Of a stretch of 64,000 bases of DNA, positions 1 through 64,000 are shown piece by piece. The DNA is taken from assembly GCA_963743305.1 (NCBI GenBank), contig CAVUPH010000014.1, forward strand, positions 192,001 through 256,000, given 5' to 3'. The position numbers were made by a program, and so were the translations under genes. This DNA comes from an uncultured delta proteobacterium (GTDB taxonomy: Bacteria; Desulfobacterota; RBG-13-43-22). Each line of letters starts with the position of its first letter. The stretch's first letter is position 1. A model generated the notes under the pieces. That model searched no databases. It was not told the origin of the DNA and was given only the letters and a program-made list of their open reading frames with translations.

Positions 1-379
1 TCTTATCCACTAAATGAGGGAGCGGTTCCGATACGAACCCCATGATTTCCACGTTTTCCTGAGAAAGGGGAATGAGCAGTTTCAGGGCCGGGCATTCGGC
101 CACGGCCTGGGCGATAGCCGGCGATACCTCCCCCATCATGGCTTGAGCCAGGACGATCCCGATGGGGCCCACGATAACGTCCATTTTAGGCGCCGTTTGA
201 ACGATGGCGTTCTCTCCGGTGGCCCCTTTGTTGGCCCGGGCCTTGATCATCTGGGCCGTGGCAATGGAATTGGTGCCTAAGGCGATGATCTGGATGGATT
301 CGCCGAATTCCTCGCGCAGCCTTTTGATCACGGCGCTCCCGATCCCGCCGCCTTGTCCGTCCACCACCGCGATTTTCAT
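1..379 (-). CDS. DUF3842-family protein (3' end runs off the window)
   Basis: Not in the ORF track because it is open at the edge. Manual translation from ATG 379 gives MKIAVVDGQGGGIGSAVIKRL...ALGTNSIATAQMIKARANKGATGENAIV...IVGPIGIVLAQAMMGEVSP, typical of DUF3842; AAGGA RBS upstream. Confidence 0.8.
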   Translation of the reverse strand, partial: MKIAVVDGQGGGIGSAVIKRLREEFGESIQIIALGTNSIATAQMIKARANKGATGENAIVQTAPKMDVIVGPIGIVLAQAMMGEVSPAIAQAVAECPALKLLIPLSQENVEIMGFVSEPLPHLVDK

Positions 380-545
380 TGATATCATTCCTTTGTTCCA
401 GTTGTTTGATTATCTTAACAAAAAATACGCCTGGAAACAAGCTCAAGGATCTATCTTCTTTTCTACCGGGACAGGGGAGGAGACCCGAATCAGTCTCGAA
501 CGGCCTATGCCCTGGCTGGCGTCAAAAACAGAACCCGACTGATCG

Positions 546-1568
546 CTAAAATTCATCGCCAATCTGCAACAACACTTTAACCGCCAGACCGGGGTCAATT
601 CTTTCCCGGTATACTTCCGGCAATTTTTCCAAGGGGATCAGGTCGGAAACCAGGGGGTGGGCGTCAACCCGGCCTGCGGCCATCCAATCCAGACACTGTA
701 TATTCTCCGCATGGGTATTGGAGATGGAGGCCGTCAGCTTAACTTCCTTGAAATTGATCAGGTAAGGCTCGGGTAAATCCAGGGGTTTGAACAGTACGCT
801 GACGATGCAGATCTGCCCGCAATCAGCCGCCAGATGAACGGCGCGACCGATATTGGCCGTTACGCCCGAGCATTCGAATATCTTATCAAACCCGCCTCCG
901 ACCATAGAGCTGACCTGCAGATTGAGATCCTTTTCCCCGGGATCAAATACCCGGTCGGCCCCGAATCCCAGGGCGATCTCTCTTTTTTCTTTGATCGGTT
1001 CCAAGAGGACCACGGGGTGGTAACCAAGAATTTTCAGGATCCTGACTGCGGACAGGCCGATGGGCCCTCCGCCCATGACCAAGGCGGAACCGGTATCAGA
1101 CCCGGTGCAGTTGATGGCGTGCAAGGCGGAAGCAAAGGTCTCGGCCAAGGCCGCGTTACGGGAATCCACCCCCTCGGGTATGGGAATCAACATCTGAGGG
1201 AAGACCTTGACATATTCAGCAAAACCGCCGGGTAAGTCACCGATGCCCGTGGTTCGACGATGAACCCGGCAGAGGTGCGGTCTACCCCTAAGGCAGTTGG
1301 CGCAGTGGCCACAATAGGTCGGACGGATGCAGACCCTTGTGCCCAAGGGAGGTCCGTCGGCGTCTGCGCCTTTTTCGACCAAGACGGCGCTGATCTCGTG
1401 ACCCAGTATCGTGCCGTCGGGCATGAACCCGCCGGCGACCAAGGAATGATCGGATCCGCAAAATCCGGTATTGACCACTTTGACCAAAACCTCATCTGCC
1501 TTTAGCTGGTAATCGGGAACCTCCTCATAGACCAGCCCGCTGGACGGGCGAAAAACAACGGCCTTCAT
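546..1568 (-). CDS. Zn-dependent medium-chain dehydrogenase (sorbitol/threonine dehydrogenase-like)
   Basis: GFCGSD, LGHE, structural Zn motif CGHCANC...C, GGGPIG Rossmann motif; strong AAGGAGG RBS. Confidence 0.9.
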   Translation of the reverse strand: MKAVVFRPSSGLVYEEVPDYQLKADEVLVKVVNTGFCGSDHSLVAGGFMPDGTILGHEISAVLVEKGADADGPPLGTRVCIRPTYCGHCANCLRGRPHLCRVHRRTTGIGDLPGGFAEYVKVFPQMLIPIPEGVDSRNAALAETFASALHAINCTGSDTGSALVMGGGPIGLSAVRILKILGYHPVVLLEPIKEKREIALGFGADRVFDPGEKDLNLQVSSMVGGGFDKIFECSGVTANIGRAVHLAADCGQICIVSVLFKPLDLPEPYLINFKEVKLTASISNTHAENIQCLDWMAAGRVDAHPLVSDLIPLEKLPEVYRERIDPGLAVKVLLQIGDEF

Positions 1569-1595
1569 CGATTCCTCCTTTATTCCTTCTTTTCT

Positions 1596-1675
1596 TTCGC
1601 CGAGACCAGACGGCCACCGAACTCCGAATTCAGACTAAGCTGCCCTTATTGGGCCCACCCACCCAAACGGACGAA
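1596..1675 (-). repeat. Copy 1 of a structured repeat / candidate cis-regulatory RNA motif
   Basis: Minus strand reads UUCGUC-CGUUUGGGUGGG-[variable]-UGGCCGUCUGGUCUC-GGCGAA and matches copy 2 at 3194-3252. Confidence 0.6.
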
Positions 1676-1688
1676 CAACCTTCTTTCC

Positions 1689-2988
1689 TTAATCCTCGCA
1701 TTCCAGGATAACCTTTTCTACCCGGTTCAGATCTTTTTCATAAAAGAAGGACCCGGCAAAAAAAAGCAGGGCCGACAACAGAAGAAAAATGGGCAGGATA
1801 GTCATGGCCGCTTTGATGCCGTATACATCAGAAATCGCCCCGATTACGATCGGGGCCAGCGAAGCCCCGAGGAGATTCTGAAAAACGACACAGATGGAGT
1901 AAGAGATAGCCCGAAGTCCGGGGTGGACCACCTCCTGGGTAACGGTGATGGCCGCCGGGGAAAAGGCGCTGGCCACGATGCCCATAAGCAGGAGCATCAG
2001 GTACTGAGCCTTTCCCTCAAGAAAGGAAAAGGCGATAAACAGGATAATGGCATTCAGGGCCGTCGTAACGGCCGGAAAGAGAAGTCGTGAACTCACCCGC
2101 TTCTTAAACCACATATCGGCCAACCATCCTCCCAGGGGGAGGCCGATGATGGCCAGCAGCATGAGCAGACCTGTTTTCATGCCCGCCTGACTGATGGGGA
2201 GACCGTCCACACGGTGAAAATAGGTAGGGAAGCCAGGTGATGATGGCATTGTTGGCAAAGATGCAGCCGACAAACCCGAGATTGGTCAGAATCAGGGAAG
2301 GAACATGGAGGAAGGCGCGAAAGATATCCATCTTGCTCATCTTGACCCGGTTCCGGCCGGTATCACAGGAATCCACCGTCTTGACCAGTTCTACGGTCTT
2401 ATAGTCCTTGACGAAGAAGAAAAGGATGGCCACGAGCGCTCCGGGAAGGGCTACCAGGCCGAAGGCATGCCGCCACCCCCAGGTTTGGGCCACGTAGCCG
2501 CCGATACCAATGCCGACGGCGATACCGAGGGGGATAGAGATATTCCAAAGACCCATCATGCGGGAACGTTTTTCCGGGGGAAACAGACCCGAGAGCATAG
2601 CCGTGCCGGCGGGGGCATAGCCGGCCTCCCCGACACCAATGCCGGAGCGGGCCATCAGCAACTGGGGAAAGCTCTTGGTAAAGGCACAGGCTACCGTGGC
2701 GGCCGTCCAGAGCAGGGCCATGACGCCGATGGTTTTTTTTCGGCTCCAACGGTCCACGAGGATCGAGACGGGAAAGACAAAGGCGACAATGGACCAGTAA
2801 ACGGCTGACACGAGCAGGCCGGACTGGGCGTCCGTCAGTCCATATTCCTTTTTAATGAACGGGAAAAGGGAGGTCACGATCATCCGGTCGACATAATCGA
2901 AAAAATACAGCAAGAACAGCAGGGTGAAGATATAATAGGAACTTCCTTTGGACAGCTTGTATTCCTTGGGTGTAGTCAGGCCATTCAT
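1689..2988 (-). CDS. MFS transporter (spinster/ACS-like), split by a +1 frameshift near 2227-2229 (probable assembly error, otherwise pseudogene)
   Basis: ORFs 2104-2988 (DYVDR, DRWSRKK, GVGEA motifs) and 1689-2273 (GGWLAD, HPGLRA) join as ...NAIITWLPTYFHRVDG... if one G of GGG is removed. Confidence 0.85.
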
Positions 2989-3125
2989 AAGGGCTCCTTA
3001 TATCATTAAAAGGTTCACTGGGCAAACAGGTCTTAACGCTCAGGTCCGATCGCCGGTCGAACACCTGGTTGGGTGTTGCCCAGAGGTGCTTTAATCCTGA
3101 ACAGGTGATTAGGAGTGCGTCTTTT

Positions 3126-3159
3126 CGTTTAATGCTTTAATGCCCTAAAGCATTAAACG
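3126..3159. promoter_or_regulatory. Perfect 14-bp-arm palindrome, probable repressor operator at the MFS promoter
   Basis: CGTTTAATGCTTTA-atgccc-TAAAGCATTAAACG lies directly downstream of a minus-strand extended -10 (TGcTATATA, 3161-3169). Confidence 0.6.
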
Positions 3160-3193
3160 TTATATAGCATAAAATCTTCCTTTGGAAAACCCT

Positions 3194-3252
3194 TTCACCG
3201 AGACCAGACGGCCATACCCGATCTGGGGGGGGTACCCACCCAAAAGGGCGAA
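3194..3252 (-). repeat. Copy 2 of the structured repeat / candidate RNA motif
   Basis: Minus strand reads UUCGCC-CUUUUGGGUGGG-UACCC(loop)GGGUA-UGGCCGUCUGGUCUC-GGUGAA. Confidence 0.6.
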
Positions 3253-3300
3253 GCGTCTTTAATGTAACCAAGGGGCTAGTCGAAGTGGGTTGATTGGACA

Positions 3301-3329
3301 TTGACAAATAAAGGGATTCCAAACAAAAT
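3301..3329 (+). promoter_or_regulatory. Putative sigma70 promoter of tetR
   Basis: TTGACA-N17-CAAAAT. Confidence 0.45.
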
Positions 3330-3354
3330 AAAACCCGACAAGTTTACTATTTAA

Positions 3355-4098
3355 ATGGAGGCCTCCCGTCTCTGCCTTAATCGAATGGTCCGGTTCAGTA
3401 TGACGACATTAAAAACCACTGCTAAGGAACCGCCGGCACCCGAATTCCTTAAAGAAATTCCGGCCAGTCCGACATTCCTGAACCTTCCGGAAGCCAAGCG
3501 GGATCGAATTATCTTGGCGGCCACCCGGGAATTTTCAGAAAAGGGATACCAGGGAGCTTCCATCAACACCCTGGTGGACGACCTGGGAATCTCCAAGGGA
3601 TCGATATTCCAATATTTTTCTAACAAGAAAGGCCTTTTTCTCTTTATCTTCCAGGCGGCGGTGGCTCAGGTCCGCAAAACGCTGGTAACGGTAAAAGAAG
3701 AAACCGAGGAATTGGAGGTCTTTGAACGAATCAGGAGTTCACTCCTGGCCGGAGTCGATTTCGTTCGTCGGCATCCCCATATCTATAGAATATATTTGAA
3801 ATTACTGTTCGATCGGGACGCCCCTTTCCGCAATGAGCTGCTTCAGGCCGTTCGACTATTTTCCTCCGAATATCTGGGTTCTCTGGTGCGAAAGGGGATG
3901 GACCGGGGGGAGATCCGCCGGGATATCGCCCCGGAACAGGCGGTCTTTATCCTGGACGCGGTGCTGGACCGATACCTGCAAGCCTATATGGTTCCTTATC
4001 TGGACCACAGAGGCAATATCTACCGGGTTGATCAAAAAAAGGTGGAAGAGTGGGCGGTCGGACTGGTTACTATTTTACGAAAAGGCTTGCAAGGATAG
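3355..4098 (+). CDS. TetR/AcrR family transcriptional regulator (true start may be ATG 3400)
   Basis: N-terminal HTH: KRDRIILAATREFSEKGYQGASINTLVDDLGISKGSIFQYFSNKKGLF. Confidence 0.92.
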   Translation: MEASRLCLNRMVRFSMTTLKTTAKEPPAPEFLKEIPASPTFLNLPEAKRDRIILAATREFSEKGYQGASINTLVDDLGISKGSIFQYFSNKKGLFLFIFQAAVAQVRKTLVTVKEETEELEVFERIRSSLLAGVDFVRRHPHIYRIYLKLLFDRDAPFRNELLQAVRLFSSEYLGSLVRKGMDRGEIRRDIAPEQAVFILDAVLDRYLQAYMVPYLDHRGNIYRVDQKKVEEWAVGLVTILRKGLQG

Positions 4099-4136
4099 TT
4101 TTTTTTCTTTATAAAATGACCAGGTGGTCATTTTAT
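4087..4136 (+). promoter_or_regulatory. sigma70 promoter of the mqn operon overlapped by a perfect palindromic operator
   Basis: TTGCAA(4087)-N17-TATAAA(4110); ATAAAATGACC-aggt-GGTCATTTTAT at 4111-4136 has 11-bp perfect arms. Confidence 0.7.
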
Positions 4137-4151
4137 TGGAGGTGGTTGAAA

Positions 4152-5240
4152 GTGCTTGAAGTCAGAGATGCGCGGCTAATGCCCATCCGGGAAAAGGTTT
4201 TATCGGGGGGGCGCTTGGAAAAGGAAGATGGTTTGGCCCTCTATCAAAGCCCTGACCTGCTGGGTGTGGGGGCTTTGGCCAACCGGATCCGAGAGAACCG
4301 AAACGGTAACCGGGCCTATTACATCGTCAACCAGCATATTAACTATTCGAATATCTGTCAGAACCGCTGCCGTTTTTGCGCCTTCGGTCGGGACCCGGAG
4401 GATCCGCTGGCTTATCAAATGAGCCTGGAGGATATCGAGGCGAAAGTCCGGGAACGGCTGTCCGACCCGATCAGCGAAATTCACATCGTCGGGGGTATCC
4501 ATCCCACCCTTCCCTTTGCCTACTACCTGGAAATGCTTCAACGGATTAAAAGAATCCGCCCGTCGGTTCACCTGCAGGCCTTCACGGCCGTGGAAATCGC
4601 CCATTTGGCTCACCTGGCCCAAAAATCCATTGAAGACACCTTGTCGGTCTTGATGGAAGCCGGGCTGGGATCCTTGCCGGGGGGCGGGGCGGAGGTCTTC
4701 AGCTCCCGTATCCGGGAAAACCTCTGCGCCAAAAAACTCCCTTCCCGGGATTGGATTTCCGTTTGCCAGACGGCCCACCGTCTAGGGCTCCATACCAATG
4801 CCACCCTGCTCTACGGCCATCTGGAGACCCTGGAAGAGCGGGTGGACCACTTGCTGGCCCTGCGGAAGGCCCAGGATGAGACCGGAGGCTTTCTGACCTT
4901 TATCCCGCTCGCTTTCCATCCCAAGAATACCGAGTTGGCGGAAATGGCCGGTACGACCGGCGTGGATGATCTGAAAAATATCGCCGTGGCTCGCCTGATG
5001 CTGGACAACTTTCCCCACATCAAGTCCTTCTGGATCATGATCGGTCCCAAACTGGCCCAGATTTCCCTGTCCTTTGGAGCCGACGATATAGATGGAACGG
5101 TCATTGAAGAACGGATTACCCATATGGCCGGGGCGGAAACCGCCCAAGCCATGACCCGGGAGGAAATTCTTCACCTGATCCGGGAAGCCGGACGTGAACC
5201 GGTGGAGCGGGATACCTTGTATAATACCGTAGTCCACTAA
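4152..5240 (+). CDS. mqnE: Aminofutalosine synthase (radical SAM)
   Basis: CQNRCRFC; LDNFPHIKSFWIMIG; FGADDIDGTVIEERITHMAGA. Start placed at GTG 4152 after the GGAGGT RBS. Confidence 0.88.
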   Translation: MLEVRDARLMPIREKVLSGGRLEKEDGLALYQSPDLLGVGALANRIRENRNGNRAYYIVNQHINYSNICQNRCRFCAFGRDPEDPLAYQMSLEDIEAKVRERLSDPISEIHIVGGIHPTLPFAYYLEMLQRIKRIRPSVHLQAFTAVEIAHLAHLAQKSIEDTLSVLMEAGLGSLPGGGAEVFSSRIRENLCAKKLPSRDWISVCQTAHRLGLHTNATLLYGHLETLEERVDHLLALRKAQDETGGFLTFIPLAFHPKNTELAEMAGTTGVDDLKNIAVARLMLDNFPHIKSFWIMIGPKLAQISLSFGADDIDGTVIEERITHMAGAETAQAMTREEILHLIREAGREPVERDTLYNTVVH

Positions 5241-5262
5241 ACCCGGTTGCAGCTCAAACTCG

Positions 5263-6282
5263 ATGCGCCTCAATTCCCAACAAGCCCTGGACTGGTACCA
5301 ATCGGATCTCCTGACACTCGGGCAAGCCGCCCAGGAGGTTCGCTGGAAGCTCCACCCCGAACCAGTGGTCACTTATGTGGTGGACCGGAACATTAATTAC
5401 ACCAATGTCTGCCTTTCCGGCTGCCGTTTTTGCGCCTTTTATCGGCAGGCGGATTCCCCGGAAGCCTATGTGCTGGACCGGGAGGTCTTGGGCAAAAAAA
5501 TTGAAGAAACATTGGCCCTGGGAGGCACCCAGATACTGCTTCAGGGCGGGATGCACCCTGATCTGCCCTTTTCATTTTATGAGGACTTGCTTCAATGGAT
5601 CAAGGGCCGTTACCCGATCCACATCCACGGATTTTCGCCTCCCGAAATCAATCACCTGGCCCGGATAGCGGGTATGCCCCTGGAAACGGTTTTAATCCGG
5701 CTTAGGGATTCCGGACTTGGCTCCATTCCGGGCGGGGGGGCTGAAATCCTGGTGGACCGGGTCAGAGAACGGGTTTCTCCCCGAAAAGGGACGAGCGCCG
5801 AGTGGCTTCAGGTCATGGAAACAGCCCACCGCATTGGGTTGCGAACTACCGCCACCATGATGTTCGGCCATCTGGAGACCGTCGCAGACCGGATTGAGCA
5901 CCTCTTGGCCGTACGAGAACTGCAGGATCGTACCGGCGGCTTCACCGCTTTCATCCCCTGGACCTTCCAGCCGGGGAATACCGATCTGCGGCGGATTCCG
6001 GCCGGAGGGACGGAGTACTTGCGTATGCTGGCCCTGTCCCGGTTGGTCCTCGACAACATTCCCAACATCCAGGCTTCCTGGGTTACCCAGGGGCCCAAGG
6101 TCGGGCAAATCGCCCTTCTGTTCGGAGCCAACGACCTGGGCAGCACGATGATCGAAGAAAATGTGGTGGCCGCCGCCGGGGTGGCTTACCGCTTATCTAT
6201 TGAAGAGCTGGCCCGCCTGATCACGGCCGCCCGTTTTATCCCCCAACAGCGGGACACCTTTTACCAAAAGGTGGCGACATGA
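5263..6282 (+). CDS. mqnC: Cyclic dehypoxanthinyl futalosine synthase (radical SAM)
   Basis: DRNINYTNVCLSGCRFCAFYR; QASWVTQG; GANDLGSTMIEENVVAAAG. Confidence 0.9.
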   Translation: MRLNSQQALDWYQSDLLTLGQAAQEVRWKLHPEPVVTYVVDRNINYTNVCLSGCRFCAFYRQADSPEAYVLDREVLGKKIEETLALGGTQILLQGGMHPDLPFSFYEDLLQWIKGRYPIHIHGFSPPEINHLARIAGMPLETVLIRLRDSGLGSIPGGGAEILVDRVRERVSPRKGTSAEWLQVMETAHRIGLRTTATMMFGHLETVADRIEHLLAVRELQDRTGGFTAFIPWTFQPGNTDLRRIPAGGTEYLRMLALSRLVLDNIPNIQASWVTQGPKVGQIALLFGANDLGSTMIEENVVAAAGVAYRLSIEELARLITAARFIPQQRDTFYQKVAT

Positions 6283-7145
6283 CCCCCCGGGTGGCGGTTA
6301 TCGCCAGGGTTGGCGCTCATCGGGCTTTTCTGGAGCAAGGCGCCCGAGAGTTAAGTGTTCAGCCCTTGAACACTCCATTCGGGTTAAGCGTTCCGATCCA
6401 TTTTTTGGAGTCGGAGGGCATCCCCTTTGTGGTCTTATCCCGCCATGGGGAGGACCGATATGCTACCGCGGCCCCCTTCGTAAACGACCTGGCCAACATC
6501 TGGGCACTGAAAGAAGCCGGCATCGAAAAAATCCTGTCCTGGTCGGCTCCCGGATCCCTGAATCCGGCAATGGCGCCGGGTTCCCTGGTGGTGGTGGATG
6601 ATCTGCTGGATGAAACCCGTTCCGGACCCCGGTCTTTTTTCGAGGGGAAGGGTATCGGGGTAATCCGGCAGGAGGCCGTGTTCTGTCCGGAAATTCGGGC
6701 GTTGATGATTGAAAAACTGGCGGGGGTCCCGTTCCTTCTTCATTCCCAAGGAGTCTATGTCTCCGTGGAAGGTCCCCGCCTGGAAACCAAGGCGGAGATC
6801 CGCAAGTATCGCCTGCTCGGAGGAGACCTGATCGGCATGAATCTGGCGCCGGAGGCCTTCCTGGCCAAGGAACTGGAAATGTGTTACGGGGCCTTGTGCT
6901 ATCCCGTCAATTTTGCCGAAGGGGTCAAGGTACGACCTTACGTGCGGGGGATCCTATTTGAGGGATTGGCCTTTCCCGAGGAAATGGCGCGGGTCAAAGA
7001 AGTGGAAAAGGCCTTCCCGGAACTGATCCTGCCTTTATTGGGCCCCTTGACGGAAACCCCCCGCGCCTGCCCCTGCCCCGTCGCCATGGAGCGCTACAAA
7101 ATCCGGGGAGACATCGGAGAAGACTTTCACACATGGATCAAATAA
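6279..7145 (+). CDS. MTAP/PNP-fold nucleoside phosphorylase/hydrolase with atypical active site (candidate futalosine-cleaving enzyme)
   Basis: TPFG, SRHG, ANIWALK, GSL, EGPRLETKAE motifs; ATGA overlap with mqnC. Confidence 0.8.
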   Translation: MTPRVAVIARVGAHRAFLEQGARELSVQPLNTPFGLSVPIHFLESEGIPFVVLSRHGEDRYATAAPFVNDLANIWALKEAGIEKILSWSAPGSLNPAMAPGSLVVVDDLLDETRSGPRSFFEGKGIGVIRQEAVFCPEIRALMIEKLAGVPFLLHSQGVYVSVEGPRLETKAEIRKYRLLGGDLIGMNLAPEAFLAKELEMCYGALCYPVNFAEGVKVRPYVRGILFEGLAFPEEMARVKEVEKAFPELILPLLGPLTETPRACPCPVAMERYKIRGDIGEDFHTWIK

Positions 7146-8335
7146 CGCTCTACCAGGCCCGCTGGATCGTCCCGGTTAGCCTTCCGCCCATTGAACGAGG
7201 GGTCGTCGCGGTCCGAAAAGGCGAGATAACCGCGCTAGGGGGGGAAAAGGAAATTTCCCTGACCTTTCCCGGGGAACGGCGGGACCTGGGCCAAGGAGCG
7301 ATACTTCCCGGATTGATCAATGCGCATACCCATGTGGAACTGTCCCGGCTTAAAGGTCTCATTCCGGAAGGTTTGGGTTTCGTACCCTGGGTGAGGCACC
7401 TGCTGTCTCTCAAAGAAAAAACCAAGGCGGAGAATCCGGACGAGGCCGTGGGACCGGCCTGGGATGAAATCAGCCGTACCGGCACCTGTGCCGCCGGGGA
7501 CTGGATCAGCCTGGAGTGCCTGATCCCGCGAGGGTCTTCATCGAAAGTATTCCGCCGGTTATTCTTTGAAGTGATCGGATTTGACTCCTCGGGGTTGACT
7601 TTGCCGGAGGTCCTCGACGAGGGACCGGCGACGGACCTATTCGGAAGTTTAACCCTGGGGGCCCACGCCCCCCATAGCACCTCGGCCGCTTTGCTCCAGG
7701 CCGCCAAAACCTGGACCCGGCGAAGGGGTCTGCCGCTGGCCATTCATGTGGCTGAAACCAAAGAGGAAACGGAATTCCTGCTCACCGGGAAGGGCGTCTG
7801 GAAGGACTTTTTAATTGAGCGGGGGAAGTGGGTGGAGGACTGGAAGGCCCCCAAGACCACGCCGGTAAAATACCTGGACCGCTTGGGGCTGCTGGATGAA
7901 AATACCCTCGCGGTTCACCTGACCCAGGCGGATCCGAGCGACCTATCCATTCTGCGGGATCGAAGCGTGCGGGTGGTGGTCTGCCCGCGAAGCAACCGGT
8001 TTATTGTCGGGGCACTTCCGGATATTCCGTTCATGGTGCGGACCGGCCTGAAACCGGCCCTAGGCACCGACAGCTTGGCCAGTAATGCCGACCTGGGCCT
8101 CTGGGGAGAGATGGAGACCGTACAACAGGCCTTCCCGGAGATCGACCCTTGGGAGATTATCCGGATGGCCACTATCCACGGAGCCTCGGCCCTGGATCTG
8201 TCCGGGGAACTGGGAGACCTGTCCCCGGGGAAAAAGGCCCGGATGTTTTTTCTTCCTTTGAACGAAGTCACTGAAGAAGAATTACCCTCCGCCATTATCC
8301 ATTCCGGCGGACGGCGCCTGGAATGGCTGCGGTGA
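7133..8335 (+). CDS. Amidohydrolase, probable 6-aminodeoxyfutalosine deaminase
   Basis: PGLINAHTH, HAPHST, IHVAET..E, GTDSLASN metal-binding motifs; located in the mqn operon. Confidence 0.75.
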   Translation: MDQITLYQARWIVPVSLPPIERGVVAVRKGEITALGGEKEISLTFPGERRDLGQGAILPGLINAHTHVELSRLKGLIPEGLGFVPWVRHLLSLKEKTKAENPDEAVGPAWDEISRTGTCAAGDWISLECLIPRGSSSKVFRRLFFEVIGFDSSGLTLPEVLDEGPATDLFGSLTLGAHAPHSTSAALLQAAKTWTRRRGLPLAIHVAETKEETEFLLTGKGVWKDFLIERGKWVEDWKAPKTTPVKYLDRLGLLDENTLAVHLTQADPSDLSILRDRSVRVVVCPRSNRFIVGALPDIPFMVRTGLKPALGTDSLASNADLGLWGEMETVQQAFPEIDPWEIIRMATIHGASALDLSGELGDLSPGKKARMFFLPLNEVTEEELPSAIIHSGGRRLEWLR

Positions 8336-8404
8336 CCGGATAAATCCCTGGTTGGAACCAAATTCCAAAATTGTTGAAAAAGTCGAAACTAACGGAAAGT
8401 AATC

Positions 8405-9853
8405 ATGGCTCATGCTGATTTACAGTCGTTTATATCCAGGCTGGAAAAGGAGGGGGAACTGGTTCGCATCAGGGAACCGCTGGATCCTTATCTGGAAATC
8501 TGCGAGGTAACCGACCGGGTCTGCAAGGCGGGCGGCCCCGCACTCCTTTTCGAAGCGGTGAAGGGGAAAACCGTTCCGGTGCTGACCAATGCCTTCGGTT
8601 CACTAAAACGGATGTGTTTGGCTCTGGAAGTGGAGCGCCTGGATCAAATCGGAGAGGAAATTCACCAGTTGTTGGCGCTCAAACCTCCCCAAGGTTTCAT
8701 GGATAAACTCCGGCTACTCCCTCGGCTCAAACGGCTCCGGGACCTGCTGCCGCGCACGGTGGACCGGGGACCCTGCCAGGAGGTCGTTTTTCAGGAAAAC
8801 CCGGACCTGTCCGCTTTCCCGGTTCTGACCACCTGGCCCCTCGATGGTGGTCCATTCATTACCCTGCCCCTGGTCATCACTCGGGATCCGCAGACCGGGA
8901 AACGCAACGTGGGCATGTACCGCCTCCAGGTATTTGACGCCAGGACCCTGGGGGTCCACTGGCAACTCCATAAAGTGGGGGCCCAGCATTTTCGCGCCGC
9001 CGAAGCCTCGGGGAAGGACCTGCCCGTGGCCGTGGCCCTGGGACCGGACCCGGCCCTGACCTACGCGGCCACCGCCCCGCTGCCGGAAGAGCTGGATGAA
9101 TTCATGTTCGCCGGGTTCTTGCGCCGGGAGCCCGTCAAACTGGTCAAATGTCGCACCATCGATCTGGAGGTGCCGGCCAATGCCCAGATCGTTATTGAAG
9201 GGATCGTCCCGGCCGGGAAGCGGCGACGGGAAGGGCCTTTCGGGGATCACACGGGCTATTATTCCCTGGCGGATGACTATCCACTGATGGAGGTGACCTG
9301 CATCACGCAGCGAAAGAACCCCATTTATCCGGCCACGGTGGTGGGGGTGCCGCCCATGGAAGACGCCTTCCTGGGCAAAGCCACGGAGCGTATCTTCTTG
9401 CCCCTGCTTCGACAGACCCTGCCGGAAATCCGGGATATGCATCTGCCGGCCGCCGGCGCTTTTCATAACTTTGCCCTGGTGTCCATCGAGAAACGCTACC
9501 CCGGCCACGCCAAAAAGGTGATGATGGCCCTCTGGGGGCTGGGACAGATGATGTTTTCCAAATTCATCGTGGTCTTTGACGGGGAGGTGGACGTCCAGGA
9601 CCTGAACCAGGTCCTCTGGCAATGGGGGGCCAATGTGGACCCCCGGCGAGACTCGGTACTGGTAGAAGGCCCGGTGGATGCGCTGGATCACGCCGCACCG
9701 CTGCCGGCTCTGGGCAGCAAAATCGGGTTTGATGCTACAACCAAATGGCCGGAGGAAGGATTCGGCCGGCCCTGGCCGGATAAGATCCGCATGGATCCTC
9801 AGGTGAGCGAACGGATCGACCAACTCTGGTCTAAGCTGGGGCTGCCGCGATGA
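8405..9853 (+). CDS. ubiD: UbiD-family decarboxylase (menaquinone pathway, MqnL-type)
   Basis: RNVGMYRLQ, EGPFGDHTGYY, PPMED, GPVDALDHA, KIGFDAT. Confidence 0.9.
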   Translation: MAHADLQSFISRLEKEGELVRIREPLDPYLEICEVTDRVCKAGGPALLFEAVKGKTVPVLTNAFGSLKRMCLALEVERLDQIGEEIHQLLALKPPQGFMDKLRLLPRLKRLRDLLPRTVDRGPCQEVVFQENPDLSAFPVLTTWPLDGGPFITLPLVITRDPQTGKRNVGMYRLQVFDARTLGVHWQLHKVGAQHFRAAEASGKDLPVAVALGPDPALTYAATAPLPEELDEFMFAGFLRREPVKLVKCRTIDLEVPANAQIVIEGIVPAGKRRREGPFGDHTGYYSLADDYPLMEVTCITQRKNPIYPATVVGVPPMEDAFLGKATERIFLPLLRQTLPEIRDMHLPAAGAFHNFALVSIEKRYPGHAKKVMMALWGLGQMMFSKFIVVFDGEVDVQDLNQVLWQWGANVDPRRDSVLVEGPVDALDHAAPLPALGSKIGFDATTKWPEEGFGRPWPDKIRMDPQVSERIDQLWSKLGLPR

Positions 9854-10710
9854 AGCAGCTTGCGACAATTTTTGAACTAGTCAAATTTGAACATACGATT
9901 TTTGCCCTGCCCTTTGCCTATCTGGGGGCCTGGCTGGCGGCTTCCGGTCCGCCCAGCCTGAAGGTGGGGCTGCTGATCCTGGGGGCCATGGTCGGCGCCC
10001 GGACCGCGGCCATGGCCTTCAACCGGATCGCCGATGCCAAAATCGACGCACTCAACCCGCGAACGGCCGGCCGACCGATTCCCTCTGGGCGCCTATCCCC
10101 GGCCGCAGCCTGGTTCGTATGTCTGACCGCGACGGCCGCTTTTTTTCTGGCCAGTTGGACACTAAACCCCCTGGCCTTGGCCCTTTCGCCCTTGGCTCTG
10201 GGGGTGATCCTGGCCTATTCCTACACCAAACGGTTTACGGCGACCTCTCACCTGATACTGGGGCTGGCCTTAGCGATAGCTCCCATCGGGGGTTGGGTGG
10301 CGGTGCGGAATGAACTGGAGCTGCTCCCCTTGGTCTTGGGGGCCGGGGTCTTGTTTTGGGTGGCCGGCTTCGATGTCCTCTATGCCTGCCAGGACGAATC
10401 CTTTGATCGCCGGCACGGGCTGTATTCCCTTCCGGCCCGCAGGGGAGCCGCGGCGGCCTTTCGGGTGGCCGGTTTTTTTCATTTTCTGGCTTTTCTGTTT
10501 TTTGCCCTCACGGGCCGACTGGCCAACCTGGGGGGATTCTATTTTATCGGGTTAACCCTGGTCTTTATCTTTCTCTTTCTGGAACACCTGATTATTTCCC
10601 CCCGAGATCTTTCCAAGCTGCAGACTGCTTTTTTCACCTTGAACGGAGCGGTCAGTCTGGTTCTTTTTTTGGCCACCTGGCTGGAATTTTGGAAGGGACG
10701 TTCGTACTAA
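9850..10710 (+). CDS. ubiA: UbiA-family polyprenyltransferase (MqnP-type)
   Basis: VKFEHTIFALPF, NRIADAKIDALNPRT.GR.IP.G, YSYTKRF, FDVLYACQD. Confidence 0.9.
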   Translation: MKQLATIFELVKFEHTIFALPFAYLGAWLAASGPPSLKVGLLILGAMVGARTAAMAFNRIADAKIDALNPRTAGRPIPSGRLSPAAAWFVCLTATAAFFLASWTLNPLALALSPLALGVILAYSYTKRFTATSHLILGLALAIAPIGGWVAVRNELELLPLVLGAGVLFWVAGFDVLYACQDESFDRRHGLYSLPARRGAAAAFRVAGFFHFLAFLFFALTGRLANLGGFYFIGLTLVFIFLFLEHLIISPRDLSKLQTAFFTLNGAVSLVLFLATWLEFWKGRSY

Positions 10711-10767
10711 AACCTCTTGCCCCGAGGGGTACCCGCGGAGCCTGAAGAAGATAAAGGAGGAGGTCCG

Positions 10768-11775
10768 ATGAATAAAAAAATTTCTCTCTTGTTAGGGGCC
10801 GCTTTCTGGCTGGTGAGTTTCTGCCCCCAGCCGGTTACGGCCCTGACCACGGTCAAAGTGGGGATGCTCAAAGTCTCCAGCAGCGCTCCTCTTTTTGTGG
10901 GGCTGGAAAAAGGATATTTTCAGGAGGAGGGGATCAGGATCGAGCCGATCTGGTTCAAGTCGGCCCAGCCCATCGCCGTGGCCCTGGCCAGCGGGGATAT
11001 TGATGTCGGGGCCACCGGTCTGACCGCCGGACTTTACAACGCCGCCGCCCAAGGAACCAAGCTGGCGGTCGTGGCGGACAAGGGTCGGGAATGGCCCGGA
11101 TATAAATTGACGGCCCTGGTGGTGGATTCGAACCAGACCAAGGCCGGAATCAAAGATCTCGCCCAACTCAAGGGGAAGCGGATTGGCATCACCCAGCTAG
11201 GCTCCACCTTTCACTATATGCTGGGCAACCTGCTGGAGAAAAGAGGCCTGTCCCTCAAAGACGTCAAAGTCGTTCCCCTGAACAGCCTCAATACGATGCG
11301 GGACGCCGTTTTCAGCCACCAGATCGAGGCCGCCTTCATGGTCCAGCCCCATGTCACCCCGGCGGAAAAAGCGGACCGGGCCGACGTGCTGCTCTGGGTG
11401 GGTGATCACCTGCCTTACCAGTTGGGAGGGATCTTTTATGGAGAGAAACTGATCAAGAACCGCTCCCTGGCCGTCTCCTTTCTCAAGGGCTATATTCGCA
11501 GTTGCCGGTATTATCATGAAAACGGATTGAGCAAGAAAGCGGGGGTGCCGACTCCGGAACTCCTGACCCTGATCGCTCGGTATACGGAAGAGAAACCCGA
11601 GGACGTGGCCGCCGGGCTGCCCTATATCGATCCCAACGGAGAGCTGCTCAGTGGTGACATTCAAAAACAGATTGACTGGTACGCGGCCCATGGCCTGGTG
11701 ATCCGAAGGATGCCTTCCTCCGAAATCATGGACCCTTCGCTTTACCGTGAAGCGCTGAATCAGCTTAAAAAATAA
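10768..11775 (+). CDS. ABC transporter substrate-binding protein, NitT/TauT/SsuA (NMT1-like) family
   Basis: Signal peptide MNKKISLLLG...VTA; EKGYFQEEG, ALASGDID, LKGKRIG; AAGGAGG RBS before ATG 10768. Confidence 0.88.
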   Translation: MNKKISLLLGAAFWLVSFCPQPVTALTTVKVGMLKVSSSAPLFVGLEKGYFQEEGIRIEPIWFKSAQPIAVALASGDIDVGATGLTAGLYNAAAQGTKLAVVADKGREWPGYKLTALVVDSNQTKAGIKDLAQLKGKRIGITQLGSTFHYMLGNLLEKRGLSLKDVKVVPLNSLNTMRDAVFSHQIEAAFMVQPHVTPAEKADRADVLLWVGDHLPYQLGGIFYGEKLIKNRSLAVSFLKGYIRSCRYYHENGLSKKAGVPTPELLTLIARYTEEKPEDVAAGLPYIDPNGELLSGDIQKQIDWYAAHGLVIRRMPSSEIMDPSLYREALNQLKK

Positions 11776-12551
11776 TGCCGGTCTTGATCGAACAGCTTAC
11801 CAAAACCTATCTGGACCGGAAGGGGCGGACCCTGCCGGCGCTGGAAGAAGTGGATTTCACCGTCCGGGAGGGGGAATTCCTGACCCTCTTGGGCCCCAGC
11901 GGCAGCGGAAAAACAACACTGCTCAATATCATCGCCGGGTTGCTATCCCCCACTTCCGGCCGGGTGGTCTTCGAGAGAGCGAGTCTCAACGGCCGGCCGC
12001 TGACGGCGGTAGTTTTCCAGGAAGGCGCCCTCTTCCCCTGGCGGACCGTTGCAAAAAACATTCAATTCGGACTGGAAGAAAAGGGCCTGGGAAAAGCACA
12101 GCGCCGATCCCTGGCCGCTGAATTTATCCAATTGACGGGCCTGGCCGGCTTTGAGGATCGTTATCCCCACCAGCTCTCCGGAGGATTAAAACAGCGGGTG
12201 GCCTTGGCTCGGGCCCTGGCCGTGAATCCCTATCTCCTGCTGATGGATGAACCCTTATCGGCCCTGGATGCCCAGACCCGGCTGCTGATGCAGCGGGAAA
12301 TTTCGCAAATTTGGGAAAAGGCCCGGAACAGTGTCTTATACGTCACCCACAATATTCGGGAGGCCGTTTTCCTCAGCGATCGGGTGGCCGTCCTCTCACG
12401 GAGACCGGGACGGATCGTAGACCTGGTCTCCATCGACCTGCCCCGTCCCCGCAGTGAGGATCTAACCCGTGAGCAGCCCTTCCAGCGATACGTGGATCGC
12501 TTATGGTCCCGGATCAAGGACCAAGCCCGCGAGGCCATTGAGGAGGGATGA
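11775..12551 (+). CDS. ABC transporter ATP-binding protein (NitT/TauT family)
   Basis: GPSGSGKT, YPHQLSGG, LLMDEP, VTHNIREAV. Confidence 0.93.
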   Translation: MPVLIEQLTKTYLDRKGRTLPALEEVDFTVREGEFLTLLGPSGSGKTTLLNIIAGLLSPTSGRVVFERASLNGRPLTAVVFQEGALFPWRTVAKNIQFGLEEKGLGKAQRRSLAAEFIQLTGLAGFEDRYPHQLSGGLKQRVALARALAVNPYLLLMDEPLSALDAQTRLLMQREISQIWEKARNSVLYVTHNIREAVFLSDRVAVLSRRPGRIVDLVSIDLPRPRSEDLTREQPFQRYVDRLWSRIKDQAREAIEEG

Positions 12552-13411
12552 TGGCAGAAGAAAAGACCGCCTCTTTCTCAATCCGCCATCGGACGCCCCA
12601 GTCGTCCTATGCGGCGGCCCGAACCGGGACGGTTCGGGACAAGACCGCTTTTATCGATGACCGGCCCCAGCCTTATTTGAGCTGGATCGCTTTTGCGGTC
12701 CTGCTGGGCCTCTGGGAAGCGGCCGGCCGTCTCTCCCTGGTCTCCCCCCTCTTTTTGCCGGCTCCCAGTGATATTCTCATGGAAGCCTGGGGACTGCTGA
12801 TCTCCGGTCAGCTTTTCCGGCACCTGGGGATCAGCTTGTTCCGAATTGGAAGTGGTTTTACGCTAGCCGCCGGACTGGGCGTTCTGTCCGGGATACTGCT
12901 GGGTTCTTCGCGCCTGGCAGAGGCGCTGGGGAATCCGATCCTGGCCGCCCTCTTTCCCATCCCTAAAATCGCCATCCTTCCCTTGCTGATTCTCTGGTTG
13001 GGAATCGGGGAAGCCTCGAAGATTGCGGTAATCGGCCTGGGGGTCTTTTTCCCACTGGCCATCAACGTCTACACGGGGGTTAAGAACGTGGATCCCCTAT
13101 TGATCCGGGTGGCCCTGAGCCTCGGTTCCAGTCGTCTGGGTCTGATCAGAAAGGTGGTCTGGCCCGCCATTCTGCCCATGATCTTTGCCGGTCTGAAGCT
13201 GGGCCTGGGGATCTCGCTCCTATTGGTAGTGGCCGCCGAGATGATCGCCGCCGACGCCGGGATCGGGTATCTCATCCTGACCGCCGCCGATTTGATGCAA
13301 ACCAAGAAACTTATGGTGGGGATCGGGATGCTGTCCGGGCTCGGGATATCGTTTAACTGGCTGCTGGGGAAATTGGAACGGTTGCTGATCCCCTGGAAGG
13401 AGGGTCTTTGA
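12548..13411 (+). CDS. ABC transporter permease (NitT/TauT family)
   Basis: LFLPAPS, PIPKIAILPLLILWLGIGE, VAAEMIA..GIG. Confidence 0.92.
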   Translation: MMAEEKTASFSIRHRTPQSSYAAARTGTVRDKTAFIDDRPQPYLSWIAFAVLLGLWEAAGRLSLVSPLFLPAPSDILMEAWGLLISGQLFRHLGISLFRIGSGFTLAAGLGVLSGILLGSSRLAEALGNPILAALFPIPKIAILPLLILWLGIGEASKIAVIGLGVFFPLAINVYTGVKNVDPLLIRVALSLGSSRLGLIRKVVWPAILPMIFAGLKLGLGISLLLVVAAEMIAADAGIGYLILTAADLMQTKKLMVGIGMLSGLGISFNWLLGKLERLLIPWKEGL

Positions 13412-13455
13412 AGTAGGGAAGGGTCTTTTGAACCGCCCGGGAAGAGAAATGAGAC

Positions 13456-15276
13456 TTACAAATCCTTCATAGCGATTTCTCGGATCGTCAGCGGCTGGCC
13501 GGACTCGTCCGTAACGGTGGCCTGTCTTTCATTGAACTGAACCCGCCTAAATTCCGTATGGATGATCAGGGAGGCCTGTTTCCCCCTAATCAGGGTTCCG
13601 GTATGAATAACCTGTTGGACCTTGACCAGGGGCTTCATTTTTTCCTGGTCTTCCTCTTCCTTCATTTTTTTGATCTGCTCGTTAAGCCCCTGAATGACTT
13701 GGTCCTGTTCCTTAATGGCCCGTTGGTGGGCCAGGATGGCTTCGGTAACTTGATCCTGCTGCTCCATCAACTTATTTAACGATTCTTCCGCAGACTTTAT
13801 TTTTAAATCCAGGTTTTGATATTCCCACTCCGCCTGGGCCAGGCGGGCCGATTCGTTTTTTTTCCCCAATTCTTCAATCTGGACTTTCAGGGATTTCTGT
13901 TCCAAGATCCCGCGATCCTGAATCTGAGCCAGATGGGCAATCTGGCCATCATAATTTTTTGTTTCCCGTTTCAACTTTTCAATTTCTTTTCTAAGCACCT
14001 CTTGTTCTTTTTTCCGGTTTTCAATTTCCAGACCGAGTTGTTCGCTCAATTCCTTAGCCTGTGAATCGACCCCGATAATCAAGGTACATGGACGAGAGGC
14101 ATCGGAACCGATAATCGGCGCTTCGATCCCTTTCCGGGCAGAAATGGTGGAGGAGATAATTTTTCCAGATGGAGAGCTCATCGACAAAAGGCCGTTGATC
14201 TCAATATCCCCATGCAGCACCTCATCTCGGACACTGATATCCCCCATGGCCTGAATAGTGGACGCTTCTATATAGCGGGCTTTAATATTTCCCTTGGTCT
14301 TGACCCGGGATCCAATAATGCCTCCCTGAATATCGATATCCCCTTCCATGTCCACTTCGGCCTTATTGATTTCCATAGCCGTCAAACGCCCGCCTTTAAC
14401 CCGAAATCCCTCCTGGATAATCCCGCGGACATTGATATGGCCACTAAACTGGATGTGGCCGGTCTCCAGTCCCACGTCTCCCTCGATTCTCAGTTCCGGA
14501 TAAACTGAGATCTGGCCATCTCTGGTCAGGGCCGCGCGCCCGCCGGTCTTGGCAAGAATCTTGAGTCCATCCTCCGAAAGCTTGGTGTTTTCCCCCGCCA
14601 ACAAGAGGGCATCCCGCGACTGCTCTACCGGGATCAATTGCCCGAAAACGTTTTTTCCGGGTACCTCTTTGACCAAGGGGATTTTTTCGGCCAAAAGGCC
14701 TCCTTCCTTGACTTGCTGGATTTCTCCTTTATCCTTAAAGTCAATCATTCCGCTTTCGCGAACGGTTCCGACCTTATGTCCCTCGGTGTCAAAGTGATAG
14801 ACGATCTTCGCGTCTTCTCCCGACCGGGGGGGGGTTCCTTCGGCAATCAACCAGCCCTCTTCCTTCGGTTCCCGACGAGATAAAAAATCGGAAAGGTCGT
14901 TATCCCCGATCAGTCCGTAAACAATTCCTTTTTGGGAAATATATTCTTTCAAGGCCTCCAGGGTGATGGAATCCGGGGTCGATTCCGGGGGAAATATTCT
15001 GGCGCTCAACTGGCCATCAGCGATCACTATTTTAAACCCCATCGATTCAAGTTCCGGAATGTTCGTTTCCTGGGACTCGGCCTCTTTCGAAGGGCCGGCG
15101 GTTGTTTGTTCTTCTGTCTCCACGGGCGGGGGTCCGGTAGGCGGCCCATCCTCGAAAACAATTTTGAATTTTTGGCCGCATTTTAAGCAAGGGGCCATTT
15201 TATGTAGGGCGGTTTCCGGGACGCGGTATCTGGTCCCGCAGGCAGGGCAAAGGGCGGGTCGTTTCTGAATCTCCAT
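13456..15276 (-). CDS. FapA (DUF342) family flagellar assembly protein with N-terminal zinc ribbon
   Basis: CPACGTRYRV...CLKCGQKF; IAEGTPP..GEDAKI, GMIDFKD, GDVGLETGHIQFSG, beta-helix followed by coiled coil. Confidence 0.85.
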   Translation of the reverse strand: MEIQKRPALCPACGTRYRVPETALHKMAPCLKCGQKFKIVFEDGPPTGPPPVETEEQTTAGPSKEAESQETNIPELESMGFKIVIADGQLSARIFPPESTPDSITLEALKEYISQKGIVYGLIGDNDLSDFLSRREPKEEGWLIAEGTPPRSGEDAKIVYHFDTEGHKVGTVRESGMIDFKDKGEIQQVKEGGLLAEKIPLVKEVPGKNVFGQLIPVEQSRDALLLAGENTKLSEDGLKILAKTGGRAALTRDGQISVYPELRIEGDVGLETGHIQFSGHINVRGIIQEGFRVKGGRLTAMEINKAEVDMEGDIDIQGGIIGSRVKTKGNIKARYIEASTIQAMGDISVRDEVLHGDIEINGLLSMSSPSGKIISSTISARKGIEAPIIGSDASRPCTLIIGVDSQAKELSEQLGLEIENRKKEQEVLRKEIEKLKRETKNYDGQIAHLAQIQDRGILEQKSLKVQIEELGKKNESARLAQAEWEYQNLDLKIKSAEESLNKLMEQQDQVTEAILAHQRAIKEQDQVIQGLNEQIKKMKEEEDQEKMKPLVKVQQVIHTGTLIRGKQASLIIHTEFRRVQFNERQATVTDESGQPLTIREIAMKDL

Positions 15277-15378
15277 AGGGCTCCCAAGAAAGTGTACGGA
15301 TTTTGCAGATTAAATCAAATAGTATTATAACGGAACTTGGTTGCCAAGAAAAAACTTAACCCGTGATCCAGAGGAATC

Positions 15379-15391
15379 GGCAATTTTTTCC
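15379..15391. promoter_or_regulatory. Putative enhancer, GG-N9-CC (ftr-like) class
   Basis: GGCAATTTTTTCC about 175 bp upstream of a sigma54 promoter; the same motif occurs at 29301 and 47064. Confidence 0.5.
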
Positions 15392-15553
15392 CTCAGGCTT
15401 TGCCGGAAAGGAAATCCAGCAGTCCGCAATTTCAAAGGTATTGTCGAGGGGTACTCTCTTTTTTGTTTGAAGGGAAGGGTGTTTGTTCTAAAAATACGGG
15501 TTTCTATCGAGTTCTCATTAAAAATAGAGGCCAATCTATCATGAGGCTATAAA

Positions 15554-15569
15554 CGGCATCTAAATTGCA
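15554..15569 (+). promoter_or_regulatory. sigma54 -24/-12 promoter
   Basis: CGGCATCTAAATTGCA (GG-N10-GC). Confidence 0.75.
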
Positions 15570-15603
15570 TTAACAAACTAAAAAAACTAAGGAGCTATGG
15601 CCT

Positions 15604-16086
15604 ATGGATATCCAAAAAATCGGAATTTCTTCGTCCCTGCCCTCAGGGGGGCAGAACCAGGAGATCAAAAAGACATCGGATTTTCAACGGATCCTTCAGG
15701 AGGCCCATCAATCCGTCAGCGCCTCGAAACCAGATCCGAGTCTTCTGCTCAGTCCCCCCACTCAACCCCTGTCCCCGGGATTTGAAATCGGCCCGCTGAA
15801 AGGAGTTATAGAAATTCAACCCGCGGACCAACTGCGAGCCCAAGGAGTTTCGGCGGCCGAAAAGACCCTGGATTTACTGGGGCAATACCAGCAGGCCCTG
15901 TCAGATCCGGCTCAATCGCTCAAGCAAATCAGCCCCCTGGTTGAATCCCTGTCACAAAAAGTTGACCAGTTGCAAAAGTTGACCCAGCAATTCGCCGCTG
16001 GGGATCCTTTGCATAAAATTATCCAGGATGTCGGGGTGGTCTCGGCCTCGGAGATCGCGAAATTTAATCGCGGAGATTATGTCTAA
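15604..16086 (+). CDS. Flagellar-regulon protein, FliX-like
   Basis: RAQGVSAAEKTLDLLGQYQQALSD and DPLHKIIQDVGVVSASEIAKF resemble the two conserved blocks of alphaproteobacterial FliX as recalled from memory; AAGGAG RBS. Confidence 0.6.
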   Translation: MDIQKIGISSSLPSGGQNQEIKKTSDFQRILQEAHQSVSASKPDPSLLLSPPTQPLSPGFEIGPLKGVIEIQPADQLRAQGVSAAEKTLDLLGQYQQALSDPAQSLKQISPLVESLSQKVDQLQKLTQQFAAGDPLHKIIQDVGVVSASEIAKFNRGDYV

Positions 16087-16098
16087 AAGGGAACGTAC

Positions 16099-16707
16099 AT
16101 GACCATTTCCATAGGCTCAACCTTGCCGACCCTGGAAGAACTCCCGGCGGTAGCCACCAGGGGGATTTCCCTAGGCACTCGTCGAAATTCCACTTTTCCT
16201 CAACTTTTGGAGACCAAACTGTCCCAGCCCGTCCCGGCAGGGGAAGGGCCGAAGCAGACGAGTATCGAATATATAGTCCAACCCGGCGACACTTTATGGA
16301 AACTGGGTGTCAAAAAATTTCAGACAGATCCCTACCAAATCGCGCGGGATAACGGAATCAAAAATCCGGACCGAATCTATCCTGGACAAAAACTGACGAT
16401 CCGGAAAGAGGTAAATCCGAACGGTCAGGAGGTGACCGCCAGTTGGTATGGGGCGGACTACCATAATAAACCCACCGCCAGCGGGGAACGATTCGATATG
16501 TATAAGAATACGCTGGCCCATAAGACCTTGCCCCTGGGAACCGAGGTTCGATTGACCAATCCCAAAAATGGTCTGCAGGTCGTGGCCAAAATCAATGACC
16601 GAGGCCCTTTCATTTCCGGAAGGGATGTGGATCTTTCTTACGGGCTGGCTCGGAAACTGGATATGGTTGCCCAAGGTGTGGGAAAACTAAAGATGGAAAT
16701 CTTATGA
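16099..16707 (+). CDS. LysM + RlpA-family (DPBB) lytic transglycosylase
   Basis: YIVQPGDTLWKLG...NGIKNPDRIYPGQKL (LysM); ASWYG...TASGERFDM...AHKTLPLGT...INDRGPF...DLS (RlpA). Confidence 0.9.
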   Translation: MTISIGSTLPTLEELPAVATRGISLGTRRNSTFPQLLETKLSQPVPAGEGPKQTSIEYIVQPGDTLWKLGVKKFQTDPYQIARDNGIKNPDRIYPGQKLTIRKEVNPNGQEVTASWYGADYHNKPTASGERFDMYKNTLAHKTLPLGTEVRLTNPKNGLQVVAKINDRGPFISGRDVDLSYGLARKLDMVAQGVGKLKMEIL

Positions 16708-17039
16708 CCGGCAGGGGAAAAATCTTCATTGTTTTTATGTCGATGGTCGGCTTGCTGGCCATGGCTTTCAATGTCTTTCCCGGGGGGACGGACCAAACCG
16801 CTGTCTCCCGAGGTGCGCTTCCTCTGGAGCAACCGGCACCGGTCGGACCGGCCGGAAATACTCTGGATAGGCCCTCTTCGGTAGGGGTTCAAGAAGTTTC
16901 CCGCCCCGATGGGGGACACGATGTCATCTATTATTCCGTTACTCCGCCGGAAGAGAAGCAGGCCCGGCGACAGGCAGAAATCCAAAAACGGGAAAAATCC
17001 CTGGAGCTATTGGATCGAGCGGTTATCATCAAACGGTAA
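16704..17039 (+). CDS. Hypothetical membrane-anchored protein
   Basis: ATGA overlap with the upstream gene; N-terminal hydrophobic segment. Confidence 0.6.
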   Translation: MTGRGKIFIVFMSMVGLLAMAFNVFPGGTDQTAVSRGALPLEQPAPVGPAGNTLDRPSSVGVQEVSRPDGGHDVIYYSVTPPEEKQARRQAEIQKREKSLELLDRAVIIKR

Positions 17040-17401
17040 CAGGGTTTTTGATCTTGTAGTTCAATAGGCTGCTGTTCAAAGGGGATCCGTCACGTTTCTT
17101 AAGAGAAGCTCACATTTTAAAGTCTATCTGTTTTTCCTGCTCGGCTCCCGTCCCTTCCGTCCATTGCTCCCCCTTTTTCCCTAACGAAATAAATTCATTG
17201 ACTAAAAGGCCGGGTTAGGCAAAAATAGAGTACTGAGTAGTGAGTCCAATCCTAGCCAAAAATATTTGAAATGTTTTTGACTGTATTAAAAACCAATTAA
17301 CAAATTTAAAGATAACGTCTTTTTATTTAGATTCTTACGTCCATGGTTAGAGACGAATTCTCAGGACAATGGATGTAATAATCTAATGCCAAGAGGTCCC
17401 A

Positions 17402-18787
17402 TTGAATTCAGGAAAAATCCTGATCATTGACGATACCGCCTATATCCTCGATTTATTATCCGAGTTTTTGGGGGCGAAGGGGTACGAGGTCAAGATTGCC
17501 CAAGACGGTACAACCGGGATTGCCGGGTTGGAAAAGGATTCCTATGATCTGGTTTTAACGGACTTAAAAATGCCGGGATTGGGCGGGATGGACGTTTTGA
17601 ACTATGTCATCAATCACTGCCCGGAGACCCTTTGCATCATTTTGACCGGACATGGGTCCATTAAAAACGCGGTTGCCGCGGTTAAAGCCGGGGCCTACGA
17701 CTATCTGACCAAACCGGTGGATCTGGAAGAAATTCTGATCGCGATTAAGCGGGCGATCGAATTCCGCAACCTAAAAAGGGAAAACGTTCTGCTTCGGAAC
17801 CAGTTAAGGAAGAAGTATAGATTTGATAATATCATCGGCGACAGCGGCCCCATGCAAAAGGTATTTGAAACCATTGAAAAAGTGGCCGACACCGACAGCA
17901 CCATCATGATTTTGGGAGAAAGCGGCACCGGAAAGGAACTCGTGGCCCGAGCGCTTCATTATAACAGCAGCCGGGCCAAGGGCCCCATTGTGCCGGTCAA
18001 TTGCGCGGCTATTCCCTCTGAGTTGTTGGAGAGCGAACTTTTCGGCCATGAGAAGGGGGCTTTCACCAATGCCATCCGGACCCGGATCGGTCGATTTGAA
18101 TTGGCCCATGGGGGCACAATTTTTTTAGACGAAATAGGTGACATGGATCCGGTGCTGCAGAGCAAACTATTACGGGTATTGCAAGACCGGGCCTTTGAAC
18201 GCATTGGAGGTACTCGAACTATTCACGTCGATATCCGCGTGATTACGGCCACGCACCGTAATCTAAGAAAGGCGGTGGAGGACGGTCACTTTCGAGAAGA
18301 CTTGTATTATCGACTCAACGTAATTCCTATTGAGATCCCACCGCTACGGGAGCATAAATCCGATATCCCGCTTTTAGTCCATCATTTTATTGACCAGTTT
18401 AACCAAGGCAAAAAACGAAATATCCAGGGCCTGGAGGAGGAGGCCCTAAAAAGGCTCCAGGATTACGAATGGCCCGGGAATATTCGCGAGTTGGAAAATA
18501 TGATTGAACGGGTCTCGATCCTGACCAATAACGAGGTGATTACTCTTTCGGATCTACCGGAAAGGATCCAAAAAATCCCGCCTCAAGATCAAGCCGTGCC
18601 CCCCGACATTCCGGAAGAGGGGATCTTTCTGGATACCGCTGTCAATGAATTCGAACGAAAATTGATTCTCCAGGCCCTGATCAAGACCGGGTGGGTTAAA
18701 AACAAGGCGGCTCAATTGTTGAACCTCAACCGGACGACCTTGATCGAAAAAATAAAACGCCAAAACCTTCAGGCCCCCCCGACTTAG
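17402..18787 (+). CDS. sigma54-dependent response regulator (REC-AAA+-HTH), probable master flagellar activator
   Basis: IIDD, LTD54LKMP, GESGTGKE, GAFTNA, FLDEIG, WPGNIRELEN, HTH LNRTTLIEK; TTG start. Confidence 0.9.
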   Translation: MNSGKILIIDDTAYILDLLSEFLGAKGYEVKIAQDGTTGIAGLEKDSYDLVLTDLKMPGLGGMDVLNYVINHCPETLCIILTGHGSIKNAVAAVKAGAYDYLTKPVDLEEILIAIKRAIEFRNLKRENVLLRNQLRKKYRFDNIIGDSGPMQKVFETIEKVADTDSTIMILGESGTGKELVARALHYNSSRAKGPIVPVNCAAIPSELLESELFGHEKGAFTNAIRTRIGRFELAHGGTIFLDEIGDMDPVLQSKLLRVLQDRAFERIGGTRTIHVDIRVITATHRNLRKAVEDGHFREDLYYRLNVIPIEIPPLREHKSDIPLLVHHFIDQFNQGKKRNIQGLEEEALKRLQDYEWPGNIRELENMIERVSILTNNEVITLSDLPERIQKIPPQDQAVPPDIPEEGIFLDTAVNEFERKLILQALIKTGWVKNKAAQLLNLNRTTLIEKIKRQNLQAPPT

Positions 18788-18821
18788 CGCCAGCCTCACT
18801 CCAGGATCTCTGGGCAAGCGA

Positions 18822-18865
18822 GTCAAAAATTTGACACATTGAACGAACACCGTCGATATTTTTAC
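18822..18865. promoter_or_regulatory. FleQ-box-like enhancer pair
   Basis: GTCAAAAATTTGAC (18822-18835) and degenerate GTCGATATTTTTAC (18852-18865). Confidence 0.6.
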
Positions 18866-18898
18866 TTTCGTCAGCCATCCATTTAAATCCCTTCTTTC

Positions 18899-18911
18899 TA
18901 ACAATTTGATT
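18899..18911 (-). promoter_or_regulatory. IHF binding site
   Basis: AATCAAATTGTTA is an exact WATCAANNNNTTR match, between the enhancer and the sigma54 promoter. Confidence 0.6.
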
Positions 18912-18939
18912 TCAATCACCATGCTGGACCCGGAGCTAT

Positions 18940-18955
18940 TGGCATACTCCTTGCT
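18940..18955 (+). promoter_or_regulatory. sigma54 promoter
   Basis: TGGCATACTCCTTGCT. Confidence 0.8.
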
Positions 18956-19021
18956 CAAAGCACACATGGGACCCGGCCGAAAAAGTTGGCCTAGGGGTCC
19001 GGGGAAAGGATTCTGCGGATT

Positions 19022-20824
19022 TTGTTTCGAGCCAGGCCAAGCTATTTATTACGCATCGGTTTGATCTTTGTCGGATTGGCGGGGGTATTCCCGGGTTCGT
19101 TCCTGCGAGCGCAGGATCCGGAGGTGGCCGTGGGGGAGTTATTTCAAATCAAATCGGAGTCCGCGGAAGGAAAGATCCGGGTGATCTTGAAAATCAGGCA
19201 CCCGGTTAAGCATACGGTCTTCTCCCTGACCAATCCGGACCGGATCGTTATTAATTTGACCCCCAGCCTATTAAAATTGAGTCCTATTCCGGAATTGAAA
19301 ACCGGACCTATTCAACGACTGCGCTGTTCCCAATTCAACGAAAAGACGGTTCGCCTGGTTCTGGATCTGAAGCTAAAAGTCCCTTATTCAGTATCCACCC
19401 CGGGGGGTGATCCTTTTCAACTTTGGATCGATCTTGAAGATAACTTGAAAAAAGCCGAGACCCCGGCAGCGGCTCAATTCTCAAACGAATCCGTTTCCCT
19501 TGCCCGGAACAAGGAGGCAGAGGACCGGAAAACCGGGAAAACGGTCGAAAAAAACTCCCCACCGGTGTCCAAGATGAAAGAAGCCATCGCTTCGGTTACT
19601 CCGGAATCCACCCCCAAGGGCAGCCCTCCGGAACCGTTGCTGGAGACCGGGCGCGGCCTCCTGGAGCAAAAAAAATACGCCCAGGGAAGGGAGGCGTTTT
19701 TCCATTATCTGAATGTAGTCCCCTTGGAAAAACTTGATTTGCGGGTTGTGGAAGAAATCGTTCACAGTTATCGTTTGGAGGGAAACGCCCTTCAGGGCGA
19801 AAAGGCCCGCCGTCAAATTCTTCAAGCCTTCTCCCAGGCTCATGGACCCGCCGCCTTTCCGGCTTTAGCACAACTTGCTGATTTTTATATTGAATCAAAG
19901 CAATACCTGCTGGCCATCCAGCTCATCACTCCTTTGGAATCCTTTCCTCAGGAAAAAAATGAAGGGAAAAAAATCTTCCAATCCCAGCTCCAAAGAGCCT
20001 TGATTCCTGTGCTGGAAGGGTTTTTCGCTCAGTCCAACTATACGGAAGTGCTCCGCTCGTATTACCGGCATCGGGAAGCCTTGCCGGATAGTCCGGAACC
20101 CCGGCTCTTCGTTCTATTGGGAAAAAGTTTCAAGGCCCTGGGACTGCCTGACCAGGCCGGCCGCTATTTCCAGGCGGCCTGGCAGCGGGGAAACCAGGAA
20201 CCCCGGGAAATGGTGGTGGATTGGGCGGAAATACTTATCGAAAAAGGCGATCAGGCCTCCGCCGTACCGCTCCTACGAAAGTTGATTGATCACCCGTCCG
20301 TTCCGGAAATTGAAAAACTGCGGGCTTACCTGCTTTTAGGCCGGGGTTGGTACCGGCAAGGTAACTATGTCGAAGGGCTGAAGATCCTGGAGGAGTCCAT
20401 CGCCCGATATCCTTCCACGGAGGCCTATCCTGAGCGCTGGTATCTTTTGGGGTCCCTTTATTATGAAAGCCCGGCATTGAACCTCAAGGCCTATGAGGCC
20501 CTAAGGAAATTTATTGTCCGGAGCCAGGACCCGGCCAAAACCGCCTTGGCTTATGAGCGGATCGGAGACCTCTATTTTAGGGAAAAAAAAGGGGCCGCGG
20601 CCTGGGAGGCTTACCACCAGGCCCAGCAATTAAACCGACGGCCGGCTTCCCCCTTCTTGGCGCAAAAGATAAACCAATGCCGCTTGTTTTTGGAACCGAA
20701 GGGCCAGGGATCAATCCCGGCGAATCCGACCGGCGAAATAGACCCTTTTTGGAAGAAGGTCTATGACTCGAGGGCGAGCCAGCAAGTCCTGGAGAAAAAG
20801 ATCAGCGACTTGAGGCTAAACTGA
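19022..20824 (+). CDS. Exported AMIN-domain + TPR-repeat protein
   Basis: Signal-like N-terminus; FSLTNPDRIVINL...SQFNEKTVRLVLDL (AMIN); multiple helical TPR-like repeats. Confidence 0.75.
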   Translation: MFRARPSYLLRIGLIFVGLAGVFPGSFLRAQDPEVAVGELFQIKSESAEGKIRVILKIRHPVKHTVFSLTNPDRIVINLTPSLLKLSPIPELKTGPIQRLRCSQFNEKTVRLVLDLKLKVPYSVSTPGGDPFQLWIDLEDNLKKAETPAAAQFSNESVSLARNKEAEDRKTGKTVEKNSPPVSKMKEAIASVTPESTPKGSPPEPLLETGRGLLEQKKYAQGREAFFHYLNVVPLEKLDLRVVEEIVHSYRLEGNALQGEKARRQILQAFSQAHGPAAFPALAQLADFYIESKQYLLAIQLITPLESFPQEKNEGKKIFQSQLQRALIPVLEGFFAQSNYTEVLRSYYRHREALPDSPEPRLFVLLGKSFKALGLPDQAGRYFQAAWQRGNQEPREMVVDWAEILIEKGDQASAVPLLRKLIDHPSVPEIEKLRAYLLLGRGWYRQGNYVEGLKILEESIARYPSTEAYPERWYLLGSLYYESPALNLKAYEALRKFIVRSQDPAKTALAYERIGDLYFREKKGAAAWEAYHQAQQLNRRPASPFLAQKINQCRLFLEPKGQGSIPANPTGEIDPFWKKVYDSRASQQVLEKKISDLRLN

Positions 20825-20827
20825 CCC

Positions 20828-22246
20828 ATGGGCGAAAAGGCATTATTAATTGCGGAAAACGACCCCGAAGCCCGGGAGGTTTTTGTAGAAAGCTGCCCCA
20901 AAAACGGTTTTTGGATCCAATGGGTCAATAGGGGGGAAGAAGCCCTCCGCTGGTTGGACCAAAGACCTTTCGATCTGGTGATTACCGAAATGGAACTGGA
21001 AGATTTAAGCGGCCTACAGCTTTTGGGTCAGGTCAAACAGCGTTTTCCGGAGACGCCGGTCATCGTTATGACCGCCGGGGGAAGCATTCCACAGGCCATC
21101 GAGGCCATCAAGCAAGGGGCCTTGGATTACGTAGTCAAGCCTCTTTCCGGGGTCTGGTTGGAAGAACGAATCGGGCAGCTCGAGCATCAGCGGACAGGGT
21201 CGTTGGGCGAACCCGAGGGCCCCATCAGGGCCGGATCAGTGTCCCGCCCGATTGTCACCCAGAACCGGAAGATGCTGGATCTCCTGGAATTATGCCGCAA
21301 GGTCGCTGCCAGTAAAGCCACTGTGCTGATTCAGGGAGAGAGCGGCACGGGAAAAGAACTGTTTGCCCGCTATCTCCACGAGCGCAGTCCCCGAAATAAG
21401 GAGGCTTTTATTGCCGTCAATTGTGCCTCTCTCCCAGACGGGCTATTGGAAAGCGAATTGTTCGGCCATGAAAAGGGGGCCTTTACCGGGGCCATCCAAA
21501 AAAAATTGGGGAAATTTGAGTTGGCGCAGCGGGGGTCCATTTTATTGGATGAAATCAGTGAAATGAATACTCAATTGCAGGCCAAGCTGCTCCGGGTGCT
21601 GCAGGAAAACGAGTTGGATCGGATCGGCGGACGACATCCGGTTCCTCTGGATATACGGGTCATCGCCACAACCAATCGAAATCTAGAAGAGAGCGTTGAG
21701 AAGGGGGATTTTCGCGCCGACCTGTATTACCGTTTAAATGTCATCCCTTTGCGCATTCCGCCTTTGCGGGAACGCCCGGAGGATATTGAACTGCTGGTCG
21801 CCTATTTTGTGCGAAAATTAGCCAAACTCTATAATCGAGATGTGGTTCGGGTGGCGGACCAGGCTTTGAACTGGATCAGGCAACGGGAGTGGCGGGGAAA
21901 TGTCCGCGAACTGGAAAACCTGTTGGAACGTACCGTGCTTATCTCCTCCGGTCCGACGATTGAAATGAAAGATTTTTGCCTGGAGGACTCCGCGCCCCCG
22001 ACACCGGAGGTCCGGATCGATGGGTCGTCGACTTTCTCCCTCCGGGAAGTAGAAAAAGACCTGATCTTCAAGGCCTTGGATAAGACGGAGGGCAACCGAA
22101 CCCAGGCTGCCAATATTCTGGGTATCAGCGTCCGGACCCTCCGGAACAAACTGCAGGAATATAAGCAGGAGGCGGGGTCCTGGACGGAGGAGGGATTGGT
22201 CCCGATTCACCCCCCGACCATGGTATGGGATTTGCAGAAAGCTTAA
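20828..22246 (+). CDS. sigma54-dependent flagellar activator (FlbD/FleR/FlgR-like) with atypical receiver (E54)
   Basis: GESGTGKE, GAFTGA, HTH LGISVRTLRNKLQEY; receiver reads LLIAEND...DLVITEMELE. Confidence 0.9.
   Translation: MGEKALLIAENDPEAREVFVESCPKNGFWIQWVNRGEEALRWLDQRPFDLVITEMELEDLSGLQLLGQVKQRFPETPVIVMTAGGSIPQAIEAIKQGALDYVVKPLSGVWLEERIGQLEHQRTGSLGEPEGPIRAGSVSRPIVTQNRKMLDLLELCRKVAASKATVLIQGESGTGKELFARYLHERSPRNKEAFIAVNCASLPDGLLESELFGHEKGAFTGAIQKKLGKFELAQRGSILLDEISEMNTQLQAKLLRVLQENELDRIGGRHPVPLDIRVIATTNRNLEESVEKGDFRADLYYRLNVIPLRIPPLRERPEDIELLVAYFVRKLAKLYNRDVVRVADQALNWIRQREWRGNVRELENLLERTVLISSGPTIEMKDFCLEDSAPPTPEVRIDGSSTFSLREVEKDLIFKALDKTEGNRTQAANILGISVRTLRNKLQEYKQEAGSWTEEGLVPIHPPTMVWDLQKA
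22221..22236 (+). promoter_or_regulatory. sigma54 promoter of the flgB operon, inside the 3' end of the upstream gene
   Basis: TGGTATGGGATTTGCA (GG-N10-GC). Confidence 0.65.
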
Positions 22247-22268
22247 GGATAAAAAGGATGAGGTGCTT

Positions 22269-22682
22269 ATGAATCATTTTTTATCCGGTGCACTGTTTGA
22301 TCGAACCATCCATTTTCTGGAAAAATCTTTAAATCTCCGGGGTGCGCGCCAGGGGATACTGACCAGTAATATTGCCAACGCCGAGACCCCCGGCTATTCG
22401 GCCAAGGATCTCCCTTTCCGGCAAATCATGCGCCAAAAGATGGGAGATCCATCCACCGTCTCGGTGCAAAAAACACATCCCCAACATTTTCCCGACCCGG
22501 GGTCGTCCCCGGAAATGGAGTCCGGTCTGCCCTGGTCGGTCGAAACCGTATCCTCGGGAGTTAATATCGACCAGGAAATGACCAAGCTGGCGGAAAACAA
22601 CCTCCAATACCAATCGGCCGTCCAGGCCCTGAGCAAGAAATTGGAAACCATTAAATACGTCATTTCCAGTGGGGGGCAATAA
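22269..22682 (+). CDS. flgB: Flagellar basal-body rod protein FlgB
   Basis: SNIANAETPGYSAKDLPF; VNIDQEMTKLAENNLQY. Confidence 0.93.
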   Translation: MNHFLSGALFDRTIHFLEKSLNLRGARQGILTSNIANAETPGYSAKDLPFRQIMRQKMGDPSTVSVQKTHPQHFPDPGSSPEMESGLPWSVETVSSGVNIDQEMTKLAENNLQYQSAVQALSKKLETIKYVISSGGQ

Positions 22683-22687
22683 ATCGA

Positions 22688-23125
22688 ATGGACCTTTTTA
22701 AAGCAATGAACATCAGTGGCACGAGCCTCAATACCCAACGGACGGTGATGAATATTATCTCCACCAATGTCGCCAACGCGCAAACCACCCGAACGGAAGA
22801 GGGCGGTCCCTACCGGAGGAAAATCGCCGTTTTGGGACCGGCGGAGGTGCCCTCCGATTTTTCCCAAATTTTCGCCGGACACGCAGAAAAGGGACAGGAG
22901 GGGGTGGAGGTCAAGGAAATAGTGGCCGACATGAGCGATTTGGCGACCCAGTATGATCCCCAGCATCCGGATGCGGATGAACGGGGCTACGTCACCTTGC
23001 CGAATGTCAATATTTTAGAGGAGATGGTGCAGTTGATGAGCGCCGCTCGAAATTACGAGGCCAGCGTTACAGCCTTTAATTCCGCCAAAAATATGATTCT
23101 TAAGGCCCTAGAAATCGGCCGATAA
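22688..23125 (+). CDS. flgC: Flagellar basal-body rod protein FlgC
   Basis: NVANAQTTRT..GGPYRRK; YDPQHPDADERGYV.LPNVN. Confidence 0.95.
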   Translation: MDLFKAMNISGTSLNTQRTVMNIISTNVANAQTTRTEEGGPYRRKIAVLGPAEVPSDFSQIFAGHAEKGQEGVEVKEIVADMSDLATQYDPQHPDADERGYVTLPNVNILEEMVQLMSAARNYEASVTAFNSAKNMILKALEIGR

Positions 23126-23148
23126 CTTGAAAAGGAGGAAACCGAATT

Positions 23149-23448
23149 ATGAACGCCATTTACGGTCTGGATCCAACCACTAATCGCCTGTCGGCTGGGG
23201 AACAAGTCGGCCGACGAGAAGTGGCGACGGCGGGTTTTAAGGAATCCCTCGCCCAAACAGTCCGCGAAATCGACGGCCTGCAAAAAGAGGCCGATCAGTC
23301 CATTGAAACCATGGCCGCCGGGGAGCCAAAAGACGTCCATGAAGTGATGATCGCCATGGAGAAGGCGGGGATCTCCCTGCGCTTAATGGTGCAAGTCCGC
23401 AACAAGATTATGAACGCTTACGAAGAAATCATGCGTCTGCAAGTATAG
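23149..23448 (+). CDS. fliE: Hook-basal body protein FliE
   Basis: DVHEVMIAMEKA...QVRNKIMNAYEEIMRLQV. Confidence 0.95.
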   Translation: MNAIYGLDPTTNRLSAGEQVGRREVATAGFKESLAQTVREIDGLQKEADQSIETMAAGEPKDVHEVMIAMEKAGISLRLMVQVRNKIMNAYEEIMRLQV

Positions 23449-23468
23449 GGCGTTGAAGGCACGGGATA

Positions 23469-25145
23469 ATGGCCTCCAAATTGATCGAACAATCTGCTCA
23501 GCTAGTCGGCTCCATATCCAAGGGACGACTGTTTTCCCTGATCGCCATCCTCCTGGTGGCCGGGATAGGGTTCGGATCCCTCATCTTCTGGAATACCCGC
23601 CCGGAGTATCAGGTCCTGTTCAGCAACCTTTCCCCGGAAGACGCCGGCGAGATTGCCAACAAACTCAAGGAAAAGAAAATTCTCTATCAGGTGACGAACA
23701 GCGGGACGGCGGTTCTGATCCCCCGGGAACAGGTGTATGACACCCGACTGTCGCTGGCTTCAGAGGGGCTGCCCAAAGGCGGAGGTGTCGGATTTGAAGT
23801 ATTTGATCGCACCAATTTGGGAACCACCGACTTTGTCCAGAAATTAAATTATCAAAGGGCGTTGTCGGGAGAGTTGGCCAGGACGATCAAGCAATTAAAA
23901 GAAATTGACCAGGCCCGGGTCCATATTGTCACTCCTAAGGATTCACTCTTTGTGGAAGAACAGAGAAAACCGACGGCTTCGGTCCTGGTGAAAACCCGTT
24001 CGGGGATGACTTTGGGGCCCTCTCAGGTGGATGGCATTATCCATTTGGTGGCCAGCGCCGTGGAAGGCTTGGACCCCAACAATGTGACCGTGGTGGATCA
24101 AACCGGTAAAATGCTGACCAAGAAAAACGACGGCTCTCCTGCAGGCCAGTTGACCACCAGCCAGTTGGATTATCAGCGCAACATTGAGGAGGGCCTGAAA
24201 AAGAAAATCCAGGGAATGCTGGAAGGAGTGGTCGGTCCCGATAAAGCCATTGCCCGGGTTTCGGCGGATATGGATTTCCAGCAAGTCAATATCACCGAGG
24301 AACGTTTTGATCCGGCCACGGTTATTCGCAGCGAACAGAAAACGCTGGAAAAATCGTCCAGCACCACGGGTGGCAAGATCGGTGCGGACAAAGAAGGTTT
24401 TGTTTCACTAAAGTTGCCGGCCGAATCCAAGAACCCTGCCCGACCCGGCGCCGCGGCCGGCAGCAAAACCTTTTCCGGGAGCACGGCCGGCGGCAGTGAA
24501 ACGATCTCGGAACGACAAAACGAAACCAAAAATTATGAAATCACCAAGATCAATAAACAGATCCGCGGCCCGGCCGGAATGATCAAAAAAATTTCGACAG
24601 CGGTGATTATTGACGGGACCTACAAGGAAAGTGTGGGCGCCAAAGGGGCCAAGATCCGGCAGTTCGTCCCCAGGCCGCCGGAAGAGATGAAAAACTTTGA
24701 AAACATGGTGAAAAAAGCTATCGGCTTTGACGACAGCCGCGGGGACCAGGTTGAAGTCACTTCCATGCCCTTTGCCTGGTCGGCCCTGGAGGATGGGCCC
24801 CGGTCCGAGACCGGATCGGCCTGGAAGGACTATTTCCAAATGCTGTATAAACCTTTGATCAGCTTGGTTTTGGCCTTGCTGTTTTTCTTTTTGGTGATCA
24901 AACCGATGATGAAAAGAAATCTCTTCAGCGGTTTTCGGACGGAAGAACAGGTGTTATTGGACCAGCTTCGGCCGCGGCCAGCGCTGCCCCCGGGGACGGA
25001 AGGCGGCGCGGTCCCGCAAATTGCCCAGAACGAGGAGGCCGGCCTTCTTAAGGGAATGGACCGGAAACAGATATTTCAGTCCGTGGAGGAAGACCCCACC
25101 AAAGCGGCCGAAATTGTCAAATCCTGGCTGCACGAAAAAGGGTAA
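23469..25145 (+). CDS. fliF: MS-ring protein FliF
   Basis: GLPKGGGVGFEVFD, YQRALSGELARTI, ARVHIV.PK.SLF, AIGFDDSRGDQV. Confidence 0.95.
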   Translation: MASKLIEQSAQLVGSISKGRLFSLIAILLVAGIGFGSLIFWNTRPEYQVLFSNLSPEDAGEIANKLKEKKILYQVTNSGTAVLIPREQVYDTRLSLASEGLPKGGGVGFEVFDRTNLGTTDFVQKLNYQRALSGELARTIKQLKEIDQARVHIVTPKDSLFVEEQRKPTASVLVKTRSGMTLGPSQVDGIIHLVASAVEGLDPNNVTVVDQTGKMLTKKNDGSPAGQLTTSQLDYQRNIEEGLKKKIQGMLEGVVGPDKAIARVSADMDFQQVNITEERFDPATVIRSEQKTLEKSSSTTGGKIGADKEGFVSLKLPAESKNPARPGAAAGSKTFSGSTAGGSETISERQNETKNYEITKINKQIRGPAGMIKKISTAVIIDGTYKESVGAKGAKIRQFVPRPPEEMKNFENMVKKAIGFDDSRGDQVEVTSMPFAWSALEDGPRSETGSAWKDYFQMLYKPLISLVLALLFFFLVIKPMMKRNLFSGFRTEEQVLLDQLRPRPALPPGTEGGAVPQIAQNEEAGLLKGMDRKQIFQSVEEDPTKAAEIVKSWLHEKG

Positions 25146-25154
25146 ACGAGAGTC

Positions 25155-26171
25155 ATGACCAACGAAAAATTAACCGGTCCGCAGAAAGCCGCCATGTTCT
25201 TGCTCAGTCTGGGCGAGGAATTAACCACTAATATCATCAAGCAGATGGATGAGGAGGAGATTAAAAAATTGGGCAGCCATATTGCCCAGGTCAACTACAT
25301 CGGTCCTAAAACCATAGAAAGCATTTTCTCTGAATTCAGCAGCCTCTATACCGTGGACCAACCCCTTCTCCTGAGTTCCCAGGGAAGCAATCAGTTCCTG
25401 AAGAACGTGGTGACCCGGGCCATCCCAGGGGAAAAGGGCCAGGAGATCATTGATGAGATCGAGGAGCAAGGCAAGTGGAAATTATTTCAAAAAATAAAGA
25501 AATATGATCCCAAAACCTTAGCCAATTTTATTCGCAATGAACATCCCCAGACCATTGCCATTATTTTATCCCACCTGGAGTCGGGGCAGGCGGCCGCCAT
25601 TTTAAGCGAGCTGCCGATCAACCTTCAAACCGAAGTGGTTTTTCGGGTAGCCGAATTGGAAAATGTGTCCCCGGAAATCGTGGAAGAAATCGATCAGGCG
25701 TTAATGGAAGAAGTAGCGGCGGTCAAAAGCTTTGAGGGGCAGCAGATTGGTGGCGTACGCTCGGTGGCCGAAATGCTGAACCAGATGGACAGTTCCATGG
25801 AGGGTAATATTTTAAAGGGAATCGAAGAATTCCGACAGGGCCTGGCCGATGAAATCCGCCAGTTGATGTTTATCTTTGAAGACCTGATCAATGTGGACGA
25901 TCGAGGCATTATGGCCATCCTGAAGGAAGTCAATAACGAAGAATTAATCCTGGCCATGAAAACGGCGTCGGACGAAATGAAGGATAAGATCTTCAAGAAC
26001 ATGTCCGAACGGGCGGCGCAAATGATGAAGGAGGACCTCGAGGTGATGGGGCCGGTGCGGCTCAAAGACGTGGAAGTGGCTCAACAGTCGATTATCAAAA
26101 TCGCTAAAAAACTGGAAGCCGAAGGCAAAATCGTTCTGGCCGGAAAAGGCAGCGAAGAGGCTTTGGTGTAA
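25155..26171 (+). CDS. fliG: Motor switch protein FliG
   Basis: LTGPQKAA, EHPQTIAIIL, MFIFEDL, NMSERAA, GPVRLKDVE. Confidence 0.96.
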   Translation: MTNEKLTGPQKAAMFLLSLGEELTTNIIKQMDEEEIKKLGSHIAQVNYIGPKTIESIFSEFSSLYTVDQPLLLSSQGSNQFLKNVVTRAIPGEKGQEIIDEIEEQGKWKLFQKIKKYDPKTLANFIRNEHPQTIAIILSHLESGQAAAILSELPINLQTEVVFRVAELENVSPEIVEEIDQALMEEVAAVKSFEGQQIGGVRSVAEMLNQMDSSMEGNILKGIEEFRQGLADEIRQLMFIFEDLINVDDRGIMAILKEVNNEELILAMKTASDEMKDKIFKNMSERAAQMMKEDLEVMGPVRLKDVEVAQQSIIKIAKKLEAEGKIVLAGKGSEEALV

Positions 26172-26183
26172 GGAGTCGAACCG

Positions 26184-26888
26184 ATGCCCGCCGGGACCTC
26201 CCCAAAAAGTTTTTCCCTCAATCCCTTTCTCCGGAAGGACCCAAATCCGGATTTTCACCTGGGGGCCATCCAACCCCAATCGCCTAAAAGTCAATTTCAG
26301 TTCCATCCCCAGGTGACCCGGTATATGGAGGAGATGCAGGAACAGGTTTATCAGGAACTAAAGGAGAAGGCCTCGCAGATCGAACACGAGGCGTACGAGA
26401 AGGGCTTTGCTCAGGGGGAAAAAGACGGCCAGGAGAGCGGACAAAAGCGCCTGGAAGTGGTCATCAAACGGATCAACGCCCTCTTGACTCAAATTGAAAG
26501 CCAGAAAATAACCCTTTTCGAGCGGTTCGAACGGGACATGGTCGATTTTGCCTTTTGTCTGATCAAAAAGATACTCCAGCGGGAATCGCGATTGACGGCC
26601 GGAGTCATCAAGGACACCTTGTCGACGGCCCTTAAAAAGACCGAGGAAAACCGAAAGGTCATCCTCCACATCAACCCGGTGGATTATAGATATCTTCTGG
26701 CCCATCCGGATCAGATCCCCTGGGTGCTGAATGACCGAGAACGGGTAAGGATTCTGGAGGACGAAGCCATTACCCCCGGGGGCGGGCTCCTGGAAACAGA
26801 ATTAGGGGTCATCGACGCCACCCTCGAAGGCCAGTTTGACCAGATCGTGGAACAGATCCAATGCCGATTGCCACAGGGGGGAAAATGA
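26184..26888 (+). CDS. fliH: Flagellar assembly protein FliH
   Basis: AYEKGFAQGEKDG (GxxxG repeats); INPVD; ITPGGGLLETELGVIDA. Confidence 0.9.
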   Translation: MPAGTSPKSFSLNPFLRKDPNPDFHLGAIQPQSPKSQFQFHPQVTRYMEEMQEQVYQELKEKASQIEHEAYEKGFAQGEKDGQESGQKRLEVVIKRINALLTQIESQKITLFERFERDMVDFAFCLIKKILQRESRLTAGVIKDTLSTALKKTEENRKVILHINPVDYRYLLAHPDQIPWVLNDRERVRILEDEAITPGGGLLETELGVIDATLEGQFDQIVEQIQCRLPQGGK

Positions 26889-28210
26889 GCTTAACCCCTA
26901 CTTCTTGGAAAGCCTTTCAAACCCTGGCCCAGGAAACAGAGACCATCTGCAATTACGGACGCACCACTCAGGTGATTGGATTGGTTATTGAGGGCCAGGG
27001 GCCCCGGGCGGCCGTGGGCGATATTTGCCACATCGAAAAGAATGATAAGAGTCGAAAAATCCCGGCTGAAGTGGTCGGGTTTCGGGACCAAAAGATATTA
27101 CTAATGCCCTTCGGAGCGAGTCAGGGGATTGAACCCGGATGCCGGATTATACCGGCCGGTTTTCCGGCCCTGGCCCAGGTGGGGGAAGGGCTGCTCGGGC
27201 GGGTGATCGACGGCCTGGGGGAACCGCTGGACCAGAAAGGACCGCTCCTCCTGGAAGAAACGCTACCTTTCCAGGTTAAGGCCGTTAATCCGGTATTAAG
27301 AAAAAGAATTTCAGAACCCATCGATGTGGGGCTCAAGGCCATTAATGGGCTGCTGACCTTGGGCCGGGGACAACGCCTGGCCATCATGGCCGGGTCTGGG
27401 GTGGGAAAGAGCACCCTGCTCGGGATGATGGCCCGCCATACTTCGGCGGAGGTTTCCGTGATCGCCCTGATCGGGGAACGGGGGAGGGAAGTCCGGGAAT
27501 TTATCGAGAAAGATTTGGGGGCGGAGGGGCTGAAACGATCAGTGGTCGTGGTGGCTACCTCCGACCAGCCACCCTTGATCCGTATCCGGGGAGCATACCT
27601 GGCAACGGTGATTGCCGAATTTTTTCGGAACCGGAAAAAAAACGTGCTTTTTATGATGGATTCGATCACCCGTTTTGCTATGGCTTCCCGGGAAGTGGGC
27701 CTGGCCGTGGGGGAGCCGCCGACCACCAAAGGCTACACTCCCAGCGTCTATGCCCAACTACCGGGTCTGCTGGAGCGGGTCGGGACGACTCCCGGTCTGG
27801 GGAGCATCACCGGGATCTATACGGTGCTGACAGAAGCCGACGATATCAATGACCCTATCGCCGACGCGGTACGTTCCGTGGCCGATGGACATATCGTGCT
27901 TTCCCGGGATTTGGCCAACCAAAATCATTACCCGGCCATCGATATCCTGGGCAGTATCAGCCGGGTTATGCCCGATGTGGTGGATCGAGACCAGTTAGCG
28001 GCCCGCAACCAACTGATCGCCACTATGGCCGTTTACAAAAAAGCGGAAGACCTGATTAACCTCGGAGCCTATGTGACCGGGAGTAATCCCCAGATTGACC
28101 AAGCCATTAAAAAGATGCCGGAGATCAACGCCTTCCTTCGACAAGGGGTTGAGGAAAAAGTGGATTTTGCCTCTGCCTTGATGCAACTGAAAGCGCTGGC
28201 GAGTCAATAA
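26885..28210 (+). CDS. fliI: Flagellar export ATPase FliI
   Basis: AGSGVGKST, IGERGREV, DSITRFAMA.RE.GL..GEPP.TKGY. Confidence 0.96.
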   Translation: MSLTPTSWKAFQTLAQETETICNYGRTTQVIGLVIEGQGPRAAVGDICHIEKNDKSRKIPAEVVGFRDQKILLMPFGASQGIEPGCRIIPAGFPALAQVGEGLLGRVIDGLGEPLDQKGPLLLEETLPFQVKAVNPVLRKRISEPIDVGLKAINGLLTLGRGQRLAIMAGSGVGKSTLLGMMARHTSAEVSVIALIGERGREVREFIEKDLGAEGLKRSVVVVATSDQPPLIRIRGAYLATVIAEFFRNRKKNVLFMMDSITRFAMASREVGLAVGEPPTTKGYTPSVYAQLPGLLERVGTTPGLGSITGIYTVLTEADDINDPIADAVRSVADGHIVLSRDLANQNHYPAIDILGSISRVMPDVVDRDQLAARNQLIATMAVYKKAEDLINLGAYVTGSNPQIDQAIKKMPEINAFLRQGVEEKVDFASALMQLKALASQ

Positions 28211-28213
28211 TCC

Positions 28214-28663
28214 ATGGCTTTTACCTTCCGACTGCAGTCCCTGTACCTTTGGCGAAAGAATTTAGAAGAGTTGTCCCAGCTCCGCTTGGCCGGGTACCTT
28301 CAAGCCCTGGCCGGCCAGGAGGAACGAATGAAGAAACTCCGGGAGGTCCGGAAGGCCTATGATGGGGAATGCCGACAAAAGGCCGGACAGGGGGCAACGG
28401 TCTGCGACCTGATCCTCTATCTGGATTATTCAAATGATAGTTTTCAACAACTGGAGGTCCTGGAACTGGAGCGCCAAAAAAACTTGAAAATTATCGAAAC
28501 GGAACGGCAAAAACTGATGAACTTAACCCGGGAAAGAAAAATTTTGGAGAAGCTCAAGGAACGGCAGTTTATCAAATTTTTATCCGAGCAGGAAAAAAAG
28601 GAACGAAAAGCGTCGGATGACCTGCTGGTGCAACGGCGTCCCGTTTCCAGGAAAGGCATCTAA
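28214..28663 (+). CDS. fliJ: Flagellar export protein FliJ
   Basis: FTFRLQSL N-terminus; ERKILEKLKE...EQEKKERKASDD; follows fliI. Confidence 0.88.
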   Translation: MAFTFRLQSLYLWRKNLEELSQLRLAGYLQALAGQEERMKKLREVRKAYDGECRQKAGQGATVCDLILYLDYSNDSFQQLEVLELERQKNLKIIETERQKLMNLTRERKILEKLKERQFIKFLSEQEKKERKASDDLLVQRRPVSRKGI

Positions 28664-28667
28664 CCCC

Positions 28668-29267
28668 GTGGGAACAAGGAAAGGGAGCGCCTTTTTTTAT
28701 TACTTGCTGGGCCTGCAGGTTTTTTTGCTGGTCTTATTAATCGCTAAGGTCAGCCTGTCCGGACTTCAATCTTCGGATAGACCGAAAATAAGACCCGACG
28801 CGATTCAGGGGCGGCAAACTGTGCGAATCGAGACGACACCCCAAACACCCGCCGCTGACGCCTGGACCAAGGATCCGGAAATCCTGAAAGCCCTGCAGGA
28901 GAAGTCCCGGGCCCTTGAAAATCAGAAACAACAGGTGGACCAAAAAGAGAAGGATTTGGCCCGGATTCAAATGGAGATCGACGGAAAAATAAATCAGTTA
29001 AATCAGCTACAGGTTCAATTAAAAAAAATAGTGGACCAATCTAAAACGATTCAGGATAAAAAGATTCAGCATCTTTCAGAAATTTTTTGCGCCATGCTAC
29101 CGGATAAAGCGGCCCGAATGATTGAGAAGCTGGACGACAAAACCGTTACCGATGTATTTCAAATCATGCGCAGCAAGGAAGTTGGTGGAATTTTGTCCCA
29201 TCTGGATCCCGCCCGCGCTGCCAGGATCAGTGCTAACTTGAGTCTGTTGACCCCCCGGGCGAATTAA
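28668..29267 (+). CDS. MotE/MgtE-N-like flagellar protein (YlxF/FlbB-like)
   Basis: TM helix, coiled coil, then LSEIFCAMLPDKAARMIEKLD...M...VGGILSHLDPARAARIS. Confidence 0.8.
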   Translation: MGTRKGSAFFYYLLGLQVFLLVLLIAKVSLSGLQSSDRPKIRPDAIQGRQTVRIETTPQTPAADAWTKDPEILKALQEKSRALENQKQQVDQKEKDLARIQMEIDGKINQLNQLQVQLKKIVDQSKTIQDKKIQHLSEIFCAMLPDKAARMIEKLDDKTVTDVFQIMRSKEVGGILSHLDPARAARISANLSLLTPRAN

Positions 29268-29300
29268 GGAAAAAAATTTCTGCCCTGTCCCGCCTAGCCT

Positions 29301-29313
29301 GGAAAAATTTGCC
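29301..29313. promoter_or_regulatory. Putative enhancer, GG-N9-CC (ftr-like) class
   Basis: GGAAAAATTTGCC, with a weaker copy GGAAAAAAATTTC at 29268. Confidence 0.5.
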
Positions 29314-29418
29314 GCTCAGCGCGACCCTCAGGGGCGGCCTTACCTTTCGTTTATTGTAACTTCTCGAAAATACAACTAAAAAAAATGGCCCTGGGCGGGG
29401 CTGGAAGAGTTTTAATGA

Positions 29419-29434
29419 TGGCACGACCATTGCT
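29419..29434 (+). promoter_or_regulatory. sigma54 promoter of fliK-flgD-flgE
   Basis: TGGCACGACCATTGCT, near-perfect consensus. Confidence 0.85.
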
Positions 29435-29452
29435 TTACCTTGTGGTCAAACC

Positions 29453-31318
29453 ATGGAAACACTTGCCCCCAGCCCCTTGACCCGGTTAAATATCGCGGAC
29501 GCTCCCCCGGAGTTTGCTCCGAAAAATCCGCCGGAGCGCTTTGCCCAAGTAATGTCCCGTCAAGAAAAGTCTAGCCGCCCTAAAGAAAATCGGATGGCTT
29601 TAGAGCGGGAGGAGCGGGAGCGAAAATTCCTTTGCCCCGCCAAAAAGAAAGCCAAACAGGAGAGCCCGGACCCGGTAACTGATCCGGAAGTCACGGCCTT
29701 GCTAACACCCCCGACATCGAATACCGTCCTCCCGAGTCCCCCGAGCCCACAACAGGACCTAAAGGACCCGACTTTGTTCCTGAAACCCGAGGGCCTGGCC
29801 CCCAATCCGGCCCTCGCCTCGACGGATCAAATCGGGGCCGGTTCCAGGATCCAGCCCGGGCCGCTGGATATCCTTACTAAAGTCGCCTCCTCGGAGGTTA
29901 AGCCGCAGGATTCGCTTCTGGTAGCGGACCTCGAAGACCAGACTTTTCCCCTTAAAATCATACCCCTGGCCTCTAATTCGGCCATAGCCTCTACGGATCA
30001 AATCGGTCCCGGTGCCCAGAGCCAGCCCGGGCCGGAGGATTTCCTTAGTCCCAGCGAATCCGGACCTGGATCTGCTCCGGCCGCTGTTCAGCCCTTAGGG
30101 ACCTTGAGAGAAAACCCGTTGTTTTCAAAGGATTTTGAAGGTCTGATCCTTTTCCCCACCCCGGAATCTTTAACCATTGAACAAAAGGTTTCTCCGGAGG
30201 CGACGGGGAACGTTACGCGGTCTTCCCAGACAACGACGGAAAACAATCTGTCGTTCTCCCCCCAGGGTCCGGCCATCCCGGAGACTACCTCGGCAGTTGA
30301 TGGTCCGGACCCCTCCCCTTCGTTAATTCTCCAGGAGATCGCGCTGAAAGGCCAGGCTGGCGCGCCCCCTGCCCAAGAGATAAAACCCGAATCTCAGGAA
30401 CCCTCTTTAGTAACCTTCCCCAGGACGGAAAAGGTCGCTACCGCGCCAATAGTGGAGGGCCCGCCGTCCGTGGAGGCGATCCGGGTTGCCTCCAATTCGC
30501 AAACAGTAAAGATTTCCACTACGGACACCTCTCCGCCGACTTCGAAAGAGATCCTTTCTAGCAGGGAAATCTCCTCCTTGGCAAAGGCGGAAGGAGCACC
30601 TGCCCCCGAGAGGACCTCCCCGAGATTAGCCGGCCTGGGTCCGGAACCTTCTTCCCTTCACCAGGCCCCGCTGGAAAAAGTGGAACCGGGGATCACCCTC
30701 CGGATTCCTGGTGAAAATCTGGCCGCTTCCGGGGATCAGGAGACGAATAATCCTTCCCGGATCCAGAACGACACCCACCACGGAAGTATAACCGAGTTCC
30801 TCAACCAACCCAGAATCGAAGGGATCTCGGCCGATCGTCCCATTGAGGGGCCACCGAAAGCGTCTCCGGAATGGACCAAAGAGGCCCTCTCTGTTTATCA
30901 GCAGTATAGCAAAGGGCTTCTCCGGACTCTCCAGCAGGGTGGAGAACGTATTCAAATGACCCTCGATCCGCCTCAATTGGGCAACATTTTACTGGAAATT
31001 AACCGTGACCGAAACTTCGTTACCGCCCATTTGTGGACCGACAATCCCCACACCAAGGAACTGTTGGACTTCAGCCGGGGGCAACTTCAAAAGACGCTGG
31101 AATCGGACGGCTTCAAACTCGACCGGTTCGAAGTCCTGGTGCAGCCGGACTTAAAGTCCTTTCAGGAGGGGCGCTGGTTCGGGGGCGGGCAACCGGCCTG
31201 GGAAAACAACCGGCAAGAAGGGAGCCGCGCCTCGCCGGCCGCGCTGATCCCCACTTCTCCGGGGACGGTACCTCTCCGTTTCAGCCAGGGCAATCAATAC
31301 GTGGACACTTGGGTCTAA
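29453..31318 (+). CDS. fliK: Hook-length control protein FliK
   Basis: Long Pro/Ser-rich linker; C-terminal QMTLDPPQLGNILLEI...QLQKTLESDG; directly before flgD. Confidence 0.88.
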   Translation: METLAPSPLTRLNIADAPPEFAPKNPPERFAQVMSRQEKSSRPKENRMALEREERERKFLCPAKKKAKQESPDPVTDPEVTALLTPPTSNTVLPSPPSPQQDLKDPTLFLKPEGLAPNPALASTDQIGAGSRIQPGPLDILTKVASSEVKPQDSLLVADLEDQTFPLKIIPLASNSAIASTDQIGPGAQSQPGPEDFLSPSESGPGSAPAAVQPLGTLRENPLFSKDFEGLILFPTPESLTIEQKVSPEATGNVTRSSQTTTENNLSFSPQGPAIPETTSAVDGPDPSPSLILQEIALKGQAGAPPAQEIKPESQEPSLVTFPRTEKVATAPIVEGPPSVEAIRVASNSQTVKISTTDTSPPTSKEILSSREISSLAKAEGAPAPERTSPRLAGLGPEPSSLHQAPLEKVEPGITLRIPGENLAASGDQETNNPSRIQNDTHHGSITEFLNQPRIEGISADRPIEGPPKASPEWTKEALSVYQQYSKGLLRTLQQGGERIQMTLDPPQLGNILLEINRDRNFVTAHLWTDNPHTKELLDFSRGQLQKTLESDGFKLDRFEVLVQPDLKSFQEGRWFGGGQPAWENNRQEGSRASPAALIPTSPGTVPLRFSQGNQYVDTWV

Positions 31319-31340
31319 TTCAAAAAAAGAGGAAAAGGAA

Positions 31341-32000
31341 ATGACAACCAGCGCGATAAACGCAGCCACGACGACCGGCACTTCAACCAATACGACCTCA
31401 AAAAATAATACGTTGAATCAGGCGGACTTCCTGAATATTTTTGTCACCCAGTTGAAGTATCAAGACCCCTTACAGCCATTGGATAACTCCCAGATGGCCT
31501 CTCAAATGGCCCAGTTCAGTATGGTCCAATCACTGAACAGCATGACCGAATCCATGAAGAATATGGAAAGCTCCCAGGCGGCGGTCAACAACCTGCAGGC
31601 CGCTTCCCTGGTGGGCAAGAAGGTGGAGGTCAAAGGGAGCACCCTGTCCCTCAGCCAAGGGACCGCCTCGGAAGGAAGCTACCAACTGGATAAACCGGGA
31701 AAGGTGACCATCAAGATTATGGATGATAAGGGGGGTTTGGTTCGGGTCATCGAATCCGGGGTCACGGATACCGAAAAACAAAAATTCGTCTGGGATGGCA
31801 AAAACCAGCAAGGGGCCACTTTGCCCGATGGGCAGTACAGTTTTCAAGTCTCGGCCGTCGATGCGCAGGGCACGGCCATCGGGGTCAACTCGACCATGGT
31901 AGGTAAGGTGGACGGCGTATCCCTCGATCAGGGAAAGGCCTACCTCCAGATAGGGTCCAATCAAGTTCTTTTATCGGAAATCATAGCCATTTTGGCTTAA
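31341..32000 (+). CDS. flgD: Hook capping protein FlgD
   Basis: DFLNIFVTQLKYQDPLQPLD...SQMAQFS; FVWDGKN..G..LPDGQY. Confidence 0.95.
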   Translation: MTTSAINAATTTGTSTNTTSKNNTLNQADFLNIFVTQLKYQDPLQPLDNSQMASQMAQFSMVQSLNSMTESMKNMESSQAAVNNLQAASLVGKKVEVKGSTLSLSQGTASEGSYQLDKPGKVTIKIMDDKGGLVRVIESGVTDTEKQKFVWDGKNQQGATLPDGQYSFQVSAVDAQGTAIGVNSTMVGKVDGVSLDQGKAYLQIGSNQVLLSEIIAILA

Positions 32001-32018
32001 CAAAAAAGGAGGAAAGTC

Positions 32019-33338
32019 ATGGGAATCGGATCAGCATTTTATACGGGACTCAGCGGGTTGGACACCAGCGGGATGGCCATGGGGGTCATGGGGGATAACC
32101 TGGCCAATAGCGGCACCACCGGCTATAAGGGCAGCTCCATTTATTTCAGCGACGTTCTGGGCTTGAGTCTTACCGGGGTATCCGGGGGGAACCGGGTGGG
32201 GGCCGGGTCCAAGACTCAGGCGGTGGACGTCAATTTTACCCAGGGCACCTTTGAAACCACCGGGTCCGGGACCGATGTGGCCATCAACGGGAACGGCTTC
32301 TTTGTGGTCCGGAATCCCGGTGACGGAGCGGAGTATTTTACCCGGGACGGCCATCTGAGCATCGATAATGAAGGCTATTATATCAACAGCCAGGGATATC
32401 GGGTCCAGGGATACAAATACGGCCTCGATTCCGTTACGGGTGAGTATGCCCTGGAAGAAACCTTAACGGATTTACAGGTGACTCCCGGAAGCATCAACCC
32501 CCCGATAGCCACCACCGCCGCGACCATGAAATTAAATTTGGATGCCTCCGCGGACATCAAGACGACGGCTTGGTCTATCGTCAACCCTTCAGCCCCACCG
32601 GCGACTATTCCCCCCACCCCGGATATGTATAATTTTTCGGCCCCGGTGACTATCTATGACTCGCTGGGCTCCAGTCATGTGATTCAAGTCTATTTCACCA
32701 AGACCGCCGCCTCCACCTGGGATTGGCACGCCTTGATCGACGGCGGCGATGTGACCGGAGGCACCGCTGGAGCCCCGCAATTGTTCGGTTCCGGAGTCGG
32801 CATGGCCTATGACCCCGCCACCGGAAAAATGACCGCCCCTGTGGCCGCGGTACCCTTTCACGCGGGAGGGTTAACCTTTATGAATGGGAGTCCCTCCATC
32901 GCCAGTACGGTTGATTTCGCCGATAGCGTATCCTTTGCCTCCCCCTCCCTGCTCCAGGACCTGAGTCAGAACGGTTTTCCGGCCGGCAGCGCCACCTCGG
33001 TTTCAATCGATGAGTTTGGGAACTTGACGGCCGCCTACTCCAACGGCACCAATAAACCCCTGTTCCGCATGGCCCTGGCCACATTCAAAAGTCTGAGCGG
33101 CCTCGAGCGAAAAGGGCTGACCCTTTACCAGAACACCATTGCTTCCGGTGACCCCCTCTACGGGAAGGCCGGGGAAGGGAGTTTGGGAAAGATCAACCCC
33201 ACCATGCTGGAAGCGGCCAATGTGGATCTGGCCTCGGAGATGATTAAAATGATCATCGTGCAGCGGGCCTACCAGGCCAACGCCAAGGTCATCACCATGG
33301 TCGATGAGATGATGCAGGCCGTTCAAAATATCCGCTAA
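32019..33338 (+). CDS. flgE: Hook protein FlgE
   Basis: GDNLANSGTTGYK, DVAINGNGFF, IYDSLG..H, LEAANVDLASE...QRAYQANAK. Confidence 0.95.
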   Translation: MGIGSAFYTGLSGLDTSGMAMGVMGDNLANSGTTGYKGSSIYFSDVLGLSLTGVSGGNRVGAGSKTQAVDVNFTQGTFETTGSGTDVAINGNGFFVVRNPGDGAEYFTRDGHLSIDNEGYYINSQGYRVQGYKYGLDSVTGEYALEETLTDLQVTPGSINPPIATTAATMKLNLDASADIKTTAWSIVNPSAPPATIPPTPDMYNFSAPVTIYDSLGSSHVIQVYFTKTAASTWDWHALIDGGDVTGGTAGAPQLFGSGVGMAYDPATGKMTAPVAAVPFHAGGLTFMNGSPSIASTVDFADSVSFASPSLLQDLSQNGFPAGSATSVSIDEFGNLTAAYSNGTNKPLFRMALATFKSLSGLERKGLTLYQNTIASGDPLYGKAGEGSLGKINPTMLEAANVDLASEMIKMIIVQRAYQANAKVITMVDEMMQAVQNIR

Positions 33339-33357
33339 CTACTTGGAGAGCCTTTAA

Positions 33358-33414
33358 GGGTACGGGAGGGGACTTCGGCGAGCTCAGCCAAGCCGTTCAG
33401 CCCCTCCCGTATTC
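33358..33414 (+). repeat. REP-like inverted repeat / possible terminator after flgE
   Basis: TACGGGAGGGG (33361-71) pairs perfectly with CCCCTCCCGTA (33401-11) around a 29-nt loop. Confidence 0.55.
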
Positions 33415-33649
33415 ATTAATTATTAATTAAAAGCCGCCTTCGACCCGGCCGGAAGATGGTGATTCCGGCCCGGGATAACTCCAAGACCCCACTCATCCAA
33501 TACGCTCCCGCTCGGTCTTAGCGCACGAAAACGGAATCCCGCGCTCTTCGGCCTGGACAGGCAGAGAAGGAGGTCATCTCCGCCCGCCCCTTGGTCAACC
33601 CGGGTTTGTTCCGGGCGGAAAGATATAAAACCCTGCCGGGCGCTCGACT

Positions 33650-33663
33650 GTCAACCGATTGAC
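33650..33663. promoter_or_regulatory. FleQ-box-like enhancer
   Basis: GTCAACCGATTGAC, plus a TTGAC half-site about 20 bp downstream. Confidence 0.6.
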
Positions 33664-33765
33664 GCCTGCCCTTCGAATTGACGAACTCTCCCCGACGGCC
33701 CATCCCCTTCTGAAAAATAAACTATAAATAACGACTAGTTAATGAATATCGCTTCGATTCCCGTC

Positions 33766-33781
33766 TGGCATAGGCTTTGCT
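33766..33781 (+). promoter_or_regulatory. sigma54 promoter of the fliL operon
   Basis: TGGCATAGGCTTTGCT. Confidence 0.8.
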
Positions 33782-33872
33782 TAATAGGAAGTCGAAGTCG
33801 CCACCCGGGGTAATCCCCTCCGCCAAGGAGGACCTAATCTGGCGACTCTATCTCAGAAACCGATGGACAGCG

Positions 33873-34412
33873 ATGGCTAAGCAAATAGCAGAAATTCCCC
33901 CCGAACCTCAGGCTGAAGACAACCCGGTTCCGCAGAAATCGGCTTTGAAAAAATGGCTGATCCTGGGGGGCCTGGGGTTCATCCTGCTGGCGGCCGGGGG
34001 CGGGGCGGCCATCTTTTTTCTTCCGGAGTATATGCCCGAACCGCTCAATTTTTTTGACCACAAACCGACCAAAGGCTCCCCGGCCCATAAAAAACCTCCT
34101 GAAGAGGAACGAGGCCACATTTACATCATGGACCCCATGATCGTCAATCTAGCCGATACCGACCAGAACCGTTACTTAAAAATTCGGATCAACTTGGAAA
34201 GCAAGAAGTCGGAAGCGAACGAGGAATTTACCAAAAAATTACCGCTGATCAAGGATACCATCCTGACCATTTTGTCCCAAAAAAAGAGTGAAGAACTGTT
34301 TCCCTCTTCCGGCAAGGAACAATTGAAAGCGGAAATGTTACGCTCGGTTAATCCCCATCTGCTCGAATTGAAAATAAAAGCTGTTTATTTTACCGAATTC
34401 GTCATCCAATGA
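33873..34412 (+). CDS. fliL: Basal-body-associated protein FliL
   Basis: TM helix; IVNLAD...RYLKI...IKDTIL.ILS...GKEQLK...VYFTEFVIQ. Start set to ATG 33873 because the longer ORF start lies in the promoter. Confidence 0.92.
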   Translation: MAKQIAEIPPEPQAEDNPVPQKSALKKWLILGGLGFILLAAGGGAAIFFLPEYMPEPLNFFDHKPTKGSPAHKKPPEEERGHIYIMDPMIVNLADTDQNRYLKIRINLESKKSEANEEFTKKLPLIKDTILTILSQKKSEELFPSSGKEQLKAEMLRSVNPHLLELKIKAVYFTEFVIQ

Positions 34413-35392
34413 GCAAAATATTATCTCAGGAAGAAATTGATGCCCTCCTCTTCGGAGTGGAGGAGGGAGCGGTCCCCACGCAGCCGGATCAGCCGGTTGA
34501 TTCGGTGGTGGTTCCCTATGACCTGACCAATCAAGACCGCGTTATCCGGGAAAGAATGCCTTCCCTGGAAATCATCAATGACCAGTTTTCCCGTTTTATC
34601 CGGAACACCCTCTCTTCTGCGCTGCGAAAAATTCTGGAAGTCAGCATCCAGGGCATCCAGATGATTAAATTCGGTGAATTTATCCGCACCCTTCCCGTCC
34701 CCAGTAGCCTGCATATCTTTAAGATGGAGCCTCTGCGCGGGCACGCCATTTTAGTGCTGGATCCCAAGATGGTTTTCACCTTGATCGATGTGTTCCTGGG
34801 GGGATCCGGGAAAGGGACTTACCGTATCGAGGGACGGGAATTCACGGCCATTGAATCTCGGTTGATCTACCGGGTGGTGGTGATGATCCTGACCGAACTG
34901 GAAAAGGCCTGGCATCCCGTGCATCCGGTCAGCATTCAATATGTACGCAGCGAAATCAATCCCCAGTTTGTCAGTATCGTCGGACCGAACGACCTGATGA
35001 TCATGACGACCTTCGGGCTGGAGCTGGAACACTTTACGGGAATGATCAACATTTGCATCCCCTATGCCCTGCTGGAACCGATCAAAAACAAACTCTATTC
35101 CGGGTACCAGCGTGATCGACTGGCGGTCGATAAAGACTGGATCCGGCGCTTTGAAGCCGGCATCCAGCAGGCGCAAATCGACCTGGTCGTGGAACTGGGG
35201 CGGACCCAGCTTAAAGTGAAGGATTTGCTGAAACTGAAAATAGGCGACACCCTGGTACTCAATACCGAAGCCAACGATTGTCTGATCGCTAAAGTGCAGG
35301 GAGTTCCCAAGTACCTGGGACACTCCGGACTGTATGGTGCGAATAAGGCCTTCCAAGTCAAAGAAAAGATATCCCTGCCCCGCAATGGTTAA
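34409..35392 (+). CDS. fliM: Motor switch protein FliM
   Basis: ILSQEEIDALL; GREFTAIE; RSEINPQF. Confidence 0.96.
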   Translation: MSKILSQEEIDALLFGVEEGAVPTQPDQPVDSVVVPYDLTNQDRVIRERMPSLEIINDQFSRFIRNTLSSALRKILEVSIQGIQMIKFGEFIRTLPVPSSLHIFKMEPLRGHAILVLDPKMVFTLIDVFLGGSGKGTYRIEGREFTAIESRLIYRVVVMILTELEKAWHPVHPVSIQYVRSEINPQFVSIVGPNDLMIMTTFGLELEHFTGMINICIPYALLEPIKNKLYSGYQRDRLAVDKDWIRRFEAGIQQAQIDLVVELGRTQLKVKDLLKLKIGDTLVLNTEANDCLIAKVQGVPKYLGHSGLYGANKAFQVKEKISLPRNG

Positions 35393-35404
35393 AAGAGGTT
35401 AACG

Positions 35405-35770
35405 ATGGAAGAACAAGCGACCCCGATGAACGAAGAGGAACTGCAGGAAGTCATGGAGATGGAATTGGATCCCCTGGAAAACCGGTCCCCTGAGCCCAAC
35501 GGACCGACCGTTACCAACCTGGATTTCATCCTGGATATCCCCATGGAGGTTTCCGTGGAACTGGGGCGGTCTAAAATGTTGATCAGCGATCTGCTGCAAC
35601 TGGGTCAAGGTTCGGTCATCGAATTGACCAAACTGGCCGGGGAACCATTGGAAGTGCTGGTCAATCAAAAATTGATCGCCCGGGGAGAAGTGGTGGTGGT
35701 GAATGAAAAATTCGGCATCCGGCTGACGGATATCATCAGCCCCACCGAACGGGTCAAGCGGTTGGGATGA
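35405..35770 (+). CDS. fliN: Motor switch protein FliN
   Basis: [13 protein letters not shown]...LAGEPLEV...[15 protein letters not shown]. Confidence 0.96.
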
Positions 35771-35776
35771 GCGGGA

Positions 35777-36175
35777 TTGGACATGGGCTGGGTGGTATTT
35801 AAAATGTTGTTTGCGCTGAGCCTGGTTCTGGGCCTGCTTTTTCTGCTGGTTCGGGTCTTGAAGCGTACCCCACTGATTCGAAAAGATCTCCCCACGGATT
35901 TTGACATTCGAGTCCTGACCACCAAACCGATCGCTCCTCGGAAGTTCATTTCCTTAGTGGAAATCGGCGGGGAAGTGCTGGCTTTGGGGATTTCGGAGGC
36001 CCAGGTCAGTTACCTGACAAAAATTGAAAACCCGGAATGGCTAAAAAAATGGAAGCAGGGGACTTCCCCCGGTCCTGTCGTTACGCTGCCTGCCTGGATG
36101 GGAAAGTTCCCGTTGAAGAAAAGAAAAAGCATCTCCTCCTCCGAGGAAAGAAGGGTATACGAGAATGGGGAATAA
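35777..36175 (+). CDS. fliO: Flagellar biosynthesis protein FliO
   Basis: One TM helix, then IRVL...[20 protein letters not shown]; between fliN and fliP. Confidence 0.85.
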
Positions 36176-36938
36176 AAGCGTTCTCTCCATCATCCCGGTA
36201 ATCGTGTTCGGCTGGGCGATCGGATTGACGCCCGCCATCTGCTGGGGACAAGGATCCGCCTTACCTCTTCCCGCCTTGAATATCGGCTTGGGGGCGGCGA
36301 AAAATCCGGGGGAGGTTTCGGTCCTCATTCAAATTCTTTTCCTCCTGACGGTCCTTTCTCTGGCCCCGGCGATCCTGATTATGATGACCTCTTTTACCCG
36401 CCTGGCCATCGTTTTTTCCTTTTTACGGCATGCCATCGGCACCCAGCAGATGCCCCCCAATCAGATCCTGATCGGCTTGTCCCTGTTTTTGACCTTTTTT
36501 ATCATGACCCCGGTCTGGCAGTCGGTCAAGACCACCGCCTGGGATCCCTATATGAAGAAGACCATCAACCAGGAGCAGGCCCTGGAAGCGGCGGCCAAGC
36601 CGGTGCGGGCCTTTATGTTCAAACAGACCCGGGAAAAAGACCTGGCCCTGTTCATTAACTTGGCCAAGATCGTCAGGCCTAAGAATACCGAAGACATCCC
36701 GACCACGGTGCTGGTCCCGGCCTTTATGATCAGCGAGTTGAAAACCGCCTTTCAAATCGGATTTGTCCTCTTTCTCCCTTTTTTGGTGATCGACCTGGTG
36801 GTGTCCAGCATCCTCCTCTCCATGGGCATGATGATGCTGCCGCCGGTGATGATCTCCCTGCCGTTCAAGATCTTGTTGTTTGTCCTGGTGGACGGCTGGC
36901 ATTTAATTGTAGGTTCTCTGGTAAAAAGTTTCCAGTAA
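36165..36938 (+). CDS. fliP: Export gate protein FliP
   Basis: [37 protein letters not shown]. Confidence 0.96.
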
Positions 36939-36954
36939 GGAGCGAGGTGCCTTC

Positions 36955-37224
36955 ATGACCCCGGAAATGGTAATCAGCCTGGCCAAAGAGACCGTGGAAT
37001 TGACCTTGGTGATCTCCCTGCCCATGCTGGCCGTAGGCTTGATTATCGGCGTGGGAATCGGCTTGCTGCAGTCCCTGACCCAGATCCAGGAGATGACCCT
37101 GGTCTTGGTGCCCAAGATTATCGCCACCTTGCTGGTTCTGCTTTTCATGCTGCCCTGGATGATGAATAAGATGACGGCCTATACCGAACAACTGATCCTC
37201 AACATTCCTACGTACGCCAAATGA
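36955..37224 (+). CDS. fliQ: Export gate protein FliQ
   Basis: QSLTQIQEMTL..VPK. Confidence 0.95.
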   Translation: MTPEMVISLAKETVELTLVISLPMLAVGLIIGVGIGLLQSLTQIQEMTLVLVPKIIATLLVLLFMLPWMMNKMTAYTEQLILNIPTYAK

Positions 37225-37231
37225 GGGAACT

Positions 37232-38023
37232 GTGCCCATTTCCTGGTTGAACTGGTCTCTGACGCAATTTCAGGCTTTCGTCATCGTCCTGACCCGGGTG
37301 GCCGCAGTCTTGTTTATGATGCCGCTCCTGGGTACGCGCTATGTGCCCACCCTGGTAAAAATCGGGCTGGCTTTGGTGATCAGCTTGATCCTCCTGCCCT
37401 TGGTCAAGGTGGAAGTCTCGGCCGCCCTGTTTGAACCGGTGGGCTTCGCCTGGTATCTGATCGCCGAGCTGATGCTCGGCCTCATCCTGGGGCTGACCAT
37501 GAAGCTGATCTTCGCCGGGATCCAGTTGGCCGGGGAGTTCATGGGTTATCAGATGGGCCTGGCCATGGCCAGCCTTTTTGACCCCCAGTCCGGGACGAAC
37601 AACACGGTGACGGCCGAGTTCCTTTATCTGGTGGCCCTCTTGTTTTTCCTGGCCCTGAACGGGCACCACTGGTTTTTTAGGGCCCTGGTGGAAAGTTTCC
37701 GGGAAGTTGAACCGGGGGTCTTGCTGATTCGGACTGGCTTGTATGAATACCTGCTGCAGCTTTCCGGAAAGATGTTCGTGATCGCCATCAAGCTGGTGGC
37801 CCCGGTCATGGCCATTGTCTTGTTTGTCCATATGGCCTTGGGTCTGACGGCCAAGATGGTCCCCCAAATCAATCTCCTGATGGCCAGTTTTCCCTTGACC
37901 ATCGGCCTGGGTCTGGTCTTTCTGGCCTTATCGATCGAACTATTCGCCCCGTATTTTCAATCCCTGTTTGAAGAAACGGGAATGGGAATGATAAAAACCG
38001 TTCTCCCTTTAATGGGCAGGTAA
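37232..38023 (+). CDS. fliR: Export gate protein FliR
   Basis: AGEFMGYQMGL..A..FDP; LNGHH; PQINL...FP. Confidence 0.95.
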   Translation: MPISWLNWSLTQFQAFVIVLTRVAAVLFMMPLLGTRYVPTLVKIGLALVISLILLPLVKVEVSAALFEPVGFAWYLIAELMLGLILGLTMKLIFAGIQLAGEFMGYQMGLAMASLFDPQSGTNNTVTAEFLYLVALLFFLALNGHHWFFRALVESFREVEPGVLLIRTGLYEYLLQLSGKMFVIAIKLVAPVMAIVLFVHMALGLTAKMVPQINLLMASFPLTIGLGLVFLALSIELFAPYFQSLFEETGMGMIKTVLPLMGR

Positions 38024-38025
38024 CC

Positions 38026-39093
38026 ATGGCTGAAGAATTTTCCGGGGAAAAAAGCGAACAGGCAACGCCGCGGCGGCGGGAGGAGGCCCGTAAAAAGGGA
38101 CAGATCGCCAAAAGCCGAGAAATCCCTTCGGTCCTGGTGTTGATGACCGGGCTGCTGGTCCTTTTATTAATCGGCCGGCATTTGACACAACGTTTGGCGG
38201 ACTTCACGGCCCAGATGCTGGGACGGGCCGGCACGCTGTCGATCACACCCTCCTCGGTCCAGGCCCTGGGTCAGGAGCTGGTTACTTTTCTCCTGGTAGC
38301 CCTGGCTCCCCTCATGCTGGCAGTCCTGGCCATGGCGGTTCTGTCCAACTATATCCAGGTCGGTTCCCTGTTTGCCTTGGAACTCATCAAACCCGATTTT
38401 TCCAAGATCGATATTTTTAAGGGTTTGAAGCGTCTCTTTTCGATCCAATCCTTAGTGGAGATGCTTAAATCCTTGCTGAAATTGGTGATTATCGGCTATG
38501 TGGCCTATTCCACCATCGCCGGAGAACTGAAAGAAATCCTACCCCTCACCGATCAGGAATTACCCGCCATCTTTAGCTATATCAGTCGGGTATCTTTCAA
38601 CATCTTCATCAAGTCGACCCTGGTGATGGCCCTGCTGGCCGGTCTGGACTATGTTTTCCAGCGGTTTCAGCACGAAAAGAAACTGCGCATGTCCCATCAG
38701 GAATTAAAAGAAGAGTTTAAACAGACCGAAGGAGACCCGTTAATCAAATCGCGGGTGCGCAGCCTCCAAAGGGAAATGGCCCGCCGGAGGATGATGGCCG
38801 AAGTCCCCAAGGCCGATGTGATCATCACCAACCCAACCCATTTGGCCATAGCCGTAACTTATCGTAACGGGGAAATGGTCGCCCCCCAAGTGTCGGCCAA
38901 GGGGGCGAATTTTCTGGCTGAGAAGATCAAAGAAATCGCCCGACACCATGGAATTCCCATCCTGGAAAATAAACCCCTGGCCCAAGCCCTCTTTAAAACC
39001 GTGGATTTGGGGCAGATGATCCCTCCCAGCCTCTACCAAGTGGTAGCGGAAATTTTAGCCTATGTGTACCGGCTTAAAAACAAAAGGATCTGA
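38026..39093 (+). CDS. flhB: Export switch protein FlhB
   Basis: EKSEQATPRR..EARKKGQ; EGDP.IK; ADVIITNPTH autocleavage motif. Confidence 0.96.
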   Translation: MAEEFSGEKSEQATPRRREEARKKGQIAKSREIPSVLVLMTGLLVLLLIGRHLTQRLADFTAQMLGRAGTLSITPSSVQALGQELVTFLLVALAPLMLAVLAMAVLSNYIQVGSLFALELIKPDFSKIDIFKGLKRLFSIQSLVEMLKSLLKLVIIGYVAYSTIAGELKEILPLTDQELPAIFSYISRVSFNIFIKSTLVMALLAGLDYVFQRFQHEKKLRMSHQELKEEFKQTEGDPLIKSRVRSLQREMARRRMMAEVPKADVIITNPTHLAIAVTYRNGEMVAPQVSAKGANFLAEKIKEIARHHGIPILENKPLAQALFKTVDLGQMIPPSLYQVVAEILAYVYRLKNKRI

Positions 39094-39146
39094 GGAGAAG
39101 ATGAAACCCATTTTTCTTTGTCCCAGAGACATTCCCAGAGGGCACC

Positions 39147-41246
39147 ATGGCGGTTGATTCTTTAGCTCCGGCTGCTCCGCTTCTTAAGAACAAAATCCGT
39201 TTAGACCAGGTCGACCTGATGATGGGGATCGGGGTGGTGGCCGTGCTCCTGGTCATGATCATCCCTTTGCCGGCTTTCATTTTGGATATACTTCTGTCCC
39301 TGAGCATCACCTGCTCTCTGGTCATTTTATTGACCTCCACCTATATTACCAAGCCCCTGGAATTTTCCACTTTTCCCTCCGTCCTGCTGGTCACCACCCT
39401 GTTCCGGCTGTCCCTGAACGTGGCCTCTACCCGCCTGATCCTCCTGCACGGCAACGAGGGCGCCGCCGCCGCCGGGCAGGTGATTCGATCTTTTGGCAAT
39501 TTCGTGGTGGGCGGCAATTTTCTGGTGGGGTTTATCATCTTCAGCATCTTAGTCATTATTAATTTTGTGGTTATTACCAAGGGAAGCGGTCGAATCGCCG
39601 AAGTGGCGGCCCGCTTTACCCTGGATGCCATGCCGGGCAAGCAGATGGCCATCGATGCCGACTTGAACGCCGGGTTGATCGATGATCGGGAGGCCCGAAG
39701 CCGACGCGGCCAGATCGCCCGGGAGGCCGAATTTTATGGATCCATGGATGGGGCCAGCAAATTCGTTCGCGGGGAAGCCATTGCCGGGATCATTATCATT
39801 CTAATCAATATCGGCGGCGGATTCATCATCGGAGTGTTGCAGCAATCCTTGTCGCTGGCCGTGGCCGCTCAGAACTACACCATCCTGACTATCGGCGACG
39901 CCTTGGTGACCCAGATCCCGGCCCTGATGATTTCCACGGCCGCCGGTATTATCGTCACCCGGGCCGCCTCGGAAAACAGCATGGGAAAAGAACTCGGGCG
40001 GCAGTTCAAACTCCAGCCTCAGGCGATCAGTCTATCCGCCGGCATCCTTTTTTTCTTTGGCCTAATACCCGGACTGCCCCACATTCCCTTTATCGGTCTG
40101 GCGTTGATTATCGGCTTTCTAGCGTTTCTGGCCTTCCGGGAACAAAAACGGCTGGCGGAAGGGCTGGCGGCGGCGGAACCCAAAAAAGGTGCCGCTCAAC
40201 CCGCCGAGCAGATCGAATCCCTGCTGCATCTGGACCTGCTGGAATTGGAGGTGGGCTACGGTTTGATCCCCTTGGTGGATGAAGAACAACAGGGAAATCT
40301 CCTGGAACGGATCCGTTCCATCCGGCGCCAGTTTGCCTTGGAAATGGGTTTTATCGTTTCCCCGCTGCGGGTCCGGGACAACTTGCAGTTGAAACCGGGG
40401 GAATATCGCTTTCTGATTAAGAACAACGAAGTTGCCAAAGGAGAAATGATGTTGGGCTATTGCCTGGCGTTGAACCCCGGCGACGTGAAAAACGTCATCG
40501 AGGGAATCCCCACCCAGGAACCCGCTTTTCAACTCCCGGCCCTGTGGATCTCCGAAAAAAGAAAAGACGAGGCCCAGTTTGCCGGTTATACGGTGGTGGA
40601 TATTTCGACCATTATCGCCACTCATTTAACGGAAGTCATCCGGAGCCATGCCCAGGAATTGCTGAGCCGTCAGGACGTGCAAAAATTATTGGATCACCTG
40701 TCCCAGAGTTACCCCAAATCGGTGGATGAATTAATCCCCAACCTGCTTTCCCTCGGGGTAATTCAGAGGGTTTTACAGAATTTATTGAAAGAAAGGGTTT
40801 CCATCCGGGATCTCCTGACCATCGTTGAAACTTTGGCTGACTACGGCCCGGTCACCAAAGATCCGGATATCCTTACCGAGTACGTTCGTCAAAAAATCGC
40901 CCGTTCCATCCTGAAACAATATGAAACCGTCGAAGGTGTTTTGCCGCTGGTCACCCTGGATCAGCATCTGGAAGACATTCTTCGGGACGGCATTCAGAAA
41001 GTGGACCAGGGCGCCTATCTTTCCTTAGAGCCCAGTCTGGCCCAGCGGATCCTGGTCAGCATCAACCAGACCCTGGAAAAAACCGTGCATTTAAATTATC
41101 AACCGATCATTCTCTGTTCGCCACCGATTCGGCGCCATCTAAAAAAACTGCTGGACCGGTTTATGCCCCAAGTGGTGGTCATCTCTCATAATGAGCTGAC
41201 CGCCAAATCCAAAATTCAATCCTTAGGTACGGTGACTATCAGCTAA
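39147..41246 (+). CDS. flhA: Export apparatus protein FlhA
   Basis: RIAEVAARFTLDAMPGKQMAIDADLNAG; FYGSMDGASKFV. Confidence 0.97.
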   Translation: MAVDSLAPAAPLLKNKIRLDQVDLMMGIGVVAVLLVMIIPLPAFILDILLSLSITCSLVILLTSTYITKPLEFSTFPSVLLVTTLFRLSLNVASTRLILLHGNEGAAAAGQVIRSFGNFVVGGNFLVGFIIFSILVIINFVVITKGSGRIAEVAARFTLDAMPGKQMAIDADLNAGLIDDREARSRRGQIAREAEFYGSMDGASKFVRGEAIAGIIIILINIGGGFIIGVLQQSLSLAVAAQNYTILTIGDALVTQIPALMISTAAGIIVTRAASENSMGKELGRQFKLQPQAISLSAGILFFFGLIPGLPHIPFIGLALIIGFLAFLAFREQKRLAEGLAAAEPKKGAAQPAEQIESLLHLDLLELEVGYGLIPLVDEEQQGNLLERIRSIRRQFALEMGFIVSPLRVRDNLQLKPGEYRFLIKNNEVAKGEMMLGYCLALNPGDVKNVIEGIPTQEPAFQLPALWISEKRKDEAQFAGYTVVDISTIIATHLTEVIRSHAQELLSRQDVQKLLDHLSQSYPKSVDELIPNLLSLGVIQRVLQNLLKERVSIRDLLTIVETLADYGPVTKDPDILTEYVRQKIARSILKQYETVEGVLPLVTLDQHLEDILRDGIQKVDQGAYLSLEPSLAQRILVSINQTLEKTVHLNYQPIILCSPPIRRHLKKLLDRFMPQVVVISHNELTAKSKIQSLGTVTIS

Positions 41247-42271
41247 TGCGCATCCGAAGGTTCGAAGCCGAAAATATGCAAGAAGCCATGAAACAGGTCA
41301 AGGCCGTTTTGGGCCCGGAGGCCTTAATCCTTTCCTCCCGATCGATCAAAAATCCAAATCAGCCGCTACAGTCGATTTTTGAAATCGTGGCCGCCACGGA
41401 CCCTGACCCGACACCGGACTTTCCCAAACAACCGCCCCGAGTGCCTTCCCGAAGCCGGCCTTATTCTTCGGAAGTCCGCTCGGGGTCGCCTTCCCCCGAG
41501 AGGATCGTGGAAAAACTTCTGGCCTGCGGGCTCTCCCCGGATTGGGTGAGTCCCTTGATCCGGGAGCTCAAGGCCCTCTCCGGGAAGGAAAAAGATCTCG
41601 CGGGAGAACAATTCCAGGATTATCTCGTCCGAAGACTGGCGGACGGGGTGGAAGTAGCCGGCCCGCAACAATCCGCCGGCCGGGTCTATGCCCTGGTCGG
41701 TCCCACCGGGGTGGGGAAAACAACGACTATCGCCAAGTTGGCCGCCTATTTCAGTTTAAAAATGGCCCAAAAAGTCCTGCTGCTGACCATTGACACCTAT
41801 CGGATTGGGGCGGTGGAACAACTGGCCACCTACGCCCGTATTCTGGGCCTTCCCCTGAAGGTGGCGGCCAGCCCGAAAGAACTAAAATCCTGTCTGGAAG
41901 AGCGGGGTGAACAGGATCTGGTGCTGATTGATACCGCGGGCCGAAGTCCCAATAACACCGGGATGCTGGATGAGTTACGGGACTTTCTGACCGTTTCTCC
42001 GGTTATTGGGAGCCACCTGGTGGTCAGCGCCACCACCAAAGAGGGGGACATAAAAAAGATTATCTCCGGCTTCAGCGGCCTCCCCCTGGAAGGGTATATC
42101 TGCACCAAGCTCGACGAAACGGACCATTATCTCCCGCTGCTCAATCAATTGGTGCCGACCCGACGTCCCTTGGCCTATTTTACCCACGGCCAGCGGGTAC
42201 CCGAGGATTTGGAGCAGGTTACCAAGTCCCGGATAGTCCGATTATTATCCAATCAAATTCATTGGAATTGA
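41246..42271 (+). CDS. flhF: SRP-family GTPase FlhF
   Basis: GPTGVGKTTT, DTYRIGA, DTAGR, TKLDET, GQRVPED. Confidence 0.93.
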   Translation: MRIRRFEAENMQEAMKQVKAVLGPEALILSSRSIKNPNQPLQSIFEIVAATDPDPTPDFPKQPPRVPSRSRPYSSEVRSGSPSPERIVEKLLACGLSPDWVSPLIRELKALSGKEKDLAGEQFQDYLVRRLADGVEVAGPQQSAGRVYALVGPTGVGKTTTIAKLAAYFSLKMAQKVLLLTIDTYRIGAVEQLATYARILGLPLKVAASPKELKSCLEERGEQDLVLIDTAGRSPNNTGMLDELRDFLTVSPVIGSHLVVSATTKEGDIKKIISGFSGLPLEGYICTKLDETDHYLPLLNQLVPTRRPLAYFTHGQRVPEDLEQVTKSRIVRLLSNQIHWN

Positions 42272-42285
42272 TGAGGGGGCCCCGG

Positions 42286-43203
42286 ATGGATCAAGCGGAA
42301 GGTTTAAGGAAGATGGTCAACGGCGCCCAGGTTGATTTCAAGGCCCTGCAGTCCGCCCCCAGCGCCTCGCTGTCGCCGAATGACAGCCCACAGGTGATCT
42401 CCATTTCCAGCGGCAAAGGTGGAGTGGGGAAAACCAATATTGTGGTCAACCTGGCTTTGGCCCTGACCCGGTTAGGGAAGAGGGTTCTGATCCTGGATGC
42501 CGACCTGGGATTGGCGAATATTGATATTTTACTCGGATTGAATCCGCGCTACACCATCGAGCACTTGCTGACCGGTCAGAAGCGACTAGAGGATATTTTA
42601 GTCCAGGGTCCGGAAGGAATGGTGATCCTGCCGGCCGGGTCCGGGATCCCGGAACTGGCCGACTTAAGTGAGGGTCAAAAACTTTTTCTCTTGAGCGAGA
42701 TGGATCAATTGTCGCAGCGCATCGATCTCCTCTTAATTGACACCGGCGCGGGAATCTCGGCTAATGTGCTCTATTTCAACCTGGCCGCCCAGGAATCGAT
42801 CATCATTATCACTCCGGAGCCCACTTCCCTGACCGATGCCTATGCTTTGATCAAGGTGCTGGCCACCCGACATCAAAAAAAGCATTTTATGGTCCTCGCC
42901 AATTCCGTGACCACTGAACCGGAGGCCAAGGAAGTCTTTAGAAAAATCAGTCTGGTCGCCGATCGTTTTTTAGGCAGTGTCTCTTTGGATTATCTGGGGT
43001 TTATTCCTTTGGATGATCATGTCCTCAAGGCGGTCAGGAAACAAAAGGCCGTCCTGGAGCTCTTTCCGCAATCTCCGGCCGGGAAAAGTTTTATGGCCCT
43101 CTCGCAGCGCCTGCTGGACCGGCCCTTTCGTAACCGAAACGAAGGCAATATTCAGTTTTTCTGGAAGCAGGTCTGGGAGCATTCCCATTTTAACGTCTCA
43201 TGA
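42286..43203 (+). CDS. flhG: MinD-like ATPase FlhG/FleN
   Basis: MDQAEGLR; SGKGGVGKT; DADLGLANID; PEPTSLTDAY. Confidence 0.93.
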   Translation: MDQAEGLRKMVNGAQVDFKALQSAPSASLSPNDSPQVISISSGKGGVGKTNIVVNLALALTRLGKRVLILDADLGLANIDILLGLNPRYTIEHLLTGQKRLEDILVQGPEGMVILPAGSGIPELADLSEGQKLFLLSEMDQLSQRIDLLLIDTGAGISANVLYFNLAAQESIIIITPEPTSLTDAYALIKVLATRHQKKHFMVLANSVTTEPEAKEVFRKISLVADRFLGSVSLDYLGFIPLDDHVLKAVRKQKAVLELFPQSPAGKSFMALSQRLLDRPFRNRNEGNIQFFWKQVWEHSHFNVS

Positions 43204-44021
43204 AAAGGATGACTGCTTTGAAAGCAAGTTTACAAAATTTTAACCAGGTGAACGGATCGGCCCCCTTGAGGGCTTACGGCTCCGACCCGGAACCGTCGGC
43301 CGAGCGGGAGACCTTGATTCTCAAATACGCCCCGTTAATCAAATACATCGCCCATCGTTTGGCCATGCGGCTTCCGGCTCACGTCTCCGTGGAAGATTTG
43401 ATCAGTGCCGGGGCCATCGGATTGATGGATGCCCTGAATAAATTTGACCCGGGCAAGAAGGTCCAGTTCTCTACCTATGCGGAGTACCGGATTAAAGGGG
43501 CCATGCTGGACGAATTGAGGGCCCTGGACTGGGTACCTCGTTCGGTGCGGCAGAAGATGTCTCGTCTGGACAAGGCCTACTGGGAACTGGAAAAAGAAAA
43601 AGGCCGCCCGGTGGAAGATGAGGAGATGGCCGAGGCCTTGGGGGTGACGCTCACCGATTTTTATGGACTGCTCAATGACACCAATCGGGTATCGCTCCTG
43701 GATATCGAAAATCTACCGCGTCAATTAGCCGGTTTAAAAGATGATGAATTGGTGCAGTTGCTCCGGGATGATGAACATCGGGATCCCGCCTTTCAATTAA
43801 GCCTCATGGAAGTGAAAAAAATCTTGGCCCAGGCCATCGAGCGATTGTCCCAGAAAGAAAAAACCATCATCTCGCTTTATTATTATGAAGAAATGACCTT
43901 AAAGGAAATCGGCCAGATTATGGGATTTACCGAATCCCGAATTTGCCAAATTCATTCCAAGGTTATCTTGAAGTTACGGGTCCAACTGAAAAAAGTATTC
44001 GATGCGGAAAGGTTATCATAA
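43200..44021 (+). CDS. fliA: RNA polymerase sigma28 factor
   Basis: RIKGAMLDELRALDWVPRSVR; LYYYEEMTLKEIG..GFTESRICQIH. Confidence 0.95.
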   Translation: MKRMTALKASLQNFNQVNGSAPLRAYGSDPEPSAERETLILKYAPLIKYIAHRLAMRLPAHVSVEDLISAGAIGLMDALNKFDPGKKVQFSTYAEYRIKGAMLDELRALDWVPRSVRQKMSRLDKAYWELEKEKGRPVEDEEMAEALGVTLTDFYGLLNDTNRVSLLDIENLPRQLAGLKDDELVQLLRDDEHRDPAFQLSLMEVKKILAQAIERLSQKEKTIISLYYYEEMTLKEIGQIMGFTESRICQIHSKVILKLRVQLKKVFDAERLS

Positions 44022-44048
44022 CTTCTGGTCAAAAAGGGGGAGCTGGAT

Positions 44049-44429
44049 ATGGATGTTAAGATGAGGGTTTTGGTGGTGGATGATTTTTCCACTATGCGGC
44101 GGATTGTCAAAAATATTCTTCGGCAGTTGGGATTTGAAAACATTTTGGAAGCCGACGACGGGATGAGCGCCCTGGACGTGTTGCGCAGCCAGAAGGTCGA
44201 TTTCATCATTTCCGACTGGAATATGCCTCGCTTTTCCGGGATCGAACTGCTAAAAGCCGTCCGGACCAATGAAGAGTGGAAAGACCTCCCCTTCCTGATG
44301 GTTACGGCCGAAGGTCAAAAGGAAAACGTGATTGAGGCCGTCAAAGCCAAGGTCAGCAATTATATTGTCAAGCCTTTTACGCCGGAAACGTTGGCCGAAA
44401 AGATCAAGAAAATTTTTGAAAAAGGGTAA
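44049..44429 (+). CDS. cheY: Chemotaxis response regulator CheY
   Basis: VVDDFSTMRRIV; SDWNMP; MVTAE; YIVKPF. Confidence 0.95.
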   Translation: MDVKMRVLVVDDFSTMRRIVKNILRQLGFENILEADDGMSALDVLRSQKVDFIISDWNMPRFSGIELLKAVRTNEEWKDLPFLMVTAEGQKENVIEAVKAKVSNYIVKPFTPETLAEKIKKIFEKG

Positions 44430-44432
44430 ATC

Positions 44433-44921
44433 ATGACTCGCCGGGGACGGTTTTTTTTCTCAAAGAAAGGATGGGGCCTGATCCTCCTGGCGCTGATCCT
44501 CTGCGGAGGATGGTGGCTCTCCAGCCAGGGACGGCCGGGGGATGACCGGCTAACCGCCTTTTTATTCACTAAAGCCGCTACCCCTTTACCCGTCCGGGAA
44601 ATACCCGGAACCGGGCGCAGAGAAATGAAGGGCTGGAAGCTGACCCCTTTTTGGCTGTCGCTGGTTCACCAGGGACAGCCTACCCTGGCGGAGATTCGGG
44701 TGGCCTTGCAGCTTGCCGCCCCCTTCAGTCCTGATGAAGGATCGATCCGCTTAAGGGAATTGCGGGAGACCGTTTGGAGTGTTTTACGGGCGCCCGAAGA
44801 TACCCTGTTGCAACCGGGGGGAAGAAATCGGATGGAAGAGACTTTGACGGTTCGCTTGAATGAGAACATTTTTCAAGGAACACTAAAGGGGGTAACGCTG
44901 GAGATCTTTCCCTGGTCGTAG
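44433..44921 (+). CDS. Divergent FliL-like membrane protein
   Basis: N-terminal TM helix; LTPFWLSL...IRVAL...LRETVWSVL...GRNRM...LN follows the FliL pattern. Confidence 0.6.
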   Translation: MTRRGRFFFSKKGWGLILLALILCGGWWLSSQGRPGDDRLTAFLFTKAATPLPVREIPGTGRREMKGWKLTPFWLSLVHQGQPTLAEIRVALQLAAPFSPDEGSIRLRELRETVWSVLRAPEDTLLQPGGRNRMEETLTVRLNENIFQGTLKGVTLEIFPWS

Positions 44922-44958
44922 AGTTCCCAGGGACCGGCCTTCCTCTCCGAAGATCGTT

Positions 44959-45177
44959 ATGGCTGACAGTTTCCTATCCACACCGCTCAATCAAACGGTA
45001 CCGGTGAACCAGCTCCGGGATTCCAAACAGGAGGTGCTGGACCGCTACGGGAAAAGGCCGCGGCCGAAGAAACCCGAAGGACTGCCCCCGAAGCCGGAAG
45101 AAGAAGAGAAATCCGCAACCCCGGAGATCGAAGAGGAAACCAAAAAATCCGGGAAGATTTTGGACATCGTCATCTGA
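44959..45177 (+). CDS. Small hypothetical protein
   Basis: In-operon position; charged sequence ending KSGKILDIVI. Confidence 0.6.
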   Translation: MADSFLSTPLNQTVPVNQLRDSKQEVLDRYGKRPRPKKPEGLPPKPEEEEKSATPEIEEETKKSGKILDIVI

Positions 45178-45184
45178 AAAAATT

Positions 45185-45646
45185 ATGAATATGGAAAATC
45201 CCATCTTTTGGATGACCGTCCTAGAAGCGGCGGCCATTGTGATCTTATCCGTCTCGATCCTCTGGATGCTCTGGGCCAAAAGAACCGGAAAGTGGGCTGC
45301 CGGCGAGCAAGCTCCCGCGCTGCCGATCGAAGAACTCAGGCAACTAATGGAAGAATCCCAGGTCATTACCCGGGACCTGGCCGTAAATTTAAAGGAAAAA
45401 AAATTGATTTCCCATCAATTGCTAGAGCAATTGGATGAAAAAATCAATAAATTAACTTGGCTGCTGGGTCGGGCCGAGGAAGCATCCCTTCAGCCTCGGC
45501 CGACGGAGAACACCACCAACATCTACGTTAAAGCTATTGAATTGGCGGATCAAGGCCTTTCTCTACCGGAAATCGAGCAACAACTCCACCTGGCCAAAGG
45601 GGAGGTCCAATTACTGTTGGACCTGAAGGCCTACTGCCTGAAATAA
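45185..45646 (+). CDS. DUF2802/SwrB-like single-pass membrane protein
   Basis: TM helix, coiled coil, C-terminal AIELADQGLSLPEIEQQLHLAKGEVQLLL. Confidence 0.7.
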   Translation: MNMENPIFWMTVLEAAAIVILSVSILWMLWAKRTGKWAAGEQAPALPIEELRQLMEESQVITRDLAVNLKEKKLISHQLLEQLDEKINKLTWLLGRAEEASLQPRPTENTTNIYVKAIELADQGLSLPEIEQQLHLAKGEVQLLLDLKAYCLK

Positions 45647-45662
45647 ATCACCGAGGACCTTC

Positions 45663-46751
45663 GTGCCGATCCCCTCTTTGGACGCCATCCTAAACGCCGT
45701 CGGAATAACCCTTCTGCCTGCCAAACCGATCGATCGGGACTGGTTCACTCTGGGAGAAATCATCCCGGTGAAATGGGTACGTTCTCTGGACCCGCAACGG
45801 ATCCTCATCCAGGTTAAAGGGAGGGAACTGGTTGCCGAAACGGCTTTCCCCCTTCCCGAGGGGACTGAATTCCAGGCGCGGGTGGAGCAATTGGAACCCC
45901 GCATAATCTTTAAGTTCCTGATGCCGGCCAGCGGCGATTCGGTTTCTTTCAGCCTGCTTAAAAAATATTGGGTCGGCGATCCGCCGCTGGAGAGGCTGGT
46001 CGAAAGTTGGAAAGCGCTCGAAAACTCCCAAGGACCTTCTCGGTCCAAGGAAGTTCAGGAGACCTGGACCCGAATCCGGGAGACGATCAAGATTTTTTCC
46101 GGGATGCTGGAAGCCGGCGCGGATCCCCAGGCCTTGGCCCGGATCATTGATCAATCGGGTCTGAACTTGGAAAATAAAATACGGCGAATAATCAATGCGG
46201 ACGGAAAGCCTTTCCCAGCAGACCTGCTGCTTGGGGACCTGAAAGGCCTGCTCTTAAAAATGAAGGCCCAGTTGGAACGGGTTGCACCGGAAACGGCTCA
46301 TGAACTTCAACCACTTATCCAAAAGATGGAGCTCTACCAATTGCTCAATGCCGGGGAGGGAGACCCTTCTAAACTCCTCCTCCTAATTCCCTTTCTTTTC
46401 CCGGAAGGGCTTCGCTGGACGGAAATCCTATTTTCCGGGGATCGGGGAGGCCGAGAATCCGCCGAAGAACGGGGAAACGGCCTTCTTTTTCTCCTGGACC
46501 TGCCGGCTCTGGGAAAATTGCAGGTTGAGATCCAAATCCGTGAAAACCGTCTGCACGGCCGTTTCAAAACGGCGGATCCAAGGATCGGGGAATATTTGCA
46601 GGAAAACCTGTCCCGACTGGCAGACCGCCTGGGGCTGGCCGGATATTTGGCGGATATCGAAATCCGGGTGGTGGACCCGCAGCAACTCCAGGAGATCCTA
46701 CCGGCCCGGATGGAAAGTTTCCCGGATTCCTTGGTGAGCCTGGTGGTTTGA
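45663..46751 (+). CDS. Second FliK-C-domain-containing protein
   Basis: SGLNLENK, DLKGLLL, LLDLPALGKLQVEI...L.DRL..AGY. Confidence 0.7.
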   Translation: MPIPSLDAILNAVGITLLPAKPIDRDWFTLGEIIPVKWVRSLDPQRILIQVKGRELVAETAFPLPEGTEFQARVEQLEPRIIFKFLMPASGDSVSFSLLKKYWVGDPPLERLVESWKALENSQGPSRSKEVQETWTRIRETIKIFSGMLEAGADPQALARIIDQSGLNLENKIRRIINADGKPFPADLLLGDLKGLLLKMKAQLERVAPETAHELQPLIQKMELYQLLNAGEGDPSKLLLLIPFLFPEGLRWTEILFSGDRGGRESAEERGNGLLFLLDLPALGKLQVEIQIRENRLHGRFKTADPRIGEYLQENLSRLADRLGLAGYLADIEIRVVDPQQLQEILPARMESFPDSLVSLVV

Positions 46752-47038
46752 TGGCGCGGAAAAAGGAATTTCACCAGGCGGCTGCCTTGAAATATCACCC
46801 GGGCCAGGATTCGGCCCCCCGGGTCACGGCCCGAGGGTCCGGCCTGGTGGCGGAAAAGATTATTGATCTGGCTCGCCGAAACGGCATTCCCATTAAGGAG
46901 GATCCGGCCCTGATTCAGGTCCTGTCAAAACTGGATCTCAATCAGGAAATTCCACCGGCTGTTTATGTAGTGGTGGCCGAGATCCTGGCTTTCGTCTATT
47001 CCCTTAACAAAGGATACGCGGGAGCCAAGAAATCTTAA
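46751..47038 (+). CDS. Stand-alone FlhB C-terminal (EscU/YscU/FlhX-like) protein
   Basis: AAALKY....APRVTARG.GLVAEKII..A...IPI.ED..L...L....EIPP..Y.VVAEILAFVY. Confidence 0.9.
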   Translation: MARKKEFHQAAALKYHPGQDSAPRVTARGSGLVAEKIIDLARRNGIPIKEDPALIQVLSKLDLNQEIPPAVYVVVAEILAFVYSLNKGYAGAKKS

Positions 47039-47063
47039 GTTTCAGCGACAAAACTTCACTCTA

Positions 47064-47076
47064 GGTAAAAATTTCC
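47064..47076. promoter_or_regulatory. Putative enhancer, GG-N9-CC (ftr-like) class
   Basis: GGTAAAAATTTCC about 190 bp upstream of the flgF promoter. Confidence 0.5.
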
Positions 47077-47252
47077 TATCCGGGCAAAACGGCACACCCT
47101 GGAGGGACTCCGGGGAAGCAATTCAAGCCTTCTCCGGGCTGATACTTATCGGGTGGGCTGGAGAGATAAAAAATATATAATGAATTTAATTAGTTAAATT
47201 TAGTGGGGCCATTCCCGGCCTGGCCAAGGATTCGGCCCTAGGACAGACCCAA

Positions 47253-47268
47253 TGGCACAGGCATTGCA
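47253..47268 (+). promoter_or_regulatory. sigma54 promoter of the flgF operon
   Basis: TGGCACAGGCATTGCA. Confidence 0.85.
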
Positions 47269-47300
47269 GACATGAATACTAAACGAGGGGAGAGACGATC

Positions 47301-48026
47301 TTGAATCAAAACCTGGCCCCGCTGGGCGCCTTACATCAGGAAAGAAGAATCAGCATCCTGGCCAATAACCTGAGTAATTCCATGACGGTGGGATTCAAAA
47401 AAGATATCCCTGTTTTTAATTCCATTTTTTTTAATGAACAGGAACAACTCAGAAATCAAAAGATGGAGACCACCCAGACCGATTTCAGCCAGGGGGAACT
47501 CCAGCGGACCGGCAACGACCTGGACCTGGCCCTGACGGGGGAAGGATTTTTTAAGATCAGCACTCCGTTGGGAATCCGCTACTCCCGAGCCGGTAATTTC
47601 CGTCTGGATGCCCAGGGACGATTGGTCAACGCCGGCGGCTATCCGGTATTGGGAGAAGGTGGGGAAATCACCCTGGACGGCAAGAAAAAAATCACCGTAG
47701 GTACGGATGGGAGCATCCGGGCCCAAGGGGTGGAAGCCGGCAGCACAGCGGAAACCGTGGGCAAGCCGGTCTTAGTGCGATTTAAGGATTCGAGTCTGCT
47801 CAAGAAAGAGGGACACGCCCTTTTTCGTCTCGATGAGCCCCAGCCGGAACTGGGGGTGGAAGGTTTGGAGGTCCAACAGGGTTACCTGGAAACGGCCAAT
47901 GTGAACGCCGTAGAAGAAATGACCAAAATGATGGAGGCCTTCCGGACCTATGAGAACTGCCTGAAAATTATGCAGGCTAATGATGAAATGACCGGCAAAG
48001 CCGTCAACGAGGTGGGTCGAACGTAA
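47301..48026 (+). CDS. flgF: Basal-body rod protein FlgF
   Basis: ANNLSN..TVGFKKD; TDFSQG.LQRTGNDLDLAL.GEGFF; LETANVNAVEEM. Confidence 0.92.
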   Translation: MNQNLAPLGALHQERRISILANNLSNSMTVGFKKDIPVFNSIFFNEQEQLRNQKMETTQTDFSQGELQRTGNDLDLALTGEGFFKISTPLGIRYSRAGNFRLDAQGRLVNAGGYPVLGEGGEITLDGKKKITVGTDGSIRAQGVEAGSTAETVGKPVLVRFKDSSLLKKEGHALFRLDEPQPELGVEGLEVQQGYLETANVNAVEEMTKMMEAFRTYENCLKIMQANDEMTGKAVNEVGRT

Positions 48027-48084
48027 CCCAATGAATCCTAAATAAAATTAGATCGAAATGAATAAATAAGGAGAAAGACACAAG

Positions 48085-48867
48085 ATGATACGCGGACTCT
48101 GGACGGCTGCCACCGGCATGTCGGCCCAACAATCGAATGTGGCTGTTATCGCCAACAACCTGGCCAATGTTAATACCGCCGGCTTCAAACGCAGCCGGAC
48201 CAACTTCCAGGATTTGATGTACCAAAATATCCGCAACGCCGGTGCTTCGACTTCGGAAGGGAGCCAGTTGCCGGTGGGCATCCAAGTGGGCATGGGCACC
48301 AAGGTCATTTCGGTCAGCAAAAATTTTCAACAGGGGGATTACACCCATACCAACAACCCCCTGGATCTGGCCATTGACGGCCGCGGTTTTTTCAAGCTGA
48401 TCAGTAACGACCGGGAGGTGTACACCCGGGCCGGGTCCTTCAAAACCGACAAGGATGGGTACATCATGGACAGCAATGGGAGCCGGCTCCAGCCTGAATT
48501 TGCCGTGCCTTCCCAAACCACGACCATCACCGTGGGTTCGGGGGGAAAATTGGTCTGCACCGATGCCGCCGGCAAGGAATTGGGGAGCGTCCAGATGCAG
48601 GTCTATGATTTCATCAACCCCGCCGGGCTTCAGGCCATCGGACAGAATTACTTTGTCACTACCGACGGATCCGGGGACCCGGTGGAAGGCAACCCCGGGA
48701 CGGAACAGTTTGGGTCCATCAGCCAAGGGTTCCTGGAAATGTCTAACGTGGATATCGTCGAGGAAATGGTGACCATGATCATCGCCCAGCGGGCCTATGA
48801 AATCAGCGCCAAGGCGATTCAAACCGGAGATGAAATGCTCCAACAGGTGAATAACCTCAAGCGTTAA
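48085..48867 (+). CDS. flgG: Distal rod protein FlgG
   Basis: ANNLANVNTAGFKRSR..FQDLMYQ; 260 aa. Confidence 0.96.
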   Translation: MIRGLWTAATGMSAQQSNVAVIANNLANVNTAGFKRSRTNFQDLMYQNIRNAGASTSEGSQLPVGIQVGMGTKVISVSKNFQQGDYTHTNNPLDLAIDGRGFFKLISNDREVYTRAGSFKTDKDGYIMDSNGSRLQPEFAVPSQTTTITVGSGGKLVCTDAAGKELGSVQMQVYDFINPAGLQAIGQNYFVTTDGSGDPVEGNPGTEQFGSISQGFLEMSNVDIVEEMVTMIIAQRAYEISAKAIQTGDEMLQQVNNLKR

Positions 48868-48876
48868 GGGAGTCTT

Positions 48877-49887
48877 ATGGAACTTATTAGGCAGACCTTG
48901 AAGAATTCAATTCGTATTTTGGGAATCGCCATCGGCTTCGGGCTGCTGAGCCTGAGTTACATCGGCGGCACCTGGGGAGCGGAGTCCGGCCCGCGAATGG
49001 TTTTCAAAAGCCGGGCGACTGTTTCCGGTGAGTGGATCCGGGTCGGCGATGTAGCGGACCTTAAAGGGTTGCGGAGCGCCTTGACGGCGGAGATCAATCA
49101 ATTGCCGATCAAACGGGCACCCGAACCCGGGGAGGCCGCGGTGGTGACCAGCGAGGAGGTCGCCTCGGCCCTGGAAACCGTCCCGGAGTGGATTCGCCGG
49201 CCTTGGGAGCTTGCGCCTCAAAAAATCACCGTTATTCGAGAAGGGCGTGTCCTGGGAGCGGAAGAGATCGGTCGAATCATAGCAGGTCATATCAGCAAAA
49301 ATCTGCCCGGGGGAAATATCCAAGTGGAGGTGCGGGAGGTGCGAGACTTCGAGGATGTCACCCTGCCGGCGGAAGCCCGGTCCTGTAAGGTTTGGATTTC
49401 GGAACCCCTGCGTAAAGGCGGATGGGTTCGAGCCAACCTGGTATTCTACGGGAAGGGAAAAGAATTAGAACGAATGACCGTGAGCGCCCAGGTGGACCTT
49501 TATCAAAAAGTGGTGGTGGCCGACCGCTACCTGAAGCGGCATCAGGAAATTCAGGCCGAAGACGTCCGGGTCATGCCCGTTAATCTTCAGCAACTGCCCC
49601 CGGATGCGGTCACCGACCCGCAGGAGGTCCTGGGGAAACGAATGATCGTCAACCTCAACGGACGGGAACCCATCCGGGCCTCCCTGCTCGAGGTCCCGCC
49701 TCTGGTTAAAAAGGGGGATGTGGTCAATGTCATCCTGGAAAGAAACAGCCTACGGATTTCCTGCCTCGGCGAGATTAAGGAGACCGGGCGAAAAGGCGAC
49801 CGGGTGAAACTGGTCAATCTCGGAAGCAAGAAAGAATTGTTCGCCCGGGTAGTGGACGCCGGCACTGTCCAACTGGATGTCAATTAA
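48877..49887 (+). CDS. flgA: P-ring assembly chaperone FlgA
   Basis: VVVADRYL (SAF domain), LVKKGDVV, GRKGDRVKLVN. Confidence 0.9.
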   Translation: MELIRQTLKNSIRILGIAIGFGLLSLSYIGGTWGAESGPRMVFKSRATVSGEWIRVGDVADLKGLRSALTAEINQLPIKRAPEPGEAAVVTSEEVASALETVPEWIRRPWELAPQKITVIREGRVLGAEEIGRIIAGHISKNLPGGNIQVEVREVRDFEDVTLPAEARSCKVWISEPLRKGGWVRANLVFYGKGKELERMTVSAQVDLYQKVVVADRYLKRHQEIQAEDVRVMPVNLQQLPPDAVTDPQEVLGKRMIVNLNGREPIRASLLEVPPLVKKGDVVNVILERNSLRISCLGEIKETGRKGDRVKLVNLGSKKELFARVVDAGTVQLDVN

Positions 49888-49899
49888 GGGAACTGAACT

Positions 49900-50589
49900 A
49901 TGACCCAATCCAAGAAAATAATCTGGGGAATCTTCATCCTGCTATCGATGGCTACCGGGGCCTGCATGCCCTTAACCTCCCACCGCTTGAATGCCTCCCC
50001 GGTTGATCCGGCCCCGGCGGAGATCGCCGCCGTCTCGGAGGAGGGCTCCCTCTGGTCGGCCTCGACGGCCGCCAACCTCTTTACGGATTTAAAGGCCTCC
50101 CACGTCAATGATATCCTCACCATCAGCATCGTGGAAACGGCTTCCGCCTCGAATAACGCCTCGACCAGCCTCGACCGGCAATCCGGATTGAAGGCCGGTT
50201 GGAGCGGGATATTGGAGGCTTTCCAGCAATTAGGCATGATCAAGGAATTGGGGAATTCTCATTCAGTCGATTTCGGAAACAAATTCGACGGCCAGGGAAC
50301 CACCACCAACTCTTCTAAACTGACGGCTTTCATTACCGCCCGAGTGATCAAGGTCCGGCCCAACGGCAATTTGGTCATCCGGGGAGCCAGGGACGTGCGG
50401 GTCAATAACGAGAACCAGTATATCTATCTTCAGGGTGAGGTCCGCCCGGTGGATATCTCCTCCAGCAATGTCGTCCTGTCCACCTACATCGCCGACGCGG
50501 TCATCGAGCTGAGCGGCTACGGGGTAATCAGCGACAAGCAGCATCCGGGTTTAGTGGCCCGACTCCTGGATTGGATCTGGCCGTTTTAG
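49900..50589 (+). CDS. flgH: L-ring lipoprotein FlgH
   Basis: Lipobox-like TGAC; GSLW...LFTDLKA..VNDILTI; PNGNL.IRG; VRPVDI. Confidence 0.94.
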   Translation: MTQSKKIIWGIFILLSMATGACMPLTSHRLNASPVDPAPAEIAAVSEEGSLWSASTAANLFTDLKASHVNDILTISIVETASASNNASTSLDRQSGLKAGWSGILEAFQQLGMIKELGNSHSVDFGNKFDGQGTTTNSSKLTAFITARVIKVRPNGNLVIRGARDVRVNNENQYIYLQGEVRPVDISSSNVVLSTYIADAVIELSGYGVISDKQHPGLVARLLDWIWPF

Positions 50590-50667
50590 TACGAAAATTG
50601 ATTCTGGATAAAGATCAACAGCGATACTGGATAATAAACAATATTTCTGGAATGAAAGAAACGCTAA

Positions 50668-51909
50668 ATGGAAAACCATGTGAATAGGCCGCAGCCCGTC
50701 AACCGAACCCCGATTATTCGATCAGGCTTCACCCTGCTCCTGGTCCTGGCCCTGGCCGCCCCGGGCTGGTCGGCCCGCCTGAAAGATATCGCCTCTATCA
50801 AGGGGATCCGCAGTAACCAATTAGTTGGTTACGGTCTGGTGGTGGGGCTGAATGGGACCGGGGACAGTTCGAACAACGTCGACTTCGCCATACGCTCCAC
50901 TTTGAACATGCTGGAGCGTATGGGCGTTCATGTGGAACGGGAGCGTTTCTCCAACATCAAGCTTAAGAACGTAGCCGCGGTCATGGTCACGGCCAATCTC
51001 CCGCCCTTTGCCCGTCTGGGAAGTAAGATCGATGTGGTCATCTCTTCCATTGGAGACGCTAAAAGCCTCCAAGGGGGGACCTTGCTCTTGACCCCCTTGA
51101 AAGGGGTGGACCATCAGGTCTACGCCCTGACCCAGGGTCCGATTGCGGTGGGCGGGTATGTGGTTTCGGGGGCGGCCGGCGGAGGGGTGACTAAAAACCA
51201 TCCCACGGTGGCGACCATTTCCAAGGGTGCCATTATTGAGCGGGAGGTGCCGGTGCGTCTGGCGGACAAGAAGGAGTTGTTCCTGGCCCTCTATACCTCC
51301 GATTTCACCACCGCTGAAAAAGTCAAGGAGATCATCAACCGGTTTGCCGGTGCCGATATGGCCCGATCGCTCGATTCCGGGACCATCCGGATCTCCATTC
51401 CGGAGGGCCACCAATCCAACCCGGCAGATTGGATTGCGGCTATCGAAAGGTTGGAGGTGACCCCCGATGCCCCGGCCAAAGTTGTCGTCAATGAGCGGAC
51501 CGGCACGATCGTCATGGGCGAAAATGTCCGAATTTCCACGGTGGCCGTGGCCCACGGCAATCTGAGCATCCAGATCAAAGAAAATCTTAATGTTTCCCAG
51601 CCCCTGCCCTTCGCGCCGGGTGCCCAGCCGGGAGCGTCCGGCCGGGGGGTGACGCCCAGCGGCGCCCCACCTTCCGGTGGGGCCCCAGGACCGATTGTCG
51701 CCCCCGGGGGAGCCACGGTGGTCACCCCCGACTCGGATGTCTCGGTCAAAGAGGAAGGGAAAAAGTTGATGGTCGTTCCCCAGGGGGCTAATTTGGGCGA
51801 ACTGGTCCAGTCGTTGAATGCCATCGGGGTGACACCCCGGGACCTGATCTCCATCCTGCAGACGATCAAGTCGGCCGGCGCCTTACAGGCGGACCTGGAA
51901 ATAATCTAA
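50668..51909 (+). CDS. flgI: P-ring protein FlgI
   Basis: RLKDI..IKGIR.NQLVGYGLVVGLNGTGD; NERTGTIV; AGALQADL. Confidence 0.96.
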   Translation: MENHVNRPQPVNRTPIIRSGFTLLLVLALAAPGWSARLKDIASIKGIRSNQLVGYGLVVGLNGTGDSSNNVDFAIRSTLNMLERMGVHVERERFSNIKLKNVAAVMVTANLPPFARLGSKIDVVISSIGDAKSLQGGTLLLTPLKGVDHQVYALTQGPIAVGGYVVSGAAGGGVTKNHPTVATISKGAIIEREVPVRLADKKELFLALYTSDFTTAEKVKEIINRFAGADMARSLDSGTIRISIPEGHQSNPADWIAAIERLEVTPDAPAKVVVNERTGTIVMGENVRISTVAVAHGNLSIQIKENLNVSQPLPFAPGAQPGASGRGVTPSGAPPSGGAPGPIVAPGGATVVTPDSDVSVKEEGKKLMVVPQGANLGELVQSLNAIGVTPRDLISILQTIKSAGALQADLEII

Positions 51910-51931
51910 TTTTTTAAGAAAAAGGGAAATA

Positions 51932-52309
51932 ATGCCGATTAACACCTTAGCCGTGAATCCGCCGCCCCTCCCGCTCCCGACGAAACCGGGTGGGAAAAAG
52001 ATCGATGAAAAGAAGCTAAAGAAGGCCTCCGAAGATTTTGAGGCCCTGTTTATCAATCAGCTCCTGCAATCCATGCGTCGGACGGTCCTGAAATCCAAAT
52101 TACTGGAAGACGCCCCCGGCAAGGAGGTTTATCAATCCCTGTTTGACCGGGAGATCAGCAAGAAAATGGCTCAAAAAGGGGCATTGGGCGTGGGTAAGCT
52201 CATCTACCGGAACGTTTTGGAACACGAAAAGGCTCGGATGGCCCGTCCGGCGAACGGTTTGCAAATGCCTGAAAGCGGAACCTTAACTGGATCGGGAGGA
52301 ACGCCATGA
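51932..52309 (+). CDS. flgJ: FlgJ, rod-binding domain only (no muramidase)
   Basis: KLKKASEDFEALFINQLLQSMRRT...YQSLFD; 125 aa. Confidence 0.88.
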   Translation: MPINTLAVNPPPLPLPTKPGGKKIDEKKLKKASEDFEALFINQLLQSMRRTVLKSKLLEDAPGKEVYQSLFDREISKKMAQKGALGVGKLIYRNVLEHEKARMARPANGLQMPESGTLTGSGGTP

Positions 52310-52821
52310 GTCGGGAAACCTTAAGGGGCCAACAAGTACTGGATTGGCTGAAGACCGAAAAACAGGGGTATGAAGCTCTGTTGGCTCTTCTGGACCAGGA
52401 GTGGGAGTGTCTTAAAAAGCGGGATATCACCAGGCTCATTCCTCTGACCCGGGCTAAAGAGAGCCGGATCCTGGAGCTTCACGATCTGGCTCAAAAAATC
52501 GGGCCTTATCTGCCGTTGGAAAAAGCGGCTGGCAAAAATACGGAAATCGGGGGGCCAGGCGGCGGGTCACAGGCTCAAACCTCAGACCCCCGGGAAGCCG
52601 CTCTGGCTAAGGTTCAAAAATCCATCCGGAAAATAAAAATGGATATCCAGTCCCGGAATGAAAGAAACCGGCGCTATATCGAGGAGAGCTTGAGGGTCAT
52701 CGAAGAGTTTTTTTTCCTCCTGGCCCCACCGCCGGATAAACCACCCGCCTATGGCCCCTTTGAAAAGCGGCGGGCCATGAACTCCGGGGGCTCTTCCTCT
52801 TTTATCAGTCGGAGTTTATAG
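52306..52821 (+). CDS. flgN: Export chaperone FlgN
   Basis: Helical sequence, L.QE..L..RD, NERNRRYIEESL; between flgJ and flgK. Confidence 0.8.
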   Translation: MSRETLRGQQVLDWLKTEKQGYEALLALLDQEWECLKKRDITRLIPLTRAKESRILELHDLAQKIGPYLPLEKAAGKNTEIGGPGGGSQAQTSDPREAALAKVQKSIRKIKMDIQSRNERNRRYIEESLRVIEEFFFLLAPPPDKPPAYGPFEKRRAMNSGGSSSFISRSL

Positions 52822-52829
52822 GAGTCGTT

Positions 52830-54315
52830 ATGTCGGGTATCTCCTTTGTGCTCAACCTGGCCCGGGGCGCCCTGTCCGCGCAGCAGCAGGGAATCGCCGT
52901 GACCGGCCATAACATCGCCAATGTCAATACTCCCGGGTACAGCCGCCAAGTGGCTAATTTTGAAAATCTGGCCTCGGATACCACTTCTCCGATCAAGTTG
53001 GGCTACGGGGTGGTGGTGGATTCGGTCTCCCAATACTATGATCGGTTCATTACCCAAAGCCTGCAACAGCAGGAGAGCATCTTACAGGAAACCGCTACCA
53101 AGCAATCCACCCTTTCTTACGTCCAGAGTCTGTTCAACGACCAGGCCGGGAATGGCCTCAGCCAGGCGCTGAACGAATTCTGGAACGGCTGGCAAGATCT
53201 GGCCAATAACCCGAGCGGTATTCCCGAGCGCACGGCCCTGCTCCAGAAGGCGGAAGCCCTGACCGAACGGTTTCACACCATCGGCAGTGATCTCACCCGC
53301 GTCCAAAGCGAAGTCGGCAACAGCCTCAAGGCTTCTATCAACGACTTGAATAGTTTAACGGGCCAGATGGCCGATTTAAACCAGAGGATTGTTTCCAGTG
53401 AATCCAATGGGACGACGGCCAACGATTTGCGGGATCAGCGAAATGTGCTGCTGGAAAAAATATCCGGCCTGATCGAGGGCCGGACTTTTGAAAATAAAGA
53501 CGGTTCCGTGACTTTCGTGACTACCAACGGCCAGCTCCTGGTCGACCACGCCCAATCCTGGAAATTGTCTCAAAACGGTTCGTCCATTTATTGGAACGGC
53601 GTCCCCACGGACATTAGTGGCAGCCTACAAGGAGGCAAGATCGGAGGACTTTTGGACCTCCGCGATGAGACGCTTCCCCAATACCTGGCCAACTTGGATG
53701 AACTGGCTGGGACCCTGATCAAAAATGTTAACGATATCCATGCAGCCGGTTTTAATCTACAAGGGGTCGGCGGGATCAACTTTTTCAATGATTTCCAGAC
53801 TCCTCCGAACGTTCCCAACACCGGGAACTACAACGGCGCCGCGGCTTTCATCGACTTGAGCACCGGCGCCAATGGCGTGAAAGACAACCCTGAAAACATC
53901 GCCGCGGCCGAAGCCAATTCGCCCGGCCCTCCTGCGGGTCCTCTTCCGGGGGACAACCGCAACGCCCTGAAAATCCTCTCCATCCAAACCGATACCACCT
54001 TGAGTCTCAAGAAGTGGACCTACACGGACCGGGGAGCGACGACTACCTCGGTGACCACGACCTCCTCCCTGGATGATTATTATCGCACCCTGGTGGGGGA
54101 CATCGGGGTCCTGACCGCAGGGTGCCACGCAGCAATATGACTTTACTAAGACCATGGTCGACAGCCTGAATGATGTCCGGGCCTCCGTCTCCGGGGTCAA
54201 TCTGGATGAAGAGATGACCAAGTTGATGGAGATGCAGAGCGCTTACAAAGCCGCCGCCAAATTGGTGACGGTTGCCGACGAACTTTTTACTACGATACTA
54301 CAAATGAAACAATAA
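52830..54315 (+). CDS. flgK: Hook-associated protein FlgK, interrupted by a +1 frameshift at about 54120-54122
   Basis: GHNIANVNTPGYSRQ; NDLRDQRN. Removing one G restores ...TAGATQQYDF...SVSGVNLDEEM...AYKAAAK...QMKQ* (TAA 54313-15). Confidence 0.92.
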
Positions 54316-54327
54316 AGGATACCGGCC

Positions 54328-55218
54328 ATGCGTATAGCCACTTCGACCCTTTACGATAGCCTGGAACGGCGGATTCAGCAATTGACCGAAGGCCTGAATA
54401 CAGTCAATGAAAAATTGTCTTCCCAAAAGAAGATCAACCGTCCCTCCGATGACCCCTTGGGCGCGGCCTCGGCCATCGGGTACCGGAACCTGTTGTCCCA
54501 GGTGGATCAGTACGGGCGAAATCTAAATACCGGGAAATCCTGGATGGACTCCAGCGAATCCGCCCTGAGCCAATCGCAGGATGTAGTGACCCGGGCCAAA
54601 GAGATTGCGGTCCAGATGGCCAATGGCGCTCAATCAGCGGCGACCCGCAGCAATATGGCCATAGAGGTGAGTCACCTATTGGACCAGGCCATCTCCCTGG
54701 GGAACACCCAGGTCGGCGGAAAGTATATCTTCGCCGGCTACCAAACGGGAACGGCGCCTTTCACCAAAATGAATAATGGGACTATCGATACGGCTCAATA
54801 CAACGGAGAAGGGAATGACTTTCAGGTAGCCATCGGACAAGGCGAGACCTTGGCCATCGGACGAAACGGCCAGACGGTATTTATGAATTCCACCCTTTTT
54901 GACACGTTGGGCGGTCTGAAGCAGGCCCTGGAGGACAATAATGTTACCGGGATCCAGCAGGCCATGACGGGGTTGGATTCCGCCCTGGATCATTTCAACA
55001 ATCAACTGGCCGACGTGGGGGCCCGGGCCAATCGCCTGGAGACCCGGCAGGGCATTTTGCAGAACATGACTTTGAATTTTACGGAACAGCTTTCCCAAGT
55101 CGAGGATGCGGATATAGCCAAGATGTCCATTGATTTGTCACAGGTGCAGATGGCCTACCAGGCGACTCTGATGACCACCGCCCAGGTAGGGAAGCTGAGC
55201 CTGATTAATTATATGTAA
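54328..55218 (+). CDS. flgL: Hook-associated protein FlgL
   Basis: KKINRPSDDP; GKYIFAG; VGARANRLE; EDAD..; LSLINYM. Confidence 0.94.
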   Translation: MRIATSTLYDSLERRIQQLTEGLNTVNEKLSSQKKINRPSDDPLGAASAIGYRNLLSQVDQYGRNLNTGKSWMDSSESALSQSQDVVTRAKEIAVQMANGAQSAATRSNMAIEVSHLLDQAISLGNTQVGGKYIFAGYQTGTAPFTKMNNGTIDTAQYNGEGNDFQVAIGQGETLAIGRNGQTVFMNSTLFDTLGGLKQALEDNNVTGIQQAMTGLDSALDHFNNQLADVGARANRLETRQGILQNMTLNFTEQLSQVEDADIAKMSIDLSQVQMAYQATLMTTAQVGKLSLINYM

Positions 55219-55282
55219 CCCAACATCCGGCGCTCAGCGCCCAGCGTATTTCATTTAATCGTTTTCGCCAGGGAGGGTGAAA

Positions 55283-55507
55283 ATGCTTATTTTAACGAGA
55301 AAAATAGGGGAAACCATCACCATCGGGGATCGGATCAAAATCGTGGTGGTCGATATTAAGGGCAAACAGGTCCGGTTAGGGGTTGAGGCCCCACAGGAGA
55401 CCACGATTTTTCGGGAAGAAATTTATCAAAAGATCCAGGCGGAGAACCGACTGGCGGCCCAATGGGATTTTTCCCAGTTGGATCAACTGACCGATCAATT
55501 AAAATAA
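55283..55507 (+). CDS. csrA: Translational regulator CsrA
   Basis: [17 protein letters not shown]...QVRLGVEAP...FREEIY. Confidence 0.95.
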
Positions 55508-55530
55508 CCTTGTAGACAGGACATAGTTCA

Positions 55531-55965
55531 TTGCAGATTGAAACCAGCCGTTTTGGTACGATAGTTGTCAAAGAGGAGCAGATCTTCCACCTTCCGGAAG
55601 GGATCATCGGTTTTCCGGAGTGGACCCGTTATATCCTGATCAACCATAGAGAAGGGTCTCCCTTCCAGTGGTTTCAGTCCATAGAAAACCAGGACTTGGC
55701 CTTCGTTTTGATGGACCCCCTGGACCTGGTTGCGGACTACGATATCGACCTGTCTCCCGAAGATTCTCTCCTGCTGCAAATCGATCAACCGGTCGCGGAG
55801 ATCACGGCCCTGGTGGTAGTGAATATCTCTAGACAACCGCCATCGGAAATCACGGCCAACCTCCTGGCCCCGGTGGTGATCAATTCCGGAAAAAAAATCG
55901 CCAAACAGGTCGTCCTCTATCAGAGCGACTATTCCGTCCGCCACCCGGTCCCCACAAGAAACTAA
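55531..55965 (+). CDS. fliW: Flagellar assembly factor FliW
   Basis: TSRFG; GIIGF; WFQS; TANLLAPVVIN. Confidence 0.93.
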   Translation: MQIETSRFGTIVVKEEQIFHLPEGIIGFPEWTRYILINHREGSPFQWFQSIENQDLAFVLMDPLDLVADYDIDLSPEDSLLLQIDQPVAEITALVVVNISRQPPSEITANLLAPVVINSGKKIAKQVVLYQSDYSVRHPVPTRN

Positions 55966-55990
55966 CCAAGATCGGTTGCCTCTCAAAAGA

Positions 55991-56015
55991 AAAAGCCGGC
56001 CAAAGCCGACTTTTT
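55991..56015. terminator. Bidirectional intrinsic terminator between fliW and flgM
   Basis: AAAAGCCGGC-caaa-GCCGACTTTTT, flanked by A and T runs, between convergent genes. Confidence 0.7.
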
Positions 56016-56040
56016 GGGGGAAGGGAAGGAAAAGCAGGTG

Positions 56041-56355
56041 CTAGCTGTTCAGTTCAACAAGAGACGCCTTCAGCATTTTCCCGGCGAGTTCTTCACTGTT
56101 CACCTGGTAGGTCCCGGATTCCACTTTTTTCTTAAGGTCCGCCACTCTATCGGCTCGGGTATCCGGGGCCGAGAGAGCGAGCGCTTCGATCTTCTTAATC
56201 ATCCTGAAGGAGGGAGATAAATCCACCCGGTCCCCAATTTGGCTTTGTACCCTATTTTCCGGATTGATCGTGCTCTGATCATTGGTGTTTACCTTGTTCT
56301 GCTGATTGACATACTGGAGGATCTGAGCCTTTTGGCCGATATCTTGAATTTTCAT
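56041..56355 (-). CDS. flgM: Anti-sigma28 factor FlgM
   Basis: DRVDLS; RADRVADLKKKVESGTYQVNSEELAGKM. Confidence 0.92.
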   Translation of the reverse strand: MKIQDIGQKAQILQYVNQQNKVNTNDQSTINPENRVQSQIGDRVDLSPSFRMIKKIEALALSAPDTRADRVADLKKKVESGTYQVNSEELAGKMLKASLVELNS

Positions 56356-56368
56356 GAACCCTGCTCCT

Positions 56369-56788
56369 TTATAACAGATTATTGCTGACTATAGTCTTGG
56401 TAATGTCTATTAAACGGTTTTTCAGTTGCTCGCTGTCCATCGGGGACAGGGTATCGACGACCTCTTTACCCGCATGGTCCATCACCTTAAATACCAGGTT
56501 TTCGTTTTCTTTTCGGTCGACCTCTAAAGGTTTCCCATATTCCTGACTCAGCCGGTTTAGGATCTCCTGCGCTGTGCCGTTCCGTTCGGAGGTCTGGGTC
56601 AGATGATTGAGCATTTCCTGGCTGATCGTATCCACCATGTGTCGTTTACGGGCTTCACCGGAGATTTTCACAAAATCATTCTGCTCCCCCTTGTCTGACT
56701 TCCGGCTTCTCGCCAGCCGACTGCCTTCCGATATTTGCTGGCTATAGGTTCGCAGAACGTTTTGTATGTGATAGCTGGTGATGACCAT
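56369..56788 (-). CDS. FlgM-associated protein (DVU0524-like family)
   Basis: ITSYHIQNVLRTYSQQ, VKISGEARKR...SQE; directly upstream of flgM. Confidence 0.75.
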   Translation of the reverse strand: MVITSYHIQNVLRTYSQQISEGSRLARSRKSDKGEQNDFVKISGEARKRHMVDTISQEMLNHLTQTSERNGTAQEILNRLSQEYGKPLEVDRKENENLVFKVMDHAGKEVVDTLSPMDSEQLKNRLIDITKTIVSNNLL

Positions 56789-56809
56789 GATACTTGCCTT
56801 TCACCGTCT

Positions 56810-56837
56810 ATATCGTCCAGGAAGGGAAAAAACTTTA
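56810..56837 (-). promoter_or_regulatory. sigma28 promoter
   Basis: TAAAGTTT...GACGATAT with TAAA-N16 spacing (consensus TAAA-N15/16-GCCGATAW). Confidence 0.75.
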
Positions 56838-56845
56838 ATCTTATT

Positions 56846-57205
56846 TTAAGCGGTCAGATTCACCCAGGCGCCTTTGGGAGGCAGATCCAAGCGGGGATCG
56901 GCTTGGCGGCGATAGGCTTCAATAAAGGTCTGCCTCAAAAAAGGGGGGATCTGAAGGGGTACCTCAGGGGAAGGGCCCGGATAAGCGGTGTTGATCCGCT
57001 GGAAGGGCTTAGATGCTTCATAAGAAAGTCCGTCGTGCGAATTAGTTTCTAATATAACCGCATCGGCTTCCAGGACGATCGGGTTTTTGACCTTGGGGAT
57101 CGGCGGGTTCGCCCGAAGCTTTCCGGGCAGAAAGTTATAATTGTATTCCTTCCGATGGGTGGCTATCGGATAAAAAGCGACGGGAAGTGTTTTATTGACG
57201 GCCAT
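56846..57205 (-). CDS. Hypothetical protein, probably flagellar regulon
   Basis: Co-oriented with flgM; ends KGAWVNLTA; weak sigma54-like TGGGAAGATTTTTGCT at 57221-57236. Confidence 0.5.
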   Translation of the reverse strand: MAVNKTLPVAFYPIATHRKEYNYNFLPGKLRANPPIPKVKNPIVLEADAVILETNSHDGLSYEASKPFQRINTAYPGPSPEVPLQIPPFLRQTFIEAYRRQADPRLDLPPKGAWVNLTA

Positions 57206-57370
57206 ATTTAGAGATGCCTAAGCAAAAATCTTCCCAAATGCGCCAACCGTTTGAGTAAAAAAGCCCAATTCTCTTACTACAGCAATTAGAGTAAGATCAA
57301 AAAATAAAAAAGTCAAACTATTTTTTTAACAGATACAACCTGTTAAGCCACCCCCTGCTTTTCCATTTCT

Positions 57371-58000
57371 TTATCCTTGCTTAAAGGCCATCCCGATCAG
57401 GGGATAGACCACCATTCCAGCTAAAACCGCCGCATCTTCGGCAATTAAATACCGGGCGATGCTGGCATCGAACAGAACGTTGCCGTCCGGTGGGAACTCG
57501 TCATCTCCGGCCCAGAGGATCAGGCAGACCGGGATCTTGGGGAAAGCCTGAAAACAGATACAGACATCCCCTTCCTCTCTTTCGACCCCGCCCTGTTGAA
57601 CCCCCAATTCGGCCAAGAGCCGAGGCCGGTGACCGAAAGTCTTGACCAGGGGCTCTTTGGCCCGCTGGACAAAAGCCGAGTAATAGAACTCGCCGGAAGG
57701 GATCTCTCGGAAGGTGATCCATTGTCCGGCCAACGGGATTCCCGGGGCCTTCAGCAGGTAATGGAGGATCAAAACCTGTTCCTGCAGGGAAAGCTCTTTG
57801 GCCGGGTCCGGTCCCTGAACCTGGCCTTCCGGCCAGGCTATGGTAATCGTCTTATCCATAAACTGAAGCTGCAGGCGAGTCCCGTCCGGTCCCTGTTGGC
57901 AGGCTGCCCCGCTGAGGACAGCCGCCTGTTGGGGGTCCTGCTTGGCCCACTCCTCCCGGGCCAGTGCCAGGGCATTCTTATAATCGTCTATTCGGGACAT
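57371..58000 (-). CDS. DUF3786-family protein
   Basis: LILHYL, WITFREIPSG.FY..F, AFPKIP...LW.GDDEFPP...LFD..I..YL..ED; ATG 58000 after AAAGGA. Confidence 0.85.
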   Translation of the reverse strand: MSRIDDYKNALALAREEWAKQDPQQAAVLSGAACQQGPDGTRLQLQFMDKTITIAWPEGQVQGPDPAKELSLQEQVLILHYLLKAPGIPLAGQWITFREIPSGEFYYSAFVQRAKEPLVKTFGHRPRLLAELGVQQGGVEREEGDVCICFQAFPKIPVCLILWAGDDEFPPDGNVLFDASIARYLIAEDAAVLAGMVVYPLIGMAFKQG

Positions 58001-60327
58001 GAAGCGTCCTTTATCCGGCACAAGGTGCAGAGGGTCTTATCTTTCAAGTCAATAATCCGGTATCCCCTGGCGCAAATCTGGTCACGAATCCGGTCGGCCT
58101 CGGTGAACTCTTTGCGCTGCCGGGCCTGCTCCCGTTGCTCCAGCATATCCCGCACTTCTAAAGGGAGCTCCCGGTCCGGAAAATCAAAAATTTCCAATAC
58201 GGTGTTGGTCTGCTTTAAGACCGAATCGATCTCCAGGAACTCTTCAGGGGTAATCCGCTTTTCAATGAACACCGGATTCAGAGCGCGGATGAGTTTGAAG
58301 AGGGCCGACAGGGCCGCCGCAATATTCAGATCGTCGTCCATGGCCCGCTTAAACCGGGTTTTGAAAAGATAAAGGGCCTCGCCGACCTCCGGATGCTCTT
58401 CTTGCCCCGCTTGCTGGGAATAAAGTTTCTGGACGAATTCATCCAGGCGTTTTAATGTCTTCCGGGACGTCTCCAGGGTTTTAAGAGAAAAATGAAGGGG
58501 TTTGCGATAGTGAGTGGACAGCAGCCAGTACCGGACTTCCCGACCGGTGTAGCCCTGGTTCAAAAGGTCCCGCAAGGTGATCACATTCCCGCCGGCCGGG
58601 GAAATCTTTTTCCCTTCCACGTAAACCAGATCGCTGTGCAGCCAGTAGTTCACGAATTTCTTGCCGGTGGCCGCTTCGCTGATGGCGATTTCGTTTTCAT
58701 GATGGGGGAATACCAGATCCATCCCGCTGGTATGGATGTCAAAGGTTTCTCCCAAATATTTTAAGGCCATGGCCGAACATTCCACATGCCAGCCCGGACG
58801 CACATTCCCCCACTCGGTAACGAAATAGATCCCTTTCTTGAGTTCCGAAAGGTTGGTGCGCTTCAGCAAAGTGAAATCCCGGGGGTTGTCTTTTTCATAT
58901 TCATCCAGGTCTACGGTTTTCCCGAGCTGGATTTTTTTTAAGTCAACCCGGGACAAGTGGCCATAAGGCTTAAAACGGGAGATATCAAAGTAAACCGAGC
59001 GGAACTTTTCATAGGCATACCCTTTTTTCAAGAGTTCCCGGGACAGGGCGATCATGTCCTCCACGTGCTCACTGGCCTTAGGATAATGGGACGCCCGTTT
59101 AATCCGCAAGGTGTCGATATCGCTTAAAAACGCCTGGGTGAAATACCCGGTGAAGGCCTCCAGGGTCTGGTTGGCTTCTTCGGCTCCGCGTATCGTCCGG
59201 TCATGAAGGTCGGTAATATTCATGACATGTTGGACTTCCAACCCCTTGAATTCCAGGTAGCGGCGCAGCAAATCGGCCATGACAAAGCGGCGGCAATTCC
59301 CCAGATGAATCAAAGCGCTGACAGTGGGACCGCAGGAATAAATGGAAACCCGGTTTTCCTTGAGGGGGACAAAATTTTCCTTTTCCCGGCTCAGGGTGTT
59401 ATAAAAAACCAGCCCGTTTTTTTCCTTTTCATCGAAGAGCGTGGTGCTCAGATAGCGTTCCCCGCCGTCCGGGCAGATGACCACAATCAGGCCTTTCTTG
59501 AGTTGCTGGGCCTTTTGGAGGGCTACGAATACGGCTCCTCCTGAACTCATCCCCAGCAGAAGGCCTTCTTCCCTGGCCAGCTTCCGGACCGTTTCAAAGG
59601 CCTCTTCATCCTCCACGTTGACCACTTCGTCCAAAATACTCTTGTCATAGATACCGGGCTTATACGATTCCTTCATATTTTTCAGGCCCTGGATCTTATG
59701 ACCCAAATAAGGCTCCACGCCGACTATTTTTATGTTCGGGTTAAATTCCTTGAGCCGCTTGGTCAGGCCCATCAGAGTTCCGGTGGTCCCCATGGTGGCC
59801 ACCACCATGGTCACCTTGCCCCCGGTCTGCTCCCAGATTTCCCGGCCGGTGCCGTGGTAGTGGGCCATGATGTTGTCCTGGTTATTAAACTGGTCCGGCA
59901 AGAAATAGCGTTCCGGGTTCTCCCGAGCCATTTGATAGACCTTTTCGATGGCCCCATCGGTGCCCAGGTGAGCCGGCGTCAGGAGGATCTTGGCCCCGTA
60001 GGCCCGGAGGATCTTTTGGCGTTCAATGCTGGCCGATTCGGGCATAGCCAGAAGCAGCGGATACCCCCTGACGGCAGCTACCAGGGCCAGGCCGATTCCG
60101 GTGTTTCCCGAGGTGGCTTCAATAATGGTTTTATCCTTAGTCAAGGTGCCGCTTTTTTCCGCACCCTCCACCATGGACAAGGCGACGCGGTCCTTGATCG
60201 ATCCGCCAGGATTAAAGGACTCGATCTTAGCCCAGACCGCCGCCTTCTTATTGAGATTAAGTCGATTCAATTTGATCAATGGGGTATGGCCGATGAGGCT
60301 GGTTATGTCGGGAAAGGCTTGTTTCAT
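57988..60327 (-). CDS. cysS: Fusion of cysteine synthase (CysK/CysM, PLP) and cysteinyl-tRNA synthetase
   Basis: N-terminal NPGGSIKDR, EATSGNTG, GTTGT, PDGGERYLST; C-terminal YSCGPTV...HLGN, RPGWHVECSAM, DLVFPHHENE, AMDDDLN, ADRIRD; a single frame. Confidence 0.9.
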   Translation of the reverse strand: MKQAFPDITSLIGHTPLIKLNRLNLNKKAAVWAKIESFNPGGSIKDRVALSMVEGAEKSGTLTKDKTIIEATSGNTGIGLALVAAVRGYPLLLAMPESASIERQKILRAYGAKILLTPAHLGTDGAIEKVYQMARENPERYFLPDQFNNQDNIMAHYHGTGREIWEQTGGKVTMVVATMGTTGTLMGLTKRLKEFNPNIKIVGVEPYLGHKIQGLKNMKESYKPGIYDKSILDEVVNVEDEEAFETVRKLAREEGLLLGMSSGGAVFVALQKAQQLKKGLIVVICPDGGERYLSTTLFDEKEKNGLVFYNTLSREKENFVPLKENRVSIYSCGPTVSALIHLGNCRRFVMADLLRRYLEFKGLEVQHVMNITDLHDRTIRGAEEANQTLEAFTGYFTQAFLSDIDTLRIKRASHYPKASEHVEDMIALSRELLKKGYAYEKFRSVYFDISRFKPYGHLSRVDLKKIQLGKTVDLDEYEKDNPRDFTLLKRTNLSELKKGIYFVTEWGNVRPGWHVECSAMALKYLGETFDIHTSGMDLVFPHHENEIAISEAATGKKFVNYWLHSDLVYVEGKKISPAGGNVITLRDLLNQGYTGREVRYWLLSTHYRKPLHFSLKTLETSRKTLKRLDEFVQKLYSQQAGQEEHPEVGEALYLFKTRFKRAMDDDLNIAAALSALFKLIRALNPVFIEKRITPEEFLEIDSVLKQTNTVLEIFDFPDRELPLEVRDMLEQREQARQRKEFTEADRIRDQICARGYRIIDLKDKTLCTLCRIKDASCPE

Positions 60328-60330
60328 GGG

Positions 60331-60666
60331 TTATCGCCGCCCAAATCCGGACGGCTTTCTCCTTTTAGGACGATTGATTTTTTCGAACAAGGCAACTTGC
60401 TCAACCAGGGAAAGTTTACCCCGAACCGGTTTCCGGCCGGCCCGGCAGAGGCGGCAACGGTCCTGGGAACAACCTTGACAGTAATGGCAATCCGGGCATT
60501 TTTTTCGTTTCTTTCCGGTCGGATGACCGGCTGAGGGTCGGATCTCTTCAAAGGGTATTAATCGCTGGCTTTGGTCCGGTCCGGTTATTCCGCTTATTTT
60601 TTCCCTTAGCGCGCTGCGCGTCTTCTTTTTAACGCCCGGGCTTTTTGTTTTTACCCCGCTGCTCAT
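60331..60666 (-). CDS. Small Cys-rich protein (CxxCxxCxxC...CxxC); start uncertain
   Basis: KKCPDCHYCQGCSQDRCRLCR...KLSLVEQVALFEKIN; ends 3 nt before the cysK-cysS start. Confidence 0.65.
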   Translation of the reverse strand: MSSGVKTKSPGVKKKTRSALREKISGITGPDQSQRLIPFEEIRPSAGHPTGKKRKKCPDCHYCQGCSQDRCRLCRAGRKPVRGKLSLVEQVALFEKINRPKRRKPSGFGRR

Positions 60667-60705
60667 ACCCTCTGCGCTGGACTTACGGTACTCCGCCCCA
60701 GATGG

Positions 60706-62535
60706 CTATTCCACGGTTACGCTCTTAGCCAGGTTTCTGGGCTGATCCACATCCGTGCCCCGCAGCACGGCGACGTGGTAGGCCAGAAGCTGCAGCGGGA
60801 TGGTGAAGAGGATCGGGGAAAGCGTCCAATGGATCTTAGGAACCCGCAGCAGGTCATCCGCTCCGATCCTGAACCCGGCTCCTTCCTCCTGATCGGTCAG
60901 GGCGATGATCTTCCCGCCCCGGGCCTTGACCTCCTGCAGATTGCTTTGCACCTTTTCCAGGATCTCGTTTTCCGGCAACAGAAGCACCGTGGGCAGGTCC
61001 TCGTCAATTAGCGCAATCGGACCATGTTTCATCTCCCCGGCCGGATAGCCTTCGGCATGGATATAAGAAATTTCTTTGAGTTTTAAGGCCCCCTCCAGGG
61101 CGATGGGGTAATGAATCCCCCGTCCTAGAAAAAGAAAGTCCTGGGCCTGAAAGTACCTTTGGGCCACCGCCTGAATCAGCCCTTCTTTTTCCAGGATCTC
61201 CTCGACGCCGCGGGGCAGAAGCAACAGGTCCCGGGCGACCCGGAGGCGCTCTTCCGCTGAAACGCAGCCGAGCTCCTGGCCGATATGCAGGCTCAGGAGC
61301 GTTAGGGCGACCAATTGGGTGGTAAAGGCCTTGGTGGAGGCCACCCCGATCTCCGGTCCGGCGTGAGTATAAATTACCCCATCCGCTTCCCGGGCCAGGG
61401 TGCTGCCCACCACGTTGCAGATGGCCAGGATCCGGGCGCCCTTGGCCCGCCCTTCCCGCATAGCGGCTAGGGTATCGGCTGTCTCGCCGGATTGGGAGAT
61501 CAGAATAATCAGGGTCTGGGGATTGATGATCGGGTTCCGATAACGGTATTCGGAACCGTAATCCACCTCCACTGGGAGGCGGCAGTATTCCTCAATAAGA
61601 AACTTGGCCACCAGTCCGGCATGCCAGGAGGTCCCGCAGGCCACAATAACCACCCTGCTGATCTTCCGGAGTTCCCCGGCCTCCAGCCCGAACTCCGGCA
61701 GCGTCACCTGCCCGGTTTCCGGTGAAATCCTACCTCGGAAAGTATCAATGATGCATTGGGGTTGCTCAAAAATCTCCTTCTGCATGAAGTGCTTGAAGCC
61801 GGCCTTCTCGGCCATAACCGGGTTCCAGGAAATCTTCTGAACCGGTTTTTCAATTTTTTCTTTTTTCCAGTTGAATATCGCGGGATGAGGCAAGGTCAGG
61901 ACGGCCAGGTCCCCATCTTCCAGGTAAATGACCCGGTCGGTATGATGCAAAAAAGCCAGAATATCGGAAGCTACGAAAAGCTCGCCTTCCCCAAGCCCGA
62001 GGATCAGCGGGCATTCTTTCCGCACGGCAATCATGGTCCGGGGGTCTTTTTGATGGAGGATCACCAGGGCATAGGACCCCTTAATATCCTCCAGTGCTCT
62101 CCGGACCGCCTGAACCAGGTCCAGATCCCGGGCGTATTTATCGATGAGATGCGCCACGATCTCCGAATCGGTTTCCGAAGAAAAGCGATGCCCTTCCCCC
62201 ATGAGTTGATTTTTCAACTCCAGATAGTTCTCAATGATCCCGTTGTGGACCACGGCGATTTGTCCGGACACATGCGGGTGGGCATTGGTTTCCGAGGGCC
62301 GTCCATGGGTGGCCCAGCGGGTATGACCGATACCGATTCGACCGACCAGGGGATCACGGGCCAGGATCGCCCCCAACTTGTTTAATTTGCCCTCGCTGCG
62401 GCGAATGGCAAACCCTTCATCCTGAATCACCGCAATCCCGGCCGAGTCATACCCCCGATATTCCAGGCGCTGCAACCCCTCATAGATGATCCCCACCGGA
62501 TCCTTTGGCCCTAAATATCCTATAATCCCACACAT
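60706..62535 (-). CDS. glmS: Glutamine-fructose-6-phosphate transaminase
   Basis: MCGIIG; GHTRWATHG; SQSGET; DQPRNLAKSVTVE. Confidence 0.98.
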   Translation of the reverse strand: MCGIIGYLGPKDPVGIIYEGLQRLEYRGYDSAGIAVIQDEGFAIRRSEGKLNKLGAILARDPLVGRIGIGHTRWATHGRPSETNAHPHVSGQIAVVHNGIIENYLELKNQLMGEGHRFSSETDSEIVAHLIDKYARDLDLVQAVRRALEDIKGSYALVILHQKDPRTMIAVRKECPLILGLGEGELFVASDILAFLHHTDRVIYLEDGDLAVLTLPHPAIFNWKKEKIEKPVQKISWNPVMAEKAGFKHFMQKEIFEQPQCIIDTFRGRISPETGQVTLPEFGLEAGELRKISRVVIVACGTSWHAGLVAKFLIEEYCRLPVEVDYGSEYRYRNPIINPQTLIILISQSGETADTLAAMREGRAKGARILAICNVVGSTLAREADGVIYTHAGPEIGVASTKAFTTQLVALTLLSLHIGQELGCVSAEERLRVARDLLLLPRGVEEILEKEGLIQAVAQRYFQAQDFLFLGRGIHYPIALEGALKLKEISYIHAEGYPAGEMKHGPIALIDEDLPTVLLLPENEILEKVQSNLQEVKARGGKIIALTDQEEGAGFRIGADDLLRVPKIHWTLSPILFTIPLQLLAYHVAVLRGTDVDQPRNLAKSVTVE

Positions 62536-62550
62536 AGTGACTCCTGATCC

Positions 62551-63555
62551 TTATGTCTTAATAACAGGAACGTCCGTTTTCCGAGCGGTTACCCTTCGAT
62601 CCTTGATATGGGAAAAAGGAGGCACGCTGACGCTCTCATCCAGAACTGCATTTTCAAGGATTACCTGGGAAGACACCAGACAGCGTCTGCCAATGCGTGT
62701 TCGGCCTGCGATAACCGTGAAGGATCCAATGGTGGTGTCCGGTCCGATTTTAACGGTCTTTTCGATATAGGTATTTTCCGGATCCAATAAAGTGACCCCT
62801 TGTTTCATCCATTCCGCGTTGATTTGCCTTCTCAGGATCTGGCCGGTTCGGGCCAATTCCGTTCGATCATTGATCCCCAGTACTTCCTCGGATTGAGGAT
62901 GGAGCAGCACCGAAACCGACTGCCCGGATTCCCGGGCTAGTTGGATGACATCGGTCAAATAATATTCCCCCTGCCGGTTTTTTCGGGAGAGCTTAGGCAG
63001 GGCGGCAAAAAGAAATCCGGAGTCAAAGCAATAGATCCCGGCATTCACTTCCTGAATCAGACGTTCTTCCGGGGTGGCATCTTTTTCCTCAACGATTCGC
63101 TTTAGCTCGCCCTGGGGATCCCGGAGGATGCGACCGTAGCCCAGCGGCTGAAGTAATCGGGTGCTCAACAGCGTAACCGGGGATTTCTTCTTCCGGTGGG
63201 TTCGAATGATTTCTCCCAGGGTCTCCTTCTTGAGCAAAGGAACGTCTCCGGACAAGACCAGGATTATTCCGGGAAAAGAAGACAGAACCCTGGAGGTCTG
63301 CCGCACCGCGTGGCCGGTCCCCAACTGGGGGGTCTGGATGACGAAGGTCAAACCCGGACGGTCAAAAGCCTGGCGCACCTGTTCCGCCTGGTGGCCGATG
63401 ACCACCACCGTTTTTTCGGGCCTCAGAGCGTTGGCCGCGTCCAAAACGTAGCCTAATAACGGCCGTCCCAACAAAGGATGGAGGACTTTGGCCCGGTCCG
63501 ATTTCATCCGGGTCCCTTTTCCGGCCGCTAAAATGATAATCGCTAAGGAAGACAT
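62551..63555 (-). CDS. glmU: GlmU-type uridyltransferase with truncated acetyltransferase domain
   Basis: LAAGKGTRMKS, QLGTGHAV, IVEEKDA, GEYYLTD, GINDR; only a few hexapeptide turns; 334 aa. Confidence 0.85.
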   Translation of the reverse strand: MSSLAIIILAAGKGTRMKSDRAKVLHPLLGRPLLGYVLDAANALRPEKTVVVIGHQAEQVRQAFDRPGLTFVIQTPQLGTGHAVRQTSRVLSSFPGIILVLSGDVPLLKKETLGEIIRTHRKKKSPVTLLSTRLLQPLGYGRILRDPQGELKRIVEEKDATPEERLIQEVNAGIYCFDSGFLFAALPKLSRKNRQGEYYLTDVIQLARESGQSVSVLLHPQSEEVLGINDRTELARTGQILRRQINAEWMKQGVTLLDPENTYIEKTVKIGPDTTIGSFTVIAGRTRIGRRCLVSSQVILENAVLDESVSVPPFSHIKDRRVTARKTDVPVIKT

Positions 63556-63607
63556 AGTTTTTTTTAATGCCGCTGGCTAAAAAAGGCAAGGCAAAAGAAA
63601 GAATCCA

Positions 63608-64000
63608 TCAACTTACGGGCCGCAGGATGATAAACCCGGAAATAAATCTGGGGTCTGCTTTTCCGCCGGACGGGATCCCTCCCAGTTCGGCCTTCAGTTT
63701 ATTAATCAAGAACTCTAACCACCAGCGTAGAACTTCCTCTTCAGTGGGCGATAACTCCGGCCCCTTATCCGTGAATAAGCGATATCCGAGCTGAAATACT
63801 TTTGACTCGGCTGTCAGAGGAAGTCCGGCTTCCGGGTTTTGCTCAAAAAACAGACCCTTCACCCGCTTCCAATCTTCAAGGGTCAGCGGTTGCAACACGG
63901 TCTGCCCGCGCAGCATCCGGTTAGCCAAGACGGTCAAACAAACAGCGCTGAGTGGGGGGTCGGGTTGATAAAGAGAAACCGTGGAAAGGCTGTTGATCTC
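63608..64000 (-). CDS. Conserved hypothetical protein, C-terminal part (possibly DUF6178-like)
   Basis: Frame is open to the window edge; ends ELGGIPSGGKADPRFISGFII. Confidence 0.55.
   Translation of the reverse strand, partial: EINSLSTVSLYQPDPPLSAVCLTVLANRMLRGQTVLQPLTLEDWKRVKGLFFEQNPEAGLPLTAESKVFQLGYRLFTDKGPELSPTEEEVLRWWLEFLINKLKAELGGIPSGGKADPRFISGFIILRPVS

Follow-up and report, generated by a model that had tools for sequence, protein, structure and literature searches.

An MTAP-family protein of mqn operons as a candidate replacement for MqnB in the futalosine pathway

Introduction

The futalosine pathway is the sole route to menaquinone in many anaerobes and, because humans lack it, is an antibiotic target. 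For want of MqnB and MqnD, anammox bacteria, Armatimonadota, Nitrospirota, several Desulfobacterota families and many Firmicutes are assigned an "incomplete" pathway by standard annotation. The 64,000-nucleotide stretch of DNA analysed here (i.e. the window), from an uncultured delta proteobacterium, contains an mqn operon in which mqnC is followed by a gene for an MTAP-family protein, P0001, and raises the question of how futalosine is cleaved by this organism. The evidence suggests that this pathway exists in an as yet uncharacterised form, with P0001 probably recruited to cleave futalosine in place of MqnB (or MTAN).

Results

Organization of the mqn operon

The operon genes are all on the forward strand in the order TetR-mqnE-mqnC-P0001-P0002-mqnL-mqnP. 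A TetR-family regulator gene (3355..4098; PF00440, 49 bits) heads the operon and occupies the same place in the related loci L005, L006 and L127. Next are mqnE, for aminofutalosine synthase (4050..5240; TIGR03700, 504.1 bits against a cut-off of 434.55), whose true start is probably 3' of 4050 because the model match starts at residue 46, and mqnC, for the radical SAM cyclic dehypoxanthinyl futalosine synthase (5263..6282; TIGR03699, 503.7 bits against a cut-off of 428.1). The genes for P0001 (6279..7145; 288 aa) and for the amidohydrolase P0002 (7133..8335; 400 aa) had both been described as overlapping mqnC. This applies to P0001, which starts within the ATGA that ends mqnC; the amidohydrolase gene instead overlaps P0001, its ATG lying 13 nt upstream of the P0001 stop codon. 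The operon is completed by mqnL, for a UbiD-family menaquinone biosynthesis decarboxylase (8405..9853; TIGR03701, 654.8 bits against a cut-off of 495.9), and mqnP, for a UbiA-family prenyltransferase (9850..10710; PF01040, 186 bits; TIGR01475, 299.6 bits against a cut-off of 180.8), which scored 250-290 bits with the MqnP exception models, below their cut-offs.

Promoter and terminator scans of the window gave results at chance level, with near-chance counts for a promoter-like site upstream of the TetR gene (3301-3329), and an Rfam scan of the window returned 0 matches. Adjoining the operon is an ABC transporter (10717..13411, forward strand) consisting of an SsuA/NMT1-like binding protein with a signal peptide, an ATPase and a permease. 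Membership of this transporter in the pathway is doubtful; it is kept only in the near-identical relative L005 and is absent at L006. The binding protein (10717-11775) was considered as a hidden MqnA and rejected on the basis of its signal peptide, its SsuA/NMT1 matches and the ATPase and permease genes downstream. A weak PF02621 match (23 bits) in a relative, G002, was also to an NMT1-type binding protein.

Fold and active-site residues of P0001

P0001 is a member of the PNP_UDP_1 superfamily (PF01048; 103.1 bits against a gathering score of 25.1). Scores were below the cut-offs of both the MTAP equivalog model (TIGR01694; 168 versus 274.85 bits) and the S-methyl-5'-thioinosine (MTI) phosphorylase model (NF006599; 132.9 versus 223 bits), and the MqnB model (TIGR03664) was absent among the NCBIfam matches at E<=0.001. 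Human MTAP matched P0001 at 9.4e-32 (residues 29-210). A structure model of P0001 (pLDDT 92.9, pTM 0.92) was matched by Foldseek to human MTAP (E 3.8e-26, TM 0.73-0.83), indicating an MTAP-type fold, and gave TM values of 0.74/0.89 with the MTI phosphorylase of P. aeruginosa (3OZB).

The motifs I8-A-R-V-G12, S54-R-H-G57, E164-GPRLETKAE173, I185-G-M-N188 and V210-N-F-A-E-G215 were present in P0001 as originally read (i.e. ARVG, GMN and VNFA, with RHG and EGPR.ET.AE kept). As compared to the human-type MTAP row of the alignment, P0001 exhibited the replacements G17->R, T18->V, T93->S, F177->L, S178->E, T197->N, D220->N and D222->A, with R60 and H61 kept. Asp220 and Asp222 (human numbering), the adenine-binding pair of MTAP, correspond to Asn211 and Ala213 in P0001. 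Together with the fold match, these residues bear out the prediction of an MTAP-fold enzyme with a base site of 6-oxopurine type. At Thr18, Arg60, His61, Thr93 and Thr197, the phosphate-binding residues of MTAP, P0001 has V, R, H, S and N and the consensus of its clade is S, R, H, S and T.

An MTAP-like clade linked to mqn genes

P0001 belongs to a distinct clade of MTAP-family enzymes, of the trimeric nucleoside-phosphorylase fold, that was monophyletic (84 rows, SH-aLRT 97), with canonical MTAP and MTIP rows outside. Its members uniformly carry the annotation "MTAP family purine nucleoside phosphorylase" and derive from phyla that include Armatimonadota, anammox Planctomycetota, Nitrospirota, Acidobacteriota and Desulfobacterota. 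The base pocket was nearly invariant among the 76 core rows, with D220->N in 75/76, D222->A in 76/76 and Glu at S178 in 75/76. Phosphate-site residues were also retained in these rows, with Ser/Thr at T18 in 66/76, Arg60 in 76/76, His61 in 75/76, Ser/Thr at position 93 in 73/76 and Thr/Ser at position 197 in 73/76. The remodelled phosphate site of the original prediction (ARVG, GMN) is thus confined to the window's own branch. Of 118 close representatives of this branch, at least 113 have lost the Thr18 hydroxyl and 41 have Asn for Thr197, whilst Thr93 is replaced by S, V or C. Arg60 or His61 is lost in a Phycisphaerae sub-branch and in a divergent group (i.e. clade 2), which speaks against a single phosphorolytic mechanism throughout.

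Embedding in mqn operons was observed across phyla. A deaminase-type gene was the commonest neighbour of clade members, adjoining 43 of 71 loci (median gap 44 bp), and mqnE/mqnC were present in 30/71, both counts being lower bounds because many contigs are short. In one family, the association extends to translational fusion: locus L122 encodes a 706 aa MqnC~MTAP-like protein in the operon mqnE-[mqnC~X]-deaminase-mqnA-mqnL, and two relatives contain frames of 689 and 696 aa. One relative, L127, counts against futalosine cleavage by P0001-type enzymes since its cluster, mqnE-mqnC-[small nuclease-like gene]-deaminase, is without an MTAP-like gene. A SurE gene was found directly 3' of the clade member in eight Armatimonadota loci and a HAD hydrolase gene near it in five anammox loci; as stand-ins for MqnD these are weak leads only, because each is limited to one phylum.

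Absence of MqnB, MTAN and MqnD from clade-positive genomes

Four PF01048 genes were detected in the whole genome, encoding a PNP, an MTI-phosphorylase-like protein (L002), a 319-aa AMP-nucleosidase-like protein (L003) and P0001. Neither TIGR03664 (MqnB) nor TIGR01704 (MTAN) had a match genome-wide at E<=0.001. These searches agree with the original observation of no mqnB or MTAN gene in the window and gave no canonical mqnB elsewhere; in a genome estimated to be 90.1% complete, absence of MqnB and MTAN is probable rather than proven. The genome also has 0 genes for PF02621 (VitK2_biosynth, the family of MqnA and MqnD), so that MqnD and, in this lineage, MqnA are missing as well, both of which had been overlooked.

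The phyletic pattern was examined in 301 genomes of the same phylum, using bimodal scores for clade members (>=349 versus <=217 bits), E<=1e-25 for MqnB and the model cut-off for MTAN. MqnC was present in 26 of the 27 clade-positive genomes and the 27th had a split mqnC. MqnB was found in 0/27 clade-positive genomes as compared to 106/130 other MqnC-positive genomes, in keeping with the co-occurrence with mqnC and anticorrelation with mqnB that had been proposed as a check. MTAN was above cut-off in 0/27. Two PF02621 genes were likewise present in 0/27 (22 had one and five had none), as against two or more in 120/130 other MqnC-positive genomes and two in 100/107 MqnB-type genomes. As the 27 genomes represent only seven families (genome lists were transcribed by hand), few independent events lie behind the anticorrelation and Fisher p-values overstate it. 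MqnB was also above cut-off in 0/43 genomes reached via loci of many phyla, and MenD and MenB of the Men pathway were above cut-off in 0/5 genomes.

Loss of the second PF02621 gene could mean that P0001-type enzymes replace only MqnD, converting cyclic dehypoxanthinyl futalosine to 1,4-dihydroxy-6-naphthoate, with another enzyme cleaving the nucleoside. The one single PF02621 copy compared with solved structures (L014) was MqnA-like (chorismate dehydratase 7AHR/2NXO, 4.4e-25) and gave no MqnD structure match at E<=0.01. Table 1 of Zhi et al. (PMC3914697) gives 16 MqnD against 25 MqnC for Firmicutes and 7 against 9 for Aquificae, and section 9 of Ravcheev and Thiele (2016, PMC4746308) predicts that a PF01048 protein, "MqnZ", encoded in Firmicutes mqnE-A-C operons, replaces MqnD in Negativicutes and Clostridia. 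We regard this reading as quite improbable for P0001, since the same genomes lack MqnB and MTAN for nucleoside cleavage. A retro-aldol enzyme would also have no need of the complete purine nucleoside phosphorylase fold that P0001 retains, nor of its base and ribose residues and the phosphate residues kept clade-wide. Furthermore, L003, the sole other candidate nucleosidase in the genome, was found with the query used in two of five other clade-positive genomes and not in the remaining three. This protein, whose gene adjoins a recN-like gene, is also unlikely to be the true MqnB substitute.

The neighbouring deaminase

The closest solved relatives of P0002 were 2IMR (DR_0824; 2.7e-28, residues 23-350) and 3V7P/4M51 (7e-17); 2IMR and 3V7P are presumably aminofutalosine deaminases. 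A match was also obtained to 7LKJ, titled "Aminofutalosine deaminase" (8.6e-16). The score with family model NF006269 was 125.2 bits, below the cut-off of 320. The metal-binding and catalytic residues H65, H67, H205, E208, H262 and D313 were invariant in 13 neighbours of P0002 type. The same type of deaminase occurred in 29 of 30 MqnB-type genomes, often adjoining mqnC, indicating that P0002 is an ordinary deaminase. The proposal that the amidohydrolase makes futalosine is supported by its resemblance to solved aminofutalosine deaminases, but the deaminase takes no part in the displacement of MqnB.

A role for the deaminase bears on a further reading, in which P0001 would cleave aminofutalosine directly, as MTAN does in Helicobacter/Campylobacter, and deamination would be a side activity. 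Whilst 6-aminopurine nucleosides are the usual substrates of the MTAP family and some loci are without an adjoining deaminase (e.g. in Armatimonadota), this is highly improbable given the near-universal Asn/Ala replacement of the adenine-binding pair and the prevalence of deaminase-type neighbours. A deaminase-profile match was also present in 26/27 clade-positive genomes of the phylum sample, at a threshold (E<=1e-30) that also catches MtaD-like paralogues.

Base-pocket residues outside mqn operons

The base-pocket residues of the clade (Y65, L177, E178, N220, A222 and E223) recur in its sister group. The genes of this group adjoin MtnA or transporter genes and not mqn genes, and its genomes (L077, L079/L081) are without detected MqnC. 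L073, inside the clade, comes from a genome that has neither MqnC nor PF02621. These residues therefore mark 6-oxopurine 5'-substituted nucleosides generally and not futalosine specifically. They are also those of MTIP-type proteins, which is consistent with a salvage function. P0001 and the deaminase would then clear, in the inosine form, either MTA or the 5'-deoxyadenosine released by MqnC and other radical SAM enzymes; P0001 would act like an MTI phosphorylase and have no direct biosynthetic role. A review (PMC6302742) speculates on an overlap between MTI phosphorylase and futalosine steps. An MtnA-type isomerase was present in 27/27 clade-positive genomes, but also in 30/30 of MqnB type, so that MtnA (PF01008), tried as a marker of a phospho-route, was uninformative (57/57 genomes of both types). 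A salvage function appears improbable as it leaves the exclusion with MqnB and MqnD unaccounted for, whilst P0002 resembles aminofutalosine deaminases and its type is found equally in MqnB-type clusters. The genome already encodes a PNP, an MtaD-like deaminase and an MTIP-like enzyme elsewhere, the last being L002, which passes NF006599 (229.8 versus 223 bits) and also has Asn at the base position. Finally, the MqnC fusion and the placement of the gene after mqnC and before the deaminase gene hold across phyla.

Discussion

From the fold, active-site residues, synteny, fusion and phyletic pattern of the P0001 clade, we infer a substrate, a use of phosphate and an order of steps for the route that replaces MqnB. 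MqnE would form aminofutalosine, which the adjacent amidohydrolase would deaminate to the hypoxanthine nucleoside futalosine. P0001 would then break the N-ribosidic bond of futalosine, freeing hypoxanthine, and the ribosyl product would pass to MqnC. Replacement of MqnB by removal of hypoxanthine upstream of MqnC, as originally predicted, is thus supported; the suggestion that this might be hydrolytic is not, as the clade consensus looks like that of a phosphorylase. Retention of the phosphate-binding residues in this consensus suggests that phosphorolysis, producing dehypoxanthinyl-futalosine 1-phosphate, is likelier than hydrolysis. The chemistry is less certain in the window branch, where two phosphate-binding Thr residues are lost and an adjacent Arg is gained. 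As the same genomes are without MqnD, the P0001-type enzyme, or a route opened by it, must also cover the MqnD step, and having one protein stand in for two missing enzymes counts against futalosine cleavage by P0001.

A phosphorolytic branch could dispense with both enzymes. Following cleavage of futalosine by phosphate, MqnC would cyclise the ribose-1-phosphate derivative and the C3 remnant would leave as dihydroxyacetone phosphate, either via the MtnA-type isomerisation and retro-aldol reaction known from the DHAP shunt or inside the MTAP-like enzyme itself, with a further enzyme replacing MqnA in the window lineage. We consider this scheme rather unlikely. In an MqnC tree of 78 rows, MqnC from clade-positive genomes did not form one group but was interleaved with MqnC of MqnB type (five rows that grouped on a very long branch, of length 10, were ignored as a probable frame-picking artefact); there is hence no sign of co-evolution, nor of an MqnC adapted to a different (i.e. 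phosphorylated) substrate. A predicted complex of MqnC with the MTAP-like protein (score 0.00, mark 0.32) was evidence neither way.

P0001 shares with the futalosine hydrolase MqnB (TIGR03664; Thermus and Streptomyces type) the proposed step, i.e. removal of hypoxanthine from futalosine before MqnC, and genomes with one lack the other. P0001 is unrelated to MqnB in sequence and differs in belonging to the MTAP/PNP branch of PF01048 and not to the MTAN/MqnB branch, in its probable use of phosphate and in the absence of MqnD from carrier genomes. The MTAN (Pfs) of Helicobacter/Campylobacter is similarly a salvage-type nucleoside-cleaving enzyme that serves the futalosine pathway instead of MqnB, but it comes from the other PF01048 branch and acts by hydrolysis, on the adenine form. 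MTI phosphorylases, both of P. aeruginosa and the promiscuous archaeal enzyme, resemble P0001 in the MTAP fold, in Asn for the base-binding Asp and in acting, as proposed for P0001, after a deaminase. The P0001 clade is separate from these enzymes, occurs in mqn operons and exhibits an insert of ~35 residues and, at the C terminus, a conserved tail (CxC...MxRYRxRGxIGxDWHxWI). Further clade-specific features are the replacements H65->Y and F177->L and the Glu that follows the N-x-A motif.

The original prediction was made unaware of MqnZ, a related PF01048 protein already proposed for the MqnD step in section 9 of PMC4746308. P0001 conforms to the description given there, being a PF01048 protein whose gene lies with mqnC and mqnE in a genome that has no mqnD; the MqnZ of that section differs in its assigned step and in being drawn from Negativicutes and Clostridia. 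The equivalent of MqnZ (published example MHY_27640) in our data is likely to be clade 2 (L121, L124 and L125), judging from the taxon names of homologues. Clade 2 proteins are ~25% identical to P0001, have Met for Arg60 and no tail, and have close homologues in Thermosyntropha, Desulfofundulus, Desulfohalotomaculum and Syntrophomonadaceae. Among the papers searched, there was neither an assay of a futalosine phosphorylase nor a characterisation of MqnZ.

The MTAP-like clade is an obvious candidate for closing the MqnB/MqnD gap and can be assayed directly on known substrates. A phosphorolytic route would introduce a new intermediate and connect the pathway with the chemistry of the DHAP shunt. 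Cleavage of futalosine by this clade, if true, would correct the calls of quinone pathways in genome surveys.

Genomic setting and family of the MTAP-like protein

The MTAP-like protein P0001 (6279-7145, + strand) is encoded in a single, tightly packed + strand operon of the window, in the order TetR regulator (3355-4098), mqnE (4050-5240; TIGR03700, 504 bits), mqnC (5263-6282; TIGR03699, 504 bits), P0001, the amidohydrolase P0002 (7133-8335), mqnL (8405-9853; TIGR03701, 655 bits), mqnP (9850-10710) and, at its end, an ABC transporter. The mqnC stop codon and the P0001 ATG share an ATGA, and the P0002 ATG lies 13 nt inside P0001. The longest mqnE ORF has a GTG start and a 49-nt overlap with the TetR gene (window 4050-4180); the true start is probably further downstream, since the MqnE model match begins only at residue 46 and TetR and mqnE do not overlap in L005, the locus of a relative at 94% identity. 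The mqnC of this relative is broken into two overlapping ORFs (L005:6984-8004), through a frameshift or through faulty assembly.

P0001 matched PF01048 (103 bits) and human MTAP (9.4e-32) and scored under the cut-offs of the curated models for MTAP (168 vs 274.85) and MTI phosphorylase (132.9 vs 223). A confident structure model (pLDDT 92.9; 26 relatives as input) superposed on human MTAP (TM 0.73-0.83) and also on the MTI phosphorylase of P. aeruginosa. Every motif listed for P0001 in the original prediction was present in the sequence.

The window's assembly (4.9 Mb, 43 contigs, 90% complete) contains four PF01048 genes, namely P0001, a PunA-type PNP adjoining an MtaD-like deaminase, an MTI-phosphorylase-like protein passing NF006599 and an AMP-nucleosidase-like protein of 319 aa. 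The lack of an mqnB or MTAN gene, originally noted for the window, extended genome-wide, with no match to TIGR03664 (MqnB) or TIGR01704 (MTAN) in this 90% complete assembly. MenD and MenB were below cut-offs. The genome also had, unexpectedly, no match to PF02621 (MqnA/MqnD), and searching it with the MqnA protein of a related locus found nothing; the window's lineage, being without any PF02621 gene, thus lacks both MqnA (chorismate dehydratase) and MqnD. This lineage does have mqnE, mqnC, mqnL and mqnP.

Distribution and active site of the mqn-linked clade

Many P0001 relatives are uncharacterised and carry no annotation beyond MTAP-family phosphorylase. When species-representative genomes were scanned, 80 loci emerged, distributed over Desulfobacterota-like MAGs, Acidobacteriota, Armatimonadota, anammox and other Planctomycetota, Nitrospirota, Aquificota, Spirochaetes and Bacillota. 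Of the 106 rows in a tree, 84 grouped into a clade (SH-aLRT 97) with nearly all mqn-linked members, and canonical MTAP/MTIP rows fell outside. The sister group comprises four rows (Bacillota, Spirochaetales) whose genes adjoin MtnA or transporter genes and in whose genomes MqnC was not found. A salvage role, with P0001 acting as a 5'-deoxyinosine or MTI phosphorylase, fits this sister group.

Residues were counted at human MTAP positions in 76 core clade rows. The phosphate-site positions were T18 (S 65, V 4, T 1, R 1), R60 (R 76), H61 (H 75), T93 (S 62, T 11) and T197 (T 71, N 3, S 2), and the base-site positions D220 (N 75) and D222 (A 76); H65 was Y in 75, F177 L in 74, S178 E in 75 and the residue after D222 (223) E in 75. 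By these counts, the base pocket is of the 6-oxopurine type across the whole clade and the consensus phosphate site is intact. A ~35-residue insert and a conserved C-terminal tail further mark the clade. ARVG and GMN, part of the remodelled active site originally noted, are present in P0001 but restricted to the window's own branch. Among 118 close representatives of this branch, Arg-Val/Ile occupied G17-T18 in at least 113, the T93 position was S in 41, V in 37 and C in 32, and the T197 position was T in 77 and N in 41. Judged from these residues, the clade more probably works by phosphorolysis, as its consensus retains all phosphate ligands; this is less sure for the window's branch, where two Thr are lost and one Arg gained. 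RHG and GMT are degenerate in a Phycisphaerae sub-branch (P0143, P0151, P0154, P0157 and P0174; locus L082), reading RYG, DSS, RFK or PGG and THx, respectively; the base-pocket motif is retained there, as is the adjoining deaminase in L082.

Gene neighbourhoods and fusions

Neighbourhoods were counted at 71 loci with a clade member, many on short contigs. A P0002-type amidohydrolase adjoined the clade gene in 43 (median gap 44 bp), mqnE or mqnC was nearby in 30, and mqnA, mqnP and mqnL occurred in 13 each. Co-occurrence with mqnCE was a check put forward in the original prediction; 38 of 43 locus-derived genomes had MqnC/MqnE-type genes. The Armatimonadota order is mqnL-mqnM-mqnP-mqnE-mqnA-mqnC-X-surE, X being the MTAP-like gene. 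One Desulfobacterota family has a natural MqnC~MTAP-like fusion of 706 aa (L122:3035-5155, - strand; MqnC, residues 32-366; MTAP-like part, 423-705) in the operon mqnE-[mqnC~X]-deaminase-mqnA-mqnL, and frames of 689 and 696 aa occur in two relatives from its genus-level group. The salvage reading disagrees with this fusion. The cluster of one relative is without the MTAP-like gene (L127:2813-5533) and reads TetR-mqnE-mqnC-[123-aa PD-(D/E)XK gene]-deaminase; MqnB is absent from the genome of this relative, which carries a single PF02621 gene.

The closest solved relative of P0002 is DR_0824 (2.7e-28 over residues 23-350), followed by 3V7P/4M51 and 7LKJ (title: aminofutalosine deaminase). A profile of 13 P0002-type neighbours at E<=1e-30, which also picks up MtaD-like paralogues, matched 26/27 clade-positive and 29/30 MqnB-type genomes of the window's phylum, often adjoining mqnC in the latter. 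On this distribution, the P0002-type gene appears to be an ordinary pathway deaminase with no part in the displacement. Of the amidohydrolase and MTAP-like pair first put forward as an MqnB replacement, the deaminase assignment agrees with the solved relatives, but this deaminase type is equally found in MqnB-type genomes.

Exclusion of MqnB and MqnD

None of the 43 locus-derived genomes had MqnB over cut-off, and six had MTAN over its own. PF02621 matches (E<=0.001) were present in 35 of 42 (the window's own genome being left out), single in 33 and double in G016 and G040. One single-copy protein was tested and was MqnA-like (chorismate dehydratase 7AHR/2NXO, 4.4e-25), with no match to MqnD structures.

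Clade-profile scores were bimodal among 301 evenly drawn genomes of the window's phylum, with 27 at >=349 bits (for one of them, two neighbouring pieces in the same frame were taken together) and all others <=217. Of the 301, 156 had MqnC, 107 MqnB (E<=1e-25) and 155 PF02621. In a cross-tabulation from genome lists transcribed by hand, MqnB occurred in 0/27 clade-positive as compared to 106/130 other MqnC-positive genomes, an anticorrelation in line with the original prediction; the 27 belong to seven families only and so represent few independent events. MTAN over cut-off was found in 0/27 clade-positive genomes and in 0/24 genomes lacking both MqnB and the clade. PF02621 was single in 22 of the 27, absent from five and double in none; two copies were present in 100/107 MqnB-type genomes. 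The five are the window's lineage with three family relatives and one other family. The exchange would appear to be of MqnB plus MqnD for a single MTAP-like gene, and the salvage reading disagrees with this phyletic exclusion.

Relationship to MqnZ

Ravcheev and Thiele (PMC4746308) gave the name MqnZ to a PF01048 protein whose gene clusters with mqnC/mqnE or mqnEAC in mqnD-less Negativicutes, Pelotomaculum, Syntrophomonas and others; they proposed it as an MqnD substitute, while pointing out that its sequence lends this chemistry no support. In Table 1 of Zhi et al. (PMC3914697), MqnD is already less frequent than MqnC for Firmicutes and Aquificae. Another, divergent group of MTAP-like proteins ('clade 2') occurs in mqnE-mqnA-mqnC-X operons (L121:3268-4119, -; L124:1826-2647, -; L125:4626-5459, +). 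It shares ~25% identity and an N-x-A-E-G motif with P0001 but has Met for Arg60 ('MHGW' for 'RHG') and lacks the C-terminal tail. Clade 2 is probably the published MqnZ, as the taxon names of close homologues point to Syntrophomonadaceae and Desulfotomaculia (Thermosyntropha, Desulfofundulus, Desulfohalotomaculum, Syntrophomonadaceae). Literature searches found no biochemical study on a futalosine phosphorylase or MqnZ among the papers covered.

Predicted role of P0001

The most economical reading is that P0001 is a futalosine-cleaving, hypoxanthine-releasing enzyme and thus performs the MqnB step, as indicated by its fold, base pocket, chemically upstream and genomically adjacent deaminase, MqnC fusion and strict MqnB/MTAN exclusion. 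The deaminase would act first, and P0001 would then cleave futalosine to release hypoxanthine. MtnA was present in every genome tested. MtnA-type (IF-2B) matches in open frames of 609-916 aa occurred in one family carrying the clade (G231, G287, G338, G139, G170 and G260 of the phylum sample), and their length suggests an isomerase fused to another domain. In eight loci, all Armatimonadota, the MTAP-like gene is followed immediately 3' by surE (phosphatase family) at a median gap of 38 bp (L014:8937-9704, L019:8173-8781 and six others), a neighbour that would be of interest if the product of the MTAP-like enzyme were a sugar 1-phosphate. MqnD may be dispensable through a bifunctional MTAP-like enzyme or through a 1-phosphate intermediate handled by housekeeping isomerase/aldolase chemistry, or its step may be performed by a separate, unlinked enzyme.

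Follow-up and report, generated by a model that had tools for sequence, protein, structure and literature searches.

The window, that is the whole stretch of 64 kb of DNA that was analysed, is a flagellar super-locus. One of its genes, an ORF with an ATG start in the ORF list of the window, is located upstream of two NtrC-type flagellar activators (referred to as EBP1 and EBP2) and of the flgB-fliF operon (Table 1). The initial annotation had assigned this gene to positions 15554..16086 and had described its product as a 160-aa protein with two characteristic sequence blocks. Both blocks are found in the translation, RAQGVSAAEKTLDLLGQYQQALSD at residues 78-101 and DPLHKIIQDVGVVSASEIAKF at residues 134-154. 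The end position is correct, while 15554 is a promoter position and the ORF begins at 15604. For reasons described below, the product is called the FliX-like protein.

The FliX-like gene and the gene for an RlpA-like transglycosylase probably belong to the same operon. The FliX-like gene would be at the head of this short operon, followed by the RlpA-like gene and a gene for a small membrane protein. The RlpA-like protein is matched by Pfam DPBB_1 (8.5e-18) and LysM (3.6e-13) and by TIGR00413 rlpA (5.6e-34). For the small protein, Pfam and NCBIfam gave no family match, and its conservation behind the homologous gene is weak (six loci from relatives: L001, L007, L009, L012, L013, L014).

Table 1. 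Features at and around the FliX-like gene. Positions are those of the window.
Feature	Position	Strand	Description
Candidate activator-binding site (UAS)	15379..15391	.	one-mismatch copy of palindrome GGCAAAAATTGCC
sigma54-type -24/-12 promoter element GGCATCTAAATTGCA	15555-15569	+	GG-N10-GC, 9 of 11 consensus positions
Ribosome-binding site AAGGAG	15590..15595	+	8 nt 5' of ATG; read from sequence
Predicted FliX-family protein, 160 aa	15604..16086	+	flexible N-terminal part, C-terminal three-helix bundle 73-156, KFNRGDY end
RlpA-like LysM + DPBB lytic transglycosylase	16099..16707	+	12 nt past FliX-like stop codon
Small protein, 111 aa	16704..17039	+	one hydrophobic N-terminal segment; start overlaps RlpA stop
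sigma54 activator EBP1	17402..18787	+	canonical receiver (D54), AAA+ with GAFTNA, Fis-type HTH
sigma54 activator EBP2	20828..22246	+	receiver with E54 and N11, GAFTGA, Fis-type HTH; 17 nt before flgB
FlgJ homolog, 125 aa	51932-52306		covers first ~110 positions of FlgJ models
FlgN	52306-52818
FlgM	56041-56355		Pfam 6.9e-17

The predicted protein

The FliX-like protein is small, helical and devoid of a hydrophobic signal peptide. In the structure model, the N-terminal ~72 residues are of low confidence, except for one short helix (24-39), and a three-helix bundle (helices 73-100, 106-127 and 135-156) with pLDDT 97-98 spans residues 73-156. In the family alignment, conserved columns are grouped at residues 86-123 and 130-159, and the family has the conserved C-terminal end KFNRGDY. 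The N-terminal part is not devoid of conservation, as M1, I3, F27 and L31 are conserved across 149 family members. A total of 27 homologs were found at E<=0.01, most of them with 160 aa, and thus the gene is conserved.

With two models as queries, Foldseek found no PDB match at E<=1e-3; the hits were generic three-helix bundles, such as syntaxin Habc and GAT. When PDB sequences were searched with a profile, 13 rows were obtained at E<=5, and the top row (1e-05), from the repeat neck of a C-type lectin, was taken as repeat or coiled-coil noise. In neither of these PDB searches was a FliX-like chain found. The models for FlgN, FliS, FliT and FlaG (Pfam, NCBIfam) do not match the protein at E<=1; FlgN is encoded by its own gene in the window, and FlaG has its own gene in locus L030.

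Conserved gene order

We retrieved 34 loci of relatives with a 35-row alignment and the pattern E[IVM][EQ][KR]FxRG[DE]Y. All 34 are from Thermodesulfobacteriota/"Deltaproteobacteria", a taxonomic picture that applies to proteins which keep this pattern. The order FliX-like gene, EBP2, flgB-flgC-fliE-fliF is conserved in 13 of the 34 loci, and in 12 of these 13 EBP1 is found in between. Orthologs of EBP1, with 67-82% sequence identity, come after the FliX-like gene in 14 loci, and orthologs of EBP2 are present in 13. Of the more distant family members, some are located behind che genes (L030, L026) and others in a non-flagellar context (L017, L034), and no activator was seen in the stretch scanned.

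Promoter and upstream palindrome

The sigma54 promoter that had been postulated ahead of the gene was confirmed. There are two occurrences of the pattern GGCAY-N5-TTGCA in the window of 64 kb (0.21 expected), and 23 of the 34 loci have an equivalent sigma54 element in the 200 nt ahead of the homologous gene. As the background is 0.053 per 200 nt, the element is commoner than expected by chance and the promoter can be considered conserved.

Ftr-like enhancers had been proposed for the locus; what was found further upstream is a conserved palindrome. Its copy in the window, GGAAAAAATTGCC on the - strand, is located 164-176 nt upstream of the -24 element. When up to one mismatch is allowed, GGCAAAAATTGCC occurs 11 times in 480,782 nt of loci, and all 11 copies are upstream of the homologous gene. 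With up to two mismatches, it occurs 6 times across the window, which compared to the 4.73 expected is no enrichment, so that at this stringency its positions alone are suggestive. The palindrome may represent the binding site of an activator. A two-copy direct repeat upstream of the gene, TC[GC]GCAATTT, was also considered, but was rejected because its 13 occurrences in the window do not exceed the 15.75 expected.

Relationship to FliX

In the initial annotation, the protein was likened to FliX of Caulobacter. This likeness holds at the level of the family, but not for the window protein itself. The latter (15604-16083) does not match the FliX family of Pfam (PF10768, 'Class II flagellar assembly regulator') at E<=1 and gives weak coiled-coil-type rows instead, as it does in an NCBIfam scan, where nothing is found below E 0.22.

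We therefore turn to the family, which was defined by a profile from 16 close homologs of the window protein. Its breadth is at least 1121 clusters at 50% identity, the number of cluster representatives found by the profile at E<=1e-3 (305 at <=1e-10, 21 at <=1e-30). Most representatives have a size of ~130-170 aa, and many are matched over most of their length. In the sources searched, members of the family carry the label 'hypothetical protein' or a wrong label.

PF10768, a model of 135 positions with a gathering score of 25 bits, is matched by 48 of 149 family members at E<=0.1, compared to 7 of 149 for the next family. At E<=0.003, it is matched by 24 of 148 members, mostly over profile positions 1-134. 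Four of the 148 reach the 25-bit cut-off (P0145, 25.4; P0157, 28.2; P0164, 28.7; P0168, 25.2), with matches that are near full-length and co-linear. None of the 23 cluster representatives nearest to the window protein (P0028-P0050) matches FliX at E<=0.003. P0054, with 38% identity to the window protein, matches FliX at 2.8e-4. Five of the 34 taxon-labelled relatives match FliX at E<=0.05, the best being L034 with 22.4 bits, and none reaches 25 bits.

When the subfamily of the window protein was compared by hhalign to the 24 FliX-scoring members, they matched with a probability of 100% (E 1.3e-40, 151 columns), which is expected by construction because the 24 members originate from the profile of the window protein. 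An ESM Atlas search with the window protein showed FliX (PF10768) as the only named cluster (0.85, 182 of 256 features shared), and the best 10 named neighbours are all in one family with the top neighbour. The same search with the C-terminal domain alone, confined to named clusters, gave no usable match. Searches with P0164 (37 matches) and with the alignment of the 24 FliX-scoring members (52 matches) returned no protein named FliX, and a tblastn search of P0164 against plasmids returned no match.

From comparison of its family with the Pfam model, the window protein belongs to the FliX family as a divergent member, the sequence homology being established at the superfamily level through intermediate sequences. 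Among the matches listed in the literature on FliX, FlbD and PF10768, FliX is not described from Thermodesulfobacteriota/Deltaproteobacteria.

The activators and their receivers

EBP2 is the more FlbD-like of the two activators. Its best NCBIfam row is that of Caulobacter FlbD (423.8 bits compared to a cut-off of 750). An activator with E54 in its receiver had been reported for the locus, and this is confirmed for EBP2 by the translation and by a receiver alignment. The glutamate is peculiar to the window and L014, while the aspartate at the acceptor position is kept in 12 of the 13 EBP2 orthologs. The proposed co-occurrence of the FliX-like protein with a D-to-E activator is thus not seen, and ordinary kinase control is compatible with most of these receivers.

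The receiver of EBP1 is canonical, with D54 in all 15 sequences. A FleQ-like master regulator had been envisaged, but FleQ lacks the acceptor aspartate, and EBP1 is thus not FleQ-like. In agreement with the initial annotation, no histidine kinase was found among the scanned ORFs of the 64 kb window. Control of EBP2 may be independent of a kinase, with the reservation that a single 64 kb window leaves room for a kinase gene elsewhere in the genome.

Predicted complex with EBP2

Binding to either activator had been envisaged; complex prediction covered EBP2. The predicted complex between EBP2 and the FliX-like protein scores ipSAE 0.54, 0.54 and 0.52, compared to 0.02 for the best control, and lends weak support to binding. 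At least 78% of contacts are shared between the runs, and the partner pLDDT is 65 or more. Of 80 solved complexes, 58 reach the passing mark, as do 2 of 110 mismatched pairs. However, passes at 0.60 or below comprise 7 of the 80 solved complexes and both passing mismatches, and the EBP2 score falls into a band in which wrong predictions outnumber right ones, unless there were prior grounds for the guess. It is unlikely that this pass reflects memory of a solved complex, because no FliX structure had been solved as of 2011 according to the cited passages of PMC3096577, and no FliX-like chain was found in the PDB. The model suggests that the FliX-like protein may bind EBP2.

Proposed function

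In Caulobacter, FliX switches FlbD, a sigma54 activator to which it binds, depending on the state that the early flagellar structure has reached. By analogy, we consider the window protein to be probably an activator-binding checkpoint factor. The full reading, that of a divergent FliX-family member which acts as an activator-binding, assembly-linked checkpoint factor for a sigma54 flagellar activator, is given a probability of roughly 0.55. One of the adjacent activators, EBP1 or EBP2, would bind the palindrome and turn on the FliX-like gene. The product would then bind EBP2 via the conserved three-helix bundle and/or the N-terminal helix and, when bound, may modulate its oligomerisation or DNA binding. 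Sigma54-dependent rod, hook and later genes would then follow the assembly of the basal structure. Overall, this would constitute a feedback loop. While the homology through intermediates and the conservation of gene order, promoter and palindrome are observed, we infer the binding, the direction of control and the independence from a kinase.

The proximity of the RlpA-like gene offers another reading, in which the protein has no role in transcription and is an assembly factor (a chaperone, inhibitor or targeting factor) for the transglycosylase in wall remodelling at the flagellar base. The 12 nt gap and the overlapping gene for the small membrane protein are in line with this, as does the shortness of the FlgJ homolog, which may mean that a further wall enzyme is needed. 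In L001, L002, L006, L008 and L010, the RlpA-like gene comes immediately after the homolog, and in L026 it is nearby. However, these are only 5 of the 16 closest loci, while an activator is found downstream in 15 of the 16. As the family resembles FliX, which is a transcription-linked factor, and as the complex prediction with EBP2 exceeds the controls by 0.52, we regard a pure role in wall remodelling as unlikely.

It is quite unlikely that the protein, while belonging to the FliX family, acts in the manner of FlgM, with an N-terminal export signal, so that it holds an activator inactive until the gate for flagellar type III export opens and is then secreted, which frees the activator. The protein is small and helical, lacks a hydrophobic signal peptide, and its ~70 low-confidence or disordered N-terminal residues nevertheless contain conserved positions in the 149 members. 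How FliX senses assembly is still not understood according to the cited passages. On the other hand, the window already encodes a FlgM. Moreover, Caulobacter FliX both stimulates and inhibits FlbD and forms stable complexes in the cell, according to the cited passages of PMC3096577 and PMC3930126, so that secretion is not required.

Finally, it is very unlikely that the likeness to FliX is convergent or compositional and that this is a lineage-specific helical flagellar protein of unrelated function: all FliX scores are low (28.7 bits at most, and none for the window protein), helical bundles draw weak matches (109 families at E<=0.1) and Foldseek finds generic bundles only, but 24 matches fall on FliX alone where ~0.4 false matches would be expected (148 proteins, E<=0.003, whole library), most of them span nearly the whole model in order, the next family is far behind even at E<=0.1, the independent ESM Atlas search points to FliX, and the flagellar context agrees.

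The analysis suggests that a checkpoint of this type extends far beyond the group of its discovery. A more far-reaching version is tentative, and we would sooner bet against it than for it: a FliX-type protein partner, and not a kinase alone, would control NtrC-family flagellar activators outside the Alphaproteobacteria as well, as a module that is widespread in Thermodesulfobacteriota. In the window, the adjacent parts (palindrome, sigma54 promoter, gene of the FliX-like protein, activators) would form a self-contained circuit in which the activator induces its own modulator, and the flexible N-terminus of the latter perhaps allows the export apparatus to read assembly.

The family would receive a label, and its members, so far called hypothetical, a functional hypothesis. 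With a large, divergent sister group in a second phylum, residues that are conserved in both groups would become candidate positions of the surface that binds the activator. A compact cis/trans module for in vitro work would be available, made up of the FliX-like protein, both activators, the palindrome and the sigma54 promoter. The sister group would also add to what is known of the flagellar hierarchy in these anaerobes, which has been little studied. Even if the protein binds no activator, the conserved module of promoter and palindrome would mark a tightly regulated flagellar gene.

Comparison with known systems

With FlgM, which acts on sigma28 (FliA), the FliX-like protein would share the principle of a small regulator, disordered in part, through which the assembly state acts on a transcription factor. 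The two are not related in sequence, as the FlgM family of Pfam does not match the window protein, and the presumed target is a sigma54 activator rather than a sigma factor. The two-component checkpoints of flagellar systems, FlrB/FlrC, FleS/FleR and FlgS/FlgR, are resembled by the canonical receiver of EBP1, which scores 346.6 bits with the FlgR model, below its cut-off. They differ in that no sensor kinase gene is found in the window, where a FliX-like gene is located beside the activators instead.

The closest comparison is that with FliX and FlbD. The cited passages of PMC3096577 describe FliX as variable at the N-terminus and conserved in a central and a C-terminal region (53-95 and 116-142). 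At the level of regions, the window protein fits this layout, and it has a similarly small size (160 aa, compared to 135 positions of the Pfam model). Both are related by sequence at the family level through intermediates, and the gene is found among flagellar genes in an organism with sigma54 and an FlbD-like activator, with which a contact is predicted with weak support. The window protein differs in being below every Pfam threshold. Its host belongs to the Thermodesulfobacteriota, while the cited parts of PMC3096577 and PMC3930126 assign FliX to polarly flagellated Alphaproteobacteria. According to the cited part of PMC3930126, C. crescentus does not use FliA, whereas the host of the window has FliA/FlgM and CsrA/FliW, all four of which had been postulated, with FliA and FlgM encoded in the window. 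The regulatory wiring also differs: fliX of Caulobacter is an early gene activated by CtrA (cited part of PMC3930126), while the window gene, as judged from its upstream region, is sigma54-dependent with a palindromic site of its own.

A further difference concerns gene arrangement. In Caulobacter, flbD is the last gene of the fliF operon and is not close to fliX, while in the window the FliX-like gene adjoins the activators.

Genomic context of the FliX-like gene

By its gene content, the window is a flagellar super-locus. The second of its two sigma54 activators, EBP2, is followed in order by flgB, flgC, fliE, fliF, fliG, fliH, fliI, fliJ, a FliK-like gene, flgD, flgE, fliL, fliM, fliN, fliO, fliP, fliR, flhB, flhA, flhF, a MinD/FlhG-like gene, fliA, cheY, flgF, flgG, flgA, flgH, flgI, a short FlgJ, FlgN, flgK, flgL, CsrA, FliW and FlgM. 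The initial annotation had described a 160-aa protein with two sequence blocks behind a sigma54 promoter and had noted the absence of a kinase gene from the locus. The ORF listing contains this protein, with both blocks in its translation (residues 78-101 and 134-154), the promoter element can be read from the sequence, and the scanned ORFs of the 64-kb window yielded no histidine kinase.

Table. Coordinates of features in the window
Feature	Position	Strand	Remark
MFS ORF pair	1689-2988	-	adjoining, overlapping ORFs (294 and 194 aa), both matching MFS transporters
Futalosine-pathway menaquinone genes	4050-10710	+	upstream of flagellar region; MqnE, MqnC, MTAP-like phosphorylase, aminofutalosine-deaminase-like hydrolase, UbiD-type decarboxylase, prenyltransferase
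FapA homolog	13456-15276	-	precedes FliX-like gene; additional N-terminal zinc ribbon (Zn_ribbon_4, 1.9e-4), long coiled-coil tail
Palindrome, one mismatch	15379-15391		164-176 nt upstream of -24 element
Sigma54-type -24/-12 element GGCATCTAAATTGCA	15555-15569	+	GG-N10-GC
AAGGAG	15590-15595	+	8 nt 5' of ATG
FliX-like ORF	15604-16086	+	ATG start, 160 aa
RlpA-like LysM/DPBB protein	16099-16707	+	begins 12 nt past FliX-like stop
Small membrane protein	16704-17039	+	start overlaps RlpA stop
EBP1, sigma54 activator	17402-18787	+	canonical receiver
Sigma54-like element	18940-18954		5' of AMIN-TPR gene
AMIN-TPR protein	19022-20824	+	between EBP1 and EBP2
EBP2, second sigma54 activator	20828-22246	+	
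Palindrome, two mismatches	29301-29313		about 118 nt upstream of a sigma54 promoter
Sigma54-like element	29419		5' of FliK-like gene
FliK domain (Pfam Flg_hook)	29453-31318	+	3.4e-14
Sigma54-like element	33766		5' of fliL
FliK domain in separate gene	45663-46751	+	1.9e-09
Palindrome, two mismatches	47064-47076		about 190 nt upstream of a sigma54 promoter
Sigma54-like element	47253 (TGGCAC-N5-TTGC), 47254 (GGCAY-N5-TTGCA)		5' of flgF
FlgJ homolog	51932-52309	+	125 aa
CsrA-like ORF	55277-55507	+	76 aa, assigned by eye
FliW	55531-55965	+	clustered with CsrA-like ORF at end of flagellar region
FlgM	56041-56355	-	same cluster
DVU0524-family FlgM-associated protein	56369-56788	-	same cluster
CysK/CysM-TIGR00435 ORF	57988-60327	-	single 778-aa ORF; residues 7-297 and 306-762

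The FlgJ homolog aligns with FlgJ models over no more than their initial ~110 positions and so probably lacks the muramidase part. A possible source of wall-cutting activity is the RlpA-like transglycosylase, whose gene is probably co-transcribed with that of the FliX-like protein. Outside the flagellar genes, the MFS ORF pair may represent a single transporter gene disrupted by a frameshift or by misassembly, and the 778-aa ORF looks like a fusion of cysteine synthase and cysteinyl-tRNA synthetase.

Relationship to the FliX family

FliX likeness was the central claim of the initial annotation; in profile scans it holds at the level of the family but not directly for the window protein, which gave no row for PF10768 (the Pfam FliX family) at E≤1, all Pfam rows being weak and of coiled-coil type, and nothing below E 0.22 in the NCBIfam scan. 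Its 27 homologs at E≤0.01 (from 111 candidates), most of them of 160 aa, carry neither a Pfam domain nor a functional name. A profile of the protein and 15 close homologs (alignment A1), searched against 1.84 billion cluster representatives, retrieved 1121 proteins at E≤1e-3, 305 at ≤1e-10 and 21 at ≤1e-30, mostly of about 130-170 aa and many matched over most of their length. The window protein and 148 of the best 150 of these (P0007 and P0025, known from the homolog search, were omitted) make up alignment A2. In a Pfam scan, PF10768 was matched at E≤0.1 by 48 of the 149 A2 members, the next family by 7 of 149. At E≤0.003 there were 24 matches among 148 members, mostly covering profile positions 1-134 of 135, and the Pfam gathering score of 25 bits was attained by four (P0145, P0157, P0164, P0168). 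P0157 and P0164 are among the members that already carry a precomputed PF10768 label, so that databases partly show the FliX link.

The family's matches to FliX go beyond chance: from the per-protein E-values about 0.4 false matches are expected at E≤0.003 over the whole library, and thus 24 ordered sequence matches on a single family are not accidental. From the window subfamily outward, these matches number 0/23, 3/25, 4/25, 6/25, 3/25 and 8/25 per rank bin. As they become commoner with distance, the window protein belongs to the portion of the family least similar to the Pfam model. P0054, with 38% identity to the window protein, matches FliX at 2.8e-4. The hhalign match of A1 to the 24 FliX-scoring members (probability 100%, E 1.3e-40, 151 columns) is expected because A1 itself retrieved them; the independent link in the homology chain is their match to the model of recognised FliX proteins. 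Judged by homology through such intermediates, the gene is a divergent member of the FliX family. A language-model search provides a further lead. Its nearest cluster (0.94) holds 5768 unnamed proteins, most commonly from Thermodesulfobacteriota; FliX was the sole named cluster shown (0.85, 182 of 256 features), and the ten best named matches all fall into one family with the best match. Searched by itself, the C-terminal domain returned no named match that could be used.

AlphaFold2 reached a mean pLDDT of 82.6 with 149 sequences (64.0 in an earlier model with 16). The better model predicts a low-confidence N-terminal stretch of 72 residues with one short helix (24-39), followed by a three-helix bundle (73-100, 106-127, 135-156; pLDDT 97-98). 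Neither Foldseek nor a sequence-profile search against the PDB returned anything beyond generic bundles or noise. Residues M1, I3, F27 and L31 are conserved throughout the family, as are a block spanning 86-123 (E..L..L..Y...L.DP...LK...PL...L......L) and the C-terminal set D134, L136, E150 and K153-F-x-R-G-D-Y159. The two conserved blocks agree with the description of FliX in the available text of PMC3096577, which gives a central (53-95) and a C-terminal (116-142) conserved region, reports loss of FlbD binding for the L85K variant and states that the structure of FliX had not been solved.

Conserved gene order and the two activators

Alignment A3 (35 rows) with the pattern E[IVM][EQ][KR]FxRG[DE]Y, scanned against one genome for each species, matched 63 stretches, of which 34 were confirmed (loci L001-L034). 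The best-matching locus protein has 51% identity, so the species of the window is not among them. All but one locus are titled Thermodesulfobacteriota or "Deltaproteobacteria" (Syntrophaceae, Syntrophorhabdus, Desulfatiglans, Desulfobulbia, Desulfobacterales). The exception, the 1.5 kb contig L019 binned as Rikenella, is probably mis-binned; in N- and C-terminal stretches its FliX-like protein is very similar to the one from Desulfobacteraceae locus L024. PF10768 is matched at E≤0.05 by only 5 of the 34 proteins and at the Pfam cut-off by none, which fits such proteins staying unnamed.

Gene order is conserved as judged by tblastn: in 13 of the 34 loci (L003, L005-L016) EBP2 and flgB-flgC-fliE-fliF lie downstream of the FliX-like gene in the same orientation, with EBP1 in between in all except L003. 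L001 and L004 end within or just past EBP1. The FapA/FliX-like/RlpA order of the window, with FapA divergent, recurs in L001 and L002. The 18 more distant loci, several of them very short contigs, show other arrangements: the gene follows a cheA-W-B-R-Z-Y operon in L030 and cheX in L026, and has non-flagellar surroundings in L017 and L034. The AMIN-TPR gene of the window, which has its own sigma54-like promoter, is absent from the 12 loci having both activators, as only about 190-400 nt separate these. In L012 the EBP2 ortholog (12914-14240) is in two pieces, due to a frameshift or an assembly error.

The best NCBIfam row of EBP2 is Caulobacter FlbD (423.8 bits, cut-off 750), slightly above AtoC (415.2), while EBP1 scores best with AtoC (485.3; FlbD 330.7). 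The receiver of EBP1 carries Asp in 15 of 15 sequences and is therefore unlike that of the FleQ-like regulator initially proposed, since FleQ is devoid of this acceptor residue. The EBP2 receiver of the window has Glu at the phospho-acceptor position and Asn at one acidic-pocket position. However, 12 of 13 EBP2 orthologs have Asp, with Glu in L014 only, so the suggested pairing of FliX with a D-to-E activator does not hold generally. Retention of Asp is compatible with FliX-type control; FlbD is described, in the available text of PMC3096577, just as lacking 'some key residues'. The sigma54-contact loop is the usual GAFTGA in EBP2 but GAFTNA in EBP1 of the window and loci L004-L016; this Asn hardly varies (≥90%) in the 13-row EBP1 alignment.

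The complex of EBP2 (alignment A4, 13 rows, which leaves out the frameshifted L012 copy) and the FliX-like protein (A3) was predicted with scores of 0.54, 0.54 and 0.52, the highest control scoring 0.02; the runs share at least 78% of contacts, with partner pLDDT of at least 65. In calibration, 58 of 80 solved complexes and 2 of 110 mismatched pairs attained the pass mark, but at ≤0.60, where these scores lie, only 7 of the 80 and both passing mismatched pairs did. By this calibration the prediction, of a kind proposed initially, counts as weak support for binding, and it gave no interface. It raises the odds modestly, because homology and gene order had made this guess reasonably likely beforehand.

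Conserved cis-elements

Conserved sequence elements accompany the FliX-like gene. A sigma54 element (≥8/11) lies within 200 nt upstream in 23 of the 34 loci and 14 of the 16 closest (background 0.053 per 200 nt), in most of the latter about 45-57 nt 5' of the start codon. Within the window, GGCAY-N5-TTGCA occurs twice (0.21 expected) and TGGCAC-N5-TTGC with ≤1 mismatch six times (2.94 expected). Of these six sites, two fall within genes on the opposite strand.

The palindrome GGCAAAAATTGCC was first suggested by a k-mer count; the figures are from direct counts. An exact copy occurs once in each of 8 loci, and with ≤1 mismatch it is present in 11. All 11 of these copies (in 480,782 nt) precede the FliX-like gene, at distances of 79-445 nt from its called start, compared with about 0.3 expected by chance. 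Across the whole window, at ≤2 mismatches, it is not enriched above chance (6 versus 4.73 expected). It looks like a candidate binding site of a Fis-HTH activator, which would make the FliX-like gene a dedicated sigma54/activator target.

Proposed function and comparison with FliX

Most likely, the FliX-like protein binds an adjacent NtrC-type activator, of which EBP2 is the favoured one, and matches sigma54-dependent flagellar transcription to the assembly state. Such an activator would induce the FliX-like gene by way of the palindrome and its sigma54 promoter, and a feedback loop would result. We infer the binding, the direction of the effect and the independence from a kinase. A variant of the activator-modulator idea is an exported, FlgM-like protein; alternatively, the protein might assist the RlpA-like enzyme encoded by the next gene of its transcript, or its likeness to FliX might, less probably, be due to chance. 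Tuning of an adjacent activator would constitute a compact, testable module of relevance to specialists in flagellar regulation.

Among the listed papers on FliX, FlbD and PF10768 we found no description of FliX in Thermodesulfobacteriota, and the available text of PMC3096577 confines FliX to polarly flagellated Alphaproteobacteria. In Caulobacter, fliX is an early gene activated by CtrA, according to the available part of PMC3930126, whereas its relative in the window would depend on sigma54 and an activator.
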